From: Candidatus Zixiibacteriota bacterium
GTDB taxonomy: Bacteria; Zixibacteria; MSB-5A5; GN15; FEB-12
Length of the DNA: 64,000 bases
NCBI GenBank assembly: GCA_036826635.1
Contig: DAISVY010000003.1
Coordinates: forward strand, 31,180-95,179
Direction of reading: 5' to 3'
The position numbers and the translations under genes are program-made. Positions 1-64,000 of this stretch are shown here, one piece after another. A model generated the notes under the pieces. It did no database searches. It was not told the origin of the DNA and saw only the letters and a list, made by a program, of their open reading frames with translations. Numbering within the stretch: position 1 is the stretch's first letter; the number at the start of each line of letters is the position of its first letter.

Positions 1-2
1 AG

Positions 3-101
3 AATCATAACGGGCAGGTTCTGGTCGAAAGCGAAGTGGGAAAAGGCAGTTGCTTCCTGGTGCGGCTCCCCCTTGAGGACGGTGAAAGTGGAAAACGGTA
101 G
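3..101 (+). CDS. Sensor histidine kinase, C-terminal fragment (HATPase_c end; 5' part outside window)
   Basis: Frame 3 reads [32 protein letters not shown]-stop, the G2-box/last strand pattern of HATPase_c; it overlaps the start of the downstream response regulator. Not in the ORF track. Confidence 0.8.
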   Translation, partial: NHNGQVLVESEVGKGSCFLVRLPLEDGESGKR

Positions 102-1464
102 AGACAGTAAATCTTCCCTGGTGCTGATTGCGGACGATGATTCGTCGTTTCTTGCCGCGTTTGGGCAGATGCTTGAGATGCGCGGGCTGAAAACCGTTCC
201 GGTTGGAACCCATTCGGAGGTTTTGCAACAGGTCGGCGAACAGCAATTCGATCTGATGACACTTGATCTGGATTGGGAAAACGAGACCGGTAACGGTCTC
301 GATGTTCTCAGGCAGGTGCAACAGGTCGATCCGCTTCTGCCGGTCGTTATAATCACCGGGCACGGGTCGATTCCAACGGCGGTCGAGGCTACCCGCATGG
401 GCGCCTTTGACTATATCGAAAAGATGCAGGACAGGGAAAAGACTCTCCTGACCATCAAGAACGCCATTGAAGTGGGACGGCTCAAGCGCGAGAATCGGAG
501 TTTTCTTAACGAGATACGCAAGAAGTATGAGATTATCGGCAACAGTGCAGTTATGAAAACGGTCCGTGACCACATTGCCAAGGCCGGTCCGACCGACAGC
601 GTGGTTCTGATAAGCGGGGAGAGCGGCACCGGCAAGGAACTGGTGGCCCGACAGATACACTATCACAGCAATCGTCGGGAGAAAACTTTCGTCTCCGTGG
701 ACAGTGGCACTCTGGCCGATACGCTGGCCGAAAGCGAACTGTTCGGCCACCGCAAGGGGGCGTTCACGGGGGCAGTGCAGGATCGCAAAGGGCTGTTCGA
801 GGAGGCCGAGGGAGGCACGCTGTTCCTGGACGAGATTACCAACGCTTCGCTGTCTCTTCAGGCCCGGCTACTTCACGTGATTCAGGAGAGAGAATTCCGT
901 CGGGTCGGTGATAACAGTGTACGCCGGTGCGACGTGCGCATAATAGCCGCCAGCAATCAGGATTTACCTAAGTTGATAGGCGAAAATGCCTTTCGCGAGG
1001 ATCTCTTCTACCGGCTGAAGGTCATCGAGATTGTCCTGCCGCCGCTGCGCCGGCGGGCCGAGGATATCCCGCTGCTGGTGGAGCGTTTTCTCAAAGTGAA
1101 ATCGCAGCAGTGTGGAAGCCGGCCCAAGCGTCTGACACCCGAAGCGGTCAACATGCTGGTCGACTATGATTGGCCCGGTAACGTGCGCGAGTTGGAGAAT
1201 ACCATTGAGCGCATCGTTATCCTGTCGGAGTCGGAGATTGTCGGCCCGGATGAAATGAAGTCGATCCTCGGCAGCATATGGCTGCAAGATGATACGCCGC
1301 TCAGATCGCTCAACGATATGACGCGGGAGTTCCGCCGCGACTGCATTATCAAGGCTATCAATCTTGCGCAAGGCAAGGTGGCCCGGGCTGCTCAGATTCT
1401 TCAAATAGACCGCACTCATCTTTATAAGCTCATCAACGAGTACGAACTCAAAGACATCCAGTAA
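73..1464 (+). CDS. Sigma54-dependent response regulator (NtrC/AtoC family: REC + AAA+ + Fis-type HTH)
   Basis: REC (VLIADDD, phospho-Asp in LDLDW, TGHG, FDYIEK), Walker A GESGTGKE, intact GAFTGA loop, Walker [16 protein letters not shown]-like, WPGNVREL, C-terminal HTH. Start uncertain (TTG 73, GTG 82 or GTG 88). Confidence 0.95.
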
Positions 1465-1485
1465 GGGGACAGTGCCAGGAGAATC

Positions 1486-1536
1486 TGTCGCATGCGTGCG
1501 ACAAACCTGCTTGTACTCTGTCGTTAAACGGCAACA
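1486..1536 (+). promoter_or_regulatory. Tandem upstream activator sequences (bEBP enhancer)
   Basis: Perfect palindrome TGTCGCA-N4-TGCGACA (1486-1503) and a degenerate copy TGTCGTT-N4-GGCAACA (1519-1536). Both are TGT-N12-ACA, starts 33 bp apart, about 100-130 bp upstream of a -24/-12 site. Confidence 0.7.
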
Positions 1537-1618
1537 CCGTCAGGTGCCTGCCCGTCACTCGTTTCGCTAACATGTTGTCAGTGACTTGCTTGGAGGAGTA
1601 GCCCGGCTCCTTTCTCAT

Positions 1619-1634
1619 TGGCACGTCACTTGCA
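1619..1634 (+). promoter_or_regulatory. Sigma54 (-24/-12) promoter
   Basis: TGGCACG-TCAC-TTGCA, an exact match to TGGCACG-N4-TTGCW, upstream of CDS 1768. Confidence 0.85.
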
Positions 1635-1767
1635 GTGTGACGGTGTGTCGAAAATGGAAAACAGCATGTCACGTGGCCTACAGTAGAAACTCAAACATGA
1701 TGAACGTGATATCGGCTGCAGTAGCTTCTCGCGGTTACTAAGGCCGAAACAAGGGAGGAAAAAAGCG

Positions 1768-3333
1768 ATGCTGAGAAAACTGAGCCAAATCGTCATTATC
1801 GGTATTCTGGTACTGTCGGCTCAAACGACGCTCCCGAGAGAGCTGGACTATGTTACGGCTGACTTGAGGAACGAAGTCGACGATGTGATTTTCCCAGGTG
1901 AGAATATTGCCGTGTGTGTTGATTATGCCGGTAAAGTCAATTTGACGGCCAAGCTTCAGGCTTTCGCCGTGCCCGGATTCGAGGAACTCTGGTACCGTGA
2001 AATTTCGTTGGGAAAAACCCACCACCAGTGGATATGCAGTATCTGGATTGACACGGTCGCTAACCGCCTGTATGTCGGTAATGGACCCTTATGCGCCGTG
2101 GATATCCGGACCGGCGACGTGCTCTGGACCATCGAGTACAAAGATGTGGGCATTGTCCAGGAGGTCATCCCTTCCGGGAACCACATCGTTGTAATGGGTA
2201 CGGAGAAACGGGGAGAGAAAGGTATCACCAAGGACTTCAATGTGATGGTTTACGAGACGATTAAGAACCACCTGAACCATCCCAAGCTGCTGTGTCTGGA
2301 CAAGGAAACCGGTGAAATCAGCTGGCAATTCGAGTACGAACCGCTGAAGGCGTTTGATTTGAGTTCACAGGTTATAAGCGATGACGCTTCGACTTTCGAG
2401 AAGACTTCCGTTTATCTCAAGGGAAAGTACATATACTGCCTGAACGCCGTTGATGGCTCCTTGCGCTGGAAGAGCGAAGACAAGACGCAAGGCCTGCTTT
2501 GCCTCAATGGCGATGTTCTCTATGCGACCCTGGACAAGCGTCCGGTCGCTATCAACGCCGCAGACGGCACTGTACGGTGGATGAGTGAGGAGAAGATAGG
2601 TGAACACACCATCATGTGCCCCGTTCAGCAAGAACCGGGTCTGCTGGCATTTCAACCGGGAGAGGAAAAAGACGGAGCCTTAATCGGGAAGTACAAGATG
2701 TATGCCCTCTCGGCGACCGATGGTGCTGTGCGGTGGAAATTCGACAAGGGGGAGAACCTCATCCAAATGCACGGTAACGATACCACAGTTCTGTTTATGG
2801 ATGAGAAGAAGTGCTGGCTGGTCAACTTGGTGAACGGCGAAGTTCTCATGGAATCGAAAACGGAGAAAAACTACTGCCACGGGATATTGCTGATGGAACA
2901 AGATGGGCGGCTTACTTTGGGCAAGAAGGGAATTAAGCGATGGAGGAGCAATCTCAAAGGCAACAGCAAAGAACTAACGTGGGAATACGAAGCTGAGCAG
3001 GCCAGGCACGGCGGCGGCTTTTTGAGTGCCGTATTTGACGGTTTGATGAAAGTTGTGACGGGCGAAGTGTTTTTAGCTTCTGTCGGCATCAGCGAAAAAG
3101 CTGCCTACCGAAAGGGCACGTTTACATCCACCGACTACGGAACAATAGGATATAAGGATACAATAATCGTCTTCCCGACACACGACAAGGGTATTCAGGC
3201 CATTTCTGTCGCCGACGGTTCCACCCTGTGGCAGGTCGACATCAAGAACGACCCGTTTCCTTACTACTCTCCGTCGCTTGACTATATGCTGGTGCCGATG
3301 AAGAAGCAAATCCACTTCGTTAATGTGCCCTGA
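1768..3333 (+). CDS. Secreted PQQ-like beta-propeller repeat protein
   Basis: Signal peptide, GGAGG RBS, and recurring AxDxxTGxxxW motifs (AVDIRTGDVLW, CLDKETGEISW, CLNAVDGSLRW, AINAADGTVRW, ALSATDGAVRW, AISVADGSTLW). Confidence 0.85.
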   Translation: MLRKLSQIVIIGILVLSAQTTLPRELDYVTADLRNEVDDVIFPGENIAVCVDYAGKVNLTAKLQAFAVPGFEELWYREISLGKTHHQWICSIWIDTVANRLYVGNGPLCAVDIRTGDVLWTIEYKDVGIVQEVIPSGNHIVVMGTEKRGEKGITKDFNVMVYETIKNHLNHPKLLCLDKETGEISWQFEYEPLKAFDLSSQVISDDASTFEKTSVYLKGKYIYCLNAVDGSLRWKSEDKTQGLLCLNGDVLYATLDKRPVAINAADGTVRWMSEEKIGEHTIMCPVQQEPGLLAFQPGEEKDGALIGKYKMYALSATDGAVRWKFDKGENLIQMHGNDTTVLFMDEKKCWLVNLVNGEVLMESKTEKNYCHGILLMEQDGRLTLGKKGIKRWRSNLKGNSKELTWEYEAEQARHGGGFLSAVFDGLMKVVTGEVFLASVGISEKAAYRKGTFTSTDYGTIGYKDTIIVFPTHDKGIQAISVADGSTLWQVDIKNDPFPYYSPSLDYMLVPMKKQIHFVNVP

Positions 3334-3402
3334 GGGGTTCGGCATTGACGCGATAACGTCTATCGAGAAAAGAGACTATAGATTGGAAGGGAGGTAAACA
3401 CA

Positions 3403-4143
3403 ATGAAAACAAGGCACATATCAAGGACTGTTCACATGGTGCTCTCAACCGTCTTACTGCTGGCCGTCGCGGCTGCTCTGACACCTTTGATCGGCTGTAG
3501 TGACTCAAGCGATTCCGGATCTCCTACGGGTTCCGGACCAGCTCCGGTTTTCGCCATCAAAGACTATTTCATCTTGCAGGCAAACACGGCGATGACTCGT
3601 TGTGAGTTCAACTACAATGAACCTGGTCAGGAGGCTTTTTGCTGGGTCGATTCGGTCGGTCGACAGATTGAGTGCGGCGGGCTTGACGCGTTCGAAGTAT
3701 TCAGAATAGTAGAGCAGACCGGCGGCTCGTGGACGGCTCGCATGTGGGCGTTCTATCGCAACGACTCACTTTTCTTCGCCGACTCGCTGCAGGCCGACAG
3801 TACATTCCGCTATGTCTATCTTGTCATGCCTGCTCAGGTGACGGCCGGGAAAAGCTATTCGATTTCTAATTTCTACATAGACTTCGGGCCGGAGAACAAG
3901 GCTTGTGATATGGCACCACCTGTGCTCTATCCGATTACGGTCCTCGGGCTTGAAGACCTGGTCACTACGAATGGCACTCTATACCGGGATTGCATCAAGT
4001 ACAGCCTGGTGAACGTGCCGGGGGATACGCTATACTGGGTATTGCACCCTTCAGTCGGGTTGGCCAAAGCGTATTCGACCGTGACAAACGAGGGAGTGGA
4101 AACCACCGATATCCGCCACCACAGCGATGGGAGTATGCTCTAA
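3403..4143 (+). CDS. Putative lipoprotein of unknown function
   Basis: Strong RBS (GGAGG), hydrophobic leader ending in lipobox-like LIGC followed by a Ser/Gly/Pro linker. Confidence 0.75.
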   Translation: MKTRHISRTVHMVLSTVLLLAVAAALTPLIGCSDSSDSGSPTGSGPAPVFAIKDYFILQANTAMTRCEFNYNEPGQEAFCWVDSVGRQIECGGLDAFEVFRIVEQTGGSWTARMWAFYRNDSLFFADSLQADSTFRYVYLVMPAQVTAGKSYSISNFYIDFGPENKACDMAPPVLYPITVLGLEDLVTTNGTLYRDCIKYSLVNVPGDTLYWVLHPSVGLAKAYSTVTNEGVETTDIRHHSDGSML

Positions 4144-4186
4144 ACAGTAGTTGCCCGAGATCACTTTCATTTAGAGATTATAGCAT

Positions 4187-4221
4187 GAGGGCGGCACCGA
4201 ATCCTGGTGCCGCTCTTTTTT
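4187..4221 (+). terminator. Rho-independent terminator
   Basis: GGGCGGCACC/GGTGCCGCTC stem followed by T6. Confidence 0.85.
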
Positions 4222-4257
4222 CTTCGGGTTTCTTTCTCTGTGCGATCATACCCAGGT

Positions 4258-4308
4258 TGTGGCGACCGTACGACGTAGTGTTGCCTTGTCTGTTGCCTGA
4301 AGGCAACA
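4258..4308 (+). promoter_or_regulatory. Tandem upstream activator sequences (second copy)
   Basis: Perfect palindrome TGTTGCC-N4-GGCAACA (4291-4308) and a degenerate TGTGGCG-N4-TACGACG starting 33 bp upstream (4258); same motif and spacing as at 1486/1519. Confidence 0.65.
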
Positions 4309-4381
4309 AGCAGAGCGGTAGCTTCGGTGTTTACATTCGTAAGCTATTGCAATGCGAATGGTTCTGAATGTCTGATCGGCC

Positions 4382-4397
4382 TGGCACGGCAGTTGCG
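4382..4397 (+). promoter_or_regulatory. Sigma54 (-24/-12) promoter
   Basis: TGGCACG-GCAG-TTGCG matches TGGCACG-N4-TTGC; supports ATG 4464 rather than 4368 as the start of the next gene. Confidence 0.8.
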
Positions 4398-4463
4398 ATG
4401 AAGTATGACTGCAAGACAAGAGAAAAGAAACCGGCAAAGCAAATTGCCAAGGGAGGAAGAATC

Positions 4464-5180
4464 ATGCGAAGTATCATTGTAATCACAATGGCCGCGTTGC
4501 TGCTCGGAACGAGCACGGACGCGAAAACAGTTCAGGACCGGAATATCCATCTGATCATTTCCTGCTCGCAGAGCGGAGCGGCCCAGGTCTCGCCTCAGAT
4601 AAACGGATCCAACGGATATAACCTGCCGGGCAATGTCAAGGCGTCGTTCGGCGCTCGCGGTCTGGCTTCACTGACGAGGTCGATCTCGCGCTCGTTCGCG
4701 GTAGGGGTCCAGGGCAGTGTATACGCGCAGGTGAAAACCGGTGATCAGTATCAATACTTGAAAACAGCCGCTGCCGGATACGATTTGCTGGGCATTGTGG
4801 AATACCGGTGTGCTTTGAGCTCTGTCTTCGGTTTTAAGGGGACACTGGGTGTCGGTAAAGCTTGGTACGTAAATCCCATGTCCGTCTGTAACTGGGTAGA
4901 TCAGGAAATCTACCCCGGCTATTCCGTTTCGGTCCCGGTGCTTTCGAATTGTAACTTTACTCAGAGCGCTACAGAGATACTTATACAACCGGCGATTGAA
5001 CTTCGGCTGTCCAGTGTAGTGTCATTTGACTTTTTCGGGTCCTATCGACATCTGCCGACCAAATACTCCGATGCGATCATGATCCAGTCGGTTGACGACG
5101 CTGCAATGGAGATACCGAGATTCAAGACGATGGAGTCGAGCTTTACGTTGGGCGTCGGTTTGGGACTGCACATGTTCTAA
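4464..5180 (+). CDS. Outer-membrane beta-barrel protein (OmpA/OmpW-like small barrel)
   Basis: GGAGG RBS before ATG 4464, signal peptide MRSIIVITMAALLLGTSTDA, alternating amphipathic strands, terminal FTLGVGLGLHMF with C-terminal Phe. Confidence 0.7.
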   Translation: MRSIIVITMAALLLGTSTDAKTVQDRNIHLIISCSQSGAAQVSPQINGSNGYNLPGNVKASFGARGLASLTRSISRSFAVGVQGSVYAQVKTGDQYQYLKTAAAGYDLLGIVEYRCALSSVFGFKGTLGVGKAWYVNPMSVCNWVDQEIYPGYSVSVPVLSNCNFTQSATEILIQPAIELRLSSVVSFDFFGSYRHLPTKYSDAIMIQSVDDAAMEIPRFKTMESSFTLGVGLGLHMF

Positions 5181-5257
5181 GTTGTGGCGATTCTGTGACG
5201 TAGGATTGAGGGGGAATGGTCGTGACTGCGCGGTTGCCCGCTCGGTCACGCGTATGG

Positions 5258-5297
5258 AAGCCCGGTGGTGTTACGTGTGCTCGCATCGCCGGGCTTT
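5258..5297 (+). terminator. Hairpin/terminator, member of a local palindrome family
   Basis: AAGCCCGGTGGTG...CATCGCCGGGCTTT; arms resemble hairpins at 20809 and 21935. Confidence 0.6.
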
Positions 5298-5544
5298 GTT
5301 GCGCAGGCAAGATTGACGGCTTACGATTTCGTGGTCACTTGTGTTGCAATTTGTTACGCCATACAGAGTTAAAGACCACGAGGCGACGTTGCTATCAGAT
5401 ATGTCTCCGTAAGAACTTGCGGGGCGAAACCCGGTTGCAGAGAATATGGAAACCGGCGGTGGTGTTGAGCACCGTCGGTTCGTCTATGAACCGATCGTGG
5501 ACGGCAGCCGGTTTTATCTGCGTTCGGAGATGTCTTCTATGAGT

Positions 5545-5573
5545 TTGCATAATCGGCTGGGCGACACTATATT
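5545..5573 (+). promoter_or_regulatory. Sigma70-type promoter, possibly giving a leaderless mRNA
   Basis: TTGCAT-N17-TATATT, 6 nt before ATG 5580; no Shine-Dalgarno sequence. Confidence 0.55.
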
Positions 5574-5579
5574 ATAACA

Positions 5580-6362
5580 ATGGTATCTCGCCGTGAACAA
5601 CCCATGGACGATCCCTCCGGATCACCGGCCGCCGGGCCGACGACGGACCGTGCGGTAACGGAACAACGGATTCGCGTTTACCAGAGACAACTCAGGCGGT
5701 TAACGTCCGAGTTGTCTCTGGCCGAGGCGCGAGAACGTCGCGCAATAGCCTCTGATCTGCATGATCACCTTGGGCAGGCTTTGGCTTATGTGTCACAGCG
5801 AGTGAGTCTGCTTCAGGGCAACGCTGTCTTCTCCGGAATGGAGAAGGAATTTTCCGAAATTCTCTCTATTTTGAGTCAGGCCATAAAATACACCCGGAAT
5901 CTTACGGTCGAGATAAGCCCGCCGGTTCTGTATGAACTGGGTTTGTCGGTTGCCATCGACTGGCTGGCGGAACGGGCCTCTCAGCGCTACAGCTTTCTGG
6001 TTAGCTCTACACAGTCGGGGAGTCCGCAGGAAATCACCGAAGATGTCAGCGTGTTCGTGTTCAAGTCCGTTCAGGAACTGATAAACAATGTTGCCAAGCA
6101 CGCGCAGGCGTCCCAACTGACGATCAACACGAATTGGCAGAAAGATCGGCTTGAGGTCGTGGTAAGCGACGATGGCCGGGGATTTGACACTTCGTTGTTC
6201 AATGCCGGGTTGGCGGATGCCGACTGTTTTGGGTTATTCAGCATACGTGAACGGCTCTCCTACATGGGAGGGGAACTGTCCATAGATTCAGCTACGGGTA
6301 AAGGAAGCCGGATTACACTTTATACTCCGTACCGTATAGCGTCCGAGGCAGACGATGATTAA
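5580..6362 (+). CDS. Cytoplasmic histidine kinase (HisKA_3/NarX-UhpB type) with no sensor domain
   Basis: H-box ERRAIASDLHDHLGQ, N-box ELINNVAKHA, G1 DDGRGFD, G2 FGLFSIRER, GKGSRITL; only about 55 aa before the H-box and no TM segments. Confidence 0.9.
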   Translation: MVSRREQPMDDPSGSPAAGPTTDRAVTEQRIRVYQRQLRRLTSELSLAEARERRAIASDLHDHLGQALAYVSQRVSLLQGNAVFSGMEKEFSEILSILSQAIKYTRNLTVEISPPVLYELGLSVAIDWLAERASQRYSFLVSSTQSGSPQEITEDVSVFVFKSVQELINNVAKHAQASQLTINTNWQKDRLEVVVSDDGRGFDTSLFNAGLADADCFGLFSIRERLSYMGGELSIDSATGKGSRITLYTPYRIASEADDD

Positions 6363-7002
6363 TGTACTTCTGGCTGATGATCATCAGTTATTGATTGACG
6401 GGTTGCGTCCCCTGTTGGACAGAGAGCCGAACATAAGAGTTGTGGGCGTGGCCAAAGACGGGTTCGAAACCGTAACTCTCGCCGGCGAGAAACGGCCGGA
6501 TATCATCTTGCTCGACATTTCCATGCCGGGGCTGAACGGTTTGGACGCGGCCCGGAAAATTCTCAGGGAAAATGGGCATACGAAGATAATTATACTCTCA
6601 ATGCATGCTGATCGGCGGTTCATTCAGCAGTCACTCCGTATCGGAGCCCGTGGATACATACTCAAGGAATGCGCGGCCAGTGAAGTTATCGAAGCCGTGA
6701 AGACCGTGCACAAAGGTGAGCTGTTCTTCAGTCTGGCGGTTCGGGATCTGGTCCTCCGCGATTATGTTGATCGCGTGCGTGAGGGTAAAGATGAGTCCGA
6801 ATCACCGCTGAGCGGCAGGGAACGCGAGGTTCTTCAGATTCTCGCCGAAGGCAAATCAACCAAAGATGCCGCCGCCATTCTTAATGTCAGCGTGAAAACC
6901 GTCGAAAGTCACCGCAAGCAGATAATGGACAAACTCGATCTGCACAGTATCGCCGAACTGACTAAATACGCCATTCGCGAAGGTCTCACCCAATTGCACT
7001 GA
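6355..7002 (+). CDS. NarL/LuxR-family response regulator
   Basis: REC (LLADDH, LLDISMP, LSMH, GYILK) plus LuxR HTH (LSGREREVL...EGKSTKDAAAILNVSVKTVESHRKQIMDKL); overlaps the kinase stop. Confidence 0.95.
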   Translation: MINVLLADDHQLLIDGLRPLLDREPNIRVVGVAKDGFETVTLAGEKRPDIILLDISMPGLNGLDAARKILRENGHTKIIILSMHADRRFIQQSLRIGARGYILKECAASEVIEAVKTVHKGELFFSLAVRDLVLRDYVDRVREGKDESESPLSGREREVLQILAEGKSTKDAAAILNVSVKTVESHRKQIMDKLDLHSIAELTKYAIREGLTQLH

Positions 7003-7050
7003 CCGCTCGGTTTTTGCCAGCCGTTATCCGGCTGTCCGACCGTATGTATC

Positions 7051-7087
7051 TAAGGGATTTCGCAGTCCATAATCAGGATATCCCCTA
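7051..7087 (+). promoter_or_regulatory. Candidate NarL-type binding inverted repeat upstream of amtB
   Basis: TAAGGGATTTCGCA and TCAGGATATCCCCTA form an imperfect inverted pair between the NarL gene and amtB. Confidence 0.4.
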
Positions 7088-7144
7088 TTGTCATATGTCA
7101 CGGTGCCGGACATAATAAACAGTCACTATTAATAGGAGGATGCT

Positions 7145-8350
7145 ATGTTTGACACCGGCAATACCGGGTTTATGCTCGTGGCCACGAGCCTCGTCATGCT
7201 GATGACGCCGGGCCTGGCCTTCTTTTACGGCGGACTGGTAGGGCGCAAAAACGTACTGTCCATTATGATTCAGAGTTTCGTATCGATGGGCGTAACTACC
7301 ATTCTCTGGTACGCAGTCGGTTTCTCGCTCTGTTTCAGTGGCGGTGAGGGAGGCATCATCGGGAATCTTGACATGGCTTTTTTAAGCGGTGTTAATCCCA
7401 TGACGCCGTTCGGTGACGGTCAGATACCGATGCTGGTATTTTTCTCTTACCAGATGATGTTCGCGATCATAACTCCTGCTCTGATCACAGGCGCTTTTTC
7501 GAACCGGGTGCGCTTCCCTGCCTACCTGTTATTTCTGGTTGCCTGGCTTCTCTTGGTGTATTTCCCGTTTGTCCACATGTTGTGGGGTGGCGGACTGCTC
7601 GCCGAGTGGGGAGTGCTTGACTTCGCCGGTGGTATCGCGGTGCACAATATCGCGGGTATGGCCGCTCTTGCATCGGTATTATTTGTAGGACGAAGACGAG
7701 TTGCCGACAAGGGCCCGCACAGTATCCCGTTGGTGGCTCTTGGAACCGGACTCTTGTGGTTTGGCTGGTATGGCTTTAATGCCGGTAGTGAGTTGCAGGT
7801 TGATTCCATCACGGCGCTGGCTTTTGTGAACACTGATATCGCGGCTTCCTGCGCGGCGGTGTCATGGTTGTTCCTTGAGTGGACGCTTTCCAAGAAACCG
7901 AAATTCGTGGGTTTGCTAACCGGTGCCGTGGCTGGTCTGGCCACGATCACACCCGCTGCGGCGTTCGTATCACCGGGCTCGGCCGCTATAATCGGTGTCT
8001 GTGCCGGTATCCTGTGTTACTCGTCGGTGAGTCTTAAGAACAAATTGCGCTGGGACGATGCCCTTGATGTCTGGGGAGTCCACGGCGTGGGCGGAGCGCT
8101 GGGTATAATAATGCTCGGTCTTTTGGGCAGCACGGTTGTCAATCCGGGTGGGGCCGATGGTCTCTTCTTCGGTGGCGATGAGTTCTTCGTGAAAGAACTG
8201 GTGGCCGTGGTTGTCTCTTCCATTTATGCGTTTATCTTTACCTATGTCATGCTCTGGATTATCAACAAAATTACAAGAGTCAAGACGACTGAAGTAGAAG
8301 AATCTACTCTTGATGAGTCCCTCCATGGCGAGAGTGCTTACCTTGGCTGA
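7145..8350 (+). CDS. amtB: Ammonium transporter (Amt family)
   Basis: MTPGLAFFYGGLV, FQ/YQMMFAIITPAL, DFAGGIAVH (His1), LWFGWYGFNAGS, GLATITPAA, DDALDVWGVHGVGG (His2). Confidence 0.97.
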   Translation: MFDTGNTGFMLVATSLVMLMTPGLAFFYGGLVGRKNVLSIMIQSFVSMGVTTILWYAVGFSLCFSGGEGGIIGNLDMAFLSGVNPMTPFGDGQIPMLVFFSYQMMFAIITPALITGAFSNRVRFPAYLLFLVAWLLLVYFPFVHMLWGGGLLAEWGVLDFAGGIAVHNIAGMAALASVLFVGRRRVADKGPHSIPLVALGTGLLWFGWYGFNAGSELQVDSITALAFVNTDIAASCAAVSWLFLEWTLSKKPKFVGLLTGAVAGLATITPAAAFVSPGSAAIIGVCAGILCYSSVSLKNKLRWDDALDVWGVHGVGGALGIIMLGLLGSTVVNPGGADGLFFGGDEFFVKELVAVVVSSIYAFIFTYVMLWIINKITRVKTTEVEESTLDESLHGESAYLG

Positions 8351-8371
8351 TGAATCGAAAGGAAGTCTTGA

Positions 8372-9127
8372 GTGATGTTAAAAGAAATTAGCTTGCGAGT
8401 ACTGTTGATGGTTGCCATCGTGGCGCTGCTGAGCGCATCGGTTGTAGCCGGGGACAAGGTCGCCGTGAATACGGGAGTCGATCTGTATAGCCACTACGTC
8501 TGGCGGGGGATCGATATCGCGAGCACGCCGTCGGTTCAGCCGACTCTCGCGGTCAGCTACGCCGGTTTCGAATTCGGTGTCTGGGGTGCGTATACATTGT
8601 CCGACGATGCCCTGGATTCCGATGAAATTGACTTCTGGCTCGGTTACGGGGTTGATTTGAATAACGGCGTTTCACTGTCGGCGGTGGTTACCGACTACTA
8701 TTTCCCCAACGCCGGGATCGATTTCTTCAACTTCAACAACTACGATGCCGTCATTGACGATACCATTCCCGATCCGGGTGCCCACACCGTGGAGGTGGGG
8801 CTTTCGGTCACGGGGCCCGAGTCTTTTCCCGTCACTCTGTCGGGTTATGTGAACGTGCACAACGACGAGGGCAACAATATGTACTTCCAACTGGACTATC
8901 CGCTCACCGTTCAGGAGACGGAACTCAATTTCTTCTGTGGTGCCACGTCCGGCAGTGAAGATAACCCGGATTATTACGGAAGTGATGATTTCGAGGTTAT
9001 CAATGTCGGTGTGTCCGCGTCGCGTGAGGTCAAGGTGTCGGAGAGTCTTTCTTTGCCGCTCGATGTGTCTTTCATCCTCAATCCTGAGGCGAAAATATCA
9101 TATCTGGTGGTGGGGATGAGCTTCTGA
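8372..9127 (+). CDS. Putative outer-membrane porin (TorF/TIGR02001-like beta-barrel)
   Basis: Signal peptide, DLYSHYVWRG and PSVQP motifs, EIDFWLGY, aromatic C-terminus YLVVGMSF; 21 nt after amtB. Confidence 0.7.
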   Translation: MMLKEISLRVLLMVAIVALLSASVVAGDKVAVNTGVDLYSHYVWRGIDIASTPSVQPTLAVSYAGFEFGVWGAYTLSDDALDSDEIDFWLGYGVDLNNGVSLSAVVTDYYFPNAGIDFFNFNNYDAVIDDTIPDPGAHTVEVGLSVTGPESFPVTLSGYVNVHNDEGNNMYFQLDYPLTVQETELNFFCGATSGSEDNPDYYGSDDFEVINVGVSASREVKVSESLSLPLDVSFILNPEAKISYLVVGMSF

Positions 9128-9150
9128 TCGTTTGGAAGTAAAACCTTCGA

Positions 9151-9188
9151 AAGGGTCCCGTGTTCATAACCGGGGCCCTTCTTTTTTT
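9151..9188 (+). terminator. Rho-independent terminator
   Basis: AAGGGTCCCG/CGGGGCCCTT stem followed by CTTTTTTT. Confidence 0.85.
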
Positions 9189-9213
9189 GTCGACGTATCA
9201 CCGACGCACGCGA

Positions 9214-11148
9214 CTATTCCGCCCCGCAACGATGGAACCGCAGAAACTCGGCCGCGCCGCTTTTGCCCATGTAGCGCTGAAGGATTCGCGGATCAGTCTG
9301 GCGAAGGTCAACCAGAATAAGGCCGTCGAGAACGTCGCTGAAATCCGGATCGATATTGAACCCGAGTAAGCGACCGTTCAGGCGCAGGTAGTGTTTGAGA
9401 AGTATCGGAATGCCGCGTTGTTCGGTCTCTATTTCGCCGATAAGGGTGTCGACTTCCTCAAGGCTCCCGACCAGGCGTGAGTGGGCTTTGTCATCGATGT
9501 GCGCGTAGCGCCGTTCTTTGAGCGGGTTGGTCGGTTTGATCTTCGCGGCCAGACGGGAAGCAAAACGATTGTTCTTGAGAAAATCAACCAGCAACTGACG
9601 TGAGATAGTGTGATAGCGGTTGGTTATACTCACCGGTCCGAAAAGCATCTTGTACTGCGGATAGCGAATCACATAGTGTCCGATACCTCGCCATAGAAGG
9701 TGCAGGGGAGCGTATTCGCGCTGGTATTCGGGACGGATGAACGACCGCCCCAACTCCAGCGCCGGGTTAACCTCGTCGATCAACTGCTTTTTGAATTTGA
9801 ACAATGTCCGGGTATACAACCCTTTGATGCCGTATTGCGCCACGATTTCATCGGTCAGCCCCAGCCTGTATCCTCCGACCAGTTCGCGGCGTTCTTTGTT
9901 CCAGACGAACAGGTGGATGTAATAATCGTCGAACCGATCTATATCTGTCCTGCGACCGGTACCCTCGCCGACCTGCCGAAAAGTGATTTCGCGAAGCCGC
10001 CCGATTTCCTGTAACACCTTCGGAATAGCCGCCGAGCGGGCATAGAAAGCCTGATATTCGCCCCCTTCGACCAGCCGCGCCTCGGTCGGAAGGCGGCCGA
10101 TTTCACTTTCGAGTATCCGGCCATCCGTAGCTTCGATCACCGGTACGGAATGCGCCCGGTGGGCGTTGTTGTGTTTGGGGGAGGGGCTTTCTCCGTCCGT
10201 GTTCTGCCCGCGACCGGCCAGCAGGTAGGTGCGGAACCGAAGGTAACCCGTGAGGTCGGTGTCGTTGTCGAATCGTTCGAGCCGGGAGTATTCCACCGGG
10301 TTGCCGATCCGCACGGGTATCCGCTGGTTGCTTTTGTTAAGCAGTTCGTGGGGCAGCATGACCGTGCGTAAGCGCCCGTTGATGAGTCCCAGCAGTTGGA
10401 AAAGATTGCTGTTGCGCCCGTCGAAATGGACCGGCAATACCGGCGCTTTGGTCCGGCGCACCAGCCGCGCCACGGTAGTATTCCACGGCGGGTCGGTCAC
10501 CACCGGTTTGGTCCAGCGTATGTGGGCCACCTCGCCGGCCGGAAAAACCACCAGCATGCCGCCGTCTTCGAGCCATTGCAGCGCCCGTTTGAGCGGCCGG
10601 ATATTCCGCGCTGTCGAGCGGGAAGACCCGAACGGGTCGACCTCGATCAAATGCCGGCGCATTTCGGGGATACGGCCCAGAAGATAATTGGCCAGGAATT
10701 TGACGTCGGGCCGAAGGCTCGTCAGCAGCGAGGTCAACATGATCCCTTCGATAGCCCCGAACGGGTGATTGGCCACCACCACCACCGGCCCCTTGGCGGG
10801 AATTCGTGCCCGGTCGGTATCGGAGACAGCGTAATCGACATTGAGCAGTTGCAGGGCCAGATCGGTGAACCGGGCGTCGTCGGGGATAGGGCTGACCGAC
10901 CGGTACATGTTGTTGAGGGTGCGCAGGTGGAAGATTTTCTCGACCGGGGCCAGCAGCATTTCGAACATGATTTGTCGAAGCGGGCCTTTGGCCGACGGTG
11001 TTATGGAAAAAGGGGCGAAGTTGCTCGCGTTCGGCGCGGGCGAGTTGAACTCGGATCTGGAAGAGTCGGCGTTCTGCATCACGGAATCGATCCTTCGGCT
11101 GTCGGGCGGGTGCCGGTTGGCGGGCCCGGTTCTCATCGTCCGAGGCAA
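9214..11148 (-). CDS. Bifunctional PlsC-like O-acyltransferase / GNAT N-acyltransferase (OlsF-like, ornithine or other amino-lipid synthesis)
   Basis: N-terminal NHPFGAIEG and FPAGEVA acyltransferase motifs; C-terminal EIGRLREITFR, DIDRFD, GGYRLG, LELGRSF, LLWRGIG, FNIDPDF. True start is probably downstream of 11148. Confidence 0.85.
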   Translation of the reverse strand: MPRTMRTGPANRHPPDSRRIDSVMQNADSSRSEFNSPAPNASNFAPFSITPSAKGPLRQIMFEMLLAPVEKIFHLRTLNNMYRSVSPIPDDARFTDLALQLLNVDYAVSDTDRARIPAKGPVVVVANHPFGAIEGIMLTSLLTSLRPDVKFLANYLLGRIPEMRRHLIEVDPFGSSRSTARNIRPLKRALQWLEDGGMLVVFPAGEVAHIRWTKPVVTDPPWNTTVARLVRRTKAPVLPVHFDGRNSNLFQLLGLINGRLRTVMLPHELLNKSNQRIPVRIGNPVEYSRLERFDNDTDLTGYLRFRTYLLAGRGQNTDGESPSPKHNNAHRAHSVPVIEATDGRILESEIGRLPTEARLVEGGEYQAFYARSAAIPKVLQEIGRLREITFRQVGEGTGRRTDIDRFDDYYIHLFVWNKERRELVGGYRLGLTDEIVAQYGIKGLYTRTLFKFKKQLIDEVNPALELGRSFIRPEYQREYAPLHLLWRGIGHYVIRYPQYKMLFGPVSITNRYHTISRQLLVDFLKNNRFASRLAAKIKPTNPLKERRYAHIDDKAHSRLVGSLEEVDTLIGEIETEQRGIPILLKHYLRLNGRLLGFNIDPDFSDVLDGLILVDLRQTDPRILQRYMGKSGAAEFLRFHRCGAE

Positions 11149-11525
11149 GGATCGGCATTGTTTGTTAAGGCGCTGTTAGAATCGCTCTACGATTTTGTTA
11201 GAAATTGTCCGCCAGTGCTTTAGCTGACATTCCCGCCGTGCCTTTGCCGTCCGGCCCGGGGGAATAGACGGGTTAAGGACCTCCTTCCCGTTATTCTTTC
11301 GCTTCCCGCTGCAACAAACGCACGATTGTACCTTCTGGCAACAAAAATCTTGCAGGGGGGAGGCTTTGGGAAAGATGATCACGGCGCGACAACGACCAGA
11401 GTGGAATGCCGTGTCGTCGCCTCATTTGCCCTCAATGTCACTTTGGAAGTAGACACAGCCGATGTGGTCTATTATCTTTAATTCCGGTTGTCGGGGAGAC
11501 AAGATATTAAACTCAAGCAGGCAGT

Positions 11526-11726
11526 ATGAAAGATGCTACCCTAACGACTGTCGGATACGGGGATGTCTATCCTGTAACCGGATTAGGGAAGCTGGTAGCC
11601 GGACTGATGGCAGTCTTCGGAATCGGGCTTTTTGCATTACCTGCTGGGATAATAGCATCGGGATTTGCCGAAGAGATCGGAAAGAAAAGGGTTAGAGTAT
11701 GTCCTCATTGCGGGAAACGACTCTAA
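11526..11726 (+). pseudogene. Potassium channel remnant (pore filter + S6 helix + Cys motif)
   Basis: TLTTVGYGDVYP selectivity filter, S6 GIGLFALPAGIIASGF and terminal CPHC, but the pore helix and all upstream TM segments are missing (66 aa). Confidence 0.75.
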
Positions 11727-11804
11727 CCATTGATCGTTAATTAAACTAAAGACCTATTATGCGTAGCCTTTGTTAGGTCTGTACGTCGGGAGGAGGAGAT
11801 AGCC

Positions 11805-12638
11805 ATGCGAGTACCGAAAAAAGTCGCTGATCGCTTTGCCAGAGAGGTTAACAAGTATCAGAAGGTCCTTAAGTCCGCCATCGACAGAGACGTGAATGAG
11901 TCGGATACGGTAACAATCATTACAGACATTCTGGGATCGGTATTTGGCTTTGATAAGTATGCGGAAGTCACCGGTGAACAGGCCATACGAGGGACCTACT
12001 GCGATCTTGCTATTAAACAGGATGGCGCTATCAAGTATCTGATTGAAGTGAAAGCGGTGGGTATTGAACTAAAGGAGCTTCATCTTCGGCAGGCGATCAA
12101 TTATGGCGCTAATTACGGGATTACATGGGTGGTCCTGACCAACGGCATTAGATGGGAGGTTTACAAAATTCGCTTCGAAAAGCCGGTGGGATGCGATCTG
12201 GTGGCATCTTTCAACTTTCTGGACCTGAATCCACGAAAGTTGGATGATCAGCAGAAACTATTTGTGCTATGCAAAGAAGGTTTATCCAAGGCGGCAATTG
12301 AAGCCTTTCATGAACGGGTTCAGGCGGTTAATCGGTTTGTGATAGGGGCTCTGCTGACGACCGAGCCAGTCATTGAAATTGTCAGGCGCGAGTTGAGAAG
12401 GTTAGCGCCGGGGCTTAAGATAACCATGGATGAAATCGAAAGGATACTGGAATCTGACGTTCTTAAACGGGACGTAGTGGTGGGGGAAGCAGCGACGAAG
12501 GCGAAATCCCATGTGAAGAAGGCAGTAGGGAAAAGCATTAAGAAAGTAAAGACCCCAAAAGGGAAGGGTGTTAAAAATAGCAAGGAAGCTCAGGCTGTAG
12601 CCGCTAATGTTGCACCGTCGTCGGAGATGGATGAATAG
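11805..12638 (+). CDS. Stand-alone HsdR_N-like PD-(D/E)xK nuclease-domain protein
   Basis: GGAGGAGG RBS; ESDT, CDLAI...LIEVK, QAINYG and VLTNGIRW motifs typical of type I restriction HsdR N-terminal-like domains; no helicase domain; Lys-rich tail. Confidence 0.75.
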   Translation: MRVPKKVADRFAREVNKYQKVLKSAIDRDVNESDTVTIITDILGSVFGFDKYAEVTGEQAIRGTYCDLAIKQDGAIKYLIEVKAVGIELKELHLRQAINYGANYGITWVVLTNGIRWEVYKIRFEKPVGCDLVASFNFLDLNPRKLDDQQKLFVLCKEGLSKAAIEAFHERVQAVNRFVIGALLTTEPVIEIVRRELRRLAPGLKITMDEIERILESDVLKRDVVVGEAATKAKSHVKKAVGKSIKKVKTPKGKGVKNSKEAQAVAANVAPSSEMDE

Positions 12639-13061
12639 TATCTATTTTGCCGGAGTGTATGAGAGTATTTCGCTCGCGTCAATTGAGGTAGTGTTGAGAT
12701 AGACGCGCGTCTTTTTGCGTTATATCTGTTGTGCTTGATGAAAACAAACGATTATGCCATCACTGTGTATGTGAAGGTCTGTTTACTTTGGAAGGACATG
12801 GTATGAAAGAAACATTCCCCCTGTAAAATACACCCTCCCAAAGTTAAGAGCCCCTCACCCCCTCGTTTAGTGCACCCGAAAATTAATAATCCGACTTATT
12901 ATTTTTTCAACGTGGAACCCACCCTTTCATAATACATATTATATTATGGCCGTGAGCCGGGGGACGATAGCCACCGCCAAAATACCGGCGGACAGGTCCG
13001 ACTCACGGGGAGTCTCGCAGCCGATTGCTCGCCGTTACTCCGAAAATGGACTGGCACGCAA

Positions 13062-13616
13062 TTGACCGAAGACATCGACAAGATTTGGCAACAGGTAGTC
13101 TCCGGCGATCATCGCGCCTGGCGTGAACTGGTCGGCCGTTATGCCCCGCTGGTAATCACGGTCGCCCGCCGGGTCGGCCTGAGTGGCCCCGATGCCGAGG
13201 ACTGCGTTCAGCATACCTGGATGGCCCTCTATCGCCACCGCCGGGTCATCAAGGACCCCGCGCGCCTGCCCGCCTGGCTGATCAAGACCACCCAGCGCCG
13301 GGCCGTGCGCACTTTGCAGCGTCTCAATCGTGATGTTGATCTCGATTTTAACCTCGAACCGGAAAATCCCGGCCCGTTACCCGACGAAGAAATCGTCCGG
13401 CTCGAACGTCAGGCGATTCTCGAAATTGCGCTGGACAAGCTCGACCCGCGTTGTGGCCGCCTGTTGCGGGCGTTGTTTTTTGCCCCGGAAGATAAATCGT
13501 ATCGCGAAATAGCCAAAGATCTGGCCGTGTCGCCCAACGCGCTCGGACCGTTGAGGTCGCGATGTCTGAAAAGACTGGAGAAAATCTTAAAAGAAATGGG
13601 ATACCTGCCGGACTAA
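13062..13616 (+). CDS. ECF sigma-70 factor
   Basis: Region 2 (AWRELVGRY...DAEDCVQHTW...LPAWL) and region 4 (LDPRCGRLL...SYREIAKDL...LGPLRSRCLKRL). TTG start; no upstream in-frame ATG before the stop at 12930. Confidence 0.92.
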   Translation: MTEDIDKIWQQVVSGDHRAWRELVGRYAPLVITVARRVGLSGPDAEDCVQHTWMALYRHRRVIKDPARLPAWLIKTTQRRAVRTLQRLNRDVDLDFNLEPENPGPLPDEEIVRLERQAILEIALDKLDPRCGRLLRALFFAPEDKSYREIAKDLAVSPNALGPLRSRCLKRLEKILKEMGYLPD

Positions 13617-13661
13617 ACTGTCCCGGAGCGGCTCTTTACAAGTAGCAGGGTATCCAGGGAG

Positions 13662-14231
13662 ATGGATATGTCAAAACCGGTAAAGCATCCGGGAAGGGTA
13701 AAAATGCTCAAAGCGGTGAAAACAGGAAAAGTATCGTTTCGCGAACATCTTGAAGATTGCGACGACTGCCGACGCTTATTTCGGCTGCTCTCACAATATG
13801 ATGTAAGCGGAAACACCGAGCTGGATCGACCGAGCATACAGGCCGTGGAAGCCTGGGCGGCGGTGCCGCTTTTGTACGGCAGGAACGGCCGGGTGACCCA
13901 TGTTCCGGGTGAAGTATCGTTCGATTCCTGGTCGCACCGTCCCGCTTTGGAACTTCGCGATATCGGCGTCGGCCAGACCCGACGCGTATGCCTGAAAGCG
14001 GGTACGATTCAACTGGAAATCGTGGCCGGGCGTCTTCAGGAACAATGGGAATTTACGGCGCGCATATATAAAAGGAAGGTGGCGACCTCGGAGTTCGTTC
14101 TTCGGGCCGGCCGTTGCAAGCTGCTGGCGAAATCACGCGGTTTTTATCACTGGTCGTCGCGGACCGCACCGCGGACGATAAGGCTGCTGTCACCTTCGCT
14201 TGAGGTTGATTTCGAAAAGTTGTCATGGTAG
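13662..14231 (+). CDS. Putative soluble zinc-binding anti-sigma factor (ZAS-like)
   Basis: N-terminal HLEDCDDC = H-x3-C-x2-C; directly downstream of the ECF; no TM helix; beta-rich C-terminal half. Confidence 0.65.
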   Translation: MDMSKPVKHPGRVKMLKAVKTGKVSFREHLEDCDDCRRLFRLLSQYDVSGNTELDRPSIQAVEAWAAVPLLYGRNGRVTHVPGEVSFDSWSHRPALELRDIGVGQTRRVCLKAGTIQLEIVAGRLQEQWEFTARIYKRKVATSEFVLRAGRCKLLAKSRGFYHWSSRTAPRTIRLLSPSLEVDFEKLSW

Positions 14232-16954
14232 CCAGAGACATCCATAATATGGAGCGCATTGCGCGGGTTTTTCTGACCACCGGTAAATGTACCGGTGTTG
14301 ATTTGGAAACGCTGAGCCGTGAGTGCAACCGTATTGTTCGCCGCGAGACCGAAAAATCAGCCTCCCGGGCAATTGAACTGGGCAGGCAGTTCGTCAGGCG
14401 GGCCGAACAGTATGGCGGAGAAATGGCGGCCACCGCCTGCCGTGCGCTTGGCTGGGCATATCTGGTGGCGGGAAAATTCCACGACGCCCACCGGACTTAT
14501 CTTAAGGCCCGCGATCTGGTCAAACGTGACGCTCTGGCGCGCGCCCGGGTTGACCGCGTGTTGATCGATGTCTGCATGTATCTGGGCGATCTGAAACAAG
14601 CCCGACGCCATGCCCGACTGGCGATGAACACTTTCGAAAAACAACATGCCGAATCTGACCTGGCCAAGACGAAAGTAAACTATGCCAACCTGTTGCACCG
14701 ACAGGATCGCCATCGTGAAGCGGGTCGGCTCTATGCTCAGGCGGCCGATTTCTTCGACGCTCAGGGGAACGATCTGGCCGTAGCTTTCTGTTTGTACAAC
14801 CGCGCCAACACTCTCGTACAGTTGTTTGATTTCGACGAAGCGGCCTCGTTGTATCGCCGCGCGCATAAAATCTTTATTGGGCATGATCATCACCTTCGCG
14901 CCAACGGCTGCCAGTACGGTTTGGCGTGGTTGCACATGCTTGAAGGTAATTTCCATGTCGCGCTTCAGGAACTGGCCGAGTGTGAGGATAGCTATAGAAA
15001 AGCGTCGCAGGACCGTGAAGTTGTCCTGTGTCAGCTCGACCGGGCCGAGGTCTTCCTGGGGTTGAATTTGTTCTCCGATGCTCGGGAGATGGCCCGGGAA
15101 GCCGAACGAAAAGCGCGTAAACTCGGAATAAAATACGAGGCGGCCAAGGCGGCCTTGTTTTACGCCAAGGCGTCGGTGGGTATCGGAAGAAAAACGGACG
15201 CCCGCGGAGCTTTGAAGCGGGCCGAGGATGATTTTGCCCGGGAGAACAATAAGCCGTTCCTGGCGGCCGTACATCTGGCTCAGGCTCAGATTAATGATGG
15301 CAAGTCGAAACGAATGGCCGAGCTTGAACACGTGGGCAGGAAGTTTTCGCAGGTTCAGTTGCCGTTGTGGGAAGCCATCTGTGATCTTCAGCTTCTCGCC
15401 GCGCGTCCCGATGACGCCCGTCCTCTGAAAAAACTCCGGAGAAATAAAGCGGTCAAAACCGTACCGCATCTCTTTGCCTGTTGGCAGACGATTTTGGGTG
15501 ACCGTGAAGCTGAACGTCACCGTATCGACGCCGCGGTCGATCACTGGAACCGGGCGGCCGATCTTCTCGATGCCGTACGGGCGAAGCTTCCCCCGGTCGA
15601 TATGCGTTCGGCGTTCTCGCGTCGGAATACCGATCCGCATCGTCGACTGGTTCAGGTTGAGGCGGGACGGGACCCCGTTGTGGCTTCCTGCTGGGCGGAA
15701 CGTCTGAAGACAGCGGGAATCTGGAGTGTGCCGGATGACGCTTTTGAGGCCAATCCGGCTCGCTCCAGAGCGCTGGAGAGTTTGTCGCAGCTCGCCGATC
15801 AGGCCGCGGCCTTGTCGTGGAAGATCAGCGAAAGCGCCGGACGGCGCGCGGCTGTTCGGATCGAGACAAACAAAATTCTGGAAAAGCTGCAAAGAAAGGT
15901 CCGACAGGATCTCGCCATAGCCGAGAAACCGGATTCACGAACGGCCGATTCGCTGGGTAACCTTCGAAGGCTGATGCTTGAGGCATCGATGCAACGTACG
16001 GTGGTGCAGTTCCATCTCAATGGTGATGATGTATACGCTTTCGTGCATGAGCGGGGCGCGACCCGTTGTCATCGCTACCGGGGCGGCGCGCGCATGGTCG
16101 GGCAACTAATGGGGCGATGGCGCTTCATGGTCGAGCGGGCTCCGTTTGCATCCGGTCGACCGAGCGTGTCCGATCTGCAGGACGAACACCGGTTGCTCGC
16201 GGATATCGGGGCCTGGTTGTGGTCGCCGCTGGAAATCTCCCGGCGACGGGAAAAGCTCCTGATTCTGCCCGAGGGGCGGTTGTCTAACCTGCCCTGGTCG
16301 GCGATAGTCAATGGTGGTGAAGCGCTGGTTGTTTCTCACGATCTGGTTATTTCGCCGAGCCTTCGGCATTATCTCCATGCGCAGGCACAGAAGTCGCGGT
16401 CGAAGCAAATCCGGGTTTTTGTCGGCAATACCGATGGACTCTCGCAGGCTCGACAGGAATATGCGCCGCTGGTGGCCGCAGGTAACGGTGAGGTGCTCAT
16501 AAACGATCCCTGTCGGCGTTCCGACTGGCCCGATGCCGGTGCGGCCCGCGTGTGGCACTACACCGGTCACGCGCAGCTTCGTGGCGACAACCCGTTTTAC
16601 TCGTCTCTTATTCTGTCCGATGGTCCGATATTCGCGGCTGACTTCCGATTGAAAAGAAACCGCGTCGGACTGGTTACCCTGGCGGCCTGTCGCACCGGAG
16701 AGCAGGCTTATCAGGCGGGTGAAGAATCCTCCGGGCTGGTGCGGTCGTTTATGGAAATGGGTGCCCGTAACGTGGTGGCCAGTCACTGGGCGGTTTCGGA
16801 CCGAGCGACAGCATATTGGATGAAAAAGTTTTACGATAGATACCTGTCCGGTCGATCGGCCGGTCGGGCGGCAAGAGAAGCGGCTATTCAGGTGCGAGAA
16901 AAGTATCCGTCGGCTTACCACTGGGCGGCCTTCTCCGTTTATGGAGCCGGATGA
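14225..16954 (+). CDS. TPR-repeat + CHAT (caspase-like, clan CD) protease
   Basis: About 330 aa of TPR-like helices, then a CHAT domain: LILPEGRLSNLPW, HYTGHA (catalytic His), LVTLAAC (catalytic Cys), GARNVVASHWAVSD, HWAAFSVYG. Confidence 0.93.
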   Translation: MVARDIHNMERIARVFLTTGKCTGVDLETLSRECNRIVRRETEKSASRAIELGRQFVRRAEQYGGEMAATACRALGWAYLVAGKFHDAHRTYLKARDLVKRDALARARVDRVLIDVCMYLGDLKQARRHARLAMNTFEKQHAESDLAKTKVNYANLLHRQDRHREAGRLYAQAADFFDAQGNDLAVAFCLYNRANTLVQLFDFDEAASLYRRAHKIFIGHDHHLRANGCQYGLAWLHMLEGNFHVALQELAECEDSYRKASQDREVVLCQLDRAEVFLGLNLFSDAREMAREAERKARKLGIKYEAAKAALFYAKASVGIGRKTDARGALKRAEDDFARENNKPFLAAVHLAQAQINDGKSKRMAELEHVGRKFSQVQLPLWEAICDLQLLAARPDDARPLKKLRRNKAVKTVPHLFACWQTILGDREAERHRIDAAVDHWNRAADLLDAVRAKLPPVDMRSAFSRRNTDPHRRLVQVEAGRDPVVASCWAERLKTAGIWSVPDDAFEANPARSRALESLSQLADQAAALSWKISESAGRRAAVRIETNKILEKLQRKVRQDLAIAEKPDSRTADSLGNLRRLMLEASMQRTVVQFHLNGDDVYAFVHERGATRCHRYRGGARMVGQLMGRWRFMVERAPFASGRPSVSDLQDEHRLLADIGAWLWSPLEISRRREKLLILPEGRLSNLPWSAIVNGGEALVVSHDLVISPSLRHYLHAQAQKSRSKQIRVFVGNTDGLSQARQEYAPLVAAGNGEVLINDPCRRSDWPDAGAARVWHYTGHAQLRGDNPFYSSLILSDGPIFAADFRLKRNRVGLVTLAACRTGEQAYQAGEESSGLVRSFMEMGARNVVASHWAVSDRATAYWMKKFYDRYLSGRSAGRAAREAAIQVREKYPSAYHWAAFSVYGAG

Positions 16955-16994
16955 GATCGCACGGTATTCGATGAGTATGCAGGAGGAAAGTGTA

Positions 16995-19900
16995 ATGATT
17001 AAGAAAGTGAACCGTCTGAATTCGTTTGGGCCCGCGATGGTGATTCTGTTGACCCTTCTGCTATTGTGCATGGGGATGACAAACAGTGTTATCGCCGGGC
17101 CGGCGGAAAAAGGAATGTCCCAGGACCGCAACTACGCTCCGGATAGTCGTGACAATACGGGGCCGGACGGGGCCTATGTTCAGGGGGAACTGGTCATCAA
17201 ACTGGGCGGTTGCGATTCGGTTGTGATTGATGACATCTGCCAGAAATACGGGGCTTCCGTCAATCGTTATTTCGAGGACCTTGGCATTTACGTATTGAAC
17301 GTGAACGGCGAAACCGATCATGATTCTCTTTGTTCGATAATCGAGTCGTATTCCTGCGTCGTTTTTGCTCATCCCAATTACCGTGTCGATCCTCTTCAGC
17401 CGGTGCAGGGAAGTTTTCCGTTCTCGGATGAAAATTTCGCCGGTGATTACCGGGGACAGTTCGCCGCGACGGCGCTTGATCTGTCGTCCGCCCAGGCCAT
17501 CGCTACCGGAGCCGGGGTCAGGATTGCCGTGATCGACGGTGGCATTAATTACAGGCATCCGGCGTTTGAAGGTAAGGCGGTATCGGGTTATGACTTCGTA
17601 GACGATGATGCCGATGCTTTCGACGAATCCGGAGGGCCGAACACCGGGCACGGTACGTTTATCGCCGGAGTCATTCATCTGGTGGCCCCCGACGCGGAGA
17701 TAGTCGCTTATCGTGTCAGTGAGACATCGGGCACCAGCGACGGCGATTTGGTGGCCGAGGCCATCGTGAAAGCGGTGCATGACGGGTGTCAGGTAATCAA
17801 CCTGAGTCTGGTGGTTATGGAAGAACATCAGGTAATCAAGGCTGCGATAGAGTACGCCAGGGAAAATAACGTCATCGTGGTGGTAGCCGCCGGTAATGAA
17901 CAGATGGGCTCGCCTTTGTATCCGGCCAGCGATGAGAACGTGATTGCCGTGGCCGCCCTTGATTCCCTCGATCAGTTGGCGGAGTTCTCGCGATACGGAA
18001 GCCACATTGACGTGTGCGCCTTCGGAGAGGACGTGTACTCGCCGTTTATCGACACCGGCTATGCCTGGTGGAGCGGTACCAGTTTTGCCGCACCTTTTGT
18101 TGCGGGTCAGGCCGGACTGATTATTTCTCAGGCGCCGGAAGATTACACCTGGAGCCACACCCGCCAGATGATACTCGAAACGGCCGTGAGTGTCGATGCC
18201 GAGAATCCCGATTTCGCGGGTTATCTCGGAGCGGGGGTAATTGCCCCGTACGCGTCGCTGACGGTTTCGCTGGAGTCCGACAGTGCCTGGCTTTGGGAGG
18301 ACAACAAGCAGTTCACCATAAACGAGGGAGACCCCGATATCGGGCCGGTTTGTCTGATGGTGTCATCGACCAATGAACCCGCGCCGTTTACGGTGGCCCT
18401 GTCCGGGGAAGCTACGTTTACCACTCTGCGTGATTCGAGGGGTTACACTGGCGACACGCTCTGTTTCGATCTGGGAGGAAGTGCCCTCTCGCCGGGATAC
18501 TATGCCGACACTCTGATCTTCGAGGTTGAGGGAGTCGATAACAACCCGTTGATGGCGGTCTTCGAGTTGCAGGTCAACACCGACACCGCAGCATCGGATT
18601 TAGCCTGGGTGTATCCCAAAGTGCAGCAGTTTACGATGTACGAGGGGGATGAAACCGCCCTGGTCCGTTCGGTCAGCATATCTTCCAGCAATTCCCCCGC
18701 GCCCTACACGGCGACGCTGGTTAACGATGGTCTGTTTACCGATTTGCTGTGGGATTCGGGAATGACCAATGATACGCTTTCCTTCACGGTGAGCGCTGTC
18801 GGACTTACCCCGAACGTCTACACGGATTCCCTTAGTATCAGTGTGGAAGGGATAAGCTCTCCGGCTTGGGCGGTTATCGTTCTCCAGGTCTTGCCGCACG
18901 GCACTCCCCTCGACACGGCCTGGGTTTCCAGCGACGATCTGTATTTCGAGGCGGCCGAAGGTTCCTCCTGGGTTGATTCCAGCTGTGTGCGGTTGATGTC
19001 GACCAACGCTCCGGCGCCTTATACGGCTTACGTGGTGGGCGGTGAGTCTTCGTTCGTCTCTCTGCTGAATCTCGATGGCGGGGTCACCGAGGATTACATT
19101 TGCTATATAATAGATCCCACCGGTCTGGGGACGGGAGTCCATCGCGATTCCATGGTAATAACGGTCGAAGGAGTATCCAACTCGCCGCTTATAGTGCGGT
19201 TCACTCTGAACATAGTCGGTGGCGGGGACACGTTGGCCGCGGTTTCTCCCGATACGTTGTTCTTTACGGTTGTCCAGGGTGATACGCATGTCAGGACCGG
19301 CTGTGCCTGTCTTACTTCCTTCAATGCACCGTCGCCTTATATTGGCATAAACGACACCGACGCCGTTTTCACCACGTTGATAAGCACGGCCGGGGTTACC
19401 AACGACACTGTATGTCTTCTGGTCGATCCGTCGCTGATGCCGGTCGGTGTTCACTACAGTCGGGCCATGTTCTTTGTCGACGGTGTTGCCGAACGGATAG
19501 ATCTTATCACCTGTCTGACCGTGGTAGATGAAATCGGCCCCGACACGGCCTGGGTATCCAACGATTCATTGGGTTTCTGGGTCGAAGAAGGCACAAGTTG
19601 GCTTGACACCGGCTGTGTGTTGGTGTCTTCGACCAACGCTTCGGCCTTCTACACGGCGGAGGCATTCGGTGATCCGCTGTTCCTGTCGTTGGTCGACAGC
19701 GTGGGCAGCGGCAGTGGATTCACTAATAGTCTGGTCTGTTTCCAGATCAATCATCAGGGGCTGCCTCTTGGTGTCTACAAGGATTCCCTGATAATTGACG
19801 TTGAAGGTGTGACCAACTCACCGCTGGTCGTGCCGATTACATTGACCGTGTTCACCGCCGATACGCTGGTTGATATATCGCCCGATACGCTGTCCTTTAC

Positions 19901-20771
19901 GGCAACGCAGGGAGACACCGAGGTCATGACAGGACGTGCCTGGCTCTCCTCGTTTGATCCTCCCAAACCTTACGTTGCAATACTGGACACCGGTGCCGTA
20001 TTTACCTCGCTCGTTGATGTGGCCGGCATGACCGACGACTCCGTGTATGTCCAGGTCGATCCGTCCGGTGTTCCGACGGGTGTTCACTATGAACATGTTA
20101 TATACTGCGTCGATGAAAACTTAGGTACGGCTCGTCTGACCATCCGCCTGACGGTTGAGCCGTCCGGAGGAACGACCCCCGATAGTGCCTTCGTCGATCT
20201 GGACACGCTGTGTTTCACCGTCACGGAAAACGCGAATGACAGCATTGTGGGCTATGTAAGATTGTTCTCCAGCAATGCGCCGGCGGCTTTCAATGCCGTG
20301 GTGAATGACAGCGCAACTTTCATCGTCTGGTGCGTTAACGGCAGCGGTTTCACCGACGACTCGGTCTGTGTCTGTGTGCTTCCGTGGGATATCGGTGTAG
20401 GAACTCATTACACTTCCATCTCCTATTTCGTGGAGGGAGTCGCCGAGCCGGCCCGACTTGTCGTGTGTCTGACGGTCGAGGGTGCCGAGCACACCACCGT
20501 CGATCTTAGAGCCAATTTCCCCAATCCGTTTAACCCGGTGACCAACATCTCATTTGCCTTGAGTAATCCAGCGACAGTAGAGCTTTCCGTCTACAATGTG
20601 CTTGGTCGGAAAGTCGCCACGTTGATTAACGGAGATCTTCCGGCCGGTGAACACATAGTCGACTGGGACGGCACCGACAATACGGGTCGGGGAGTTTCCA
20701 GCGGCGTTTACTTCTATCGCCTGACAACGGGATCGTTCAGCGAGTCGAAGAAGATGCTGTTGCTCAAATAG
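16995..20771 (+). CDS. Secreted S8 subtilase with seven Ig/BACON-like repeats and a FlgD/T9SS-type C-terminal sorting domain
   Basis: AGGAGG RBS before ATG 16995; signal peptide and propeptide; triad IAVIDGG, GHGTFIAG, WSGTSFAAP and oxyanion AAGN; tail NFPNPFNP...IYNVLG-like...WDG...SSGVYFYRL...KKMLLLK. Confidence 0.93.
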   Translation: MIKKVNRLNSFGPAMVILLTLLLLCMGMTNSVIAGPAEKGMSQDRNYAPDSRDNTGPDGAYVQGELVIKLGGCDSVVIDDICQKYGASVNRYFEDLGIYVLNVNGETDHDSLCSIIESYSCVVFAHPNYRVDPLQPVQGSFPFSDENFAGDYRGQFAATALDLSSAQAIATGAGVRIAVIDGGINYRHPAFEGKAVSGYDFVDDDADAFDESGGPNTGHGTFIAGVIHLVAPDAEIVAYRVSETSGTSDGDLVAEAIVKAVHDGCQVINLSLVVMEEHQVIKAAIEYARENNVIVVVAAGNEQMGSPLYPASDENVIAVAALDSLDQLAEFSRYGSHIDVCAFGEDVYSPFIDTGYAWWSGTSFAAPFVAGQAGLIISQAPEDYTWSHTRQMILETAVSVDAENPDFAGYLGAGVIAPYASLTVSLESDSAWLWEDNKQFTINEGDPDIGPVCLMVSSTNEPAPFTVALSGEATFTTLRDSRGYTGDTLCFDLGGSALSPGYYADTLIFEVEGVDNNPLMAVFELQVNTDTAASDLAWVYPKVQQFTMYEGDETALVRSVSISSSNSPAPYTATLVNDGLFTDLLWDSGMTNDTLSFTVSAVGLTPNVYTDSLSISVEGISSPAWAVIVLQVLPHGTPLDTAWVSSDDLYFEAAEGSSWVDSSCVRLMSTNAPAPYTAYVVGGESSFVSLLNLDGGVTEDYICYIIDPTGLGTGVHRDSMVITVEGVSNSPLIVRFTLNIVGGGDTLAAVSPDTLFFTVVQGDTHVRTGCACLTSFNAPSPYIGINDTDAVFTTLISTAGVTNDTVCLLVDPSLMPVGVHYSRAMFFVDGVAERIDLITCLTVVDEIGPDTAWVSNDSLGFWVEEGTSWLDTGCVLVSSTNASAFYTAEAFGDPLFLSLVDSVGSGSGFTNSLVCFQINHQGLPLGVYKDSLIIDVEGVTNSPLVVPITLTVFTADTLVDISPDTLSFTATQGDTEVMTGRAWLSSFDPPKPYVAILDTGAVFTSLVDVAGMTDDSVYVQVDPSGVPTGVHYEHVIYCVDENLGTARLTIRLTVEPSGGTTPDSAFVDLDTLCFTVTENANDSIVGYVRLFSSNAPAAFNAVVNDSATFIVWCVNGSGFTDDSVCVCVLPWDIGVGTHYTSISYFVEGVAEPARLVVCLTVEGAEHTTVDLRANFPNPFNPVTNISFALSNPATVELSVYNVLGRKVATLINGDLPAGEHIVDWDGTDNTGRGVSSGVYFYRLTTGSFSESKKMLLLK
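18270..20483 (+). repeat. Seven tandem ~105-aa Ig/BACON-like domain repeats inside the S8 protein
   Basis: Each unit begins D(S/T)AW/xVSPDTLxF, contains SxNxPxP(Y/F) and G(Y/V/M/F)T(N/D)D, and ends VEGVxNxP...LxV. Boundaries approximate. Confidence 0.8.
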
Positions 20772-20808
20772 CGGCAGGAGCGGTCTGACTACAGACGCAT
20801 GATTGAGA

Positions 20809-20849
20809 AAAACCCGGCGGTGGCAACGTAAAGTCCATCGCCGGGTTTT
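20809..20849 (+). terminator. Bidirectional-type terminator hairpin
   Basis: AAAACCCGGCGGTGG...CCATCGCCGGGTTTT. Confidence 0.8.
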
Positions 20850-20917
20850 CATGTTTCTCGTTTAATCGGATTCTGCGCCGTGTGCCACTGACGGTAGCGT
20901 GCGATCAAAATTAGAAC

Positions 20918-20946
20918 TTGACAATCGTGTTCGATGGAAGTATGTT
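20918..20946 (+). promoter_or_regulatory. Sigma70-type promoter
   Basis: TTGACA-N17-TATGTT upstream of CDS 21162. Confidence 0.6.
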
Positions 20947-21161
20947 GAAAGTGGTTTGGGGCTCTTCGCATTGTCATCGTGTACATAACCCAGAACAGAT
21001 CGGGAGACTCTCTGATAGCCTTCCGTTTTATAATACTGTGCTTGTGCTTTTACAGGTGTTTTACTCCCTGCGTGTCGGATACGAAGTATCGATGACGTTG
21101 TGATATCGTTGTGGATATTCAAGACTTAATCCACCATAACCCGTTAAGCATAGGAGGAGGG

Positions 21162-21890
21162 ATGAGACAGAAGTGTCTGACAGTATTTGTAGTTGTGCTG
21201 TTCTGTTTGGCGGCTGCAACGGTTTGGCCTCAGGGTCAGTATCTGATTCGCGGTGACGTGGACGGTGATGAGTTCGTGGGTTGGGATGACGTTACCGACC
21301 TGACGATGTACATTAACAGTGGTATACCCATGAATTGTCACAATGCGGCCGATGTGAACGACGATGGCACGGTGGGAGACATAGCGGATTTAAATCATCT
21401 GGTGAGTTTTCTGAATACCGGAGAACCACCGATCCCGGAACCGTATCCCGACTGCGGCATCGATGAGACCGACCCGCTCCCGGGCGAGGATTGCTGTGAT
21501 CCGGGTCAGTTCTTCATTCGCGGAGATGCCAACGGCAACGGCCGTGTGGGCTGGGACGACTATGTGGAGATCCACGAATACCTTTTCGCCAGCACTCCGA
21601 TGGAATGCCACAATGCGGCTGATGTCAATGACGACGGTTTCATAGACCTGAACGACCTGTATCACCTCGGGAATTTCCTGCAATGGGGAGAGCCGCCGAT
21701 TCCGGAGCCGTATCCGTTCTGCGGTCTTGATCCGACCGATCCGCAGCCCGGTGATGATTGCTGTCGACGGAGAATTCTCACGGCTGTGCCGTCGATTACA
21801 CTGATAGGCGCATTGGCTCTGGTAGTTCTTTTGATAGCGATCGGTTCCTGGTTCTATCTGAGAAAGAGGACCAACACGGTCGGTCATTGA
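21162..21890 (+). CDS. Twin dockerin-like domain protein with C-terminal IPTL-CTERM-like membrane anchor
   Basis: GGAGGAGG RBS; signal peptide; two 90-aa units (IRGDxxGxxxVGWDD...CHNAADVNDDG...GEPPIPEPYPxCG...CC) with a 270-nt period; tail VPSITLIGALALVVLLIAIGSWFYLRKR. Confidence 0.8.
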   Translation: MRQKCLTVFVVVLFCLAAATVWPQGQYLIRGDVDGDEFVGWDDVTDLTMYINSGIPMNCHNAADVNDDGTVGDIADLNHLVSFLNTGEPPIPEPYPDCGIDETDPLPGEDCCDPGQFFIRGDANGNGRVGWDDYVEIHEYLFASTPMECHNAADVNDDGFIDLNDLYHLGNFLQWGEPPIPEPYPFCGLDPTDPQPGDDCCRRRILTAVPSITLIGALALVVLLIAIGSWFYLRKRTNTVGH

Positions 21891-21934
21891 ACAATTAACC
21901 GCGGAAGGGCCCCGGTCAAAATTATCCGAAATAC

Positions 21935-21965
21935 AAAACCCGGCGAGAGTCCATCGCCGGGTTTT
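21935..21965 (+). terminator. Bidirectional-type terminator hairpin
   Basis: AAAACCCGGCGA-GAGTCCA-TCGCCGGGTTTT, between convergent ORFs. Confidence 0.8.
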
Positions 21966-22013
21966 CGTATATCTGAGAGCGAAAGCCGCTTTTGCGGCGG
22001 CAGGTTGATCCGA

Positions 22014-22601
22014 TTATGGGCCGAAGTCGGCCAGAGGGCCGTTGACTCGGCGTGAGGTTCGCTTCGGGGTCGTTATTTTGTCGACAAACGTTGAGACCGC
22101 CGGTTTGATCAGTTCGGCCAATACGTAAGCCGCGGCCCGCAACCACCACTGGCGACTGAACACCTGAATAATTACGGCCATTATTTCCGGCGTGTTCCGG
22201 GCCAGGGTCCGTCCCACCACCTGCCAGACTGTCAACTCGTCAGGGTCGGATATCGACGGGTGGTATGGTCGATCTGTTTCCGGTAGCTGCGATGGTTTTT
22301 CCGAAGAAAACTGTCCCGGTGAGTTGTCAATGCGGTATTCCTCGGTTTGGGTTCCCCGGGTAACGTCGCTGTTCATTTTCTTGAGATAATCGCTGGAATA
22401 ACAACGCGGACCGCCATAGACAGAAACGCCCCCGGTCAGCAACATAAGCGTCAGGGCAAGCAGCAGAAGGCGACCGAGTCCGCCGCAGGGCAGGTAAACC
22501 CCGGACGTGCCGTGTCGTGAACCTTCGTCTGTCGGACGGTGCGGATACATCATACCGTATAGCTCTGCAAAAACAGTGCCGCGACGCTCCATGTTACTCA
22601 C
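22014..22601 (-). CDS. Hypothetical protein with one hydrophobic segment
   Basis: Only a substantial ORF filling the gap; hydrophobic LLLLALTLMLLTGG; no recognisable family; start uncertain. Confidence 0.4.
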   Translation of the reverse strand: MSNMERRGTVFAELYGMMYPHRPTDEGSRHGTSGVYLPCGGLGRLLLLALTLMLLTGGVSVYGGPRCYSSDYLKKMNSDVTRGTQTEEYRIDNSPGQFSSEKPSQLPETDRPYHPSISDPDELTVWQVVGRTLARNTPEIMAVIIQVFSRQWWLRAAAYVLAELIKPAVSTFVDKITTPKRTSRRVNGPLADFGP

Positions 22602-23178
22602 CCGATCAGATGCGGAGCTTTGGAAACTGTTTCATATTGCATCAACAGGTATTCTCAGAGGATACCTGACGAGTACATCCCCTTGGATTCCGGGTACAAA
22701 CGAGTCGTGGCGCGGTGTCACCCCTTATATGACAAATTACGCCGGTCGGCGAAGTTTGCAAGCACATTTTGTCTCTCTTATTCGTCTCTATGGTGAGAGC
22801 CGTGCAACCGGGTGCAGATTAAGGGAAGAGGCGACACCGAAGGGCCATCGCCCGGCAGCACCATTGTCGTCTGGCGTCTGCGGAGTAACGGTGCCAATGG
22901 ACAGAACAAGGTTATCAATCTTGATACCGCGTTATTGAATCAGGCTCAGTGCTCGGATGGCGTGTGCAGCATTGAGTGGATACCTGAATACCAACCGTCG
23001 TTTCCAAAGCAGGAGAGAGGTTATATAATCTCCGCTGTTTTTGCCGATTCGGTTGTCTATACATCAGCTTTAAGATTCTCCTCGTTTGACCTCGAGTGAC
23101 CCGTCGCCTACGCGCACAAGTAAGTCGCTGTCCGTCAATGTCTTAACCTGAGGTCGGAATGGTCCGGTCCATAAGCTC

Positions 23179-23206
23179 TTGACAGATAATTAAACCGGGC
23201 TATATT
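23179..23206 (+). promoter_or_regulatory. Sigma70-type promoter
   Basis: TTGACA-N16-TATATT upstream of the C25 gene. Confidence 0.55.
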
Positions 23207-23392
23207 TTTAATGGAAGAACACACTAGGGATTGCTAAGACTTAATGCCCCCTTTACCGCCGTTTTTGTGTATCCCTTGTTAGAGTCAAGCTGCCGGAGAT
23301 CAGTGTCTCCAGGAGAAAATTGCCGATAGTTAATATGCAGGGGCATATTGCCACCGGTAGAAACAGCTACGAATGGGTATTGAGGTTAGTTG

Positions 23393-26300
23393 ATGAGCAT
23401 CAAACAACACCAATCGAAAAGTTATGGGATGACAACCTGTCATGGCATGACCACCCGTCATGGCATGACCGCCTTGACCACGGCTATTGCCACGTTTCTT
23501 ATACTGGCCCTCGGTTTTGCCGTATCTTCGGCCGAGGAAATAACCGCCGAATATACTTTTGAGCGGCCCAGTATCCGACCGGTGACTATGGGAACCGAGT
23601 CCTATGACCACGTAACTATCGAAGGTCTGTCCAACTCGGGCGAAGTGGGCGAGCCGTACCTTCCGGCCTCGGGGGCGAGAATTCTTCTGCCTCCCGGAGC
23701 GGACGTTGAGAGTGTTGAAATAATCCCCGATGAGCCCGTGGTGGTAGCCAGCGGTATCAAAGTTGAACCGGCCGAACGCCCGGTGCCGCTGTCTTCGATG
23801 CCGACCGGTGCCGCCCCGCCGGTGCCCAAAGCTTCGATTTACGAATCCAACGATCCTTTTCCGGCCGTTACTCATGAAACTATCGGGACGCATACTTTCC
23901 GGGGCTACCGTATTCTGGTCCTCAAGCTGTACCCGGTTCAGTATTACCCGGTTTCCGGGGAGCTAAGCTATTTTCCTCGCCTGACGGTCAAAGTCACGAC
24001 CCGCAACGCCACGGCTCAGGTGCCTTCGTTCCGCGGGCTTGTCCGTGATCAGGAAGCTGTTGAACGCCAGGTTGACAATCCTGAGATCGTTTCGCGGTAC
24101 CCGTCGTATCCGATGGCCACCGGCCGCGGGTATGACATGCTGATTCTTACGACCAGTTCGCTGGCTTCCGCTTTCGAACCCCTGAGGACGTATCACAACA
24201 ATACCGGGCTGCTTACCGAGATTCGTACGACTTCCGACGTCGGCAGCAACGATCCCGACGATGTCCGTGATTACATCAGGGACCGGTACAACAATGACGG
24301 TATCCAGTTTGTGCTGATCGGTGGCGACGATGACATTATTCCGGCCAAGGACCTTTACGTTATATCGTGGGAAGGAGACGGTTCCAGTACCGAGTACAAT
24401 ATGCCCGGTGATATATATTTCGCCTGTCTCGACGGTACCTGGAACTACGACGGTGACTCCTATGTCGGTGAACCCGGCGACGGTGAGAGCGGTACGGATG
24501 TCGATCTGATTGCTGAGGTGTATGTCGGTCGCGCTTCGGTCAGTTCTTCTTCCGAGGCCAGTCGTTTTGTCGAAAAAACGCTCGAATATCTCTCCACCCA
24601 AAGCAGCTATCTGGAACGGGTTCTTTTGTGCGGTGAGTATCTCGGATTCGGCGGTGTTTCCGATTATGCCGGGAACATGATGGATGAGATGGTCGACAGC
24701 TCGTACGCCGGCGGTAGTCTTACGGTATGTATTCCCTCGGATAAATTTACCATCGATGAACTGTATGATCGCGACTGGTCCGGTAATGACTGGCCGACTT
24801 CGGAAATAATCAGTCGTATCAACAGCGGCCGGCACATTATCAACCATCTTGGTCACGGTTACAATAATCAGGCCATGAAGATGTACAACAGCACCGTGGC
24901 CAATAACCTGACCAATAACGATCTGGCGTTCGTATATACCCAGGCCTGCCTTTGTGGTCACTTCGACAACACCGACTGCTGGGCCGAGTATATGTCTATC
25001 AAGACGAACCATGCCGCCTTTGCCCTGGTGGCGAACTCGCGCTATGGCTGGGGGGCCGAATATAGTACCGACGGACCTTCCCAGCGTTACAACCGCCAGT
25101 TCTGGGATGCCGTGTTCAACCCGAACGAGAACAAACCGCAGCTCGGTCCGGCCAATCATGATTCCAAGGAAGATAATCTTTACCGGATCAACGAGAGTTG
25201 TATGCGTTGGTGTTACTACGAAACCAACCTCTTCGGCGACCCGGCCGTGCATTTCAGGGGGCTCGGCGGACTGGTATTTGATTACCCGGACGGAACTCCC
25301 TCGACCGTAACCCCGGGTGAGACCACCGATTTCCAGGTTAATGTCAGTGGTGTCAACGGGGGCGATCCGGTTGCCGGCAGCGGACAGTTGCACTACCGCA
25401 TAAACGGTGGTTCGTATTTGTTTGTCTCGATGTCGCAGACGACGGCCAATCACTATACGGCTACTATTCCGGCCCTAAGTTGTGACGAGACGATAGAATT
25501 TTATGTGAGTGCCGAGGAAACTGTCACCGGCCGCGTGTATGACCCCCTGCCCAGTTCACCGAACAGGGCTGTTCCGGTAAATGACTCTCTGGTCGTATTC
25601 TCGGACAATTTCGAGACCGATCAGGGATGGAGTGTTTCCGGTGATGCCGCCGACGGTCAATGGGAGCGCGGTGTTCCGGCCAACGGCAACCGGGGCGACC
25701 CACCGACCGACTACGACGGTTCGGGTCAGTGTTATTTGACCGGCAATGTCGCCGGTACCGACATCGACGACGGGACAACTTATCTCGATTCACCGGTGTT
25801 CGATCTTTCCGACCGTGTCGGCGTGGTGCATTATGCCCGCTGGTACTGTAACGACTACGGTGCGAACCCCAACGAGGATGTCTTCGTCGTATACGTATCG
25901 AACGATGCCGGAACCAACTGGGAGGTCGTCGATACTATCGGTCCTGCCGAGATGGCTTCCGGCGGATGGTATGAAGATTCTTTCCGACCGGGCGATTATG
26001 TTTCTCTTACCGACCAGATGAAAGTTCGGTTTGAGGCCTCGGATTTGGGTGATGGTTCGGTAGTGGAGGCGGCTATCGACGACTTTCGGGTTTACGAATA
26101 CCTTTGCGGTACGATGGCCGACAGTGATGAAGACGGTGTGGCCAATTCTCTCGACAACTGTCCCTTTACGTATAATCCGTACCAGGAAGATGGCGACGAG
26201 GACGGTTACGGCGACGTTTGCGACAACTGCGAGACGGTCTACAATCCCGATCAGGCGGACAGCGATGGGGATGAGTACGGTAATCTCTGCGACAACTGCC

Positions 26301-26824
26301 CCGATGTGGCCAACCCCGATCAGATCGATGCCGATGACGACGGCTATGGAGCCGCTTGTGACTGCGATGATAGTAATGAAGATATCAATCCCGAAACTGT
26401 CTGGTATGCCGATGGTGACAGCGATGGTTTCGGTGCGCCGGGTACGGGTATTACGCAATGCGAGCAGCCGAGCGGTTATGTTCTGAACAATACCGACAAT
26501 TGCCCTTCCGTTTCCAATCCGGGTCAGACCGATACGGATCAGGATGGTTTTGGCGACGCCTGTGATGCCGTCTGCTGTATGGGTGAGCGTACCGGCAATA
26601 TAGACTGCGACGGGGAAGATTTGGTCGATATGGGCGATCTGACCGTATTGATCGATCACTTGTTCATCAGCCTGGCCCCTCTGTCTTGTGTCGGGGAGGC
26701 GGATGTTGACCTGTCCGGTCAGCCGAATCCTGTGCCGACCGATGTCGACATGGGGGATTTGACGGTGATTATTGATCATTTGTTTATCAGTCTTGATCCG
26801 CTGCCGCTTTGTCCGGCAAAGTGA
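23393..26824 (+). CDS. Gingipain-like C25 cysteine peptidase with propeptide, adhesin/MAM-like domain, TSP3-like Ca-binding repeats and C-terminal dockerin-like domain
   Basis: Propeptide (GEVGEPYLP), FVLIGGD, DIYFACLDG, VYVGR, catalytic INHLGHG and QACLCGHFD, NLFGDP; DxDxDG...DNCP repeats; CC...DMGDLTVLIDHLFISL twice. GAGG RBS favours ATG 23393. Confidence 0.92.
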   Translation: MSIKQHQSKSYGMTTCHGMTTRHGMTALTTAIATFLILALGFAVSSAEEITAEYTFERPSIRPVTMGTESYDHVTIEGLSNSGEVGEPYLPASGARILLPPGADVESVEIIPDEPVVVASGIKVEPAERPVPLSSMPTGAAPPVPKASIYESNDPFPAVTHETIGTHTFRGYRILVLKLYPVQYYPVSGELSYFPRLTVKVTTRNATAQVPSFRGLVRDQEAVERQVDNPEIVSRYPSYPMATGRGYDMLILTTSSLASAFEPLRTYHNNTGLLTEIRTTSDVGSNDPDDVRDYIRDRYNNDGIQFVLIGGDDDIIPAKDLYVISWEGDGSSTEYNMPGDIYFACLDGTWNYDGDSYVGEPGDGESGTDVDLIAEVYVGRASVSSSSEASRFVEKTLEYLSTQSSYLERVLLCGEYLGFGGVSDYAGNMMDEMVDSSYAGGSLTVCIPSDKFTIDELYDRDWSGNDWPTSEIISRINSGRHIINHLGHGYNNQAMKMYNSTVANNLTNNDLAFVYTQACLCGHFDNTDCWAEYMSIKTNHAAFALVANSRYGWGAEYSTDGPSQRYNRQFWDAVFNPNENKPQLGPANHDSKEDNLYRINESCMRWCYYETNLFGDPAVHFRGLGGLVFDYPDGTPSTVTPGETTDFQVNVSGVNGGDPVAGSGQLHYRINGGSYLFVSMSQTTANHYTATIPALSCDETIEFYVSAEETVTGRVYDPLPSSPNRAVPVNDSLVVFSDNFETDQGWSVSGDAADGQWERGVPANGNRGDPPTDYDGSGQCYLTGNVAGTDIDDGTTYLDSPVFDLSDRVGVVHYARWYCNDYGANPNEDVFVVYVSNDAGTNWEVVDTIGPAEMASGGWYEDSFRPGDYVSLTDQMKVRFEASDLGDGSVVEAAIDDFRVYEYLCGTMADSDEDGVANSLDNCPFTYNPYQEDGDEDGYGDVCDNCETVYNPDQADSDGDEYGNLCDNCPDVANPDQIDADDDGYGAACDCDDSNEDINPETVWYADGDSDGFGAPGTGITQCEQPSGYVLNNTDNCPSVSNPGQTDTDQDGFGDACDAVCCMGERTGNIDCDGEDLVDMGDLTVLIDHLFISLAPLSCVGEADVDLSGQPNPVPTDVDMGDLTVIIDHLFISLDPLPLCPAK
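23421..23474 (+). repeat. Three 18-bp tandem units in the C25 leader
   Basis: GTTATGGGATGACAACCT / GTCATGGCATGACCACCC / GTCATGGCATGACCGCCT (xGMTT-type hexapeptides). Confidence 0.85.
26573..26824 (+). repeat. Cys-flanked dockerin-like tail, copy 1 (copy 2 at 29207-29449)
   Basis: CCxGxxxGNxD...VDMGDLTVLIDHLFISLxPLxCxxExDVDxSGQPxP...DVDMGDLTxxIDHLFISLxPLPxCP is nearly identical in both proteins while synonymous sites differ. Confidence 0.9.
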
Positions 26825-26844
26825 GCGTTTCGAGTAAAACCCGG

Positions 26845-26877
26845 GGCCATTCGCTGATTGGGCGGATGGCCTTTTTT
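26845..26877 (+). terminator. Rho-independent terminator
   Basis: GGCCATTCGC/GCGGATGGCC stem plus T6. Confidence 0.85.
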
Positions 26878-27025
26878 ATTAGAGAGAGTCTGTTTGACGA
26901 ATGGATATATTTTTATATATTTATGATGAGGACGGTGGTCGAGTCGGATTCGGCTGCTGTGTCGTCTGTTTCTTATTCGCTGGCTTTCAGAACATAAGTT
27001 GAAAACTGACCATATCGGAGGCAAT

Positions 27026-29449
27026 ATGAAACCGGCAGTTCTGTTCACGCTCGTTGTTTCACTGACATTGGCCTGTTTTGTCTTTATCGGCTCATCCCTG
27101 GCAGATCCGCCCGGCAGCTTCGATCTTCGTGATTACAACGGAGAGAATTACGTTACGTCAATCAAAGACCAAAGCGGTGGCACCTGCTGGACTCACGGGG
27201 CCATGGCCGCTATTGAGGGCAACCTTCTCATGACCGGGGCCTGGGCGGCCGCCGGCGAGGAAGGTGAACCGAACCTGGCCGAGTATCATCTGGACTGGTG
27301 GAACGGTTTCAACGAACATAATAACGACGATATCGATCCTCCCTCCGGGGCCGGGCTGGAGGTCCACCAGGGCGGCGACTACCTGGTCACGTCGGCCTAT
27401 CTCTCCCGCGGCGAGGGAGCGGTTCGTGACATTGACGGCCAGTCATACGGGAGCCCACCGCTTCGTGATGACCCGAGTTTTCATCATTACTACGTGCGCG
27501 ATATGGAGTGGCTGACGGCGGGTTCTGATCTCAGTAACATAAACGCCATCAAAGAGAGAATCATGACCGAGGGTGTCATGGGTACCTGTATGTATTACGA
27601 CGGTACTTTCATGCAGAACTACATCCATTACCAGCCCCCCAGTGATCTTAACGATCCCAATCACGCCGTTGCTATTATTGGTTGGGATGATGACCTGGAA
27701 ACCCAGGCGCCTTTGCCGGGAGCCTGGTTGTGCAAGAACAGTTGGGGGGCCAGTTGGGGCCTTGACGGCTGTTTCTGGATTTCCTATTACGACAAGCACT
27801 GCTGTCAAAATCCGGAGATGGGGGCAATTTCCTTCCGGAACGTAGAGCCGATGCCGTATGAGCATGTTTACTATCATGATTATCACGGTTGGCGGAACAC
27901 TAAGACGGATTGCTTTAAGGCTTTCAACGCTTTCGAGTGTGCCCAGGATGAATTGCTTCTGGCCGTCAGTTTCTACACGGCCGTCGATTCGGTCGATTAC
28001 ACCGTACATGTCTACGACCGTTTTGAAGGCGGTGAATTGCTCGATGAATTGGCCGTTCAGACCGGGACGATTGACCTGAGAGGTTATCACACGGTAGATC
28101 TGGAGAATGCCGTGGGGTTATCCGATGGTGACGATTTCTATGTTGTGCTGGAAGTTTCCGATGGCGGTATGGCGTACGACCAGACTTCCGACGTTCCTGT
28201 TCTTCTGGGTGCCAGTTATCGTACAATCGTCGAGTCGGACGCCAAGCCGGCCGAGAGCTACTACCTTGAAGGGGGGAGCACCTGGTTGGATTTGTATGAT
28301 CTGGATTCCACGGCCAATTTCTGTATCAAAGCTCTTACCCTGGAGGCGGGCGGCATGCGGGTAACGCCTTCCGGGAATAGTAGTGCGGAAGGATCTCAGG
28401 GCGGTCCCTTCACACCTTCGGACTGGATTTACGGAATCAACAGTCGGTGCGAGGTGACAATCGATTATGAAGTCACTGTTGATCCCACCGTGGATTGGCT
28501 GACCATAACCAGCGGGGCAAGCGGCTCTCTGGCTTTTCTGGATAGTGCCGAAGTAACCCTGGAGCTGAATGGCAATGCCACCGCTCTCGGTGAAGGCGTT
28601 CATTTCGCGCCTCTGGAGTTTACCAATTTGACCAATCATGATGGTGACACCACGCGCCGGATCGTACTTGTTATCGGTAATAGCGAGACACAGTACGAAT
28701 GGCTGCTCGATACCGATCCGGGGTGGACTACCGAAGGCGACTGGGAGTTCGGTCAACCGACCGGAGGTGGGTCGCACCTGGGTGATCCGGACTGTGGGTA
28801 CACCGGAGACAATGTCTATGGTTATAATCTTGAGGGTGACTATACCAATGATCTTCCCGCAACGTTCCTTACGACTACCGCTATAGACTGTACCGATCTC
28901 TACGGTGTGCAACTGAGTTTCTATCGCTGGTTAGGGGTGGAGTCGGTAAATAGCTACGATGAGGCCTCGGTGCAGGTAAGCAGTGACGGTGTGGACTGGA
29001 CCGTCATCTGGTCGGCCACGGCCACCGGTGGATATATCTCCGATTACGCATGGACTTTCCAGTCGTTCGATTTGCCCGGCAGCGTTGATAACCAGCCCAA
29101 TGTATACATCCGCTGGGGCATGGGCGCCACGGACCGCTCTCTGACCTACCCCGGCTGGAATATCGATGACATCCGTATTTCGGCCGTTTCGGCCGGTGCC
29201 AGTGGTTGTTGTGTGGGTGAGTCGGTCGGTAATATGGACGCTGTTCCCGGTGTCGTTGATATGGGCGATCTGACCGTGCTGATAGATCACCTGTTTATCA
29301 GTCTTGACCCGCTGCCTTGTATTGAAGAGGGCGACGTGGATATGTCCGGCCAGCCGGATCCGATAGCTTCCGACGTCGACATGGGTGATCTGACGCTATT
29401 GATAGATCATTTGTTTATCAGTCTTAATCCGCTGCCGCCGTGTCCATAG
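27026..29449 (+). CDS. Secreted C1A papain-family cysteine protease with lectin-like, BACON-like, adhesin-like and dockerin-like domains
   Basis: GGAGG RBS before ATG 27026; DLRD, KDQSGGTCW (Gln/Cys), NHAVAIIGW (His), KNSWG (Asn); C-terminal dockerin-like tail. Confidence 0.92.
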   Translation: MKPAVLFTLVVSLTLACFVFIGSSLADPPGSFDLRDYNGENYVTSIKDQSGGTCWTHGAMAAIEGNLLMTGAWAAAGEEGEPNLAEYHLDWWNGFNEHNNDDIDPPSGAGLEVHQGGDYLVTSAYLSRGEGAVRDIDGQSYGSPPLRDDPSFHHYYVRDMEWLTAGSDLSNINAIKERIMTEGVMGTCMYYDGTFMQNYIHYQPPSDLNDPNHAVAIIGWDDDLETQAPLPGAWLCKNSWGASWGLDGCFWISYYDKHCCQNPEMGAISFRNVEPMPYEHVYYHDYHGWRNTKTDCFKAFNAFECAQDELLLAVSFYTAVDSVDYTVHVYDRFEGGELLDELAVQTGTIDLRGYHTVDLENAVGLSDGDDFYVVLEVSDGGMAYDQTSDVPVLLGASYRTIVESDAKPAESYYLEGGSTWLDLYDLDSTANFCIKALTLEAGGMRVTPSGNSSAEGSQGGPFTPSDWIYGINSRCEVTIDYEVTVDPTVDWLTITSGASGSLAFLDSAEVTLELNGNATALGEGVHFAPLEFTNLTNHDGDTTRRIVLVIGNSETQYEWLLDTDPGWTTEGDWEFGQPTGGGSHLGDPDCGYTGDNVYGYNLEGDYTNDLPATFLTTTAIDCTDLYGVQLSFYRWLGVESVNSYDEASVQVSSDGVDWTVIWSATATGGYISDYAWTFQSFDLPGSVDNQPNVYIRWGMGATDRSLTYPGWNIDDIRISAVSAGASGCCVGESVGNMDAVPGVVDMGDLTVLIDHLFISLDPLPCIEEGDVDMSGQPDPIASDVDMGDLTLLIDHLFISLNPLPPCP
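29207..29449 (+). repeat. Cys-flanked dockerin-like tail, copy 2
   Basis: See copy 1 at 26573-26824. Confidence 0.9.
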
Positions 29450-29486
29450 GACTCGGTTGGTAAGGCTGATATGCAATCTATAGTCG

Positions 29487-29515
29487 GGGCCGGTCCTTTT
29501 CGGGATCGGCCCTGT
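29487..29515 (+). terminator. Probable terminator
   Basis: GGGCCGGTCC/GGATCGGCCC stem with a weak T tract. Confidence 0.55.
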
Positions 29516-29882
29516 TACCTTCTGTAATTTCGAACCGGAACGCCTGCCGATTCCCTGGCATTGTTCCTAAGCCCTTTAGACCCAGAGAATTGAGTGCAAC
29601 AGTCGGCCCTCTGTCGATGACAGCCCAGGGATCGATTGTCCGATCCGGTGCGGTTCTCATTGCCCCGGCTTTGTCTCTTTGATTTGTTCCGCATCGTTAA
29701 CGAATCATGTGTCGTCGGTGTATTCATCGGTCCGAGGTCGGGTAAGTTGCCAAAAAAGCGCTTTGCGAATTCTGCGATCCATTGTATCCTTGGGCTTGAT
29801 GTTTCGGCAGAATATGCCCGCCCGGCCTTTTTCCGGTGGTTGGCGGGTTGTGCCGTTTGGGCTGACACAAAGGAACTTGAGG

Positions 29883-31901
29883 ATGACCCGTCAGACTTCT
29901 GAGGTTACGGATACTAATAAGGCTTTTGACCCGTCGGAAAACTACGAGAGGACCAGGCGGCTGATCGGATATACCCCCCGTCAGCAAACCCCCGAAGAAA
30001 CGTACCGACACCTGGGGTTCAAATCGGGGTTGGAGATTCACCAGCAGCTTCTGACCGCCAAGAAGCTTTTCTGCCATTGTCCTGCCGGGATATACCAGCA
30101 TGGGGACCAGTTCGATGCCGAAGTCATCCGCCATATGCGGCCGACGCTCTCCGAGATGGGAGAATACGACGGTACCGCCCTTATGGAGAAACGGACGAAA
30201 AAGACAATCGTCTACCGCATTGCCAACGAAACAGCCTGCACGTACGATATAGACGATACGCCGCCTTTCAAAATAGACCGGGAAGCGCTCGACATCGCCC
30301 TGGAAATTTCCCTGCTTTTGAAGACGAATATCGTCGGAGAATTGCATATCACGCGCAAGCAGTATCTCGACGGCAGTATTCCCACCGGTTTTCAGCGCAC
30401 TGCTATTATCGGGATTGAGGGAGAAATTCCGCTCCGAAACAAGAAGGTTCGGATAATCCAGTTGAGTATTGAAGAGGATTCGTGTCGTGAGGTTTCGGAT
30501 ATCCGGCATACTCGCGTATATACGACCGACCGGCTCGGTATGCCGCTGGTGGAGATGGTTACCTACCCGGACATGTTGACTCCGGACGAGGCCGCCGAGG
30601 CGGGACAGTATCTGCGCACGCTGGTGCGGACCACCGGACGGGTTCGCACGGGGATCGGCGCCGGACGCGAGGATGTCAACGTCAGCATTACCGGTGGCAC
30701 GCGCGTCGAAATAAAAGGTGTTGCCCACATTAAGTGGATTCCGGAACTGACCCACAACGAAGCTTTCAGGCAAAAGGCCCTGTTGCAGATCAGGGAGATT
30801 TTGAAACACCGCGTTCCCGAGGCGGGATCATGGGAGATGACCCATGTTTGCAAGCCTTATGATGCCGCGGCTCATGTTTTTATACCGGTCGACTCTCAGG
30901 AAACCGACAAGGGTATAGACCTGGCCGCCGTGAACCTTCCTCATTTCAAAGGTCTTCTTTCATTCTTCACGCAACCTGATCAGGTCTTTGCCGATGAATT
31001 GATCGGCCGTCTGAAAGTGATCGCCTGTCTCGAAAAACCCAATCTCGTGCATTCGGAATCGACCCAATACCCGATCCCGGCTGAATATCTTAGCGCTCTG
31101 AGGCAGGAGTTGAAAGCTGGTGCGAATGATGCTCAACTGATGATCTGGGGACCGCCGGAAGATGTTAAGACGGCTCTTGATATCATTGAGGAGCGTTGTC
31201 GGATGGCTTTCGATGGTGTGCCGAATGAAACGCGAAAGTCCCTTCCGGGCGGTATTACGATTTTCGAGCGAGTCCTGCCCGGTCCTGATCGGATGTATCC
31301 CGATACCGATTCGGCACCGATCCCGGTTGGGGAAGAACAGATCGAGACCGCCCGCGCACGGCTTCCTGTCGATTTGGAAAAGACCTTGGAGAAACTTCGG
31401 GACTGGAAGGTTCCGGAGGATGCTTACTATTATCTCATTACGCGCTGTCTGATTGATCCGATTGAACGTGTCGTGACGGCCACTGGTTGGTCACCGTCGT
31501 TTGTCGCCGTTTTGTTCGGTCATACTTTGAAAGGTTTGCAGCGGCGCAATCGGGATCTGGCCGCGTTTCCGGAAAAACGCGTAGAAGAAATTTGCCGGTA
31601 CATTACGGATCGGGGGCTTCACCGCGATCTGGCCAAACCTTTGTTGTCGGTTTCTTTCCGGCAGCCGTCGGCCTCTCTTGACTCACTGTGCGATTCTCTG
31701 TGCACCGGCGATGGCGACCGGGAAGAGGTGTTTGCGGAGATTTCGCAACTGAGCGCTCGTTTTCACCGACATGATCGCTCGGTCAAACCCAATGCGTGTC
31801 GGCGCTGGATTGTCGGTCAATTGAAAAGCCGGGCAATGGGTACTACGATACCGCTTGCCGAGCTGTCTTCCCGCATCGAAGAGGATCATTGTAATGGCTG
31901 A
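29883..31901 (+). CDS. gatE: Glu-tRNA(Gln) amidotransferase subunit E (archaeal type)
   Basis: GFKSGLEIHQQL, DGSIPTGFQRTA, IEEDSCR, DRLGMPLVE, REDVNVSITGGTRVEIKGV, AspRS-like (GAD) insertion, VPNETRK, RVLPGPDRMYPDTD. Start ATG 29883 after an AAGGA/GAGG RBS. Confidence 0.92.
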   Translation: MTRQTSEVTDTNKAFDPSENYERTRRLIGYTPRQQTPEETYRHLGFKSGLEIHQQLLTAKKLFCHCPAGIYQHGDQFDAEVIRHMRPTLSEMGEYDGTALMEKRTKKTIVYRIANETACTYDIDDTPPFKIDREALDIALEISLLLKTNIVGELHITRKQYLDGSIPTGFQRTAIIGIEGEIPLRNKKVRIIQLSIEEDSCREVSDIRHTRVYTTDRLGMPLVEMVTYPDMLTPDEAAEAGQYLRTLVRTTGRVRTGIGAGREDVNVSITGGTRVEIKGVAHIKWIPELTHNEAFRQKALLQIREILKHRVPEAGSWEMTHVCKPYDAAAHVFIPVDSQETDKGIDLAAVNLPHFKGLLSFFTQPDQVFADELIGRLKVIACLEKPNLVHSESTQYPIPAEYLSALRQELKAGANDAQLMIWGPPEDVKTALDIIEERCRMAFDGVPNETRKSLPGGITIFERVLPGPDRMYPDTDSAPIPVGEEQIETARARLPVDLEKTLEKLRDWKVPEDAYYYLITRCLIDPIERVVTATGWSPSFVAVLFGHTLKGLQRRNRDLAAFPEKRVEEICRYITDRGLHRDLAKPLLSVSFRQPSASLDSLCDSLCTGDGDREEVFAEISQLSARFHRHDRSVKPNACRRWIVGQLKSRAMGTTIPLAELSSRIEEDHCNG

Positions 31902-33276
31902 TGAGCTTAAAGGATACAAAGGCAGTGCCCGGGCGATTCTCGAATCGTTCAAAGTCGCGGTTTGGAGCGACACTGTTATAAAAACCACCCGCGGCGAATT
32001 CAAAGGAATCATTCTCCCGCGTTCGGAAACCGACGACGATTCCCATATCGTTCTGAAACTGGCGACCGGTTACAACATCGGTATCGATGCGGCTACGGTT
32101 CTTAACATCGTCGAAAACGGCCGCAAGGAAGCTCACTATAAAATTCCCGAAAAAGAGTTCCCGTTCAGTGAAGGCAAGCCGGATATCAAGTTGTTCGGTA
32201 CCGGCGGGACCATCGCTTCCCGGCTCGATTATCGCACCGGGGCGGTTATCCCGGCTTTCTCGCCCGGTGAACTGTATGGGGCGGTTCCGGAACTGGCCGA
32301 AATATGTAATCTCACCACCGAGAAACTGTTTGCGGTCTTCTCCGAAAACATGGGCCCGGAGCAGTATAAAAAGCTGGCCGTGGCTATAGGTCAGGAGATC
32401 GAGAAAGGTGTCGACGGTATTGTCATCGGGCACGGTACGGACACTATGCACCACACCGGCGGAGCCCTGGCTTTCATGGTGCAGCATTCACCGGTGCCCA
32501 TAGTTTTGGTCGGTTCGCAACGGTCGTCCGACCGGCCGTCGTCCGACGCGGCTCTTAATCTTATCCATGCCACCAAGGCGGCCGCGGAATCGGACATCGC
32601 CGAGGTGATGGTTTGTATGTTCGGGCCGACTTCCGACGAGTACGGTTTACTGCATCGCGGCACCCGGGTAAGAAAAATGCACTCGTCTTATCGGTCGACT
32701 TTTCGGACTATCGGCGATATTCCCTTAGCCAGGGTTACGCGCGACGAGATTATTCCCATGAAGCATGACTATAATCGCCGCCGTAAGGATCGACACGTCG
32801 ATGTTCTTCCGTATTTCGAGGAAAAAGTCGCCCTTGTATACTATTATCCTAACATGCATCCCGATATCATCGATGCTCTGGTTGACAACAACTATCGGGG
32901 TATCGTGATAGCCGGAACCGGTCTGGGCCATGTCAACAAGCCGGTTTACCCGGCCATCAAGCGGGCTATCAAAGCCGGGGTGGCTATTTATATGACGGTG
33001 CAGACGCTCTGGGGCTATGTTCAGATGTATGTGTATGATACCGGCCGCGATCTTATGAGCATAGGTATCATTCCCGCCGAAAACATGCTTCCCGAAGTGG
33101 CTTATGTCAAACTGGGCTGGGCGCTTGGCCAGACCGATGATCTGAACAAAGTCCGGGAGCTTATGCTTACGCCGGTCTGCGGTGAGATAACCGAGAGAGA
33201 ACCTTACAACGGATATCTGGTCTTGCAGGGGGGCGTGCCCGAAGTCGAAGAGTTTATCCGCAAAGTACACAAATAG
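31894..33276 (+). CDS. gatD: Glu-tRNA(Gln) amidotransferase subunit D (asparaginase-like, archaeal type)
   Basis: N-terminal GatD domain (LKLATGYNIG), TGGTIASRLDYRTGAV, HGTDTM, VGSQRSSDRPSSD, RGTRVRKMHSS, GTGLGH, MLPEVAYVKLGW; ATG overlaps the gatE stop. Confidence 0.95.
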   Translation: MADELKGYKGSARAILESFKVAVWSDTVIKTTRGEFKGIILPRSETDDDSHIVLKLATGYNIGIDAATVLNIVENGRKEAHYKIPEKEFPFSEGKPDIKLFGTGGTIASRLDYRTGAVIPAFSPGELYGAVPELAEICNLTTEKLFAVFSENMGPEQYKKLAVAIGQEIEKGVDGIVIGHGTDTMHHTGGALAFMVQHSPVPIVLVGSQRSSDRPSSDAALNLIHATKAAAESDIAEVMVCMFGPTSDEYGLLHRGTRVRKMHSSYRSTFRTIGDIPLARVTRDEIIPMKHDYNRRRKDRHVDVLPYFEEKVALVYYYPNMHPDIIDALVDNNYRGIVIAGTGLGHVNKPVYPAIKRAIKAGVAIYMTVQTLWGYVQMYVYDTGRDLMSIGIIPAENMLPEVAYVKLGWALGQTDDLNKVRELMLTPVCGEITEREPYNGYLVLQGGVPEVEEFIRKVHK

Positions 33277-33425
33277 CCGTGTCTCTTCTTCCGGGTCTCT
33301 TTTCAGGGCTGATATATATACAATTGTGATCTCACCGTGCGGGGCGAGCCGGCCGGCCGTTGCGTAAGAATGTTAACCGCGAGCAAACCGGTTATTGTCG
33401 GTCCGATCTGCCCGCGGTTGTGTTG

Positions 33426-35225
33426 CTATTCTTTGGCGATGTCTTCCTCGAGTCGCCATCGTTTGTAAATGGAAGCGTAGTGACCGCCTTTGGCTATTAG
33501 CTCGGTATGCCTTCCGCTTTCCACTACCTTTCCGTTCTCCAGACAGTAGATCGCGTCCACTTGCTCAAGAGTGCCCGGTCGGTGAGTGATGAGAATAGCA
33601 CTCATGCCCGGCATCACTTCATGCAGCCGATCCCACAGAACTGCTTCGGTACGAGAGTCGAGAGCCGAAGTACAGTCGTCAAGAATCAGGATGCTCGGTT
33701 TCCCGACCAGTGCCCGGGCCAGGGCCAAGCGCTGTTTCTGACCGCCCGAAAGCATCATGCCCCGTGTTCCGACCGGTGTGTCGAGTCCCTCGGGAAACTC
33801 GGCGATCTCATCCTTCAACTGGGCGACCTCGACAGCCCACGCGATCAGTTCGTCCGAAATATCGTCCCGTCCGAGCAGGATGTTATTGCGCAGTGTATCG
33901 CTGAACAACACCGGTTCCTGCGGTACGTATCCGATCACGCGACGCAGGTCGGCCAGCCGAAACTTACGCAGATCATGACCGTCCAGCCGGACGGTTCCGC
34001 CGGTAGGATCGACCAGACGGGGGACCATGTTCACCAGCCAGCTTTTGCCGGAACCGACTTTACCGACCAGTGCTATGGTGTCGCCCGGTTTAACCTCCAG
34101 CGAGATATCGTCGACGATTTTTCGCTTTGAGTTCGGGAAAGTGAAACAGGTTCCCGAGAATTCCAGTCGTCCCTCGAGTTTCGTCTGATGGTCGTTTGTC
34201 CCGTCGTCGGTGACCATTGGCGGAACTTTCTCCAGTTCCTGAAGACGGTCGATGGATACTGCTGACTGGCGCGACTTCACCAGAAACTGACCGATATCGA
34301 ACATCGGGAAGACCAGGTAAACCACGTAGTAGATGAACGTGGCCATGGCTCCCACCGACAGGTCCGACGATATTACCTTGTAACCTCCGATGATCAGAAC
34401 AATCACCATGGCGAACTGCCAGATGTACATGTACATCGAGTCGACAACCGTGGCCATTATGACGGAGTCGATTTCGGCCTGGCGTCGTTCACCGGCTGCC
34501 CGGTCGAACTTCATCCGTTGTGCTGTCTCTCGCACGTACGCTTTGACGACTCGTATGCCCGAGAAGCAGGCTTCCATGACGTCATTGAACAGCGAAATGC
34601 GCTTTTGCAGGTTGTCATAGCGCCGATCCAGAGCCGATGAGGTCTTGAAGAAAATCAACACCAGAATCGGCAGCGGCCCGGCCGTCCACAGCGTCAGCCA
34701 CGGGTCTATATTGATCATCATGGTCAGCACGAAGGCGATGACCAGCAGCGCCTCGTAAAGCCGAAATATGCCCGAACAGGCGAACCAGGACAGCTTCTCG
34801 GCCACATCATCGGTCATGCGAGTGACCAGATCGCCGGTCCGGAAACGGTTGAAGAAATCCGGCCCCTTGTAAGTCATGCGGTCGAAGGCATCCTGGCGAA
34901 ATTTCCATTCCAGCTTAATGTTCATCCAGGCCCGGTGCGATTGCACGAAAGCATACAGGATGCTGGCCACCAATCCCATGAGGATGAAAGCCGCGCCGAA
35001 ACTGGCCACCGGGGTCAGGTCCAGTTCCGTTCCGGCCCGTGTGATCAGCGAGGCCAGGAATTTGTCCGGCACTTGTCCCGTATCCAGAAAGTCGACGGTA
35101 AAGCCGAATAGCTGCGGGACTGTTACCTGGAAAAGGGTCTGGACCGGCGTCAGGATGACCAGAACCGCGAGAACATAATAATGCCCCCTGTAGAAACGCC
35201 AGAACCACCGTATTTTATCAAACAT
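33426..35225 (-). CDS. ABC exporter half-transporter (TMD+NBD, MdlA/YheI-like)
   Basis: Six-TM region with TGDLVTRMTDD; Walker A GKVGSGKS, Q-loop YVPQ, LSGGQKQR, Walker B ILILDD (degenerate), SALD, ITHR. Confidence 0.93.
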   Translation of the reverse strand: MFDKIRWFWRFYRGHYYVLAVLVILTPVQTLFQVTVPQLFGFTVDFLDTGQVPDKFLASLITRAGTELDLTPVASFGAAFILMGLVASILYAFVQSHRAWMNIKLEWKFRQDAFDRMTYKGPDFFNRFRTGDLVTRMTDDVAEKLSWFACSGIFRLYEALLVIAFVLTMMINIDPWLTLWTAGPLPILVLIFFKTSSALDRRYDNLQKRISLFNDVMEACFSGIRVVKAYVRETAQRMKFDRAAGERRQAEIDSVIMATVVDSMYMYIWQFAMVIVLIIGGYKVISSDLSVGAMATFIYYVVYLVFPMFDIGQFLVKSRQSAVSIDRLQELEKVPPMVTDDGTNDHQTKLEGRLEFSGTCFTFPNSKRKIVDDISLEVKPGDTIALVGKVGSGKSWLVNMVPRLVDPTGGTVRLDGHDLRKFRLADLRRVIGYVPQEPVLFSDTLRNNILLGRDDISDELIAWAVEVAQLKDEIAEFPEGLDTPVGTRGMMLSGGQKQRLALARALVGKPSILILDDCTSALDSRTEAVLWDRLHEVMPGMSAILITHRPGTLEQVDAIYCLENGKVVESGRHTELIAKGGHYASIYKRWRLEEDIAKE

Positions 35226-37014
35226 TACCGAGTGCTCCGTTTTTGTTCTTGAACTGCAGGTGGAACAGCTTCGAGTAGTAGCCGTTCTGCAACAACAGTT
35301 CCGTATGAGTGCCGCGCTCGACTATTTCACCGCGGCGAATAACCATGATCTTGTCGACGTCGAGAATGGTCGACAGACGATGGGCGATCACCAGCGAGGT
35401 GCGGCCCGCCATGAGCTTTTTCAACGATTGTTGAATAGTCCGCTCTGTTGCCGGGTCGACCGAACTGGTTGCTTCATCCAGCACTAAAATTTCCGGGTCA
35501 AAAGCCAGGGCCCGCGCAAACGATAAAAGCTGTCGCTCGCCGCGGCTGAAATTGGCCCCTTTCTCCGAAACCTCGGTGCCGTATCCCTCGGGCAGTCGCT
35601 CGACGAACCGGTCGGCGGCCACTGTCCGGGCTGCGGCTACTACCTGTTCGCGACTTATCTCCTCGGCTTCAAGGCTGATATTGGCCGCGATATCACCCGG
35701 GAACAGGAATATATCCTGCAACACCAGGGCGAAACGGCGACGCAACTCGGCCAGCGAAATCTGACGAATATCCACCCCGTCGACCGTGATACGTCCCTTC
35801 TGGGGATCGTACATGCGTAGCAGGAGCGAAATAACGGTTGTCTTGCCACCGCCGGTCACGCCCGCAAGGGCTACTCGGCCGCCCGCCGGGATGTCGAAAC
35901 TTACATCTCTGAGCACCCACTCGTTGTCACCGCCGTACGAGAACCAGACATTCTCGAAACGAATGCCGTCCTTCAGACCGGGCCACGGAACGGGTGTTGG
36001 GGCGTCGACCAGTTTGGGCTTGGTGGCCAGTAGTGCAAAGATGCGTTTGGCTCCGGCGATGCCTTTCTGGAAATTGGCCAATTGCTCGGACGTTCGAAAG
36101 ATCGGTTCGAACGAACGCCAGATATTCACCAGAAACAAAACCATCTCACCGGCCGTCAGACCGAAACGATGTCCCAGCAGAAGTACCAGGCCGATCTTGA
36201 CGTACTCGAAAAAGAATACCGTATTGAAGAACAGGCAGACGGCGATATTGACGTAAACGTCCTCGTCGAACTTGTCTTTATTCGCCCGAAATACCCGGCC
36301 TCGTGCATATTCACCCCGGTGGAAGATCTGGATAATCGACATTCCGTGAAGGAACTCCGTCAGTGTTGCTGTTACCTCCGCCATTCGCTTGCGTACTTCC
36401 AGAAAGCGGGGCGTGGTCATTTTATGAAAAATCCAGATGAGCAGGCCCAGCACCGGGATAATACTTACGAGAATAGCGGCCAGTCGCCAGTTGTAGTAGA
36501 ACAAAACGCCGTATATACCGATCAGCATGATAAAATCGGCCAGCACCAGCAACACGGTGTTCGTGAACAGGAGTCTCAGGGCTTCGGTGTCGGATTCCAC
36601 CCGGGCCATGAGTCGCCCCACCGGGTTACGATCAAAGAAAGCGATATCAAGCGTCAGCATGTGATGAAACAGCTTCTGCTTGAGTGCCAGCATTATGTCC
36701 TGCCCGATTGTCTCCAGTTTGACCCGCAGGAAATACTGCGTTACGACAGTTATGATCTGGATAATACCGATGGCTGCGGCCAGCCAGATCAGGCCGGAAA
36801 AATCTTTCTGCACCAGCGGACCGTCGATGGCGTTCTTCAGAAGAATCGGCCAGCACAATGAGAGAAGGGTCGAAGTGGCAAGCAGACCGAAGGAGAACAG
36901 CAGTCTTTTGCGATGCTCTTTCAGAAAAGGCAGCAACCGGCTAAAAGCCCGGCGCGTACCTATATCCGCTTCTGCCTGTGTAACTTGTTCGTTTTCATAA
37001 AAATCACTGGTCAT
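35218..37014 (-). CDS. ABC exporter half-transporter (TMD+NBD, MdlB/YheH-like)
   Basis: PVGRLMARVESD; Walker A GVTGGGKT, FSRGERQL (degenerate signature), ILVLDEATSSVD, IAHRLSTI. ATG 37014 is preferred over TTG 37029. Confidence 0.93.
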   Translation of the reverse strand: MTSDFYENEQVTQAEADIGTRRAFSRLLPFLKEHRKRLLFSFGLLATSTLLSLCWPILLKNAIDGPLVQKDFSGLIWLAAAIGIIQIITVVTQYFLRVKLETIGQDIMLALKQKLFHHMLTLDIAFFDRNPVGRLMARVESDTEALRLLFTNTVLLVLADFIMLIGIYGVLFYYNWRLAAILVSIIPVLGLLIWIFHKMTTPRFLEVRKRMAEVTATLTEFLHGMSIIQIFHRGEYARGRVFRANKDKFDEDVYVNIAVCLFFNTVFFFEYVKIGLVLLLGHRFGLTAGEMVLFLVNIWRSFEPIFRTSEQLANFQKGIAGAKRIFALLATKPKLVDAPTPVPWPGLKDGIRFENVWFSYGGDNEWVLRDVSFDIPAGGRVALAGVTGGGKTTVISLLLRMYDPQKGRITVDGVDIRQISLAELRRRFALVLQDIFLFPGDIAANISLEAEEISREQVVAAARTVAADRFVERLPEGYGTEVSEKGANFSRGERQLLSFARALAFDPEILVLDEATSSVDPATERTIQQSLKKLMAGRTSLVIAHRLSTILDVDKIMVIRRGEIVERGTHTELLLQNGYYSKLFHLQFKNKNGALGNV

Positions 37015-37068
37015 TGCCTTACCCTGCAAAGTAACTGTTTACGTCTCTGTTTCTTCCGGGTCGACGGG

Positions 37069-37105
37069 CAACAAAAACCCCGCCGAGCTTCTGGGTCGCG
37101 GCGGG
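37069..37105 (-). terminator. Terminator in the 5' leader of the ABC operon (candidate attenuator)
   Basis: Minus strand CCCGCCG-N13-CGGCGGG-GTTTTTGTTG ends about 55 nt before ATG 37014. Confidence 0.65.
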
Positions 37106-37158
37106 TGCGGTTGTCATATGTAACGTAACTTTGCTTATGAACCGGGTACACCTCGCCC

Positions 37159-37189
37159 ACGACGGACTACACCATTAGGTGTAATGCAA
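37159..37189 (-). promoter_or_regulatory. Candidate MerR-type promoter/operator
   Basis: Minus strand TTGCAT-TACACC-TAAT-GGTGTA-GTC-CGTCGT: a perfect 6-4-6 dyad inside a 19-bp spacer; weak -10. Confidence 0.4.
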
Positions 37190-37446
37190 ATATAAATGCG
37201 CGAATTAGTCATTTGTGCATTCCTTGTCCGTTGCAGGTTAAATATGCATAAACGTACTACGGTGCTATAACCGATTTTGTTACAAAAATAGTCGTTTTAC
37301 CGGTCTTTGTCAAAACAAATATCGGCTGTTTTCGGAAATGCCCTTAAAAAAGTCAGGGGCACTGCCGATCTCACATTAATGCGGATCAGAATATGGACGA
37401 ACCGGCCGGTCCGCGTTGTCCGGCCCGGGTTTGAGAGGAAAAAGCC

Positions 37447-37824
37447 GTGACCGTATTGGTAATCGATGATGATCAGACAATCCAGTTGTTGGCCCGGAAA
37501 ATCCTTGACCATGCCGGCCACGAGGTGATTCTGTGCTCGAATGGATGGGACGGGATAGAAGAATTAGATAAAAACCCGGACGCCGTTGCGGTAGTTCTTA
37601 TCGACTACTCCATGGAAGAATTGTCGGGGGTCGATACCCTGCGCCGGTTGCGTCGTCTCGTGCCCGATTTGCCGGCCGTGTTTTCGTCCGGTAATCCCAT
37701 GAGCAAAGACGATATTCCATCGGATCTGGTCGATTTTACCTCATTTCTGCCCAAACCGTATCGGGTTGCGGCTCTTGTCGAAGCTATCGAAGACGCCGCC
37801 GGGAAGGTCAGCGTTGCCCCCTGA
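37447..37824 (+). CDS. Single-domain response regulator (REC)
   Basis: VLVIDDD, VLIDYSM, VFSSG, FLPKPY; GTG start after GAGG. Confidence 0.9.
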   Translation: MTVLVIDDDQTIQLLARKILDHAGHEVILCSNGWDGIEELDKNPDAVAVVLIDYSMEELSGVDTLRRLRRLVPDLPAVFSSGNPMSKDDIPSDLVDFTSFLPKPYRVAALVEAIEDAAGKVSVAP

Positions 37825-37937
37825 CGTCTGTTCCTGCCGTTGAAGTCCGACTGCGGAAAAATTCCCTTTATAATGTAATCAGGTTTCGCTATTTTTTCGA
37901 TTCGTTGCGGTTCCTGATTTTTGGAGTGACGATTTTG

Positions 37938-40289
37938 ATGAGATCAGTCATTCGGTTTGTTCTGGCTATTGTTTTGTTCTCTTCGCCGGTTGTTGCCGGG
38001 CCGGTTGGGACACCGGATAAGACGGTGTCTGTCGGTTTCTTCGAAGCCGGTGAATACCCCGCCCATGCCGCACTGCGGTATCATTATCGCCGCCAACTGA
38101 CGGGCCTGATGCCGGACGGTTACACGGTTACTTTTCCTCCCAACGGTTTCAAATCCGCTTCGTGGAATCGTGACAGCTCTCGGGTCATGGCGGCCGAGCT
38201 GGCGGCTGATCGGTCGATTGATATGGTTTTAGCTATCGGGCCCTGGACGGTCGAGGACCTGCTGGCGGCCGGTTTCGACCGTCCCATTATTGCGGCCTTT
38301 CGTTTCGCCCCGGAACTTGAAGGTCTTCTCGATTCCACCGGGCGACCAATCGTGCCGAATTTGACTGTCCGGGTTCGGACAAGGAAAATCGAAACCGACC
38401 TCAAATTGCTGACACAGCTTACAAAAGTCAGGAAACTGGGGGTGCTGATTTTTCCGGCCGATACGAGTGCCGCGCCTGTTATCGATTCGATAGCTTCTAT
38501 AGGCAAACGGGAGCATTTTGAGGTGATAACGGCCGAGGGGTATGATCTGGAAGGGACCTATGCTTTTTTCAAGGCTTACAACGGCCTGAAAGATAAGGTC
38601 GACGCTCTGTATGTCTCGCCGATGTGGGGCTGTAACGACACCAAGATCAGACAGTTCATGAATATGGCCATGCGTGATCGGATAGATGTTTTGTCCAGTC
38701 AGGGGCAGGATATCGTCGAGCTTGGTGCTCTGGTCGGCGGCGGGGGAGAGGACATTCGCGCGGCGGCCTTGTACTACGTCTGGAAGACAATACGGATTAT
38801 GCAGGGCGATACTCCGGCCGATTTGCCCGTGGCTTTCCCTGAACAGCCGGGCTGGGCGGTCAACGAATTCGCAGCCACCGTGCTGGGAGCGGCGGTTGAC
38901 AACGATCTTTGGTTATCCGCGGATGTGGTCGAAGGTCCGCCGGGTGAAGAAGTAGAGCGATTGTCCCTGCTCGAAGCGGTCGACCGTGCCCTGACCCAGA
39001 ATCCCGGTTATCTGGCTCGCTATGATGTTTTGGCGGCGGCGGCCGCGGCGGCCGGTGAAGCCTGGTCCGAATATCTGCCTCAAATCGGTCTTGACGCCGC
39101 AGCCTTTCACTTCGACGACAACACCGTCCACAACGACAATCGTTATGATAACGACCGCTACCGGGCGTCATTGGTCCTGCGGCAATCCCTCCTTTCGCTG
39201 GAGACGGTTCGCACGATTGAACTGGCTTCCCGCCATCGGGATCTGGCCCGCATAGATCAGCAGCAGGCGGCTCTTGATCTCGAATTGGGGGTTGTTATCG
39301 CCTATGCCAATTACCTGCAAGCGCGTTATTCCCTTCTGATCGAGTCCGCTCATCGCAACCGGGTTGAAGGCTGCCTCCAACTGGCCCGTGTCGAGGAGAA
39401 GTTGGATATCACCGATGTTGCGGATGCGTTGCGTTTGGAAGATCAATGGCTGCGAGCCACGCAATCTGTCGCCGAGGCGAAACTGAATCTGAAAATCGCC
39501 CGGATACTCCTCAATACCCTTTTGGGTCGTCCCGGGGAAACGCCCTTTGTGCTGGAAGAGAGCCCGTTCGATCAGGACAGGATTTACGGTGTGTATTCCC
39601 GGCTCCGCCAGTTGAGCCACAACGAAACCGAGAAGCGGCACCTTGTTGATTTTCTTGTCAGTCAGTTGCTGGCAACGAATCCGATCATAGAACGGGATCG
39701 CGCCGAACTTGCTCTCCGACAAACCCGCTTGGCTCGAAACATGGCCGGTTTTACTCCTCAAGTCGGTTTGCAGGCCTCGTTCAATTTGGCCGATGAATGG
39801 TCGACAACGCCGTGGTTCGAAGAGGAACACGCCACCTGGTCGGTCGGGGCCACTCTTGATCTTCCCCTTTTCCTGGGAGGGAAGCGTTTCAAAGAGCGCC
39901 GTCGGTTGAAAGCCGAACTCAGCGAACAGCAGTACCGCAGGGACAATACCTATTTTGAAACCACGGCCCGTCTTGAAGTTCAACTGGAGCGTTTGCTCGA
40001 ACTGATTCTGGTCCGCCCGTTGACCGCCCGCTCAGCCGAACTGGCGACTCAATATGTTGATATGATTATAGATGGTTACGAGATCGGACAACGCCCGATG
40101 GCCGATCTTATCGACGGTCTGAACCGGGATCGCGACGCCCACCTTGAGGCTATCGCAATCCAGTTCAATTATTTCGAGGCCGTGGCCCGGCTGGTCAATC
40201 AGGTCGGCTGGTGTTTGCATGAGTCCGGTCGCCTGCCCGACGATGAGTTACTGACCCATCTTCAGGGCCTGCCTGATCAGGGTGATTAG
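37938..40289 (+). CDS. Fusion of an ABC-substrate-binding-like periplasmic domain and a TolC-family outer-membrane channel
   Basis: Signal peptide; N-terminal 330 aa with RKLGVLI, DALYVSP, ALVG and VNEFAATVLG resembling ABC_sub_bind; C-terminal TolC pattern LSLLEAVDRALTQNP...YLPQIGL...WSVGATLDLPLFLGG...ARL. Confidence 0.75.
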   Translation: MRSVIRFVLAIVLFSSPVVAGPVGTPDKTVSVGFFEAGEYPAHAALRYHYRRQLTGLMPDGYTVTFPPNGFKSASWNRDSSRVMAAELAADRSIDMVLAIGPWTVEDLLAAGFDRPIIAAFRFAPELEGLLDSTGRPIVPNLTVRVRTRKIETDLKLLTQLTKVRKLGVLIFPADTSAAPVIDSIASIGKREHFEVITAEGYDLEGTYAFFKAYNGLKDKVDALYVSPMWGCNDTKIRQFMNMAMRDRIDVLSSQGQDIVELGALVGGGGEDIRAAALYYVWKTIRIMQGDTPADLPVAFPEQPGWAVNEFAATVLGAAVDNDLWLSADVVEGPPGEEVERLSLLEAVDRALTQNPGYLARYDVLAAAAAAAGEAWSEYLPQIGLDAAAFHFDDNTVHNDNRYDNDRYRASLVLRQSLLSLETVRTIELASRHRDLARIDQQQAALDLELGVVIAYANYLQARYSLLIESAHRNRVEGCLQLARVEEKLDITDVADALRLEDQWLRATQSVAEAKLNLKIARILLNTLLGRPGETPFVLEESPFDQDRIYGVYSRLRQLSHNETEKRHLVDFLVSQLLATNPIIERDRAELALRQTRLARNMAGFTPQVGLQASFNLADEWSTTPWFEEEHATWSVGATLDLPLFLGGKRFKERRRLKAELSEQQYRRDNTYFETTARLEVQLERLLELILVRPLTARSAELATQYVDMIIDGYEIGQRPMADLIDGLNRDRDAHLEAIAIQFNYFEAVARLVNQVGWCLHESGRLPDDELLTHLQGLPDQGD

Positions 40290-40325
40290 CATGACTGCGG
40301 TTGTTCCGGGATCGAGTAGTGTGTC

Positions 40326-40973
40326 TTACCGCATTACATCAAGGAAATAACGTACCGCATAAACCGCCGAAACCAGCACGACCAGTCCTGTTCGGATAGT
40401 TTTCTTCCAGCGAGAGTCGCGGAACGCAGGTACGATTTTTCCGCGCATCGTTAGATAAAAGACCCGCGCGTATGCGGCCAGCGACACAATCAGAAGAATC
40501 AGGGTAATGATCGTCATCAGCGTAATGCCGAAATCGAATCTGAGGATGTAACTGCCCAGCAATATGACAATGGCCGCGAAGCAGTATTTCCCCGGCAGGT
40601 TCGACGGCAGGCTGATATGGCGTCCCGTCGTCAGTATTATCCCGCCCCCGAGAATCAGCAGGTCTCGTCCTATGATAGCTGCCGCCATCCAGACCGGAAA
40701 ATCGCGGTAGAAAATCAAGCCCAGGACCAGAAGCCCGGCGAATACCTTGTCTGCAACGGGGTCGAGTGTTATTCCCAGCGCCGTTACGCGGTTTTGCCGA
40801 CGCGCCAGAGCACCGTCGAGACCATCGGAGAGACCTGCTATGATCACTACTCCAACCGTAAATATCAGAGCTGTCGGGCCCTCTTGCGATAAGCCGATAA
40901 CGGCGACTATTCCCAGGGGGATACGAGACAAGCTCAGCAGATTGGGTATTTGCAGCAGCTCTCGCAGCTTCAC
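40326..40973 (-). CDS. CDP-alcohol phosphatidyltransferase (PgsA-like)
   Basis: IPNLLSLSR and DGLDGALAR...GITLDPVADK signature, REL-like GRDL. Confidence 0.9.
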   Translation of the reverse strand: MKLRELLQIPNLLSLSRIPLGIVAVIGLSQEGPTALIFTVGVVIIAGLSDGLDGALARRQNRVTALGITLDPVADKVFAGLLVLGLIFYRDFPVWMAAAIIGRDLLILGGGIILTTGRHISLPSNLPGKYCFAAIVILLGSYILRFDFGITLMTIITLILLIVSLAAYARVFYLTMRGKIVPAFRDSRWKKTIRTGLVVLVSAVYAVRYFLDVMR

Positions 40974-41078
40974 AGTATCAAAACTCCGGTCTTCAAATCA
41001 GAAGCGAGGGTAGACAAATTGTTGGATGTTCGCAAGGACAGTTGCCGAGCGGGGAAAAGCATTCCGGCATACAATAAG

Positions 41079-41130
41079 AATCGGGTAGCCTGCAACACCC
41101 ACAGGGATCGGTGTTACTGACTACCCGACT
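41079..41130 (-). terminator. Long hairpin downstream of tRNA-Glu
   Basis: TCGGGTAGCCTGCAACACC...GGTGTTACTGACTACCCGA imperfect stem immediately 3' of the tRNA. Confidence 0.55.
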
Positions 41131-41135
41131 GCTTT

Positions 41136-41207
41136 TAGCGGTACGGGGGATCGAACCCCGGCTTGATGGCTGAGAACCACCTGTCCTAACCACTAGACGA
41201 TACCGCC
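41136..41207 (-). tRNA. tRNA-Glu, anticodon CTC
   Basis: GGCGGTA-TC-GTCTAGTGGTTAGGAC-A-GGTGG-TTCTCAG-CCATC-AAGC-CGGGG-TTCGATC-CCCCG-TACCGCT-A folds to a cloverleaf; CCA not encoded. Confidence 0.97.
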
Positions 41208-41209
41208 GA

Positions 41210-41231
41210 TTCAATGCGCAATGCTAAAGAG
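41210..41231. repeat. 22-nt direct repeat, copy 1 (copy 2 at 44371-44392)
   Basis: TTCAATGCGCAATGCTAAAGAG vs TTCAATGCGCAAAGCTAAAGAG, 21/22 identical. Confidence 0.85.
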
Positions 41232-41243
41232 CAGCATTGCCAA

Positions 41244-41271
41244 TATATAAGACTTCAAAAAATACTGTCAA
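41244..41271 (-). promoter_or_regulatory. Sigma70-type promoter for tRNA-Glu
   Basis: Minus strand TTGACA-N16-TATATA about 36 nt upstream of the tRNA. Confidence 0.6.
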
Positions 41272-41696
41272 GTTAATTTAACTTATTGCATATCAGTGTC
41301 TTACGGCCGCGATTTCGGTTAATCTCATGCCCCGAAACAGCTTATCGAAATAGCTTTTTTTTTGGATTTTCCTGATTTTATCCGGATCAGGCCATGATTT
41401 TCACGGGGTTGTTCTGCCATAATGGCATGCCAGCCGCCTCGGCCGTTTAGATGTGAGCCTTCGGCCGTGTCCGGGTCGGCTCGGCGGCCGATGCGTAATC
41501 GACGATTCGACAAATCGTTCGGTCATTTGGCGATGCCCGGAGCGTTGAGGCCAAAGACATTTAACCAAATGGAGGGGCTGTCGGGAAAATGGGCTTGTCG
41601 GGATGTTTCTTGGCTGTTGTTTTTTTTGCGTTTGATTCCCCGGGGGGCACTTCTATATTGGTAAGACTATCGACTCTGTTCTATGGAGGATGCCGT

Positions 41697-44228
41697 ATGC
41701 CGGCTGCGAAACAACGCAAAACCAGCACCCCGCGTGAATTGAAATTCAAAGACCTTGATTATTCCGTAAACTACAAAACCGGTTCAGCCCGCTGTTCGGA
41801 CGATTTCGAACCATGTTGTGAGATCATCGGTCAGCAACGGGCGATTGAAGCTATTCGGCTCGGGCTGCATGTCGAAAGTAAGGGCTATAATATTTTCGTG
41901 ACCGGGCTTCCCGGGACCGGTCGTACCACTACTATCAGTCATTTGCTGGAACAGCTCGAGAAACGCAAACCGGACCTTCACGACGTATGCTATGTGAACA
42001 ATTTCAAGAACGTCGATAACCCCCTGCCGTTGGTGTTCAAATCCGGTGATGGTAAACGTTTCAAGCGCGATATGGAGTACCTGATCAACTCACTGCGCAA
42101 AGTGGTTCCGAAGATATTCCTTTCGGAGGATTACAAGGACCGGCAGAGTCGGGTAGTGCGTGAGTTCGAGGGACGGCAGAAGAAACTGGTTGGCGATTTC
42201 GAAGAAAAACTCACCAAAGCCGGGTTCGTGATGGTGCAAATCCAGGCCGGGTTGAGTATCCGAAACGAGATTCAGCCCCTGATCGATGGTGAACCAACCT
42301 CTCTGGAGCGACTGGAGCGGCTGGCCAAAGAAGGCAAGTTCGCTTTGGCGCAGCTTGATGACATACGGCGCAAATGGGACAGCCTGCGTCGCGATTTCGA
42401 TATAACCACTGTCGAGACGAAAAAACTCAGCGCCAAACTCGAAGAGGCTATAGAGAAGCTCAACTATTCCATGGTTGCTCCCCTCGTTGCCGACAAGGTT
42501 AACCTGCTGAAGAAGCGGTATGCCGACGAGCCCGTGGTGGCCTATCTCGAGCAGGTCGAGGAAGCGTTGGTGAGTGATCTTGATCGTTATCAGGAAGCCC
42601 GACCGCGTCGGGGTGAGGAAGAACCGCCGGCTTTTCGCAAGCGGGAACCTTTCGAAGAGTTCTCGGTCAATCTCCTGCGCGACAGCACGCAATGGGATGG
42701 AGTGCCGATAATCATTGAGAAATCGCCTTCTTACAAAAATCTTTTCGGTTCACTTGAGCGAGTGGTGGATCGTTTCGGTATCTGGCGCACCGATTTTACG
42801 CGGATTTTCTCCGGCTCACTGTTGCAGGCGGCCGGCGGTTATCTTGTTATGAACGCTCTTGATGTGCTTACCGAACCGGGGGTGTGGGTACCGCTGAAAC
42901 GGGCGCTCCGTAATGGCGAACTGGAAATAACCGGTTATGATCCCTTTTATATGATGGCGGGGTCCGGTATCAAGCCGCAGCCGATTCCCCTCAAAGTGAA
43001 GGTTGTTCTGATCGGCGATGCTCACGTGTACAATTTGCTGTGGTACTACGACGAGGATTTCAAAAAAGTCTTCAAGGTCAAGGCTGAATTCGATACCGTC
43101 ATGGAGTACAACCGCAAGAATGTCCGCAACTATTATCAGTTCATTCGCCGGGTGATCGACAACGAGGGGCTGCCGACCTTCGATTTGTCCGGCATGCAGG
43201 CGACAGTCGAGTATGGCCGTCGTCTGGCCGGTCATCGCGGCAAGCTGAGTTTACGCTTTACCATGCTGACGGATCTGATTCGCGAGGCGGCTTTCTGCGC
43301 CCGGCAACGCCGGGCCAGGAGAGTGGAACGCCGCGACGTGCTCAAGGCCGTGCTCAATCGACGGGGGCGTCTCAATCTGGTCGAGGACAAAATTCAGGAA
43401 ATGATCGACCATGACGTCCTGATGATGTCCACGTCGGGGGCCAAAGTCGGTCAGATAAACGGTCTGTCCATCTACGACATGGGGGAATTCCAGTTCGGTC
43501 GCCCCACCCGTATTACGGTTAACACTGCGCTTGGTAAAGCCGGCGTGATCAACATCGAGCGCGACGCCGACCTCTCGGGACCTATTCATAACAAAGGTGT
43601 GGGTATTCTGACGGGTTTTCTCCGTTACATGTTTGCCCAGGATAAACCGCTGGTGATGTCCGCGTCAATCGGTTTCGAGCAGTCCTATAGCGGTGTCGAC
43701 GGTGACTCGGCCTCGTCGACCGAGGTATACGGCATTCTTTCTTCCTTGAGCGGTTTGCCCATCAAGCAGAGCATCGCCGTTACCGGGTCGGTTAACCAGA
43801 AAGGCGAGATCCAGCCGATCGGGGGCGTGAACGAGAAGATCGAGGGGTTCTATGACGTTTGCAAGCGGCGCCGCCTCACCGGGCATCAGGGGGTTATAAT
43901 ACCTTACCAGAATGTTCAGGATCTTCTTTTGCGTTCCGACATCATGGAAACCGTCAGGAACGGCAAGTTCCATATCTGGCCCATCAAGACCATCAGTGAA
44001 GGTATTACCATTCTCACCGGTGTGCCGGGCGGACATCGCCTGCCCAGGGGCGGCTTCACGGCCGGTTCCGTGATGGACAAAGCCGACCGGAAACTTCGCA
44101 CCATGGCCGAAATGTACGAGCGCTTCGGTCGAGACGAAGTCCGGCAGAAGAAGTCGGAAGATAATGACGGCGGGAACAACCGGTCCGGGCGGCAGCGTCG
44201 GCGCACGACGCCCGGTCGAAAAAAATAG
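41697..44228 (+). CDS. Lon-like S16 protease (LonC/YcbZ type, AAA_32 + Lon_C)
   Basis: IIGQQRA, Walker-A-like GLPGTGRT, coiled-coil insert, GQINGL, HNKGV, FEQSYSGVDGDSAS (Ser), TGSVNQ, IGGVNEKIEG (Lys). ATG 41697 after GGAGG. Confidence 0.92.
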   Translation: MPAAKQRKTSTPRELKFKDLDYSVNYKTGSARCSDDFEPCCEIIGQQRAIEAIRLGLHVESKGYNIFVTGLPGTGRTTTISHLLEQLEKRKPDLHDVCYVNNFKNVDNPLPLVFKSGDGKRFKRDMEYLINSLRKVVPKIFLSEDYKDRQSRVVREFEGRQKKLVGDFEEKLTKAGFVMVQIQAGLSIRNEIQPLIDGEPTSLERLERLAKEGKFALAQLDDIRRKWDSLRRDFDITTVETKKLSAKLEEAIEKLNYSMVAPLVADKVNLLKKRYADEPVVAYLEQVEEALVSDLDRYQEARPRRGEEEPPAFRKREPFEEFSVNLLRDSTQWDGVPIIIEKSPSYKNLFGSLERVVDRFGIWRTDFTRIFSGSLLQAAGGYLVMNALDVLTEPGVWVPLKRALRNGELEITGYDPFYMMAGSGIKPQPIPLKVKVVLIGDAHVYNLLWYYDEDFKKVFKVKAEFDTVMEYNRKNVRNYYQFIRRVIDNEGLPTFDLSGMQATVEYGRRLAGHRGKLSLRFTMLTDLIREAAFCARQRRARRVERRDVLKAVLNRRGRLNLVEDKIQEMIDHDVLMMSTSGAKVGQINGLSIYDMGEFQFGRPTRITVNTALGKAGVINIERDADLSGPIHNKGVGILTGFLRYMFAQDKPLVMSASIGFEQSYSGVDGDSASSTEVYGILSSLSGLPIKQSIAVTGSVNQKGEIQPIGGVNEKIEGFYDVCKRRRLTGHQGVIIPYQNVQDLLLRSDIMETVRNGKFHIWPIKTISEGITILTGVPGGHRLPRGGFTAGSVMDKADRKLRTMAEMYERFGRDEVRQKKSEDNDGGNNRSGRQRRRTTPGRKK

Positions 44229-44288
44229 ATCGCCTTTTACCATTATCTCCCGATCCGCGAGCCGTGGTGGCGGTTGTCGCCTTCTCTT

Positions 44289-44323
44289 CGCTCCGACGAA
44301 CTGTCTTGTCGGAGTGCATTTTT
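44289..44323 (+). terminator. Probable terminator of the Lon-like gene
   Basis: CGCTCCGAC/GTCGGAGTG stem followed by CATTTTT. Confidence 0.6.
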
Positions 44324-44360
44324 CTCTTGACATCCGGGACCGTGGAGTTATGTTTTCGAC

Positions 44361-44479
44361 GAACGTACTGTTCAATGCGCAAAGCTAAAGAGATCAGACC
44401 TGTATGAATGTTGCCATCGTTTGATATGATCTCGGCTTTGAATTGAGTCGCGAACGGTTGACCCGGTCGCGACTCTTTT
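44361..44479 (+). ncRNA. Candidate small structured RNA
   Basis: TTGACA-N16-TATGTT (44327-44354) upstream; internal stems CAAAGC/GCTTTG and GAGATCA/TGATCTC; terminator GAGTCGCGA/TCGCGACTC-TTTT; no ORF of note. No family recognised. Confidence 0.4.
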
Positions 44480-44541
44480 GTATTTCGGGAAACATCGATG
44501 GTATGGCGGCGGTGACGACGGGGAGCGGCTCCCTTTTGTCA

Positions 44542-47500
44542 CTAAAAGTCGGCGCCGAACGAGAAGTATGACGTCGGCTTATCGGACACTGTTTCCCAGT
44601 CGGTTGACCAGGCCAGGTCATAGCGCAGCAACACCAGTCCGAAGAGATCCATACGAGCCCCGAAACCGAAACCCGTTTTGACATCGTCCCAGGTGTTGTT
44701 CGATCCCGTCCATGCGGCACCGATGTCGGTAAAGACCACCCCCGTGATATTACCCAGTACGATAGGGAGGGGATAACGCATGGCGAAATACTGGATGAGC
44801 GGGAAACGGAATTCCCAGTTGATCAGCCCGAAACGGTCACCGGACAGATCGTAATACTTCTGGCCGCGCAACGGCGTGACGACATCGGCAAAATACAGGT
44901 TCTCGACGTCGTATACTTTCGCGTCCAGTGTTCGCGTGCCTATCCAGTTGGTTGTACCACCGAGGAAATACTGTTTGGGGGTACCGCCGAATGATGCTCC
45001 GCCGGCGATGCGAAAGGCCATGGAGAAGGTCTTTCTGAAATGCCAGTATTTACGGAAATCGAAACCGATTGACTGAAAATCGACGTCGTCGGAGTCGAAC
45101 AGGTTAATGCCGCCGTCTATGGAAATCTTCATCCGTCGGCCGTTGACGGGAGCCGTGGCTCCCCACAGGACGTTATCGAACACCCACGAGGCGGCGAGTA
45201 TGGTTACTTTGGATGATCGGTTTTCGCGTGTGTCTCCGGCGTTGCGGTCGTAGTATTTACGATCTATGAAAAACTGGGAGAGGGAAAATTCCAGTCGACT
45301 GAAAGTTGAGAAAGGTCGCCGGGCAAAACCCTGCAGGCCGTAGAAACGGTCGGAAAACAGAAAGTCATTGTTGTCTACGTAATAGCTCTTGGAATGAAAA
45401 AGTCCGGCGCCCAGGTTGGTCCGTTTCTTGTTGTTGAGATAGTAAGCCTGGATGTAGGACTGATCGATGGTGTTGACCAGGTCCGTGGCCAGGTAGATTT
45501 GATGGTTGCCGAGGTAATCGGAGAACACGAAGTACGACTGGCCGCGCATTCCGAAGAAAGTGTCGTACGAGAACCCGCCGCCCACGTAATCGGGCGTAAA
45601 TTTTACTTTGTAGCTGTGAATCTGGTACTCGCCGCTGGGCAGCATGGGGGGAATCGAGTCGAAAGATTCCGGTTCTTCCATAGGTGCGGCGAAGAGGCTG
45701 TCGTCGGCGATGTCAATCAACACCGAATCGAGAATGCTGTCATCGGCCTCGCTGACGAATACGAATTCATCGTCGTACACGCCGGTTTCGGTTACCACCT
45801 CGGTTTGATCTTCGTCGTTATCGTCGGTTGTCTCCTCGGTCCCGTCGGTTTGCTCGACGTCCGACGAATCGGAATTATCTGGCGGTTCCGATTCGGTCAG
45901 GTCTTTATTTTTGGGGGCATCATTTTCTGTTTTCGTCGGTGGTCCCAGGTCGGCCAGGGGGCGTTTCAGCAGGTCGTATTTTCCCGAAGCGAAATCAGTA
46001 AGAGTCAGCACGCCGCTGTCACCCTGCGGGATCAGTTCCTTGAGCATGAAGATGTCGAATGCTCCCTGGAAGAAAGCCGAGTAAGCCAGTTCGTCCCCGT
46101 CCGGTGACCAGGATATCTCCCGCACACCGGTGAGTATGTCGGTGACCGCGAAATATCTGAGGCTGTCCAGATAGCCGATATAGATGTTGTCGATACCGTT
46201 ACGGTTGGAAACGAAAGCGATTTTGTGACCGTCGGGTGCAACTTTCGGTTTGCGGTTCTGACCGGGGCCGACATCGACCGGCGAAACGATCTCCGTGCCG
46301 ATATTCACCCGAAAGAGATTGTAAGTTCCATACTCGAAATCGCCCGGCATGAAGGCGCCTTCTGTGTTGACATAAGGATGCCCCGCGTTATCCATGACCG
46401 GGTTTTCCGGATGAGGACGGTCGGAGGCGAAGATCAGGGCATCCGAGTCCGGCAGCCAGTCGGGTTCTACATCGTCGAATCGATCATCGGTAATTTGCTT
46501 TATCGCGTCGCTTTCGATGTCATAAACGTAAAGGTCGCGCTTGTGGGAATCGAGAGCCGAGAAAGCTATCTTTTTGCCATCCGGTGACCATACGGGGGAG
46601 ACCACGTTGTAATAATCCAGCCGCTTCTTGAGGTAAACCTCTTTCTTCTCAACGTCCAGCAGGAAAATGGCTTCTTTTCCTTTTGATTTGGCGACGAAGG
46701 CCAGGCTGCGGCCGTCGGGCGAAAACGACATGCCGGAAAGATATGAATGCAGCGATTCCAGGTCGGCCGAGCGCTGCGCCTTGACCAGTTTCTCCTGTAC
46801 TTTTCCGTCTTTGGCTGAAATCAGGACGATTTCGGTGTAATCCGAACGGTCGGTGAATATGGCGATTTTCTCACCATCGGGTGAGAACTCGGGCATTTCG
46901 TTGTAATAGGAGCCGTCTTCACGGGCGCGGGTCAGGGGCTTGCCGATTTCGTCGGCTTCCTTCCGTTTGGCCAGCGACGGCCAGTAACGCCGTTTCATTT
47001 CCCGGGAGAAGTCTTTATAAAATTCCTCTTCGTTGGTACCGAGAACGGCTTTGAATACCTTCTCCATGGTCAGGTGAATTTTACCCATCCGGAAAAGCTC
47101 GCCCAGCTTGTCTTCACCGTAGCGGTCGGCGATGTATTTGATCATTGCCTGTCCCTGCTTGTAGGCCATGAAGCCGCCGAGATATTGAGGAGGAGCCAGG
47201 TAACCGTTGACGGTGGCGTCGCGGACGTACATGTCGGACTCGTAGTCCCAGCCGTGTCGTGAGGAGTATTCGGCGAAACCTTCTGCCAGCCACAGGGGCA
47301 TGTTGAACAGGCGCTGCCGCGACAGAAGCGACGAGAGCGAGTTGCCGTAGAGCATGTCATAAGACACCGCGTGGGTAAGTTCGTGATGCAGGACATGCCG
47401 GAAATCTTCGTACGAGCCGCTGAATGGAATAGCGATGCGACTTTTGAAAACTTCGGTAAAGCCGCCCACGCCTTCGCTGAGCATCGACGAAATGATATTC

Positions 47501-47793
47501 GTTTGTTGAAAATCGTTATGCGAGTTGTAAATGAAAACGGGAATCCGGCGCTGGATGCGGTAATTCAGTTCGTTACTGATCTCCACATACGAGGCCTCCA
47601 TGACGGTGGCTGCAAACTTGGCCGTGGCGTAGGCGTCTTCGTAAAAGTATATGTCAAAGTGCCGTGTCTGGATATAATTCCAGTAGAACTCTTTATACCG
47701 CACCTTGTTCTTGCCAAAATAGACCTCCTGGGCGCAGGTCTGCACGGTCAGAATTGCGAGTATGAATATGATCAGTGCTGACAGTTTTCTCAT
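44542..47793 (-). CDS. Omp85/BamA-family barrel with N-terminal gluzincin-like peptidase domain and PD40/TolB-like propeller
   Basis: Signal peptide, FGKNKVRY, HELTH plus WLAEGFAEY, repeated SPDG/WSPD units, acidic linker, PLRG and EFRFP barrel motifs, terminal FSFGADF. ATG 47793 after AAGGA. Confidence 0.88.
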   Translation of the reverse strand: MRKLSALIIFILAILTVQTCAQEVYFGKNKVRYKEFYWNYIQTRHFDIYFYEDAYATAKFAATVMEASYVEISNELNYRIQRRIPVFIYNSHNDFQQTNIISSMLSEGVGGFTEVFKSRIAIPFSGSYEDFRHVLHHELTHAVSYDMLYGNSLSSLLSRQRLFNMPLWLAEGFAEYSSRHGWDYESDMYVRDATVNGYLAPPQYLGGFMAYKQGQAMIKYIADRYGEDKLGELFRMGKIHLTMEKVFKAVLGTNEEEFYKDFSREMKRRYWPSLAKRKEADEIGKPLTRAREDGSYYNEMPEFSPDGEKIAIFTDRSDYTEIVLISAKDGKVQEKLVKAQRSADLESLHSYLSGMSFSPDGRSLAFVAKSKGKEAIFLLDVEKKEVYLKKRLDYYNVVSPVWSPDGKKIAFSALDSHKRDLYVYDIESDAIKQITDDRFDDVEPDWLPDSDALIFASDRPHPENPVMDNAGHPYVNTEGAFMPGDFEYGTYNLFRVNIGTEIVSPVDVGPGQNRKPKVAPDGHKIAFVSNRNGIDNIYIGYLDSLRYFAVTDILTGVREISWSPDGDELAYSAFFQGAFDIFMLKELIPQGDSGVLTLTDFASGKYDLLKRPLADLGPPTKTENDAPKNKDLTESEPPDNSDSSDVEQTDGTEETTDDNDEDQTEVVTETGVYDDEFVFVSEADDSILDSVLIDIADDSLFAAPMEEPESFDSIPPMLPSGEYQIHSYKVKFTPDYVGGGFSYDTFFGMRGQSYFVFSDYLGNHQIYLATDLVNTIDQSYIQAYYLNNKKRTNLGAGLFHSKSYYVDNNDFLFSDRFYGLQGFARRPFSTFSRLEFSLSQFFIDRKYYDRNAGDTRENRSSKVTILAASWVFDNVLWGATAPVNGRRMKISIDGGINLFDSDDVDFQSIGFDFRKYWHFRKTFSMAFRIAGGASFGGTPKQYFLGGTTNWIGTRTLDAKVYDVENLYFADVVTPLRGQKYYDLSGDRFGLINWEFRFPLIQYFAMRYPLPIVLGNITGVVFTDIGAAWTGSNNTWDDVKTGFGFGARMDLFGLVLLRYDLAWSTDWETVSDKPTSYFSFGADF

Positions 47794-47921
47794 GAAACAC
47801 CACATCCTTATCAACTGACGGTTGATCGTCCTGAAATGTTGGGCTTTGCCCTCCTCTGGAGTGTCGCCCCGGGGACCGGTGTAACGGGCCGGACGATATG
47901 CTGTTCAGCAGAACGACTCGA

Positions 47922-49181
47922 CTATTCTACCCTTGTTATATCGGCTCCCAGCGATGACAACTTCTCTTCCAGTTTATAATAAGCCCGGTCAATATGATAT
48001 ACCCGAAGGACTTCCGAACGGCCCGACGCAGCCAGACAGGCCAGCACCAGCCCGGCCCCGGCCCGGATATCGGGCGCCATGACACTGGCCCCATGCAGTT
48101 TTTCCACGCCGTTGACAAGGGCCTCACCGCTGGATACCGTTATATCCGCTCCCAGACGACGCAGTTCCATGGTATGAGAGAACCTGTCTGCGTATACGGT
48201 TTCTTTTATCTGCGAGGTCCCGGAAGCCGTGCACGCCGTGGCCATCAGGCAGGCTTGCAGATCGGTCGGATACCCCGGGTAAGGAAAAGTGGTGACCGTT
48301 ACCGGGGCGGGTCGTTTCGGACCTTTGACGGTAATGCTGTTTTTGGCCGACTCGATACGACAGCCCATCTCTGTCAGTTTGTGGATGACCACTGTCAATC
48401 GATCCGGCGGAACCCCGGTCACTTCGACATTGCCGCCTGTTATGGCGGCCCCGAACATATAGGTCCCGGCGACCAGGCGGTCGGAGGGCACGGTGAAATC
48501 GACGGCCTTGAGATGTTTCACCGGTTCGATGACCAGGTTGGGGGTGCCGGCGCCATGGATTTTGGCTCCGGCTTTGACGAGAAACTCAATCACGTCGGTG
48601 ACTTCGGGATCGCAGGCGGCGTTGGTCAGCACTGTTCGGTTGGCGGCCAGCACAGCCCCCGAGAGGATATTCTCGGTTCCGGTATGGGACGGTTTGTCGA
48701 AATAGAGCGAGCCGCCACGGAGCTGCTTGGCCCTGGCCACAACGTATCCGCCTTCTTCCTTAATAGACGCGCCCATGGCTGCGAAGGCCTTGATGTGATA
48801 GTCGACCGGCCGAGCTCCCAGGGAACATCCTCCGGGAAGCGAAATCCGGGCCTCGCCCAGACGGGCCAGCAGGGGCCCCAGCACCAGAAACGATGCCCGC
48901 ATCTGCCGCATTAATTCGTAGGGGGCTGTTGTCTGATCGACGTCTTCGGCGTTGATCGTTACAACCTGCTCTCTCACGTCGTAGGCTACTTTCGCGCCGA
49001 GTTGTCTGAGCACGTCGCTCATCGTGGCGATATCTCGCAGCGGAGGAACGTTGCGGATGGTCGTTTCGCCTTTATCTATCAAAAGAGCGCTGGCGATTAT
49101 CGGGAGGGCCGCATTCTTCGAGCCGTCCACATTGATTTTTCCCTTGAGAGTCGCCCCGCCATTAATTACGAATTTGTCCAT
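47922..49181 (-). CDS. murA: UDP-N-acetylglucosamine 1-carboxyvinyltransferase
   Basis: GSKNAALP, MRASFLVLGPL, LPGGCSLGARPVDYH (active Cys), TGTENI, PGYPTDLQ, DIRAGA, HIDRAY. Confidence 0.97.
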   Translation of the reverse strand: MDKFVINGGATLKGKINVDGSKNAALPIIASALLIDKGETTIRNVPPLRDIATMSDVLRQLGAKVAYDVREQVVTINAEDVDQTTAPYELMRQMRASFLVLGPLLARLGEARISLPGGCSLGARPVDYHIKAFAAMGASIKEEGGYVVARAKQLRGGSLYFDKPSHTGTENILSGAVLAANRTVLTNAACDPEVTDVIEFLVKAGAKIHGAGTPNLVIEPVKHLKAVDFTVPSDRLVAGTYMFGAAITGGNVEVTGVPPDRLTVVIHKLTEMGCRIESAKNSITVKGPKRPAPVTVTTFPYPGYPTDLQACLMATACTASGTSQIKETVYADRFSHTMELRRLGADITVSSGEALVNGVEKLHGASVMAPDIRAGAGLVLACLAASGRSEVLRVYHIDRAYYKLEEKLSSLGADITRVE

Positions 49182-49309
49182 TACATTACCTTTGACAACA
49201 TTATGCCACTATCGGTTCCCGTAGTTCTCAATGACGCGGCTGTATGGTAATTCCTTGATCTGTTCGGGTAAAGACAGAAAATACTTCATCTGACGGGCGC
49301 ATGAGCAAG

Positions 49310-49867
49310 TCAGGCCGTGTCTTTCTGTCGGACCGATGGTTCCTCGAGCAGTTCGAACGACTGACGTACCCGGTGGAAGAACTCGAGGGCTTCTTTCTGG
49401 CAGAAGTCCAGATCGGTCCAGGGGAGACGGACGAAGCGGTTCTTGGCGTACACCAGTGTAAGCTCGGCGAAAACACCATCGGTGAGATATACCCGGTGGT
49501 TGAATTCGCGGTGCGAGGCCATGATCACGTTTTCGGTGGTGGCCACGCCGGGGTCGATATTGACGGTGCGGAAAGCGAAATCACCGACCAGATCGCCCAG
49601 CCGCCGTTCGATCTTCGCACAGGTTGCCTTGGCGTCCGGGAGACAATCGCGTTCGACGAGCCGGTCGAACGAGTAGAAACGGCGTTGAAGATTATGGCCC
49701 ATCTCCTCGGCGTATTGATTGCCTCCGTAAGGAATTTCCATAGTCTCGCAATCGATCCGGCCAAACTGTCGTTCCAGCATTTTAAGAGCATCGGCCAGAC
49801 CGTCCCATGAAGAATATATGATCGAGACGATCAATCGTCCTTTCGGAGGTTTCTGAATTCTTGCCAT
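49310..49867 (-). CDS. DUF4416-family protein
   Basis: Y...[30 protein letters not shown] motifs recalled for DUF4416. Confidence 0.7.
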
Positions 49868-49935
49868 GAAGAAGCTATATGGCGAATGCGACCGCGAAGC
49901 AACAAAAACAAGATATCTTCGCGTCCCGGCGGTGA

Positions 49936-49964
49936 TTGACTCAATCGGTTGCCTTGTATATATT
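49936..49964 (+). promoter_or_regulatory. Sigma70-type promoter for hutU
   Basis: TTGACT-N17-TATATT. Confidence 0.65.
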
Positions 49965-49997
49965 CGGGCTTATTGTTTTAACGTTGAGGAGTCGATC

Positions 49998-51653
49998 ATG
50001 CCCGCTAAATCAGTAAAGGCCGCTCGCGGTCTAAAACTATCCTGCAAAGGCTGGCACCAGGAAGCCGCCCTGAGGATGCTCAACAACAATCTTGATGCTG
50101 AAGTCGCCGAGAAACCGAGACAGTTGATTGTCTACGGCGGTTCGGGCAAGGCCGCCCGTAACTGGAAATGCTACGATGGCATTGTCAGATCACTCAAATC
50201 TCTCAAGAACGACGAAACGCTGCTGGTTCAGTCCGGGAAACCGGTGGGGATATTCCGCACTCATGAATACGCTCCGCGCGTGTTGATCGCCAATTCCAAC
50301 CTGGTGCCTCACTGGGCTACCTGGGAAAAATTCCGTGAGTACGACAAACTCGGTTTGATTATGTACGGTCAGATGACGGCTGGCAGTTGGATTTATATCG
50401 GCGCTCAGGGAATCATTCAGGGTACTTACGAAACTTTCGCCGCCGCTGCCGACAAGCACTTCAAGGGCGATCTTACCGGTCGCTGGATTCTTACCGGCGG
50501 TATGGGTGGTATGAGTGGTGCTCAGCCTCTGGCCGGTACCATGGCCGGGGCCTCGGTGCTCTGTGTCGAAGTCGATGAAGCCCGGATCAACCGGCGGATG
50601 AAGCAGGGTTTTTCCGATGTTAAAGTTCGGTCGCTCGACAAGGCCCTTGAACTCATTGAAAAGCACAAGGCCTCGGGTGTGCCTGTCTCGATTGGTCTGG
50701 TGGCCAACGCCGCTGATGTTTTCCCGGAAATCTATCGCCGCGGTATCCGGCCCGATATCGTTACCGACCAGACCTCGGCTCACGACGAACTCAACGGTTA
50801 TATTCCTCAGGGTTTGTCTGTCAGCGAAGCGGCTCGCCTGCGCAAAAGCCGTCCCCAGGAGTATATGAAAAGAGCCTACGCTTCGATGTACAAACATTGC
50901 GAAGCCATGGTGAAGTTTCATAAGGCCGGTTGCGTGGTCGTTGATTACGGCAATAACCTTCGGGGACAGGCCCAGAAAGCCGGATTGAAGAGTGCCTTTA
51001 GTTATCCCGGTTTTGTCCCGGCCTATGTCCGGCCGTTGTTCTGCGAAGGTCGGGGTCCGTTCCGCTGGGCGGCGTTGTCGGGCAAGCGTGAGGATATCGC
51101 CACTACCGATGATATCATTCTGCGCGAGTTCAAACACAACAAGTCGCTGGTGCAATGGATCACCAAGGCGCGGGAAAAAGTTCCTTTCCAGGGGTTACCT
51201 TCGCGTGTCTGCTGGCTTGGCTACGGCGAGCGGGCCAGGTTCGCCGACATTATTAACAATTACATAAAGCGCGGCAAGATCGCTGCTCCCATCGTGATCG
51301 GACGCGACCACCTGGACTGCGGTTCGGTGGCTTCGCCTTATCGCGAGACCGAGGGTATGCGGGACGGTTCCGACGCCATTGCCGACTGGCCGCTGCTCAA
51401 CGGTATGCTTAACGCCGTATCGGGTGCCAGTTGGGTTTCTATGCACCACGGCGGCGGGGTTGGCATTGGGTTGTCGATTCACGCCGGGATGGTTATAGTG
51501 GCCGACGGGACCAAAGAAATGGCCTTGCGGCTTAATCGTGTGCTGACCAACGATCCGGGCACCGGCATTATGCGTCATGTCGACGCCGGTTACAAGGATG
51601 CTATCAAGGTCGCGAAGAAAAACAAAATCAAACTACCGATGATGAAAAAGTAG
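49998..51653 (+). CDS. hutU: Urocanate hydratase
   Basis: [81 protein letters not shown] 49998 after GAGG. Confidence 0.98.
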
Positions 51654-51713
51654 CTCCGCAGTCTCGGGACTGTTTGCGATTGACCCTTGTATCGCGGAGC
51701 ATATATTAGTCCT

Positions 51714-52982
51714 ATGCCACCTGAGAAAAAAGCTTCTTTGCTTGTCAAGAATATAGGCCAGCTCATCACTATGGATGGCCCCGTGCCTCGTGTGGGGGCG
51801 GCCATGAATGACCTTGGTCTGATCGAAAACGCCGGACTGGCGGCGGCCGGGGAAGAAATCCTGGCGGTCGGTCCTTCCGATGAAGTGGGCGGCCGAGTCC
51901 CGCTGGCCGAGGGTTGCACCGTTATCGACGCCGCCGGGGCCGTGGTTACGCCCGGCCTGATCGACCCGCACACGCACCCTGTCTTTGCCCGAACGCGCGA
52001 GGTGGAGTTCGAGATGCGGGCCCAGGGCAAATCGTATATGGAAATCGCCCGGGCCGGGGGAGGTATCCGCGCCTCGGTGCGTGACCTTCGGGCCGCTTCC
52101 CGGGCGGAATTGCAAAAGAGCACCATTAAACGACTCGACACCATGCTGGTCCACGGTACTACCACTGTAGAAGCCAAGTCGGGTTACGGTTTGTCGACCG
52201 AATCGGAGATCAAGACCCTTGAGGTTATCCGTGAATGCAACCTGGTGCATCCGGTTGATCTGGTCCCCACTTTCCTGGGGGCTCATGAGGTTCCCGATGA
52301 ATACCGGGACAAGCGCGGGGAGTACATTGATCTGATCATAAACGAGATGATCCCGGCCGTGGCGAAAGAAAATCTGGCCGAGTTTTCCGATGTCTTTTGC
52401 GAAGACGAGGTTTTCACGGTCGAGGAATCCCGGCGTATTCAGCAGGCGGCGGCTGCGGCCGGGTTGAAGCTCAAGTTCCACGCCGATGAATTGTGCTCGA
52501 CCGGCGGGGCCGAATTGGCGGCCGAATTGGGGGCGGTTTCGGCGGATCATCTGGTGTATGCTTCCGAGGCCGGGATAAAGGCCATGGCTGCTTCCAACAC
52601 CGCGGCCGTGTTGCTTCCGGGGACCACCTTTTCTCTGGCGGGCAAGCAATACGCTCCGGCCCGGCGGATGATAGAAGAGGGCGTGGTGGTGGCTCTGTCG
52701 ACCGACTGTAATCCCGGGTCCAGTTTCACCGAATCATTGGCCATAGTAGTTACTCTGGCCGTTCTTGAGATGAAACTTACGGCCGCCGAGGCTATCAGCG
52801 CAATAACGGTTAACGCCGCTACGGCTATCAGTCGCCAGGATGATATCGGTCGCCTGGTGCCGGGCAAGCAGGCCGATGTGGTAATCTGGGATATGAACGA
52901 CTACCGGGAATTGCCATATCATTACGGGATTAACCTGGTTTCGCGGGTGGTGAAAAGAGGAAAGCTGGTCAAAAAGAACTGA
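51714..52982 (+). CDS. hutI: Imidazolonepropionase
   Basis: PGLIDPHTH, GTTTVEAKSGYGL, FLGAH, DVFCE, KFHADE, SADHL, LLPGT, STDCNPG, GKQAD; follows hutU. Confidence 0.96.
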   Translation: MPPEKKASLLVKNIGQLITMDGPVPRVGAAMNDLGLIENAGLAAAGEEILAVGPSDEVGGRVPLAEGCTVIDAAGAVVTPGLIDPHTHPVFARTREVEFEMRAQGKSYMEIARAGGGIRASVRDLRAASRAELQKSTIKRLDTMLVHGTTTVEAKSGYGLSTESEIKTLEVIRECNLVHPVDLVPTFLGAHEVPDEYRDKRGEYIDLIINEMIPAVAKENLAEFSDVFCEDEVFTVEESRRIQQAAAAAGLKLKFHADELCSTGGAELAAELGAVSADHLVYASEAGIKAMAASNTAAVLLPGTTFSLAGKQYAPARRMIEEGVVVALSTDCNPGSSFTESLAIVVTLAVLEMKLTAAEAISAITVNAATAISRQDDIGRLVPGKQADVVIWDMNDYRELPYHYGINLVSRVVKRGKLVKKN

Positions 52983-53032
52983 TTTATCGGGAACGACCGC
53001 TGTTCAGCCCGGTTTAAGCTATAACGATACCA

Positions 53033-53527
53033 ATGAAGTCTGGACCAACCGTTCTGTTCATATGCCTTGTGGCCCTGCTGACGTGGGGCGGTTGCGGGGT
53101 ATATACGTTCAACCCCCGGGGAAGCTCGTCAATTGAGACGATTGCGGTAGAGCCGTTCGAGAACGAAACGGCCGAGTACGGTCTGGCTGACCGTATGACG
53201 GAACTGGTCGTAGACGAGTTCATAGCCGATGGTAACATTAAGGTGGTCTCGGCTGCGGCCGCCGAGGTGTTGCTCGTGGGAATTCTCAAAGACTATCGGC
53301 GGGTGGTGGAGAAATACGACGAGAACGATCAGGTCGACGAATACAAGATCGTTATGGATTTCGAGATCGCCCTGGTTAATGCCGAGGACCAGACGGATAT
53401 CTGGAGAGAAAATATAACACAGGAAGGCGTCTATGACGCCGTCGAAGAAAGCGAGGAGATCGGTCAGGAACGGGCCGCCGGTCGTCTCGTGGAAGCGGTA
53501 ATCAATAAGACGACGAAATCATGGTAA
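53033..53527 (+). CDS. LptE-like lipoprotein
   Basis: Lipobox WGGC, then YTF...IETIAVEPFENET...LxxxxTxxxxDEF pattern of FCB-type LptE. Confidence 0.7.
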   Translation: MKSGPTVLFICLVALLTWGGCGVYTFNPRGSSSIETIAVEPFENETAEYGLADRMTELVVDEFIADGNIKVVSAAAAEVLLVGILKDYRRVVEKYDENDQVDEYKIVMDFEIALVNAEDQTDIWRENITQEGVYDAVEESEEIGQERAAGRLVEAVINKTTKSW

Positions 53528-53597
53528 CCCGGTGGCTACAGGCTGCCTGTCGACAGCCGGTTACTTCTCGAAAGGTGCAGAAAGTCAGGAATACACT

Positions 53598-54554
53598 ATG
53601 AGGAATATGCGTCCGGGTTATGTTGCCGTATGCACCCTGCTCGTGCTTCTGCTGGCGGCGGTCACCGTAGTGGGCAAAGACATCAACGCCAGTGCCGGGA
53701 CAAGTGCATTTTCATTTCTGAAGATCAACCTCGGGGCACGCCCGGTGGCTATGGGTGGTGCTTTCACCGGGCTGGCCGACGACGAAACGGCTCTGTATTA
53801 TAATCCCGCCGGTTTGGCCGGGGCCGAGCAGAAACGCTATATTCTCGGTTATCACAATTACTTCGTCGATATGCAATCGGGTCTGGTCGGATACATCCAC
53901 CCGCTCAATGACAGGCAGACACTGGGTTTTCACGTGAGTTATCTCAACTACGGTGAATTCACCGAAACCGACCTGCTGGGCAACGTGAACGGTACTTTCG
54001 GCGGCGGCGATTTGCTTATCGCGGCCAGTTTCGGCATGAAACGAACTTATCAGTTCTCGTTCGGGGCTACGGCCAAATTTATCTACGAAAAGGTCCACGA
54101 TTATTCCGCTACCGGTGTGGCGATTGATATCGGGGCCAGGTATTCCAGCAATCGCGGTCGGTACACGGCCGGGTTGATGTTGCAGAATCTCGGGGCGCAA
54201 CTGTCTTCTTTGGGTGAGGAAGAAAAGGACGGTTTGCCCACTATCGTGCGCGGTGGCGGTTCGGCTCGCCCCAAAGGACTTCCCCTCCAGTTTGTGGCCG
54301 ATCTCATATTGCCCTTCGACAACGATCTGGTTTTTGCCATCGGGGCCGAATACTATGAACTCAAGCCTCTTTATCTCAGGATGGGCTGGAACAGTTTCGG
54401 GAAAAACTACCGGGCTGATGATTCCGAAGACAACTGGGCCGGTATTTCGCTCGGTCTGGGAATAGACATACGTTCAATGCAAATCTCCTACGCTTTTTCT
54501 CCGGCGGCGGATCTGGGGGAAAGCCACAGGATAACTCTAACGGGGGGATTTTAG
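53598..54554 (+). CDS. PorV/PorQ-like (UPF0164) outer-membrane barrel
   Basis: FLKINLGARPVAMGGAF...ALYYNPAGL, amphipathic strands, LGESHRITLTGGF terminus. Confidence 0.82.
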   Translation: MRNMRPGYVAVCTLLVLLLAAVTVVGKDINASAGTSAFSFLKINLGARPVAMGGAFTGLADDETALYYNPAGLAGAEQKRYILGYHNYFVDMQSGLVGYIHPLNDRQTLGFHVSYLNYGEFTETDLLGNVNGTFGGGDLLIAASFGMKRTYQFSFGATAKFIYEKVHDYSATGVAIDIGARYSSNRGRYTAGLMLQNLGAQLSSLGEEEKDGLPTIVRGGGSARPKGLPLQFVADLILPFDNDLVFAIGAEYYELKPLYLRMGWNSFGKNYRADDSEDNWAGISLGLGIDIRSMQISYAFSPAADLGESHRITLTGGF

Positions 54555-54557
54555 GAC

Positions 54558-55028
54558 ATGATCCGAGGAATTCGTATTGCTGAGGCGGCCGGAACGTTGT
54601 TCCTGGCGCTTTTGATCGTAGTCGGCTGCGGCGGAGCGGATACCGGTGATGATCCGCGCAAGGTTGTAATCTCGATGTTCGGTGCCATGGAAAAAGATGA
54701 CAAAGCGGCTCTGGCCCATGTGCTGGATCTGGCGGAACTGATGCGTACCGGAAACGATGATTACGCTATGCAAACTAACCAGCCGCGGACGTTTGTTTCG
54801 CCTCAGGAAATTCTTGACGATTTGACCGGTGACGGTAAAACCAAGAAACGGTGGTTCAGTCTGCAGCGGATTGTCAACGAGGCCGAGATAATGGGAGAAA
54901 CGGCCACGGTCGAAGTAACCTTCGTGGACAAGGATGCCTCGCACGGGTATCGCACCAAGTTCGGATTGCACAAGAAAGAAGGCAAGTGGCGTATCTACAG
55001 CTTCAAGACTATCAACGAAGCACCGTAG
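54558..55028 (+). CDS. Putative lipoprotein (NTF2-like/DUF4878-like)
   Basis: Lipobox VVGC; ATATVEV...LHKKEGKWRI pattern. Confidence 0.65.
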   Translation: MIRGIRIAEAAGTLFLALLIVVGCGGADTGDDPRKVVISMFGAMEKDDKAALAHVLDLAELMRTGNDDYAMQTNQPRTFVSPQEILDDLTGDGKTKKRWFSLQRIVNEAEIMGETATVEVTFVDKDASHGYRTKFGLHKKEGKWRIYSFKTINEAP

Positions 55029-55478
55029 CGGAAGAGTCACCGGCCGGTTTTTGAAAAATTAAGGTTTACCAGGGGACACCAAAGGGGCAGAGGGGGTAAC
55101 CCCCAACATGTGTCGCCACTGGCAAACCTCTACATGTAGTTTACTTACCATATTTGCTTTTGTCAAGAATCAGGTAGCCCGACCGAGTCGGGCCGGGATC
55201 GATATAGTGATATCAGTCGAAAATCTTTCGACAGGGCCGACACTCTGCAGAATATGCCTCAAGTTGTGATTGCCGGTCCGTGCGGTCTAATTATCTGTGG
55301 CTCAGGTGATTACGAATAAGGTTGAATTGTCGACTGTCTGGTCTTTGGCCTGGCATCTATTGACTTCCCCTTGTAAAACGTATAATTTCCTTTACTTATG
55401 TACGCAAACACAAGGTTGTCAATATTCGCCGAATTCTACCGATAAATCTATAAATAGCAGGAGGTTAAGAAACTTCTC

Positions 55479-57302
55479 GTGCCCCCATATACCGAATTAA
55501 AACGCAGCCACACTTGTGGCGAGTTACGCTCCTCTGATGCCGGTATCAGCGTTTGTCTTAACGGGTGGGTAGACGGTGACAGACATCTGGGCGGACTTTT
55601 GTTTTTGGACCTGCGTGACCGCTACGGTCTTACTCAGGTTGTTATAAATCCTCAGGACTTCGATTCCCAAATGCTGGCGGTTGCGGAAAGAGTGCGTTCC
55701 GAGTTCGTCGTGGCCGTGAAGGGAAAAGTTCGGAGGCGACCCGAAGGTACGGTTAATCCCAGGCTCGAAACCGGGGAGATTGAAGTCGTGGCCGAGGAAT
55801 TTCATATCCTTGCTGAGTCTAAGACCCCTCCCTTCGAGATTGTCGATGACACCACGGCCAAGGAAAAACTGCGCCTGGAATATCGCTATCTTGACCTTCG
55901 CCGGCGGCCGTTGCAGGAGGCGCTCAGGGTGCGTCATCAGACAACCATGGCCATGCGCAATTACATGGATTCGGTAGGTTTCCTGGAGATCGAGACCCCT
56001 CTTCTGATCCGGTCCACTCCCGAGGGAGCGCGTGATTATGTCGTGCCCAGCCGGGTTTATCCGGGCAAGTTTTATGCCCTGCCGCAGTCGCCGCAATTGC
56101 TCAAGCAGTTGCTCATGGTGTCCGGTTTCGATAAGTATTTCCAACTTGCCCGCTGTCTGCGCGATGAAGATTTGCGTTCCGACCGTCAGCCGGAACATAC
56201 GCAGCTTGATGTGGAGATGTCGTTTGTCACTCCCGAGGATGTCTGGGAAGTCAGCGAAGGGGTGATGGCGGCTGTTTTCGAAAAAGTGCTGGGGGTGAAA
56301 CTGGCTACGCCGTTCGAGCGGTTCAGTTATCAGGAAGTAATGAACCGCTGGGGGATAGACAAGCCGGATCTTCGCTTCGGTATGGAAATAATCGATCTTT
56401 CCGATATCGTGCGCGATTGCGATTTTAAGGTGTTCGCTGACAATGTCAAATCCGGTGGGGTGGTCAAAGGGATTGTCCTGAAAGGCGGCGGCGGATATTC
56501 GCGCAAACAGATCGACGAGTTGACCGGCCTGGCCAAAGAAAACGGGGCGCTTGGGCTGGCCTATATCCTGCGCACCGAGAGCGAGGACAAGTCGCCTGTT
56601 CTCAAATTCATCGGCGAGTCGGTGAAAGACAAGCTGGTTGAAAAAGCCGGTGTCGAGAAGGGCGATGCTCTCTTTATCGTTTCCGATAAACCGCTCAAGG
56701 CCGAAGGGATTCTGGGACAACTCCGGCTTCATCTGGGGCATGCTCACAAGCTGGTCAAATCCGATGAATTCAAATTCCTCTGGGTATCGGAGTTTCCGTT
56801 GTTCGACTACAACGAGGAGAAGTCTCGTTTCGAGGCCATGCATAACATCGTGTCACACCCGCTGGAAACCGATCTGGCTCTTATCGACGAAGGTTTCGAT
56901 TCATCTTTGGCGCCGACCGATATTAACCATCCCTGGCGTCGGGTCAGGGCTGCCCAGTACGATTTGGTCTTCAATGGTTGCGAAATAGCTTCCGGGGGGC
57001 AGCGCATAAATCGTCGTGAATTACAGGAAAAGATTCTGGCTGTTTTGGGGATCGATCATGAGCGCGCCGATAAGATGTTCGGATTCCTGCTCAGGGCTCT
57101 CGAATATGGTGCCCCTCCGCACGCCGGTATCGCCATCGGGCTTGATCGATTGGTTTCGCTGATGCTGGGTCGTGAGAGTATCCGCGACGTGATTGCTTTT
57201 CCCAAAACCACCAACGCTGCCTCGCTTATGGACCAGACGCCGTCGGAACTGGACGCCGAGCAGCTCGCCGAACTCGGGTTGGCTATTACTAAGAGGGAAT
57301 AA
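55479..57302 (+). CDS. aspS: Aspartate-tRNA ligase (bacterial type)
   Basis: RSHTCGEL, FLDLRD, YRYLDLRR, TPEGARDY, ALPQSPQ, RDEDLRSDRQPE, GAD insert, GGQRI, GAPPHAGIAIGLDRL, VIAFPK. Confidence 0.98.
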   Translation: MPPYTELKRSHTCGELRSSDAGISVCLNGWVDGDRHLGGLLFLDLRDRYGLTQVVINPQDFDSQMLAVAERVRSEFVVAVKGKVRRRPEGTVNPRLETGEIEVVAEEFHILAESKTPPFEIVDDTTAKEKLRLEYRYLDLRRRPLQEALRVRHQTTMAMRNYMDSVGFLEIETPLLIRSTPEGARDYVVPSRVYPGKFYALPQSPQLLKQLLMVSGFDKYFQLARCLRDEDLRSDRQPEHTQLDVEMSFVTPEDVWEVSEGVMAAVFEKVLGVKLATPFERFSYQEVMNRWGIDKPDLRFGMEIIDLSDIVRDCDFKVFADNVKSGGVVKGIVLKGGGGYSRKQIDELTGLAKENGALGLAYILRTESEDKSPVLKFIGESVKDKLVEKAGVEKGDALFIVSDKPLKAEGILGQLRLHLGHAHKLVKSDEFKFLWVSEFPLFDYNEEKSRFEAMHNIVSHPLETDLALIDEGFDSSLAPTDINHPWRRVRAAQYDLVFNGCEIASGGQRINRRELQEKILAVLGIDHERADKMFGFLLRALEYGAPPHAGIAIGLDRLVSLMLGRESIRDVIAFPKTTNAASLMDQTPSELDAEQLAELGLAITKRE

Positions 57303-57305
57303 TCC

Positions 57306-58295
57306 TTGACCGGTATGAGCAGGGACCCGGAAGACAGGAAATCGCTGTCCTTTGATGTGGCCAGTGTCGATCAGCGATTGCTGTTTGGTCAGAACGACAT
57401 CTTCCTTCGTGTTATCGAAACACGCTTCGATGTCAAGATAGTCGCGCGGGGTGAAGCGGTGATAATCGAAGGTCCGCCGGGACAGGTGGATCAGGTCAAT
57501 CGACTGCTTCAGGACCTGGTTACCCGGGTACGGTACGGAGATTTTATAACCGATCAGTACCTCAACTATGCGATAAGCATGGTTAAGGAAAACGGACTTG
57601 GTCCGGCCGGGGAAATCTCCACCGAGGCTCTGCTGACCAGTTCGCTCAAGAAGATCATCAAGCCGAAAACTATTGGGCAGACCCGTTACGTTGAAGCCGT
57701 CGACAAAAACGACATCGTCTTTGCCATCGGCCCGGCCGGTACCGGCAAGACTTACCTTGCCTGCGCCATGGCGGTGGCCGAACTTAAGGCCAAGAAAGTC
57801 AACCGTATCGTTTTCACCCGTCCGGCGGTCGAGGCCGGGGAAACGCTGGGGTTTCTTCCCGGGGACATCAGGGCCAAGGTCGACCCTTACCTCAGGCCGG
57901 TTTACGATGCTTTGTATGATATGCTCCAGCCGGACAAGATTAGAAAACTTCTGGAGATAGGTGTTATCGAGATCGCGCCGCTGGCTTTCATGCGCGGCCG
58001 GACGCTGAATGAAGCTTTCGTGGTGCTTGACGAGGCCCAAAACACGACCAGCGCCCAGATGAAGATGTTTCTTACCCGTATCGGGGAGAAGTCAAAGGCG
58101 GTCGTTACCGGCGACATTACCCAGGTCGATCTCCCTGAGCGTCGGGCTTCGGGGTTGATTCGGGTGCAGAAAATCCTTGCCGGGATACCCGGTATTGAGT
58201 TTTTGTACCTGACGGAAAAGGATGTCATCCGCCACCGGTTGGTTCAGGACATTATAAAGGCCTACGAGCGGCACGAAACCAGGCGGAAAAAGTAG
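57306..58295 (+). CDS. phoH: PhoH-family ATPase (YbeZ-like)
   Basis: GPAGTGKT, RPAVEAGE.LGFLPG, PLAFMRGRT, LDEAQN, GDITQVDLP, RHRLV. Confidence 0.95.
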   Translation: MTGMSRDPEDRKSLSFDVASVDQRLLFGQNDIFLRVIETRFDVKIVARGEAVIIEGPPGQVDQVNRLLQDLVTRVRYGDFITDQYLNYAISMVKENGLGPAGEISTEALLTSSLKKIIKPKTIGQTRYVEAVDKNDIVFAIGPAGTGKTYLACAMAVAELKAKKVNRIVFTRPAVEAGETLGFLPGDIRAKVDPYLRPVYDALYDMLQPDKIRKLLEIGVIEIAPLAFMRGRTLNEAFVVLDEAQNTTSAQMKMFLTRIGEKSKAVVTGDITQVDLPERRASGLIRVQKILAGIPGIEFLYLTEKDVIRHRLVQDIIKAYERHETRRKK

Positions 58296-58319
58296 GAAGG
58301 CGACAAGGAAGATCGCCCT

Positions 58320-60575
58320 ATGTTTGCTATACTGCTGCGACTAAAACGCAAGATCAAGAAGCTGCTGAAGGTTCAGACCGAAAGTCGGCAAACTCTTCAG
58401 CCCACGGCGCGTTCGCGCACTACCAAGATCGTCATTTTGCTGGCGATTTCCGTATCCATCGGTGTGCTGTATCCGGGCGAGGTGCTCTACGATCCGCTGG
58501 ACATGCCGCATCGGGGGGAGATTGCGTCCGAGGACATCGTGGCGCCTTTCCAGATCTCCATCTACAAGAGCGACGATGAAGTTAAGGACGAACGGGCGCA
58601 GGTCCGGCAGTATACGTCTTATATCCTTGATGCCGATACGATGGTGGTCCGTCAGGCTATCGATAGCCTGGGTAGTTTCTTCGGTTTGGTGGAACGATTT
58701 CGGGCCGCGGACAGCGTTGCCCGGGCTCAACAGCTCCCTGAGGTAACGGATTCTTTGGCTCAGCGCTTCCCGATGCTTAGCAAGACCGCCATTTCCCGTT
58801 CCCTGGCCGGACAAGTTGATTTTCAACGGGCATTGCAGACGCTCACTCAGATATATCAAACGCAGATTTACCGGGTCGGGGTGCTGCGCAGCCTGACCGA
58901 ACTACCGGAATCCAGAAACCGTCTGGTGCTGGTCAGGCGAGGAGGCGAGGAGAACATATACGAGCGTGGTCGGGTGCTGGATATTCCTCTGGCATACGCG
59001 CGTTTGTTGACGGCTCTGAATCAGGTCCCGGTCCGCGACGGTGTCGATGTTGAACTGTACTATCTGGTGGGGCGCAATTTCATCCTGCCGAATCTGACCG
59101 TTAACATGGCCGAGCACGAGCGACGTGTTCAGGGAGAACTCAGCGAGCTGTCCAATGTCAAAGAGGTGGTCAATGCCGGTGACGTGATCGTTTCGGCACG
59201 CCATAAGGTAACCGAGCGCCAGGAAGAAGTGTTGCATGAAATGGCGCGGATCATGCGGGTCGAAGCATCCCGGCAGGGACGTCTCGTGGCCTTGTTGCCG
59301 GCTCTGGCTAGAATTATTCTGGCTCTGGCCGCTTTCACGGCTTTGTATCTTTTCCTTTTCTTCTTCCGTCCTGACATATACCGGTCGAATCCCAAGATTC
59401 TGGCTCTTGTTCTGGTTTTCGCCTTGCAGATGTTTTTGCTGTATCTGGTCAATCTTCTCGGGCTCAAATCGATATATATTTACCCGGTGGCGATTTTGCC
59501 CATCATGGTTACGATCTTGTTCGATGCCGAGGTGGGTATTCTGAGTACCATTGTTCTGGCTTTGCTGCTGGGGGTGATGCACCGCTTTAGCTTCTCTCTG
59601 ACGCTTCTGACGGCCGTGATTGGGTTTGTCGGTTGTCTGACATCGCGACAGGTGCGCAAACGCTCTCATTTCTATCGCATAATGTTCGCTATCGCGCTTG
59701 CGTACATCGTTCTCATATTCCTGGTGGAAAGCTTGAAGCTAACCCCCAACGCCGAGATTCTAACTGAAATGGTCTACGGTTTGTCGATAAGCATATTGTC
59801 GGTGTTGGTGATTATCGGGACACTTCCGGTTTTCGAGTCGCTCTTCGGTATTACTACCGACATTACCCTGCTGGAACTCTCGGACCTCAACAATCCGGTC
59901 CTTCGGCGCCTGTCAATCGAGGCTCCGGGAACTTACCATCATTCGATTTCGGTGGGGAATCTGTGCGAGGCCGCCGCCGAGGCAATCGGCGGGAATGCAT
60001 TGCTGGCCAGGGTGGGCGCATATTATCATGATATCGGCAAGATAGAGATTCCCGAGTATTTCGTCGAGAATCAATTCAGTGTGCGTTCCAAACACGAGTC
60101 GCTGACTCCCTCGATGTCATCGCTGATTCTGTCGTCGCACGTCAAGAAGGGCAGACAACTTGGAGAAGAAGCCGGCCTTCCCGACGAAGTGCTGAATTTC
60201 ATCGAAGAACATCACGGCACCATGGTGATGTCGTATTTCTATCATAAGGCCCGCGAGCAGGAAGGTGACGGGGTGGCAACCGAGAAATACCGTTACCCCG
60301 GTCCTCGTCCACAAACGCGCGAGACCGGTATCGCCATGCTGGCTGACGCGGTCGAGGCGGCCAGCCGCACACTTGATGATCCCAAACCGGCCCGTATTCA
60401 GGGATTGATTCAGCGGATTATCAATGATCGTTTCCAATCCGGGGAACTTGACGAGTGTCCGCTTACCCTTCGTGACCTTGCCCGTATCAAGGAGTCTTTC
60501 ACGCAGGTTCTGGTGGCGGTTTTTCATCACCGTGTCAGGTATCCGGCTCCCGACGAGGGACCCAAGGGCTCATGA
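58320..60575 (+). CDS. 7TM-HD phosphohydrolase (PgpH-like cyclic-dinucleotide phosphodiesterase)
   Basis: Large extracytoplasmic domain, about seven TM helices, EAPGTYHHS, YYHDIGK, EHHGT, YPGPRP, LADAVEAASR. Confidence 0.92.
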   Translation: MFAILLRLKRKIKKLLKVQTESRQTLQPTARSRTTKIVILLAISVSIGVLYPGEVLYDPLDMPHRGEIASEDIVAPFQISIYKSDDEVKDERAQVRQYTSYILDADTMVVRQAIDSLGSFFGLVERFRAADSVARAQQLPEVTDSLAQRFPMLSKTAISRSLAGQVDFQRALQTLTQIYQTQIYRVGVLRSLTELPESRNRLVLVRRGGEENIYERGRVLDIPLAYARLLTALNQVPVRDGVDVELYYLVGRNFILPNLTVNMAEHERRVQGELSELSNVKEVVNAGDVIVSARHKVTERQEEVLHEMARIMRVEASRQGRLVALLPALARIILALAAFTALYLFLFFFRPDIYRSNPKILALVLVFALQMFLLYLVNLLGLKSIYIYPVAILPIMVTILFDAEVGILSTIVLALLLGVMHRFSFSLTLLTAVIGFVGCLTSRQVRKRSHFYRIMFAIALAYIVLIFLVESLKLTPNAEILTEMVYGLSISILSVLVIIGTLPVFESLFGITTDITLLELSDLNNPVLRRLSIEAPGTYHHSISVGNLCEAAAEAIGGNALLARVGAYYHDIGKIEIPEYFVENQFSVRSKHESLTPSMSSLILSSHVKKGRQLGEEAGLPDEVLNFIEEHHGTMVMSYFYHKAREQEGDGVATEKYRYPGPRPQTRETGIAMLADAVEAASRTLDDPKPARIQGLIQRIINDRFQSGELDECPLTLRDLARIKESFTQVLVAVFHHRVRYPAPDEGPKGS

Positions 60576-61012
60576 AGCTGGCTGTATACAAAGAGATTTC
60601 CGCTCGAGTTCCGATATCCGGTATTCGCCATCTGTTCGAGATGGTTACCGAGGAGGAGGCCGATCCCGACTGGCCTGCTCAGATCAATCTGGTTTTTACT
60701 ACCGACCGTAAGATGCGCGCTTTGAACCGGGAGTTTCGCTCCCTCGACAAAAGCACGGATGTTCTCTCGTTCAATCTCGATTCTCCGCGCGAGCCCGGGG
60801 CTGTTTTCGGTGAGATCTATATTTCGGTCCCTCGCGCGCGGGCTCAGGCCCGGGCCTACGACGGCCGACTTTGGGGAGAATATCTTCGTCTTTTCTGCCA
60901 CGGGCTGCTTCATCTTTTCGGTTATGATCATGTTGATGCCCGGGGAAGGGCACGTATGGAAAAACAGCAGGACCGCTATTTACAATCTCTGAAGGAAACC
61001 GGGGTGTTATGA
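60572..61012 (+). CDS. ybeY: rRNA maturation endoribonuclease YbeY
   Basis: LNREFR..DKSTDVLSF, GEIYI, HGLLHLFGYDH. Confidence 0.95.
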   Translation: MKLAVYKEISARVPISGIRHLFEMVTEEEADPDWPAQINLVFTTDRKMRALNREFRSLDKSTDVLSFNLDSPREPGAVFGEIYISVPRARAQARAYDGRLWGEYLRLFCHGLLHLFGYDHVDARGRARMEKQQDRYLQSLKETGVL

Positions 61013-62271
61013 TACTGCTGCTATCACTGCTGGTCGTTGTTATGGCTTTTCTTTCGGCGTACGTGGTGTCGCTTTATTCTCTGGCCACATACATCGATCC
61101 TGATGATTTCCGTGCTCTTATGCCGGGGATGTCGGAGCGGCGTCAGCGCCTGTTGATGAAACTGGCCGGTGATCCCCGGGCTTTCGTGCAGGTCGCCACT
61201 GTTTATCGTTCGTTTTCACTTATTGTCAGTACCGTAGGTTCGTTGCTTGCGATTGATTGTCTGGTGACGGACGCCGGGGCCAATCCGCACTATTTCTACC
61301 CGGTCGGGTTGATCGTCGTGTGGATTCTGCACATTCTCTTTATTGAATATCTGCCTCGGCGCCTTTCTCGGCGGGCTCTCGACAAAGGGATCATTCGCTA
61401 TCTTCGGCTGATTACTTTTATCTATGTTGTATTTTCGCCGATTGTTCGACTCTATCGCCAGGCCCTTGCCCGCCCCCGGCATGACGACAAGGTCACGGAG
61501 GAAGAGAAAGAAGAAATTGTCGAACGAGCCATTGAAACCTTGGCCGAACAGGCCGGTATCGGTGAAGCGATTATCGAGGAAGACGAGAAGGAGATGATCG
61601 GCCAGATCTTTCTGCTGGATCAAACTCAGGTGCGGGAGATCATGGTTCCGAGGATGGATATAACGGCGATTGAAAAATCTACCGGATTCGCCGCTATTCA
61701 GGATTTGGTGCGGGCCGAGGGCTATTCGCGCTATCCGGTGTACGAGGAAACCATCGATAAGGTGATTGGCATGTTATATGTGAAGGACATTTTCAGCAAC
61801 ATGCCCAAACCCGGCGAGGAGTTTGTCATCTCCAATTATCTTCGCACGCCTTTCTTTGTGCCTGAGTCCAAGGTTATCGGTGATCTTCTCAGGGAGTTCC
61901 GGTCTCGCAAACTTCACATCGCCGTGGTCGTGGACGAGTATGGCGGAGTGGCCGGCCTGGTCAGCCTGGAGGATATTCTCGAGGAAATTGTGGGGGAGAT
62001 ACAGGACGAACACGACACGGAAGAGGCCGAAATCCGCGTTCTTTCCGACGGTCGCTATTTGGTGGATGCCTCGGTCCGTGTGGACAAGCTCCAGAAAGAA
62101 CTCGATATTGAACATGAGCAAGACGATCTGGACACGGTTGGCGGCCTGATATACGACTTGGTAGGCTCCGTGCCGGACGAAGGCGCAAAGGTCAAATGGC
62201 GCAACCTGGAATTCGAGATCGGCCGGGTAGACGGCCAGCGCATTATGACAGTTAAAGTGCGAAAACGCTGA
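61009..62271 (+). CDS. Hemolysin-family/CorC-like protein (CNNM TM + CBS pair + CorC_HlyC)
   Basis: N-terminal TM helices, [52 protein letters not shown]. Confidence 0.9.
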
Positions 62272-62459
62272 TATCTTCTCCTGATTCCCTTCACACGGTC
62301 CGCGACATAGAAAACAAATCACCAACCGTTCGTGTTATCTCATTACAGTAATACAAGATAGGTTGTGATAATCGAACCTTGATCCGGGGGTTCGGATGGT
62401 TCCAAAATCGAGGGATAAGAGACCGTTGAGCGCAAATCCTGCGATCCTTAAGATATTGC

Positions 62460-62488
62460 TTGACAAGGCGATAACCTTTTGCTATTCT
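62460..62488 (+). promoter_or_regulatory. Sigma70-type promoter
   Basis: TTGACA-N17-TATTCT upstream of the small secreted peptide gene. Confidence 0.7.
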
Positions 62489-62607
62489 ACTTGTGGCAGA
62501 ATGTGCGCTGGCCCGAAGTTGGTTGGTGTGATCAGGCAAGGGGACTTTTAAGGTATATGGTCGACCTGCCGACAGGGTCAGGATAAAATAATGAGGAGGT
62601 ATGGTTT

Positions 62608-62898
62608 ATGAACGGCAGAAGGTTGGCAACAGTAATGCTGTTGTTGGTTTTGCTTGCCATATGTTTTGTCTCAGCGCCGGTTTTTTCGGGTGAACATCCC
62701 TGGGATGCGGACCTTGTCGATGTTGATAAAGGCGGCGATGATTTTGATCCGTTTGCGGGAGGGGATCAGGATCAGGATACCCTGAATAGCAACGATGAGA
62801 CCCCGGAGGGCCCGAAGGAGGGAGACGGGTCATCGTTCGAATTCTCGGATATTCTGGATGCGGCTGCGGATGTCATTATTTGGATTATCACCAATTAG
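62608..62898 (+). CDS. Small secreted acidic peptide/protein (96 aa)
   Basis: GAGGAGG RBS; Sec signal peptide ending APVFS; mature part begins GEHPWD, is Asp/Glu/Gly-rich and ends with amphipathic ILDAAADVIIWIITN. Confidence 0.8.
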   Translation: MNGRRLATVMLLLVLLAICFVSAPVFSGEHPWDADLVDVDKGGDDFDPFAGGDQDQDTLNSNDETPEGPKEGDGSSFEFSDILDAAADVIIWIITN

Positions 62899-63029
62899 CC
62901 GGACCGTGTCCGATTCCGAACGTGGCTGCTAAATGCGAGTGTTGAGTGTGAGCTTCGAGACACAAACAGTGATCGATCAGGTTTCGGATGACCTGAGGAC
63001 AAAAGCGAAACCAGGAAGAGATAACACAA

Positions 63030-64000
63030 ATGGCTGCATCCTCACAAAAATTCGCCTTTGATAACCGTCTCTTGGCAATTGAGGAATTGTTCCGTCAGCG
63101 AAAGTATGATGCTTCCCATCAGGAGTTGCAGCTCCTCTCCGAGAGTAATTTTACTGAAGACGATTACCAGTTAGGGCTTTATCTGGCCCTGAAGGCCGAC
63201 GATGCGTTTGCGCAGGGAGAATACCGTCAGGCCTTCGAATTCGGCCTGCGAGGCGCTAAGATACTGGCCGATTTCCCCTTGAATCGGCGTTATGCCCGGG
63301 TGTTGCTGGTGCTGTCAAAGGCATATTCTTCTACCGGTGATCTGAAAAATGCGGAAACCAAAGCCTACGATGCTCTGGCTTCATACCGTCGTGCCGCGGA
63401 TGCGATCGGGCAGGTTGATGCTCTGAACGAGTTGGCCCGAATCGCCTTTATCCGTTCCGATCTGGGGGCATCGTGTGGTTTTCTCGATGATGCTATTGCG
63501 CTGGCCCGGGGTGATGAGCGTAAGGTGGCGCAGTTGACCGGTAATGCCGGTCGAATCCGCATTCTTTCGGGTGAATGGGCGCACGCGGAAGCGGAGTTGA
63601 AAACCGCTCTGGAGTATTTTGAAAAGCACGACGAACCGATTTCCTGCGCTATTAACCTGCTTTCGCAGGGATATCTCCATATACGTCGGCGCGAGTTTGT
63701 CTTTGCCGAGCGCTGCCTGAATCGGGCGGCAACTCTGATTGAAGAACACGATCTTAAACGTGAGCGGGTGATATATTTTGAATACTCCGGCGAACTGGCG
63801 CTGGAGAAAGGTGATACTTACAAAGCCAAATCGTTCCTGACCGAAGCATACCGGCAGGGCAGGCTTCTGGCTCCGGAATCATCGCTGGTTTCTCAGGCGG
63901 GACGTCGTCTGGCGGAGGTGGAACTGACCCTGGACAATGTTGACGAGGCGATGAAATACGGTCAGAAAGCATTGGAGCTGGCTGTTCGGATCGGTGAAAA
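63030..64000 (+). CDS. TPR-repeat protein, 3' end outside the window
   Basis: Open frame from ATG 63030 to the window end (MAASSQKFAFDNRLLAIEEL...LSKAYSSTGDLKNAE...NELARIAFIRSDL...GNAGRIRILSGEWAHAE...); tandem TPR-like helices, no signal peptide. Not in the ORF track. Confidence 0.85.
   Translation, partial: MAASSQKFAFDNRLLAIEELFRQRKYDASHQELQLLSESNFTEDDYQLGLYLALKADDAFAQGEYRQAFEFGLRGAKILADFPLNRRYARVLLVLSKAYSSTGDLKNAETKAYDALASYRRAADAIGQVDALNELARIAFIRSDLGASCGFLDDAIALARGDERKVAQLTGNAGRIRILSGEWAHAEAELKTALEYFEKHDEPISCAINLLSQGYLHIRRREFVFAERCLNRAATLIEEHDLKRERVIYFEYSGELALEKGDTYKAKSFLTEAYRQGRLLAPESSLVSQAGRRLAEVELTLDNVDEAMKYGQKALELAVRIGE

Follow-up and report, generated by a model that had tools for sequence, protein, structure and literature searches.

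Four co-directional genes lie on the forward strand at 13062-20771 of the window, by which we mean the whole 64,000-nt stretch of Candidatus Zixiibacteriota DNA that was analysed. They encode an ECF sigma factor, a small two-domain protein (hereafter the partner), a TPR-CHAT protease and an S8 subtilase, and all of the open reading frames reported by an earlier note on this DNA were present where it had placed them. The packing it gave (a 7-nt overlap between partner and CHAT, a 40-nt CHAT-S8 spacer and a 45-nt sigma-partner spacer) was correct for the start codons it used. The features, in order, are as follows.

12904-12933, + strand: tentative sigma-70-type promoter of the sigma gene, TTTTCA-N18-CATAAT (consensus scan, 9/12 matches)
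13062-13616, + strand: ECF (group IV) sigma factor, 184 aa, TTG start (Sigma70_r2, TIGR02937)
13610-13636, + strand: predicted ECF-type promoter, GGACT-N17-CTCTT (cross-locus motif conservation)
13662-14231, + strand: partner, with a soluble ZAS-type anti-sigma-like N-terminus (~1-70) and a C-terminal beta-sandwich (~75-187) (profile matches, AF2 model)
14225-16954, + strand: TPR-CHAT caspase-like protease, predicted cytoplasmic, 909 aa (CHAT, TPR_12)
16995-20771, + strand: exported S8 subtilase, last gene of the operon (Peptidase_S8, Fervidolysin_NPro-like, Por_Secre_tail)

Components of the cassette

The sigma factor matches Pfam Sigma70_r2 (6.7e-13) and TIGR02937 sigma70-ECF (75.9 bits against a cutoff of 42.9, residues 19-175), its best solved relative is CnrH (7e-07), and orthologues at 42-61% identity are present in all related loci. 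The candidate promoter at 12904-12933, together with a clearer TTGGAC-N18-TATTAT directly 5' of the sigma ATG in the L004 clade, suggests that the housekeeping sigma, and not the ECF sigma itself, transcribes this gene.

The partner is 189 aa long from 13662 and 187 aa from the ATG at 13668; the latter, which lies 51 nt after the sigma gene, is likely the true start because it agrees with how long the orthologues are and with where the GGGAG ribosome site lies. Its description as a soluble H-x3-C-x2-C protein was borne out, as HLEDCDDC (HxxxCxxC) occupies residues 29-36 of the 189-aa form and no transmembrane helix was found in the partner (maximum 19-residue hydropathy 0.58). No Pfam or NCBIfam family matched the partner at E<=0.01, and its family, with ~200 representatives (clusters at 50% identity), is undescribed and previously unnamed. 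The top solved-structure matches of the N-terminal profile are all ZAS anti-sigma domains (RsiW, 2e-4; RslA, 0.022; DdvA, 0.077; ChrR, 0.4), while zf-HC2 is the commonest sub-threshold Pfam match of the family (21/121 members) and the ZAS similarity of the partner falls under the Pfam gathering score (16 vs 22.2 bits). Among Zn-type members H7, H27, C31 and C34 (counted from the 13668 start) are fully or almost fully conserved, Eisenbacteria orthologues carry the canonical "...ALDYLEGLL...HLAGPCPEC", and in the AF2 model (pLDDT 83.8) the HxxxCxxC motif spans helix 2, a turn and helix 3. The profile matches support the partner N-terminus as a divergent ZAS anti-sigma domain, in agreement with the zinc anti-sigma-like character first proposed for it.

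A fold search with the beta-domain gave no significant match, and the beta-domain of Eisenbacteria orthologues matched CarboxypepD_reg weakly (E 0.0015); as modelled, the beta-sandwich is novel. The zinc motif is absent from 37/125 (~30%) of the full-length family members, in which the N-terminus is basic and of low complexity. In L030, the Zn-less case where the context was checkable, the cassette is otherwise identical. Because Zn-less members keep the cassette, it is the beta-sandwich and not the ZAS motif that forms the partner's conserved core, and sigma binding by Zn-less partners must occur by other means or be absent.

The TPR-CHAT protein matches CHAT (7.7e-37) and TPR_12 (9.4e-12), and neither a signal peptide nor a transmembrane segment was found in its sequence. 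Catalytic residues had been placed near 16568 and 16688, and both positions are exact: the dyad consists of His782 (codon 16568-16570, in YTGHA) and Cys822 (codon 16688-16690, in AACRTG), and is invariant across 47 orthologues. The start-stop overlap with the partner is kept in nearly all loci, which points to translational coupling of the two genes. One database gene call starts CHAT at the ATG at 14249. The start at 14225 is favoured, since the orthologues are 908 aa long. Foldseek searches with the AF2 model (pLDDT 87.1) returned separase (7e-14), Csx29 (about 1e-12) and DdvA (7.6e-12), supporting a predicted fold of the separase/Csx29/DdvA class. Of these, separase and Csx29 act on a regulatory partner, by cleavage or binding; for DdvA, autoproteolysis has been proposed (PMC11506125, PMC10028731).

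The S8 gene starts at an ATG at 16995, after GGAGG. Its product matches Peptidase_S8 (3.9e-42), Fervidolysin_NPro-like (8.4e-08) and Por_Secre_tail TIGR04183 (42.5 bits, cutoff 23), and consists of an N-terminal signal peptide, a fervidolysin-type prodomain, ~8 repeats of ~100 aa and a FlgD_ig/T9SS C-terminal sorting domain. The triad reported as complete was found so: the D/H/N/S catalytic residues and the signal-like hydrophobic N-terminus are conserved across all orthologues. The profile searches suggested for the cassette (CHAT, TPR, zf-HC2 and Sigma70) thus recovered CHAT, TPR_12 and Sigma70_r2, with zf-HC2 reached only below threshold.

Conservation of the cassette and the predicted junction promoter

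The order sigma-partner-TPR-CHAT-S8 on one strand is kept in all ~30 related loci of sufficient length, drawn from Zixibacteria and Eisenbacteria, down to partner identities of 19-24%. Gene order this consistent is far more than chance would give. Across these loci the partner gene is always directly 3' of the sigma gene, partner and CHAT are never apart, and S8 is always directly 3' of CHAT. Two cassettes are present in one closed Zixibacteria genome, and one Eisenbacteria contig carries a tandem pair. No cas genes were found in the ~30 loci, and the window has neither cas genes nor a CRISPR array; the neighbours of the cassette are housekeeping genes, and no PADLOC model matches sigma, partner or CHAT. 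The idea of a conserved, cas-free linkage therefore held in every locus of sufficient length, with its reach "across phyla" amounting to Zixibacteria and Eisenbacteria. Of the components, the partner evolves fastest between related loci (22-58% identity, vs 42-61% for sigma and 43-59% for CHAT), and fast evolution is typical of anti-sigma factors.

The suggestion that an ECF promoter lies in the sigma-partner spacer was strongly backed. The motif GNAC[GT]-N17-CTCT[GT] occurs within 75 nt 5' of the partner start in 23/24 loci against a background of 0.005 per window, although the loci are related and the counts are not independent events. The paralogous cassette L031 has no recognisable junction motif. 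In the locus under study the -35 element overlaps the final sigma codon and its TAA stop, and transcription is predicted to start near 13643. Elsewhere the motif precedes 19/20 DUF5666-like genes (adjacent exported lipoproteins in other genomes), and the products of the predicted regulon are all exported proteins or lipoproteins; in the window, no copy other than 13610-13636 stands upstream of a gene. As this ECF-type motif recurs at the junction across loci, the sigma probably drives partner-CHAT-S8 from it; we infer that the motif is recognised by this particular sigma.

That the element is something else, bound by another regulator or acting at the level of RNA or translation, is very unlikely. 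Such a reading could draw on the one clade in which the sigma coding sequence contains the element, but the element is conserved whether coding, stop-spanning or non-coding, and its information content falls in two conserved blocks separated by a fixed 17-nt spacer of variable sequence. Further copies follow terminators, precede exported-protein genes that are unrelated and, where exported genes are divergent, lie on the opposite strand; the element also resembles RpoE-type GAAC...TCTG promoters.

Induction of S8 by the sigma is plausible because the gene sits in the operon 3' of the junction promoter. The CHAT-S8 spacer at 16954-16995 had also been put forward for reporter assays, and no promoter motif was found in it. 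Control was also proposed to extend to the downstream protease cluster; the dockerin, C25 and C1 protease genes there have no junction-type motif upstream and have their own sigma-70-like promoters, and sigma control of the C25/C1 cluster is not supported. CHAT and S8 both lie 3' of the predicted sigma-dependent promoter, so that CHAT could be an output of the system and not its input.

A proposed switch and its alternatives

We propose a self-contained, CRISPR-independent sigma/anti-sigma/protease switch of Zixibacteria in which CHAT cuts the partner and frees the sigma factor, a model to which, as a whole, we give about an even chance. The ECF sigma would be made from a housekeeping-type promoter and kept inactive by the 187-aa partner, which would bind sigma through its N-terminal zinc-type domain and dock on the cytoplasmic TPR-CHAT protein through its C-terminal beta-sandwich. 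A cytoplasmic signal read by the TPR array would activate the His782/Cys822 dyad, the activated CHAT would cut the partner, and the sigma-binding fragment would be lost or degraded. Freed sigma would then transcribe partner-CHAT-S8 from GNAC(G/T)-N17-CTCT(G/T) at the end of its own gene and, in other genomes, the adjacent exported lipoprotein genes (DUF5666-like). The output would be a secreted or surface-anchored subtilase, and newly made anti-sigma would reset the switch. Sigma-partner binding, partner-CHAT binding, partner cleavage and the signal are steps that we infer, for which there is precedent in the cleavage of Csx30 by Csx29, where the Csx30 N-terminal domain binds an ECF-like sigma (PMC10028731).

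Other arrangements of the same parts are conceivable. The partner could be a redox- or thiol-sensing, RsrA/ChrR-like ZAS anti-sigma that releases sigma by itself, with TPR-CHAT and S8 as outputs and CHAT not acting on the partner. The HxxxCxxC motif with its conserved upstream His fits such a protein, and partner, CHAT and S8 are all formally outputs of the predicted promoter. We consider this unlikely, as the identical cassette is kept with the Zn-less partner of L030, the conserved partner core is not the zinc site, and partner and CHAT appear translationally coupled and are never separate; a cytoplasmic protease of ~900 aa, TPR-gated and invariant in its dyad, would also be an odd output for a secreted-protease regulon. 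The Zn-less partners and the partner-CHAT coupling would equally suit a securin-like inhibitor or chaperone of CHAT that is not an anti-sigma, with CHAT acting on sigma or another cellular substrate, and the best fold match, separase, is itself held by a pseudo-substrate inhibitor. The specific match of the partner N-terminus to solved anti-sigma domains, and its constant place directly after the sigma gene in the manner of sigma/anti-sigma pairs, make this quite unlikely.

An anti-phage or conflict role, as a CRISPR-less craspase or DdvA-island relative whose CHAT senses infection and whose sigma induces defence effectors, would agree with the Csx29- and DdvA-like fold and with the duplication of cassettes within genomes; every known CHAT/Lon-anti-sigma-sigma triad (craspase, CalpL/T/S, DdvA) has a link to defence. 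We judge it highly improbable given the lack of PADLOC matches to sigma, partner and CHAT, the lack of cas genes or a CRISPR array in the window, the housekeeping neighbours, and a predicted regulon that comprises lipoproteins and a Sec/T9SS-exported subtilase where nucleases, NADases or pore formers would be expected.

Relation to known systems

In the type III-E craspase axis (Cas7-11/gRAMP-Csx29, Csx30, Csx31, CASP-sigma), a TPR-CHAT protease gene likewise has genes for an ECF-like sigma and for a soluble protein of two domains as neighbours; the latter protein binds sigma with its N-terminal part, and its cleavage relieves inhibition (PMC10028731). Fold searches with the window TPR-CHAT place Csx29 near the top, but the two have no sequence-level match, and no similarity of the small ZAS-type partner to craspase components was detected. 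The Zixibacteria cassette lacks Cas7-11, crRNA, a CRISPR array and Csx31; its activator cannot be a target RNA, and its output would be an exported subtilase rather than cas genes. Myxococcus xanthus DdvS/DdvA also unites an ECF sigma, a zinc-type anti-sigma domain and TPR-CHAT in one regulatory unit, and DdvA matches the partner N-terminus (through DdvA-Nt) and the window TPR-CHAT. The DdvA operon also holds a C25 peptidase gene, and CHAT-mediated proteolysis has been proposed as the trigger; DdvA is, however, a single transmembrane polypeptide (ZAS-TM-periplasmic TPR-CHAT), without the three-helix active-site motif and RseP-dependent (PMC11506125). Here ZAS domain and TPR-CHAT are two separate proteins, predicted to be soluble and cytoplasmic, the partner carries an extra beta-sandwich, and exported proteases and lipoproteins are predicted in place of the CBASS/CRISPR defence regulon of DdvS.

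Classical ZAS/class I anti-sigmas (RsiW, RseA, RslA, ChrR) share a zinc-type domain encoded directly 3' of an ECF sigma and release sigma via proteolysis or zinc-site modification (PMC10028731). Where release is proteolytic, these anti-sigmas are membrane proteins and the cuts are made by site-1 and site-2 proteases, whereas the partner is soluble and would have a dedicated cytoplasmic caspase-like protease; the predicted sigma-dependent promoter also lies between sigma and anti-sigma and not 5' of the pair. In CalpL-CalpT-CalpS (type III CRISPR), a soluble protease that responds to a signal cuts an anti-sigma, also soluble, and frees an ECF-like sigma, as is proposed here; CalpL is there a SAVED-Lon protease activated by cyclic oligoadenylate, whereas the TPR-CHAT protein has no nucleotide-sensor domain.

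ECF54 is said (after Huang et al. 2015 and Casas-Pastor et al. 2021) to be an ECF group of the Actinobacteria. For this experimentally uncharacterised group a conserved gene neighbourhood is reported that comprises carboxypeptidase(-regulatory-like), subtilase and CHAT-domain proteins, and regulation by proteolysis has been proposed (PMC8999054). By description ECF54 is anti-sigma-less and actinobacterial, unlike the Zixibacteria cassette with its ZAS-like partner. As the Eisenbacteria beta-domain weakly matches CarboxypepD_reg, the ECF54 "carboxypeptidase" gene may be the counterpart of the partner. The idea is less new than the earlier note implied, because the ECF54 context had already been catalogued. 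If the proposed switch is true, genes for secreted proteases would probably be controlled by caspase-like cutting of an anti-sigma factor, without a CRISPR system.

Cassette content, conservation and hosts

All four open reading frames proposed in the earlier note were found where it had placed them, and its catalytic nucleotides were exact, corresponding to His782 and Cys822 of the TPR-CHAT protein. These genes and the secreted-protein genes that follow them are listed below.

Genes of the cassette and of the downstream secreted-protein cluster
13062-13616, + strand: ECF sigma factor, 184 aa (Sigma70_r2, 6.7e-13; TIGR02937, 75.9 bits against a cutoff of 42.9, residues 19-175)
13662-14231, + strand: partner protein (HLEDCDDC at residues 29-36; hydrophobic segment absent)
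14225-16954, + strand: TPR-CHAT protease (CHAT, 7.7e-37; TPR_12, 9.4e-12)
Fourth in the cassette, + strand: S8 subtilase (Peptidase_S8, 3.9e-42; signal peptide; fervidolysin-type prodomain; T9SS sorting tail)
21111-21890, downstream of the cassette: dockerin/EF-hand protein
23390-26824, downstream of the cassette: C25 gingipain-like peptidase with thrombospondin repeats
26999-29449, downstream of the cassette: papain C1 peptidase with a lectin-like domain

By its length and its TIGR02937 and Sigma70_r2 matches, the first gene product belongs to the ECF (group IV) branch of the sigma-70 family. The previously described 7-nt overlap and 40- and 45-nt spacers hold for the start codons then chosen, but the partner start is better placed at 13668 (51-nt spacer), giving a 187-aa product favoured by orthologue lengths and a ribosome-binding site. 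As claimed, the partner is soluble, with no transmembrane or signal segment (highest 19-residue hydropathy 0.58), and the S8 subtilase has its Asp-His-Ser triad, which is conserved among orthologues together with the signal peptide. The subtilase also carries the type A sorting domain of T9SS cargo (TIGR04183, 42.5 bits against a cutoff of 23), and its C-terminal module differs among orthologues, being a T9SS tail, a dockerin or none. In the stretch separating its catalytic domain from the T9SS tail, at ~18400-20400, the protein has some eight divergent ~100-aa repeats ('...DTAWVS...F...EG...C..L.S.NAPAPYTA...'); no DNA-level tandem repeat was found within this region, and orthologues of other clades have a dockerin in its place, or nothing.

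To survey conservation, 35 loci were gathered by look-ups of individual proteins and by a scan of species-representative genomes with a clade-specific partner alignment; 33 hold relatives of the cassette and two (L032 and L033) are unrelated plasmid controls. A genome scan with a five-sequence partner alignment found nothing, its patterns being too specific. Searches by tblastn with the four window proteins showed one arrangement in every locus long enough, all on one strand: sigma first, followed by partner, TPR-CHAT and S8. The order persists where partner identity is 19-24% (L034, L035 and L007). The hosts recovered by the genome scan are MAGs of Zixibacteria or GN15, in several cases wrongly labelled 'Ignavibacteria', together with Candidatus Eisenbacteria. 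The linkage for which the earlier note proposed a survey across phyla is thus kept without cas genes, but in hosts confined to Zixibacteria and Eisenbacteria. Two cassettes lie ~3 kb apart in a closed 3.4-Mb Zixibacteria genome (CP070824.1), and two complete cassettes stand in tandem (1661-6850 and 7210-12615) in an Eisenbacteria locus (L029, JACRPT010000057.1). CHAT-domain proteins found by tblastn on plasmids of cultured bacteria were all unrelated; of two plasmid contexts inspected, one holds T6SS and two-partner-secretion genes and the other sugar/LPS-type genes. Because plasmid CHAT genes sit in such unrelated contexts, the cassette is lineage-specific and not a general property of CHAT genes.

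The surroundings of the cassette in the window are ordinary, comprising an ammonium transporter, a two-component system, ABC exporters and amidotransferase subunits. Among the last, a 740-aa GatB_N protein (29679-31901, 1.5e-46) is followed by a 473-aa Asparaginase plus GatD_N protein (31855-33276); by their domains these look like a GatE/GatD pair, an archaeal-type Glu-tRNA(Gln) amidotransferase on an otherwise Zixibacteria-like contig. Some relatives of the cassette are interrupted. In L007 (L007/L018 1378-3967), tblastn recovers the TPR-CHAT gene in two parts separated by ~120 nt, and the gene call there covers a fragment of 348 aa; the S8 gene of L004 (12421-13471) is broken by an apparent frameshift, as it is in L010. 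Such breaks reflect either pseudogenes or mistakes in MAG assembly.

The partner family and the TPR-CHAT protease

At E ≤ 0.01 the partner hit nothing in Pfam or NCBIfam, and it has few close relatives in a word-indexed database. An exhaustive profile search recovered ~200 cluster representatives, nearly all of them stand-alone proteins of 170-200 aa, and the group is a real, previously undescribed family. An N-terminal HxxxCxxC is found in 88 of 125 full-length members, while the other 37 lack zinc ligands and have a basic, low-complexity N-terminus. Since Zn-less variants exist, the zinc site does not define the family; what stays invariant is a core formed by the C-terminal ~130 residues, marked by the motifs FDSW, R97, R105, LELVAER, W.FVARVY, GFY.W.S..PPR and a terminal W. 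In the AlphaFold model of the partner (pLDDT 83.8), the N-terminus forms three short helices, and the Zn motif runs across helix 2, a turn and helix 3; a less confident helical linker (residues 45-75) comes next, before an all-beta sandwich interrupted by a low-confidence loop around the invariant Arg97. A Foldseek search with the whole model gave no significant match (best CrdA, E 0.048), leaving the beta-sandwich unclassified.

The N-terminus has the features of a zinc-type anti-sigma (ZAS) domain, namely HxxxCxxC and an upstream His/Cys: among 42 Zn-type members, H27, C31 and C34 never vary and H7 is retained by at least 90% (residues numbered from the 13668 start). We take these four residues to be a ChrR-like His-His-Cys-Cys ligand set. 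When the N-terminal profile of the 42 members was searched against 177,635 distinct PDB sequences, the top matches were without exception zinc-type anti-sigma domains: RsiW (2e-4), RslA (0.022), DdvA-Nt (0.077) and, twice, ChrR. Of the HMM searches suggested by the earlier note, those with Sigma70_r2, CHAT and TPR gave matches, whereas zf-HC2 fell below its gathering score (16.0 bits against 22.2), which places the partner outside strict Pfam ZAS membership; zf-HC2 is the commonest Pfam match across the family, always sub-threshold (21 of 121 members). We conclude that the partner N-terminus is a putative, divergent ZAS-like anti-sigma domain. Its form varies among loci. The L029 partners (203 aa) come closer to the canonical anti-sigma type at their N-terminus, which reads ALDYLEGLL...HLAGPCPEC with Hx4Cx2C spacing. 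In CP070824.1, one cassette (L030) encodes a Zn-less partner of 172 aa with a basic N-terminus (7486-8004) and is otherwise intact, and the second (L031), ~3 kb away, encodes a Zn-type partner.

The TPR-CHAT orthologues are uniform, at about 905-910 aa and 46-59% identity, and all 47 aligned sequences keep the catalytic His and Cys. The protein combines an N-terminal TPR superhelix with a C-terminal CHAT caspase fold bearing the His-Cys dyad, and has no signal peptide or transmembrane helix (highest 19-residue hydropathy 1.15). A phmmer search against the PDB gave no matches, including none to Csx29 chains. With the AlphaFold model (pLDDT 87.1), Foldseek matched separase (E 7e-14), Csx29 (about 1e-12) and DdvA (7.6e-12). 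Csx29 acts on Csx30 (PMC10028731) and separase on securin/cohesin (PMC11506125, PMC10028731), in each case a protein lying along the TPR-CHAT surface, and similar action of DdvA on its own linker has been proposed (PMC11506125). The stop codon of the partner gene overlaps the CHAT start in almost every locus, and so near-universal an overlap implies that translation of the two is probably coupled.

The junction motif and a predicted regulon

When the 90 nt preceding each partner start were aligned, a motif emerged at the sigma-partner junction, G-N-A-C-(G/T), 17 variable bases and CTCT-(G/T). Information content is high in both outer blocks and drops across the spacer. Of 24 loci, 23 carry the motif in the 75 nt preceding the partner start, the background rate being 0.005 per such stretch. 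L001 is one base off, and L030 has the variant CTCCT. Depending on the clade, the motif lies within the sigma coding sequence (the L004 clade), over its stop codon (the window clade) or in fully non-coding DNA (L017), and because it is kept in all three settings, the constraint acts on the DNA. In the window it reads GGACTAAACTGTCCCGGAGCGGCTCTT, at 13610-13636, the stretch singled out in the earlier note as a possible ECF promoter, a role that its conservation supports. The motif resembles RpoE-type promoters (GAAC...TCTG). A recognisable junction motif is absent from L031.

The same type of motif recurs after the terminator behind S8, where it precedes 19 of 20 DUF5666-like genes, and is also present on the opposite strand, upstream of divergent genes adjoining sigma. 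Its strict form occurs 9 times in 406 kb, compared with about 0.2 expected. All plausible downstream products, encoded by long adjoining ORFs, start with signal peptides, most with a lipoprotein box; a few occurrences that precede only short, doubtful ORFs were left out of this tally. The motif was found at no other gene start in the window. The earlier note had suggested that the sigma factor might also govern the downstream protease cluster, and this was rejected: the dockerin, C25 and C1 genes (21111-29449) lack the motif and have sigma-70-like promoter candidates of their own (20918-20946 and 23179-23206).

Upstream of the sigma gene only sigma-70-like hexamers were found; counts of 5-mer/4-mer pairs in this region were uninformative, being dominated by close relatives among the loci. 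The most economical reading is that the sigma gene is constitutive and that the active sigma factor drives partner, CHAT and S8 along with neighbouring exported-protein genes. In one clade (L004, L010-L016 and L027), a conserved hairpin, CCCGAGTCT...AGACTCGGG, with T-rich sequence lies about 150-200 nt upstream of sigma and is probably the terminator of the preceding gene. The same clade has a sigma-70-like -10 element about 9 nt before the sigma ATG, and this short distance suggests a leaderless or near-leaderless sigma mRNA.

A proposed proteolytic switch and its rivals

Identity with a type III-E craspase (CASP) was rejected: the CRISPR-free character claimed by the earlier note was upheld, with no array within the 64-kb window, no cas-related domains in the scanned genes around its cassette, and no cas genes or such domains in ~30 related loci; neither a PADLOC hit nor a Csx29 sequence match was obtained. 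DdvA joins a cytoplasmic ZASD, a transmembrane helix and a periplasmic TPR-CHAT in one polypeptide; here there are two ORFs, neither with a transmembrane or signal segment. Freeing of an ECF sigma factor by cutting of its anti-sigma has precedent in craspase, through a dedicated protease (PMC10028731), and has been proposed for DdvA (PMC11506125); in CalpL/T/S a Lon protease makes the cut. For ECF54, a catalogued actinobacterial sigma group, a conserved neighbourhood of CHAT, subtilase and carboxypeptidase-regulatory-like proteins is reported (PMC8999054). CHAT and S8 are present in the window, and the host phylum differs from that described for ECF54; as to the third neighbour, CarboxypepD_reg matches to the partner's beta-domain are weak and sub-threshold and occur in Eisenbacteria orthologues only (E 0.0015). 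A screen of partner-family representatives for actinobacterial-like composition, with look-up of their clusters, gave no taxonomic assignment. The ECF54 context may be an actinobacterial version of such a cassette.

The earlier note proposed that CHAT cuts the partner to free sigma, with S8 as the outcome, and we favour a refined form of this model, to which we give an even chance. The ZAS domain of the partner would hold sigma while its beta-sandwich tethers it to TPR-CHAT. A cytoplasmic cue would switch on the CHAT dyad, and the partner would be cut at a site that may lie in its helical linker (residues 45-75) or in the loop around Arg97, with loss of the sigma-binding fragment. Freed sigma would then transcribe the operon, yielding S8 as output and new partner as negative feedback. 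Craspase offers a parallel: an ECF-like sigma factor is bound by the N-terminal domain of Csx30, and once Csx30 is cut in its C-terminal part, the N-terminal fragment is lost (PMC10028731). Some 25 kb away from the cassette is a LonC/LonB-like AAA protease gene (41589-44228; AAA_32, 5.8e-45; Lon_C, 1e-09), whose product is a candidate degrader of a cut anti-sigma. A site-1-type role for S8 in cutting the partner was rejected, since every locus has an exported S8, whereas the partner stays in the cytoplasm.

Other arrangements of the same components have to be weighed. The partner, with its ZAS-like domain, might free sigma unaided, CHAT then being merely an output transcribed with S8; or, in keeping with the structural match to separase, CHAT might target sigma itself and the partner act as a securin-like inhibitor. 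The junction motif might also not be the promoter of the cassette sigma. The weakest rival is that the cassette, with its craspase-like protease, is a defence system: we rate this low because PADLOC found nothing for sigma, partner or CHAT, and in addition the neighbours are housekeeping genes and the outputs exported proteins.

No paper describing the cassette was found in the literature searched. Its split, fully soluble architecture is new, as are the partner family, recognised here as a ZAS-like anti-sigma candidate, the predicted promoter between sigma and anti-sigma, and the predicted regulon of exported proteases and lipoproteins. There is also a wider reading, which we offer tentatively and think may well not hold as a whole: a free-standing, soluble, ligand-gated TPR-CHAT would cut a dedicated ZAS-type anti-sigma of a new family and free an ECF sigma factor, in a CRISPR-independent and possibly ancestral form of the Csx29-Csx30-sigma logic that supplies the missing anti-sigma of groups like ECF54 and governs secreted proteases, not immunity. 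If the cleavage mechanism is right, the cassette would be the simplest known setting for CHAT control of a sigma factor, in which two small soluble proteins and one soluble protease suffice without a membrane, RseP or a CRISPR effector, and the logic of craspase and DdvA would be a general bacterial signalling device extending beyond defence. It would also provide a candidate anti-sigma for ECF groups now catalogued without one and define a new protein family, with a sigma/promoter pair possibly usable as an orthogonal genetic switch. Zixibacteria are uncultured bacteria of sediment and groundwater, rich in secreted peptidases, and the cassette would offer a clue to how their extracellular proteolysis is regulated.

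Follow-up and report, generated by a model that had tools for sequence, protein, structure and literature searches.

The window, by which we mean the whole 64-kb stretch of DNA that was analysed, carries two overlapping genes on its forward strand. The first, gatE (29883–31901; 672 amino acids, ATG start, TGA stop), codes for subunit E of a Glu-tRNA(Gln) amidotransferase, the kinase/transamidase and tRNA-binding subunit, and the second, gatD (31894–33276; 460 amino acids, identified by TIGR02153 and Pfam domains), for the glutaminase subunit D. The start codon of gatE is backed by the alignment of its homologues; that of gatD lies within the end of gatE, in the 8-nt overlap ATGGCTGA (31894–31901, forward strand). 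This overlap, already described in an earlier note on this DNA and seen when the sequence is read, probably couples the translation of the two genes. In several relatives too (L001, L007 and L016, for example), the gatD match starts ahead of the end of the gatE match.

The pair is an intact copy of true gatE and gatD genes. Judged by the NCBI equivalog cut-offs, GatE scores 465 bits on NCBIfam NF003107 (cut-off 456) and 393 bits on TIGR00134 (cut-off 319.6), and GatD scores 520 bits on TIGR02153 (cut-off 324). Pfam detects GatB_N in GatE, and GatD_N followed by the N and C domains of asparaginase in GatD. Among solved structures, GatE matches 2d6f_C (1.8e-83) and 1zq1_C (6.6e-79), and GatD matches 1zq1_A (1.5e-119). 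The best Foldseek matches of the AlphaFold model of GatE (pLDDT 78) are GatE chains (E 1e-35).

The host is a bacterial chromosome, from Zixibacteria. The assignment to this lineage follows from the affinity of a bacterial-type aspartyl-tRNA synthetase (AspRS, with a GAD domain; 55479–57302, forward strand; 696 bits on TIGR00459, aspS_bact), which lies outside the gatE–gatD operon and is used as a lineage marker: it is 65–76% identical to its counterparts in Zixiibacteriota MAGs, and in three of these MAGs the gatE–gatD pair is present as well. The genes around the pair had been described as clearly bacterial, and indeed they include MurA (TIGR01072, 512 bits) and a sigma-54 activator; other bacterial neighbours in the window are a TolC-like protein, PorV/PorQ, PhoH and PgpH, and type IX secretion sorting tails are also found. 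Neither tRNA-Gln nor gatCAB, glnS, gltX or asnS was detected in the 64-kb window or across related loci totalling 2.9 Mb.

Domains and motifs of the two subunits

The classical archaeal GatDE, as known from Methanothermobacter thermautotrophicus (PDB 2D6F) and Pyrococcus abyssi (PDB 1ZQ1), consists of the same two subunits. Its GatE is built on the same plan, with a cradle, an AspRS-like insertion, a helical domain and a YqeY-like tail, and its GatD also combines GatD_N and asparaginase-like domains; the alignments are full-length and the catalytic motifs are conserved. The window enzyme differs from it by the motif RKQYLDGSIP (RKxVIDGSN in the classical enzyme), the gene order, a GatE that is extended at the N-terminus and remodelled in its tail, and its bacterial host.

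Within the N-terminal extension of GatE, a conserved stretch (29925–29981, forward strand) has the alignment consensus FDPxxNYExxRxxxGYxPR. The extension is confined to the bacterial subclade that includes the window protein (subclade 1), with no counterpart in Asgard or classical GatE: GLEIH begins at residues 39–49 in 120 subclade-1 proteins, versus 14–15 in archaea. A helix is predicted with high pLDDT at residues 17–28. The GLEIH motif is part of GLEIHQQL (30027–30050, forward strand), in the catalytic cradle common to GatB and GatE, where G49, E51 and H53 are among the 42 positions that never vary among GatB and the GatE of bacteria, Asgard and classical archaea.

The group-wise comparison of motifs singles out RKQYLDGSIPTGFQRT (30354–30401, forward strand) as diagnostic of the subfamily. 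The earlier note considered its first part, RKQYLDGSI (residues 158–166, 30354–30380), as diverged from an archaeal RKxxIDGSN. This is correct with respect to the classical enzymes, since RKxV[IV]DGS is found in 80/80 classical archaeal GatE, but not with respect to Asgard, where 18 of 19 GatE sequences have RKNYLDGSVPxGFQ (Odin has T where the others have P). RKQYLDGSIP[TA]GFQ occurs in 130/133 bacterial GatE sequences, and the corresponding motif of GatB is RKxYFYPDxPKGYQ. RKQYLDGSIP is thus the Asgard/bacterial form of the motif, RK[QN]YLDGS[IV]P being common to bacteria and Asgard only.

The AspRS-like (GAD-like) insertion that had been recognised in GatE is borne out: residues ~311–445 (30813–31217, forward strand) align with the insertions of 2d6f_C and 1zq1_C and are modelled by AlphaFold as an alpha/beta domain. 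In the Foldseek ranking GatE comes first and GatB second, ahead of weak matches to bacterial AspRS, and Pfam GAD is found in some close relatives of the window GatE.

The helical and YqeY-like tail domains occupy residues ~481–672 (31323–31898, forward strand). Pfam finds no GatB_Yqey (PF02637) in the window GatE; a profile of the bacterial clade reaches the extreme C-terminus of archaeal GatE and GatB tails. The tail, which in archaeal GatE contacts the tRNA D-loop, is therefore present, and it is truly diverged, as had been suspected. Its diverged motif is RRWIVGQLKSRAMGTTIPLAEL (31800–31865, forward strand), and the basic motif RG[KR]xDG is missing in 120/120 subclade-1 proteins, while it is present in 19/19 Asgard and 63/78 classical GatE sequences and retained in the second bacterial subclade, so that the divergence is specific to the subclade of the window. 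The segment equivalent to the GXXAXGX motif of GatE, which has been implicated in the rejection of Asp-tRNA(Asn) (PMC2811023), shows no conservation. The loss of the basic motif and the lack of conservation of this segment suggest that the substrate specificity of window-type GatE may differ.

In GatD, the N-terminal domain and the SSDRPSSD motif reported earlier are both there: Pfam places GatD_N at 31978–32100 and the asparaginase-like domains at 32185–32751 and 32824–33165, and SSDRPSSD (32524–32547, residues 211–218) is identical to the archaeal sequence. The other catalytic-type motifs, also on the forward strand, are GTGGTIAS (32197–32220), HGTDTM (32431–32448) and VRKMHSS (32668–32688), and the core residues of these motifs are invariant in the GatD alignment.

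In most bacteria, Gln-tRNA(Gln) is made by GatCAB instead of GatDE. GatB (PDB 3H0L, 3AL0, 3IP4) resembles GatE in its cradle, helical and tail domains and in its kinase/transamidase chemistry, but it has no AspRS-like insertion and its partners are the amidase GatA and GatC, not an asparaginase-like subunit. In GatB, U1-A72 is read by a 3-10 turn, and there is a Lys-rich tail motif (PMC2811023).

Occurrence among bacteria and relation to Asgard GatDE

The window genes belong to a large bacterial clade that spans several phyla and do not result from an isolated event in a single genome. Hundreds of bacterial genomes, drawn from many phyla (the taxon labels of many MAGs being unreliable), carry the pair, and the best 120 of more than 8000 candidates in each protein search were all full-length close relatives. 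Where both genes were captured, gatE precedes gatD in 76/76 bacterial loci of a first scan and 64/66 of a second. These loci sit in varied bacterial contexts, and the pair is found in closed chromosomes (CP070756, CP070777, CP070674, OY762964, OY760517) and in the single-cell genome AAA252-N17.

The nearest archaeal relatives of the bacterial GatDE are specifically those of Asgard archaea. We compared loci of Sigyn-, Loki/Prometh-, Thor-, Hod-, Odin-, Jord- and Heimdallarchaeia (L084–L105, L123, L158), and Asgard-type GatDE was found in at least seven Asgard classes. Trees were built by neighbour-joining from distances, with 100 bootstraps and two distance corrections; the GatE tree was rooted on GatB, the GatD tree on asparaginase, and the concatenated alignment had 1064 columns. 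Bacteria are monophyletic with GatD (94–98%), GatE (95–99%) and the concatenation (100%). They group with Asgard in 100% of the replicates with GatD and with the concatenation and in 62–67% with GatE, where the alternative, a monophyly of all archaea, obtains 30–38%. Asgard sequences are thus the sister or parent group of the bacterial clade. In the concatenated tree the two are reciprocally monophyletic (Asgard 61–70%), which leaves the direction of transfer unfixed by tree shape; bacteria are nested inside Asgard in the GatD tree only, and weakly so (about 51%).

Similarity scores point the same way. The Asgard HMM outscores the classical-archaeal one for 67/68 bacterial GatD and 63/68 bacterial GatE. 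On average, bacterial GatD is 50% identical to that of Asgard and 43% to that of classical archaea, bacterial GatE is about 31% identical to that of classical archaea, and the means within bacteria are 71% (GatD) and 48% (GatE). The window GatD is 48–57% identical to Asgard GatD, and its GatE just 34–42% to Asgard GatE. Two independent characters agree with the grouping seen in the trees, namely the YLDGS[VI]P form of the motif and the gene order, which is gatE–gatD in 18/19 Asgard loci and gatD–gatE in 57/80 classical archaeal loci. Unlike the window protein, Asgard GatE has the basic motif in its tail and is not extended at the N-terminus, and the hosts are archaea, presumably with an archaeal-type tRNA(Gln).

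Proposed activity and history

We propose that the window encodes a functional, coupled GatE–GatD amidotransferase of Zixibacteria, and that the bacterial clade stems from an ancient transfer of Asgard type followed by spread between phyla; we give this reading a probability of about 0.72. We infer the catalytic activity, the substrate, the direction of transfer and the adaptation to bacterial tRNA, the first two because the proteins are homologous to the archaeal enzyme of known structure. GatD would hydrolyse glutamine (or asparagine) at its asparaginase-type Thr/Thr-Asp/Lys site and the ammonia would pass to GatE, which would bind the Glu-tRNA(Gln) supplied by a non-discriminating GluRS, phosphorylate the gamma-carboxyl with ATP and then amidate it to give Gln-tRNA(Gln). 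The old archaea-to-bacteria transfer put forward in the earlier note remains the best reading of the trees, the motif and the gene order, with the refinement that its source would be an Asgard-type branch and its outcome a clade of several phyla. A gatE–gatD cassette would have entered bacteria long ago and later been handed on from phylum to phylum. Since then, GatD would have stayed highly conserved while the tRNA-binding GatE diverged fast; in the subclade of the window it would have gained its N-terminal extension and its tail would have been reshaped. Such divergence fits an adjustment to the tRNA(Gln) and GluRS of bacteria. An intact GatDE in a bacterial chromosome contrasts with reviews, in which GatDE is archaea-only for Gln-tRNA synthesis; no published description of the bacterial branch was found in the literature searched, which still holds this view.

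The divergence of GatE could also mean that the enzyme is active but has changed its job: instead of a dedicated Glu-tRNA(Gln) amidotransferase, it may be a dual Asp/Glu enzyme that takes over both roles of GatCAB, or act on another substrate. The loss of the basic tail motif from all 120 window-like GatE, the unconserved GXXAXGX-equivalent segment and the much faster evolution of GatE than of GatD would fit, as would the identity elements, since bacterial tRNA(Gln) normally has U1-A72 and archaeal GatDE reads A1-U72 (PMC9499178); divergent derivatives of GatDE also exist elsewhere (L082, L083). We consider this unlikely, given that the catalytic core is wholly conserved, as is the AspRS-like insertion, and that both subunits exceed the equivalog cut-offs. 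Moreover, the second bacterial subclade and Asgard retain the tail motif, so that the bacterial clade as a whole looks orthodox.

The history could be deeper or run in reverse: the bacterial/Asgard-type GatDE would then be ancient in bacteria, perhaps going back to the last common ancestor, with loss in most bacteria, and Asgard would have acquired it from bacteria in replacement of the classical type. The reciprocal monophyly in the concatenated tree accommodates this, as does the GatB-rooted GatE tree, where bacteria, Asgard and classical archaea are each well supported and their branching order is weak. Bacterial and Asgard GatE keep the GatB-like Y161 and P167, classical archaea being derived, and one contig labelled Hermodarchaeota (Asgard) carries a classical-type GatDE, although this contig is just 4 kb long and may be mis-binned. 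Sheppard and Soll (2008), as relayed in PMC9499178, proposed that both amidotransferases were carried by the last universal common ancestor. However, GatDE is universal in archaea and patchy in bacteria, the Asgard type is spread over at least seven Asgard classes, and in the asparaginase-rooted GatD tree the bacteria-plus-Asgard clade lies within a classical archaeal grade, with Jord, Odin and Heimdall lineages diverging earlier than bacteria. All this makes such a history quite improbable.

An artefact, be it a chimeric assembly or contamination by an archaeal fragment, is practically excluded, even though GatDE counts as a signature of archaea and mis-binning is real in these data (L207, labelled Thermodesulfobacterium, has a classical archaeal gatE). 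The pair lies in the middle of the window, flanked by bacterial genes whose composition it shares, as had been claimed: its GC (0.541 for gatE, 0.534 for gatD), its GC3 (0.60 and 0.62) and its codon-usage distance from the remainder of the window (0.58 and 0.71) are within the range of the other 20 genes. Its closest relatives are all on bacterial contigs, closed chromosomes and the single-cell genome included; the same pair in bacterial contexts across hundreds of independent assemblies argues against a chimera, and the bacterial sequences make up a separate clade, just 31–50% identical to any archaeal group.

Type I L-asparaginases (for example that of Thermococcus kodakarensis, PDB 5OT0) share the fold and the catalytic Thr/Asp/Lys of the C-terminal two thirds of GatD, but have neither a GatD_N domain nor a GatE partner, and score ~129 bits versus ~400 bits for solved GatD chains. 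That the window GatD is such an ordinary asparaginase, as the earlier note suggested checking, and its GatE a divergent GatB is refuted, because the significant scores on those models are lower (386 bits for type I asparaginase; no GatB model gives more than 117 bits, far short of the GatB cut-offs), GatD_N is present, the asparaginase outgroup splits from GatD with 100% bootstrap, and GatE has the insertion that GatB lacks.

Last, as to the two divergent derivatives, L083 lies beside genes for AsnA, a radical SAM protein and a cyclase-like protein, and L082 is a fusion.

The GatDE pair and its bacterial host

The two genes overlap on the forward strand: gatE (29883-31901, +) encodes 672 amino acids counted from an ATG, its open frame starting farther 5' at a TTG, and gatD (31894-33276, +) encodes 460 amino acids. 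The start codon of gatD lies inside the final codons of gatE (ATGGCTGA, an 8-nt overlap). Both products are recognized by NCBIfam equivalog models: GatE scores 465 bits with NF003107 (cut-off 456) and 393 bits with TIGR00134 (cut-off 319.6), while GatD scores 520 bits with TIGR02153 (cut-off 324). Pfam detects GatB_N (160 bits) in GatE, and GatD_N, Asparaginase and Asparaginase_C in GatD. The best PDB matches of each subunit are the two solved archaeal GatDE enzymes (1.8e-83 and 6.6e-79 for GatE, 1.5e-119 and 2.3e-118 for GatD).

The AlphaFold model of GatE (pLDDT 78) is closest to the GatE chains of 2D6F and 1ZQ1 (E ~1e-35). The next matches found by Foldseek are GatB and then, weakly, bacterial AspRS, which is expected since GatE has an AspRS-like insertion. 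This insertion, as seen in 2d6f_C and 1zq1_C, aligns with residues ~311-445 of the window's GatE, which are modelled as an alpha/beta fold; the Pfam GAD domain is found in relatives of this GatE, not in the window protein itself. GatE has 42 positions that are invariant across bacterial, Asgard and classical (non-Asgard) archaeal GatE and GatB, including GLEIH, RK, EED and R.D.N.S. In GatD, the catalytic motifs GTGGTIAS, HGTDTM, SSDRPSSD and VRKMHSS are intact, and the core residues are invariant in the GatD alignment (A2).

Judged by sequence, the pair belongs to GatDE, as it combines GatD_N and the glutaminase motifs, a GatB-like cradle, the AspRS-like insertion and paired genes. That this enzyme is described as restricted to Archaea concerns where it occurs and not how it is built, and does not affect the assignment. 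The earlier note had recognized GatE and GatD from the sequence alone, and the family models, the matches to solved structures and the motifs all bear it out; the two motifs that it quoted are where it placed them. It had also named a grouping of GatD with ordinary type I asparaginases as fatal to its reading. The asparaginase model does score the protein at 386 bits, against 520 bits for the GatD model; GatD_N is present, and the asparaginase outgroup splits off at 100% bootstrap, so this identity is rejected. That GatE is the GatB of a GatCAB enzyme is dismissed on the score of the best GatB model (117 bits for a cut-off of 338) and the presence of the insertion domain.

The contig is bacterial. 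It encodes MurA (TIGR01072, 512 bits), a bacterial-type AspRS with a GAD domain (696 bits), a sigma-54 activator, TolC-like and PorV/PorQ proteins, peptidases bearing type IX secretion sorting tails, PhoH and PgpH. The AspRS is 65-76% identical to that of Zixiibacteriota MAGs, three of which also appear in the gatE search as carriers of the gene; the window is therefore assigned to Zixibacteria. In GC content, GC3 and codon usage, gatE and gatD are within the spread of the 20 other window genes tested, in agreement with the bacterial surroundings and similar composition described earlier. A chimeric assembly, the other danger that had been pointed out, is ruled out by the recurrence of the same gatE-gatD pair in many bacterial loci, including closed chromosomes and a single-cell genome.

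Extent, signature and origin of the bacterial clade

The literature restricts GatDE to Archaea (PMC2811023 and PMC9499178, the latter a 2022 review). With the window protein as query, a search gave over 8000 candidates. The 120 best of these are full-length, at 56-63% identity, and where they are named they belong to Zixibacteria or other bacterial MAGs. Window-like GatE was present at 256 loci when one genome was scanned per GTDB species. A second scan, seeded with an Asgard GatD, extended the list of carriers by at least Ignavibacteria/Melioribacteraceae, Bacteroidota, Calditrichota, Cloacimonadota, Aminicenantes, Gemmatimonadota, Phycisphaerae, Myxococcota and others. Among the carriers are the single-cell genome Cloacimonetes AAA252-N17 and closed chromosomes such as Zixibacteria CP070756.1, CP070777.1 and CP070674.1, Cloacimonadales OY762964.1 and Melioribacteraceae OY760517.1. 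One of ten representatives of GatD clusters had an organism name, and locus contexts were used in place of such names. The order gatE-gatD is seen in nearly all the bacterial loci in which both genes were captured. Compared to the window, the main bacterial clade is 63-83% identical for GatD and 42-62% for GatE, with lower values for three divergent loci (L081-L083). A second bacterial subclade, which is Melioribacteraceae-like, likewise occupies the best 120 matches of its own search. As a statement about distribution, the "archaea only" rule is wrong: the bacterial clade is large, intact and strongly conserved.

When 970 ORFs from 80 loci were clustered, no gene other than gatE and gatD was common across the loci. 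Around the operon, scans for promoters and terminators gave about as many matches as expected from shuffled sequence.

The earlier note regarded the catalytic-region motif of GatE as diverged. It does differ from that of classical archaea, but it is simply the form found in Asgard archaea and bacteria, with no decay. RKQYLDGSIP occurs in 130 of 133 bacterial GatE, the window included; all 19 Asgard-type GatE have RKNYLDGSV, followed by P in 18 of them and by T in Odin; and RKxV[IV]DGS is present in 80/80 classical archaeal GatE, with N as the next residue in 79. The equivalent motif of GatB is RKxYFYPDxP. Because GatB shares them, the Y and the P of the GatE motif are considered ancestral states that the Asgard/bacterial branch has kept, and RKQYLDGSIP reads as a subfamily signature, not as decay. 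The order gatE-gatD is found in bacteria and in 18 of the 19 Asgard loci; gatD lies directly 5' of gatE in 57 of 80 classical loci. We define here an Asgard/bacterial-type GatDE subfamily by the motif RK[QN]YLDGS[IV]P in the GatE cradle, the order gatE-gatD and a tree grouping separate from classical archaeal GatDE, and the window pair has all three. Motif and gene order are two independent characters that support the grouping of bacteria with Asgard archaea. Polarizing the signature sites with GatB as an outgroup did not help: too few columns pass, Y161 and P167 are ancestral and uninformative for the grouping, and D474 is the only site that looks like a derived state shared by bacteria and Asgard archaea.

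Asgard archaea are not all alike in these respects. A Heimdallarchaeota locus (L105) has an Asgard-type sequence yet the order gatD-gatE, and it is the sole Asgard-type locus so arranged, while a locus on a 4-kb Hermodarchaeota contig (L192) has both the classical motif and the order gatD-gatE. Since the Heimdall locus combines the classical order with an unstable position in the tree, gene order is not decisive as a marker of the direction of transfer and was not used for that purpose.

The phylogenies proposed in the earlier note were built by neighbour-joining (100 bootstraps, two distance corrections). For GatD, 150 representatives were drawn from a library that had been clustered at 50% identity. 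The Asgard sample consisted of 19 named loci, and the classical archaeal sample of 80 named loci from Thermococci, methanogens, Bathyarchaeia, Desulfurococcales, Hadesarchaea, Halobacteria, Thermoplasmata, Nitrososphaeria and Altiarchaeales; GatB and type I asparaginases from solved structures served as outgroups, and the concatenate had 1064 columns. The GatD and GatE trees yield the same three clades. Bacteria are monophyletic in the GatD (94-98%), GatE (95-99%) and concatenated (100%) trees, and they group with Asgard archaea at 100% with GatD, 62-67% with GatE alone and 100% with the concatenate. A grouping of all archaea together is recovered at 0% with GatD, 30-38% with GatE and 0% with the concatenate. 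In the GatD tree, Asgard archaea are paraphyletic, and bacteria are sister to a Loki/Thor/Hod/Sigyn group at ~51%; in the concatenated tree, they are the sister of monophyletic Asgard archaea (61-70%). The mean identity of bacterial GatD is 50% to Asgard archaea vs 43% to classical archaea, and an Asgard HMM beats a classical HMM for 67/68 bacterial GatD and 63/68 bacterial GatE.

Two scenarios for the origin of bacterial GatDE can be considered. In the first, which we favour, the bacterial enzyme has an archaeal, Asgard-like origin, since GatDE is universally present among archaea and patchily distributed in bacteria, since the Asgard type is present in at least seven Asgard classes, and since the rooted GatD tree nests the clade of Asgard archaea and bacteria among archaea. 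In the second, with which the tree topology is compatible but which we consider improbable, the bacterial clade is a third deep lineage of GatDE, either inherited from the last common ancestor or born in bacteria and then passed to an Asgard ancestor; in the bacteria-born version, it may be that the classical enzyme was replaced in the ancestor of most Asgard archaea. Such a history would support, directly from sequence, the old proposal by which both amidotransferases are older than the split between bacteria and archaea; it would also mean that the closest archaeal relatives of eukaryotes run a translation step of bacterial origin.

Regarding the Asgard-like origin that we favour, the transfer would be old, because the genes are fully adapted to their hosts in composition and the bacterial clade is deeply split and spans many phyla. 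This breadth also implies later spread from bacterium to bacterium. The specific link of bacterial GatDE to Asgard GatDE adds one more translation-related gene to the record of gene flow between Asgard archaea and bacteria.

Our search of the full-text literature found no description of bacterial GatDE or of its Asgard affinity, and neither the Zixibacteria RBG-1 paper nor the Caldithrix genome paper mentions it. What is already known is that annotation pipelines label these proteins correctly as GatD and GatE, and the chemistry of the enzyme is not new. What appears to be new is that an orthodox family of enzymes occurs in the "wrong" domain and forms a subfamily distinguished by its signature, its gene order and peculiarities in tRNA binding. 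This matters because the archaea-only restriction feeds arguments on the evolution of Gln-tRNA synthesis and on why archaea never acquired GlnRS. TIGR02153 (GatD) and TIGR00134 (GatE) are presumably among the models that serve as archaeal markers; if so, bacterial GatDE could skew the domain assignment and the contamination estimates of MAGs.

Recognition of tRNA and pathway partners

The two subunits evolve at different rates: within bacteria the mean identity is 71% for GatD vs 48% for GatE, the tRNA-binding subunit. In the window's subclade, GatE has an N-terminal extension of 25-35 residues with a conserved segment, FDPxxNYExxRxxxGYxPR, which is helical by prediction. At the other end, the tail has diverged, as the earlier note remarked: the basic motif RG[KR]xDG at the end of the YqeY-like tail is lost in the window and in all 120 close relatives of its subclade, and PF02637 is not detected. 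The tail domain is present, can be aligned by profile to the tails of GatE and GatB, and is predicted to be helical. The basic motif is present in 19/19 Asgard GatE, 63/78 classical archaeal GatE and about one third of the Melioribacteraceae-like subclade. The segment equivalent to the GatE motif GXXAXGX likewise lacks conservation.

The tail of GatE is involved in the recognition of the D-loop and the cradle in that of the first base pair, and the GXXAXGX motif has been linked to the rejection of Asp-tRNA(Asn) (PMC2811023, PMC9499178). The pattern seen in bacterial GatE fits a retuning to bacterial tRNA(Gln) and GluRS, and would fit an altered or broadened substrate range equally well. In the former case, bacterial GatDE is a natural experiment, in which an enzyme tuned to archaeal tRNA(Gln), with its A1-U72 pair and archaeal D-loop, now presumably serves bacterial tRNA(Gln) and GluRS; the fast-evolving tail and N-terminus of GatE point to where the retuning took place.

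We searched the loci for the partners of such a pathway. ARAGORN found no tRNA-Gln or tRNA-Asn in the window, in 60 loci or, subsequently, in all 245 sequences (2.9 Mb); the sole tRNA gene of the window is a tRNA-Glu(CUC) (41136-41207, -). Neither gatCAB nor glnS is present within the 64-kb window. No gatB, GluRS/GlnRS or amidase was detected in 2.26 Mb of loci, either by tblastn, for which GatE and AspRS served as paralogue probes, or by signature scans for GluRS/GlnRS and amidase, and the same three were missing from 0.12 Mb of Zixibacteria AspRS loci searched with solved GatB sequences and signature scans; a first scan of the GatDE loci gave no AsnRS. These absences are uninformative, since the sample amounts to ~0.6 genome and lacks even GluRS, which is obligatory.

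Divergent loci and other genes

A few loci depart from the common arrangement. In L082 (positions 9301-12132 of a contig from Logan DRR333436), a single 943-aa ORF encodes ~480 N-terminal residues of GatE and, in frame with them, a complete GatD. Its GatE part retains the cradle, with the motif RKPYLDGSIPSGFQ, and lacks the helical and tail domains. This ORF is either a natural fusion or truncation, or an artefact of assembly or an indel. In L083 (5671-12657, a contig from Logan SRR27730043), a GatE-like protein of 650 aa, 31% identical to that of the window, has lost the RK of the motif (ALRPVNDGSALAGFQ), and the GatD-like gene encodes 470 aa with 38% identity. Squalene-hopene-cyclase-like and radical SAM genes lie between the two, and AsnA directly follows gatD. 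Judged by a type IX secretion tail, the surroundings are those of the Fibrobacteres-Chlorobi-Bacteroidetes group. It may be that these genes are a paralogue pair with a new function.

Two loci have labels that do not match their genes. The 5.16-Mb sequence CP070751.1 (L121), labelled "Thermoplasmata archaeon bin33", encodes a GatD (71% identical to the window) and a GatE (45%) of the bacterial clade; gatE is encoded on the other strand, and gatD is directly preceded by a glutamine synthetase gene. Its neighbours (glnA, hypF, hypB and an aminotransferase) point to neither domain, and either the taxon label is wrong or the genes were transferred back into an archaeon. Conversely, a 5.9-kb contig labelled Candidatus Thermodesulfobacterium syntrophicum MCA70 (L207, JAPHEG010000011.1) is part of a bacterial bin and has a gatE of the classical archaeal type, with 50% identity to that of P. 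abyssi. It shares an enrichment with Candidatus Alkanophaga (L194), and is probably mis-binned rather than a second acquisition by bacteria.

Last, we note several other genes of the window. Two forward-strand ORFs of 246 aa (3403-4143) and 270 aa (4368-5180), located between a BamB-like propeller gene and a two-component system, match no Pfam or NCBIfam model. A run of large secreted-protease genes (14225-29449) lies directly 5' of gatE and encodes a CHAT-TPR protein (14225-16954), a subtilase with FlgD-Ig and a type IX secretion tail (16941-20771), a dockerin-domain protein (21111-21890), a C25 gingipain-like peptidase (23390-26824) and a papain-like C1 peptidase with a lectin-like domain (26999-29449). 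The urocanase gene hutU (49866-51653, +) is followed by an amidohydrolase gene (51687-52982, +), and the two (49866-52982) are probably part of a histidine-utilization cluster. A Lon-like protease of 879 aa (41589-44228, +), which matches LonB-like AAA, "archaeal LonB AAA-lid" and LonC helical domain models, is another family of the window with archaeal-looking relatives.
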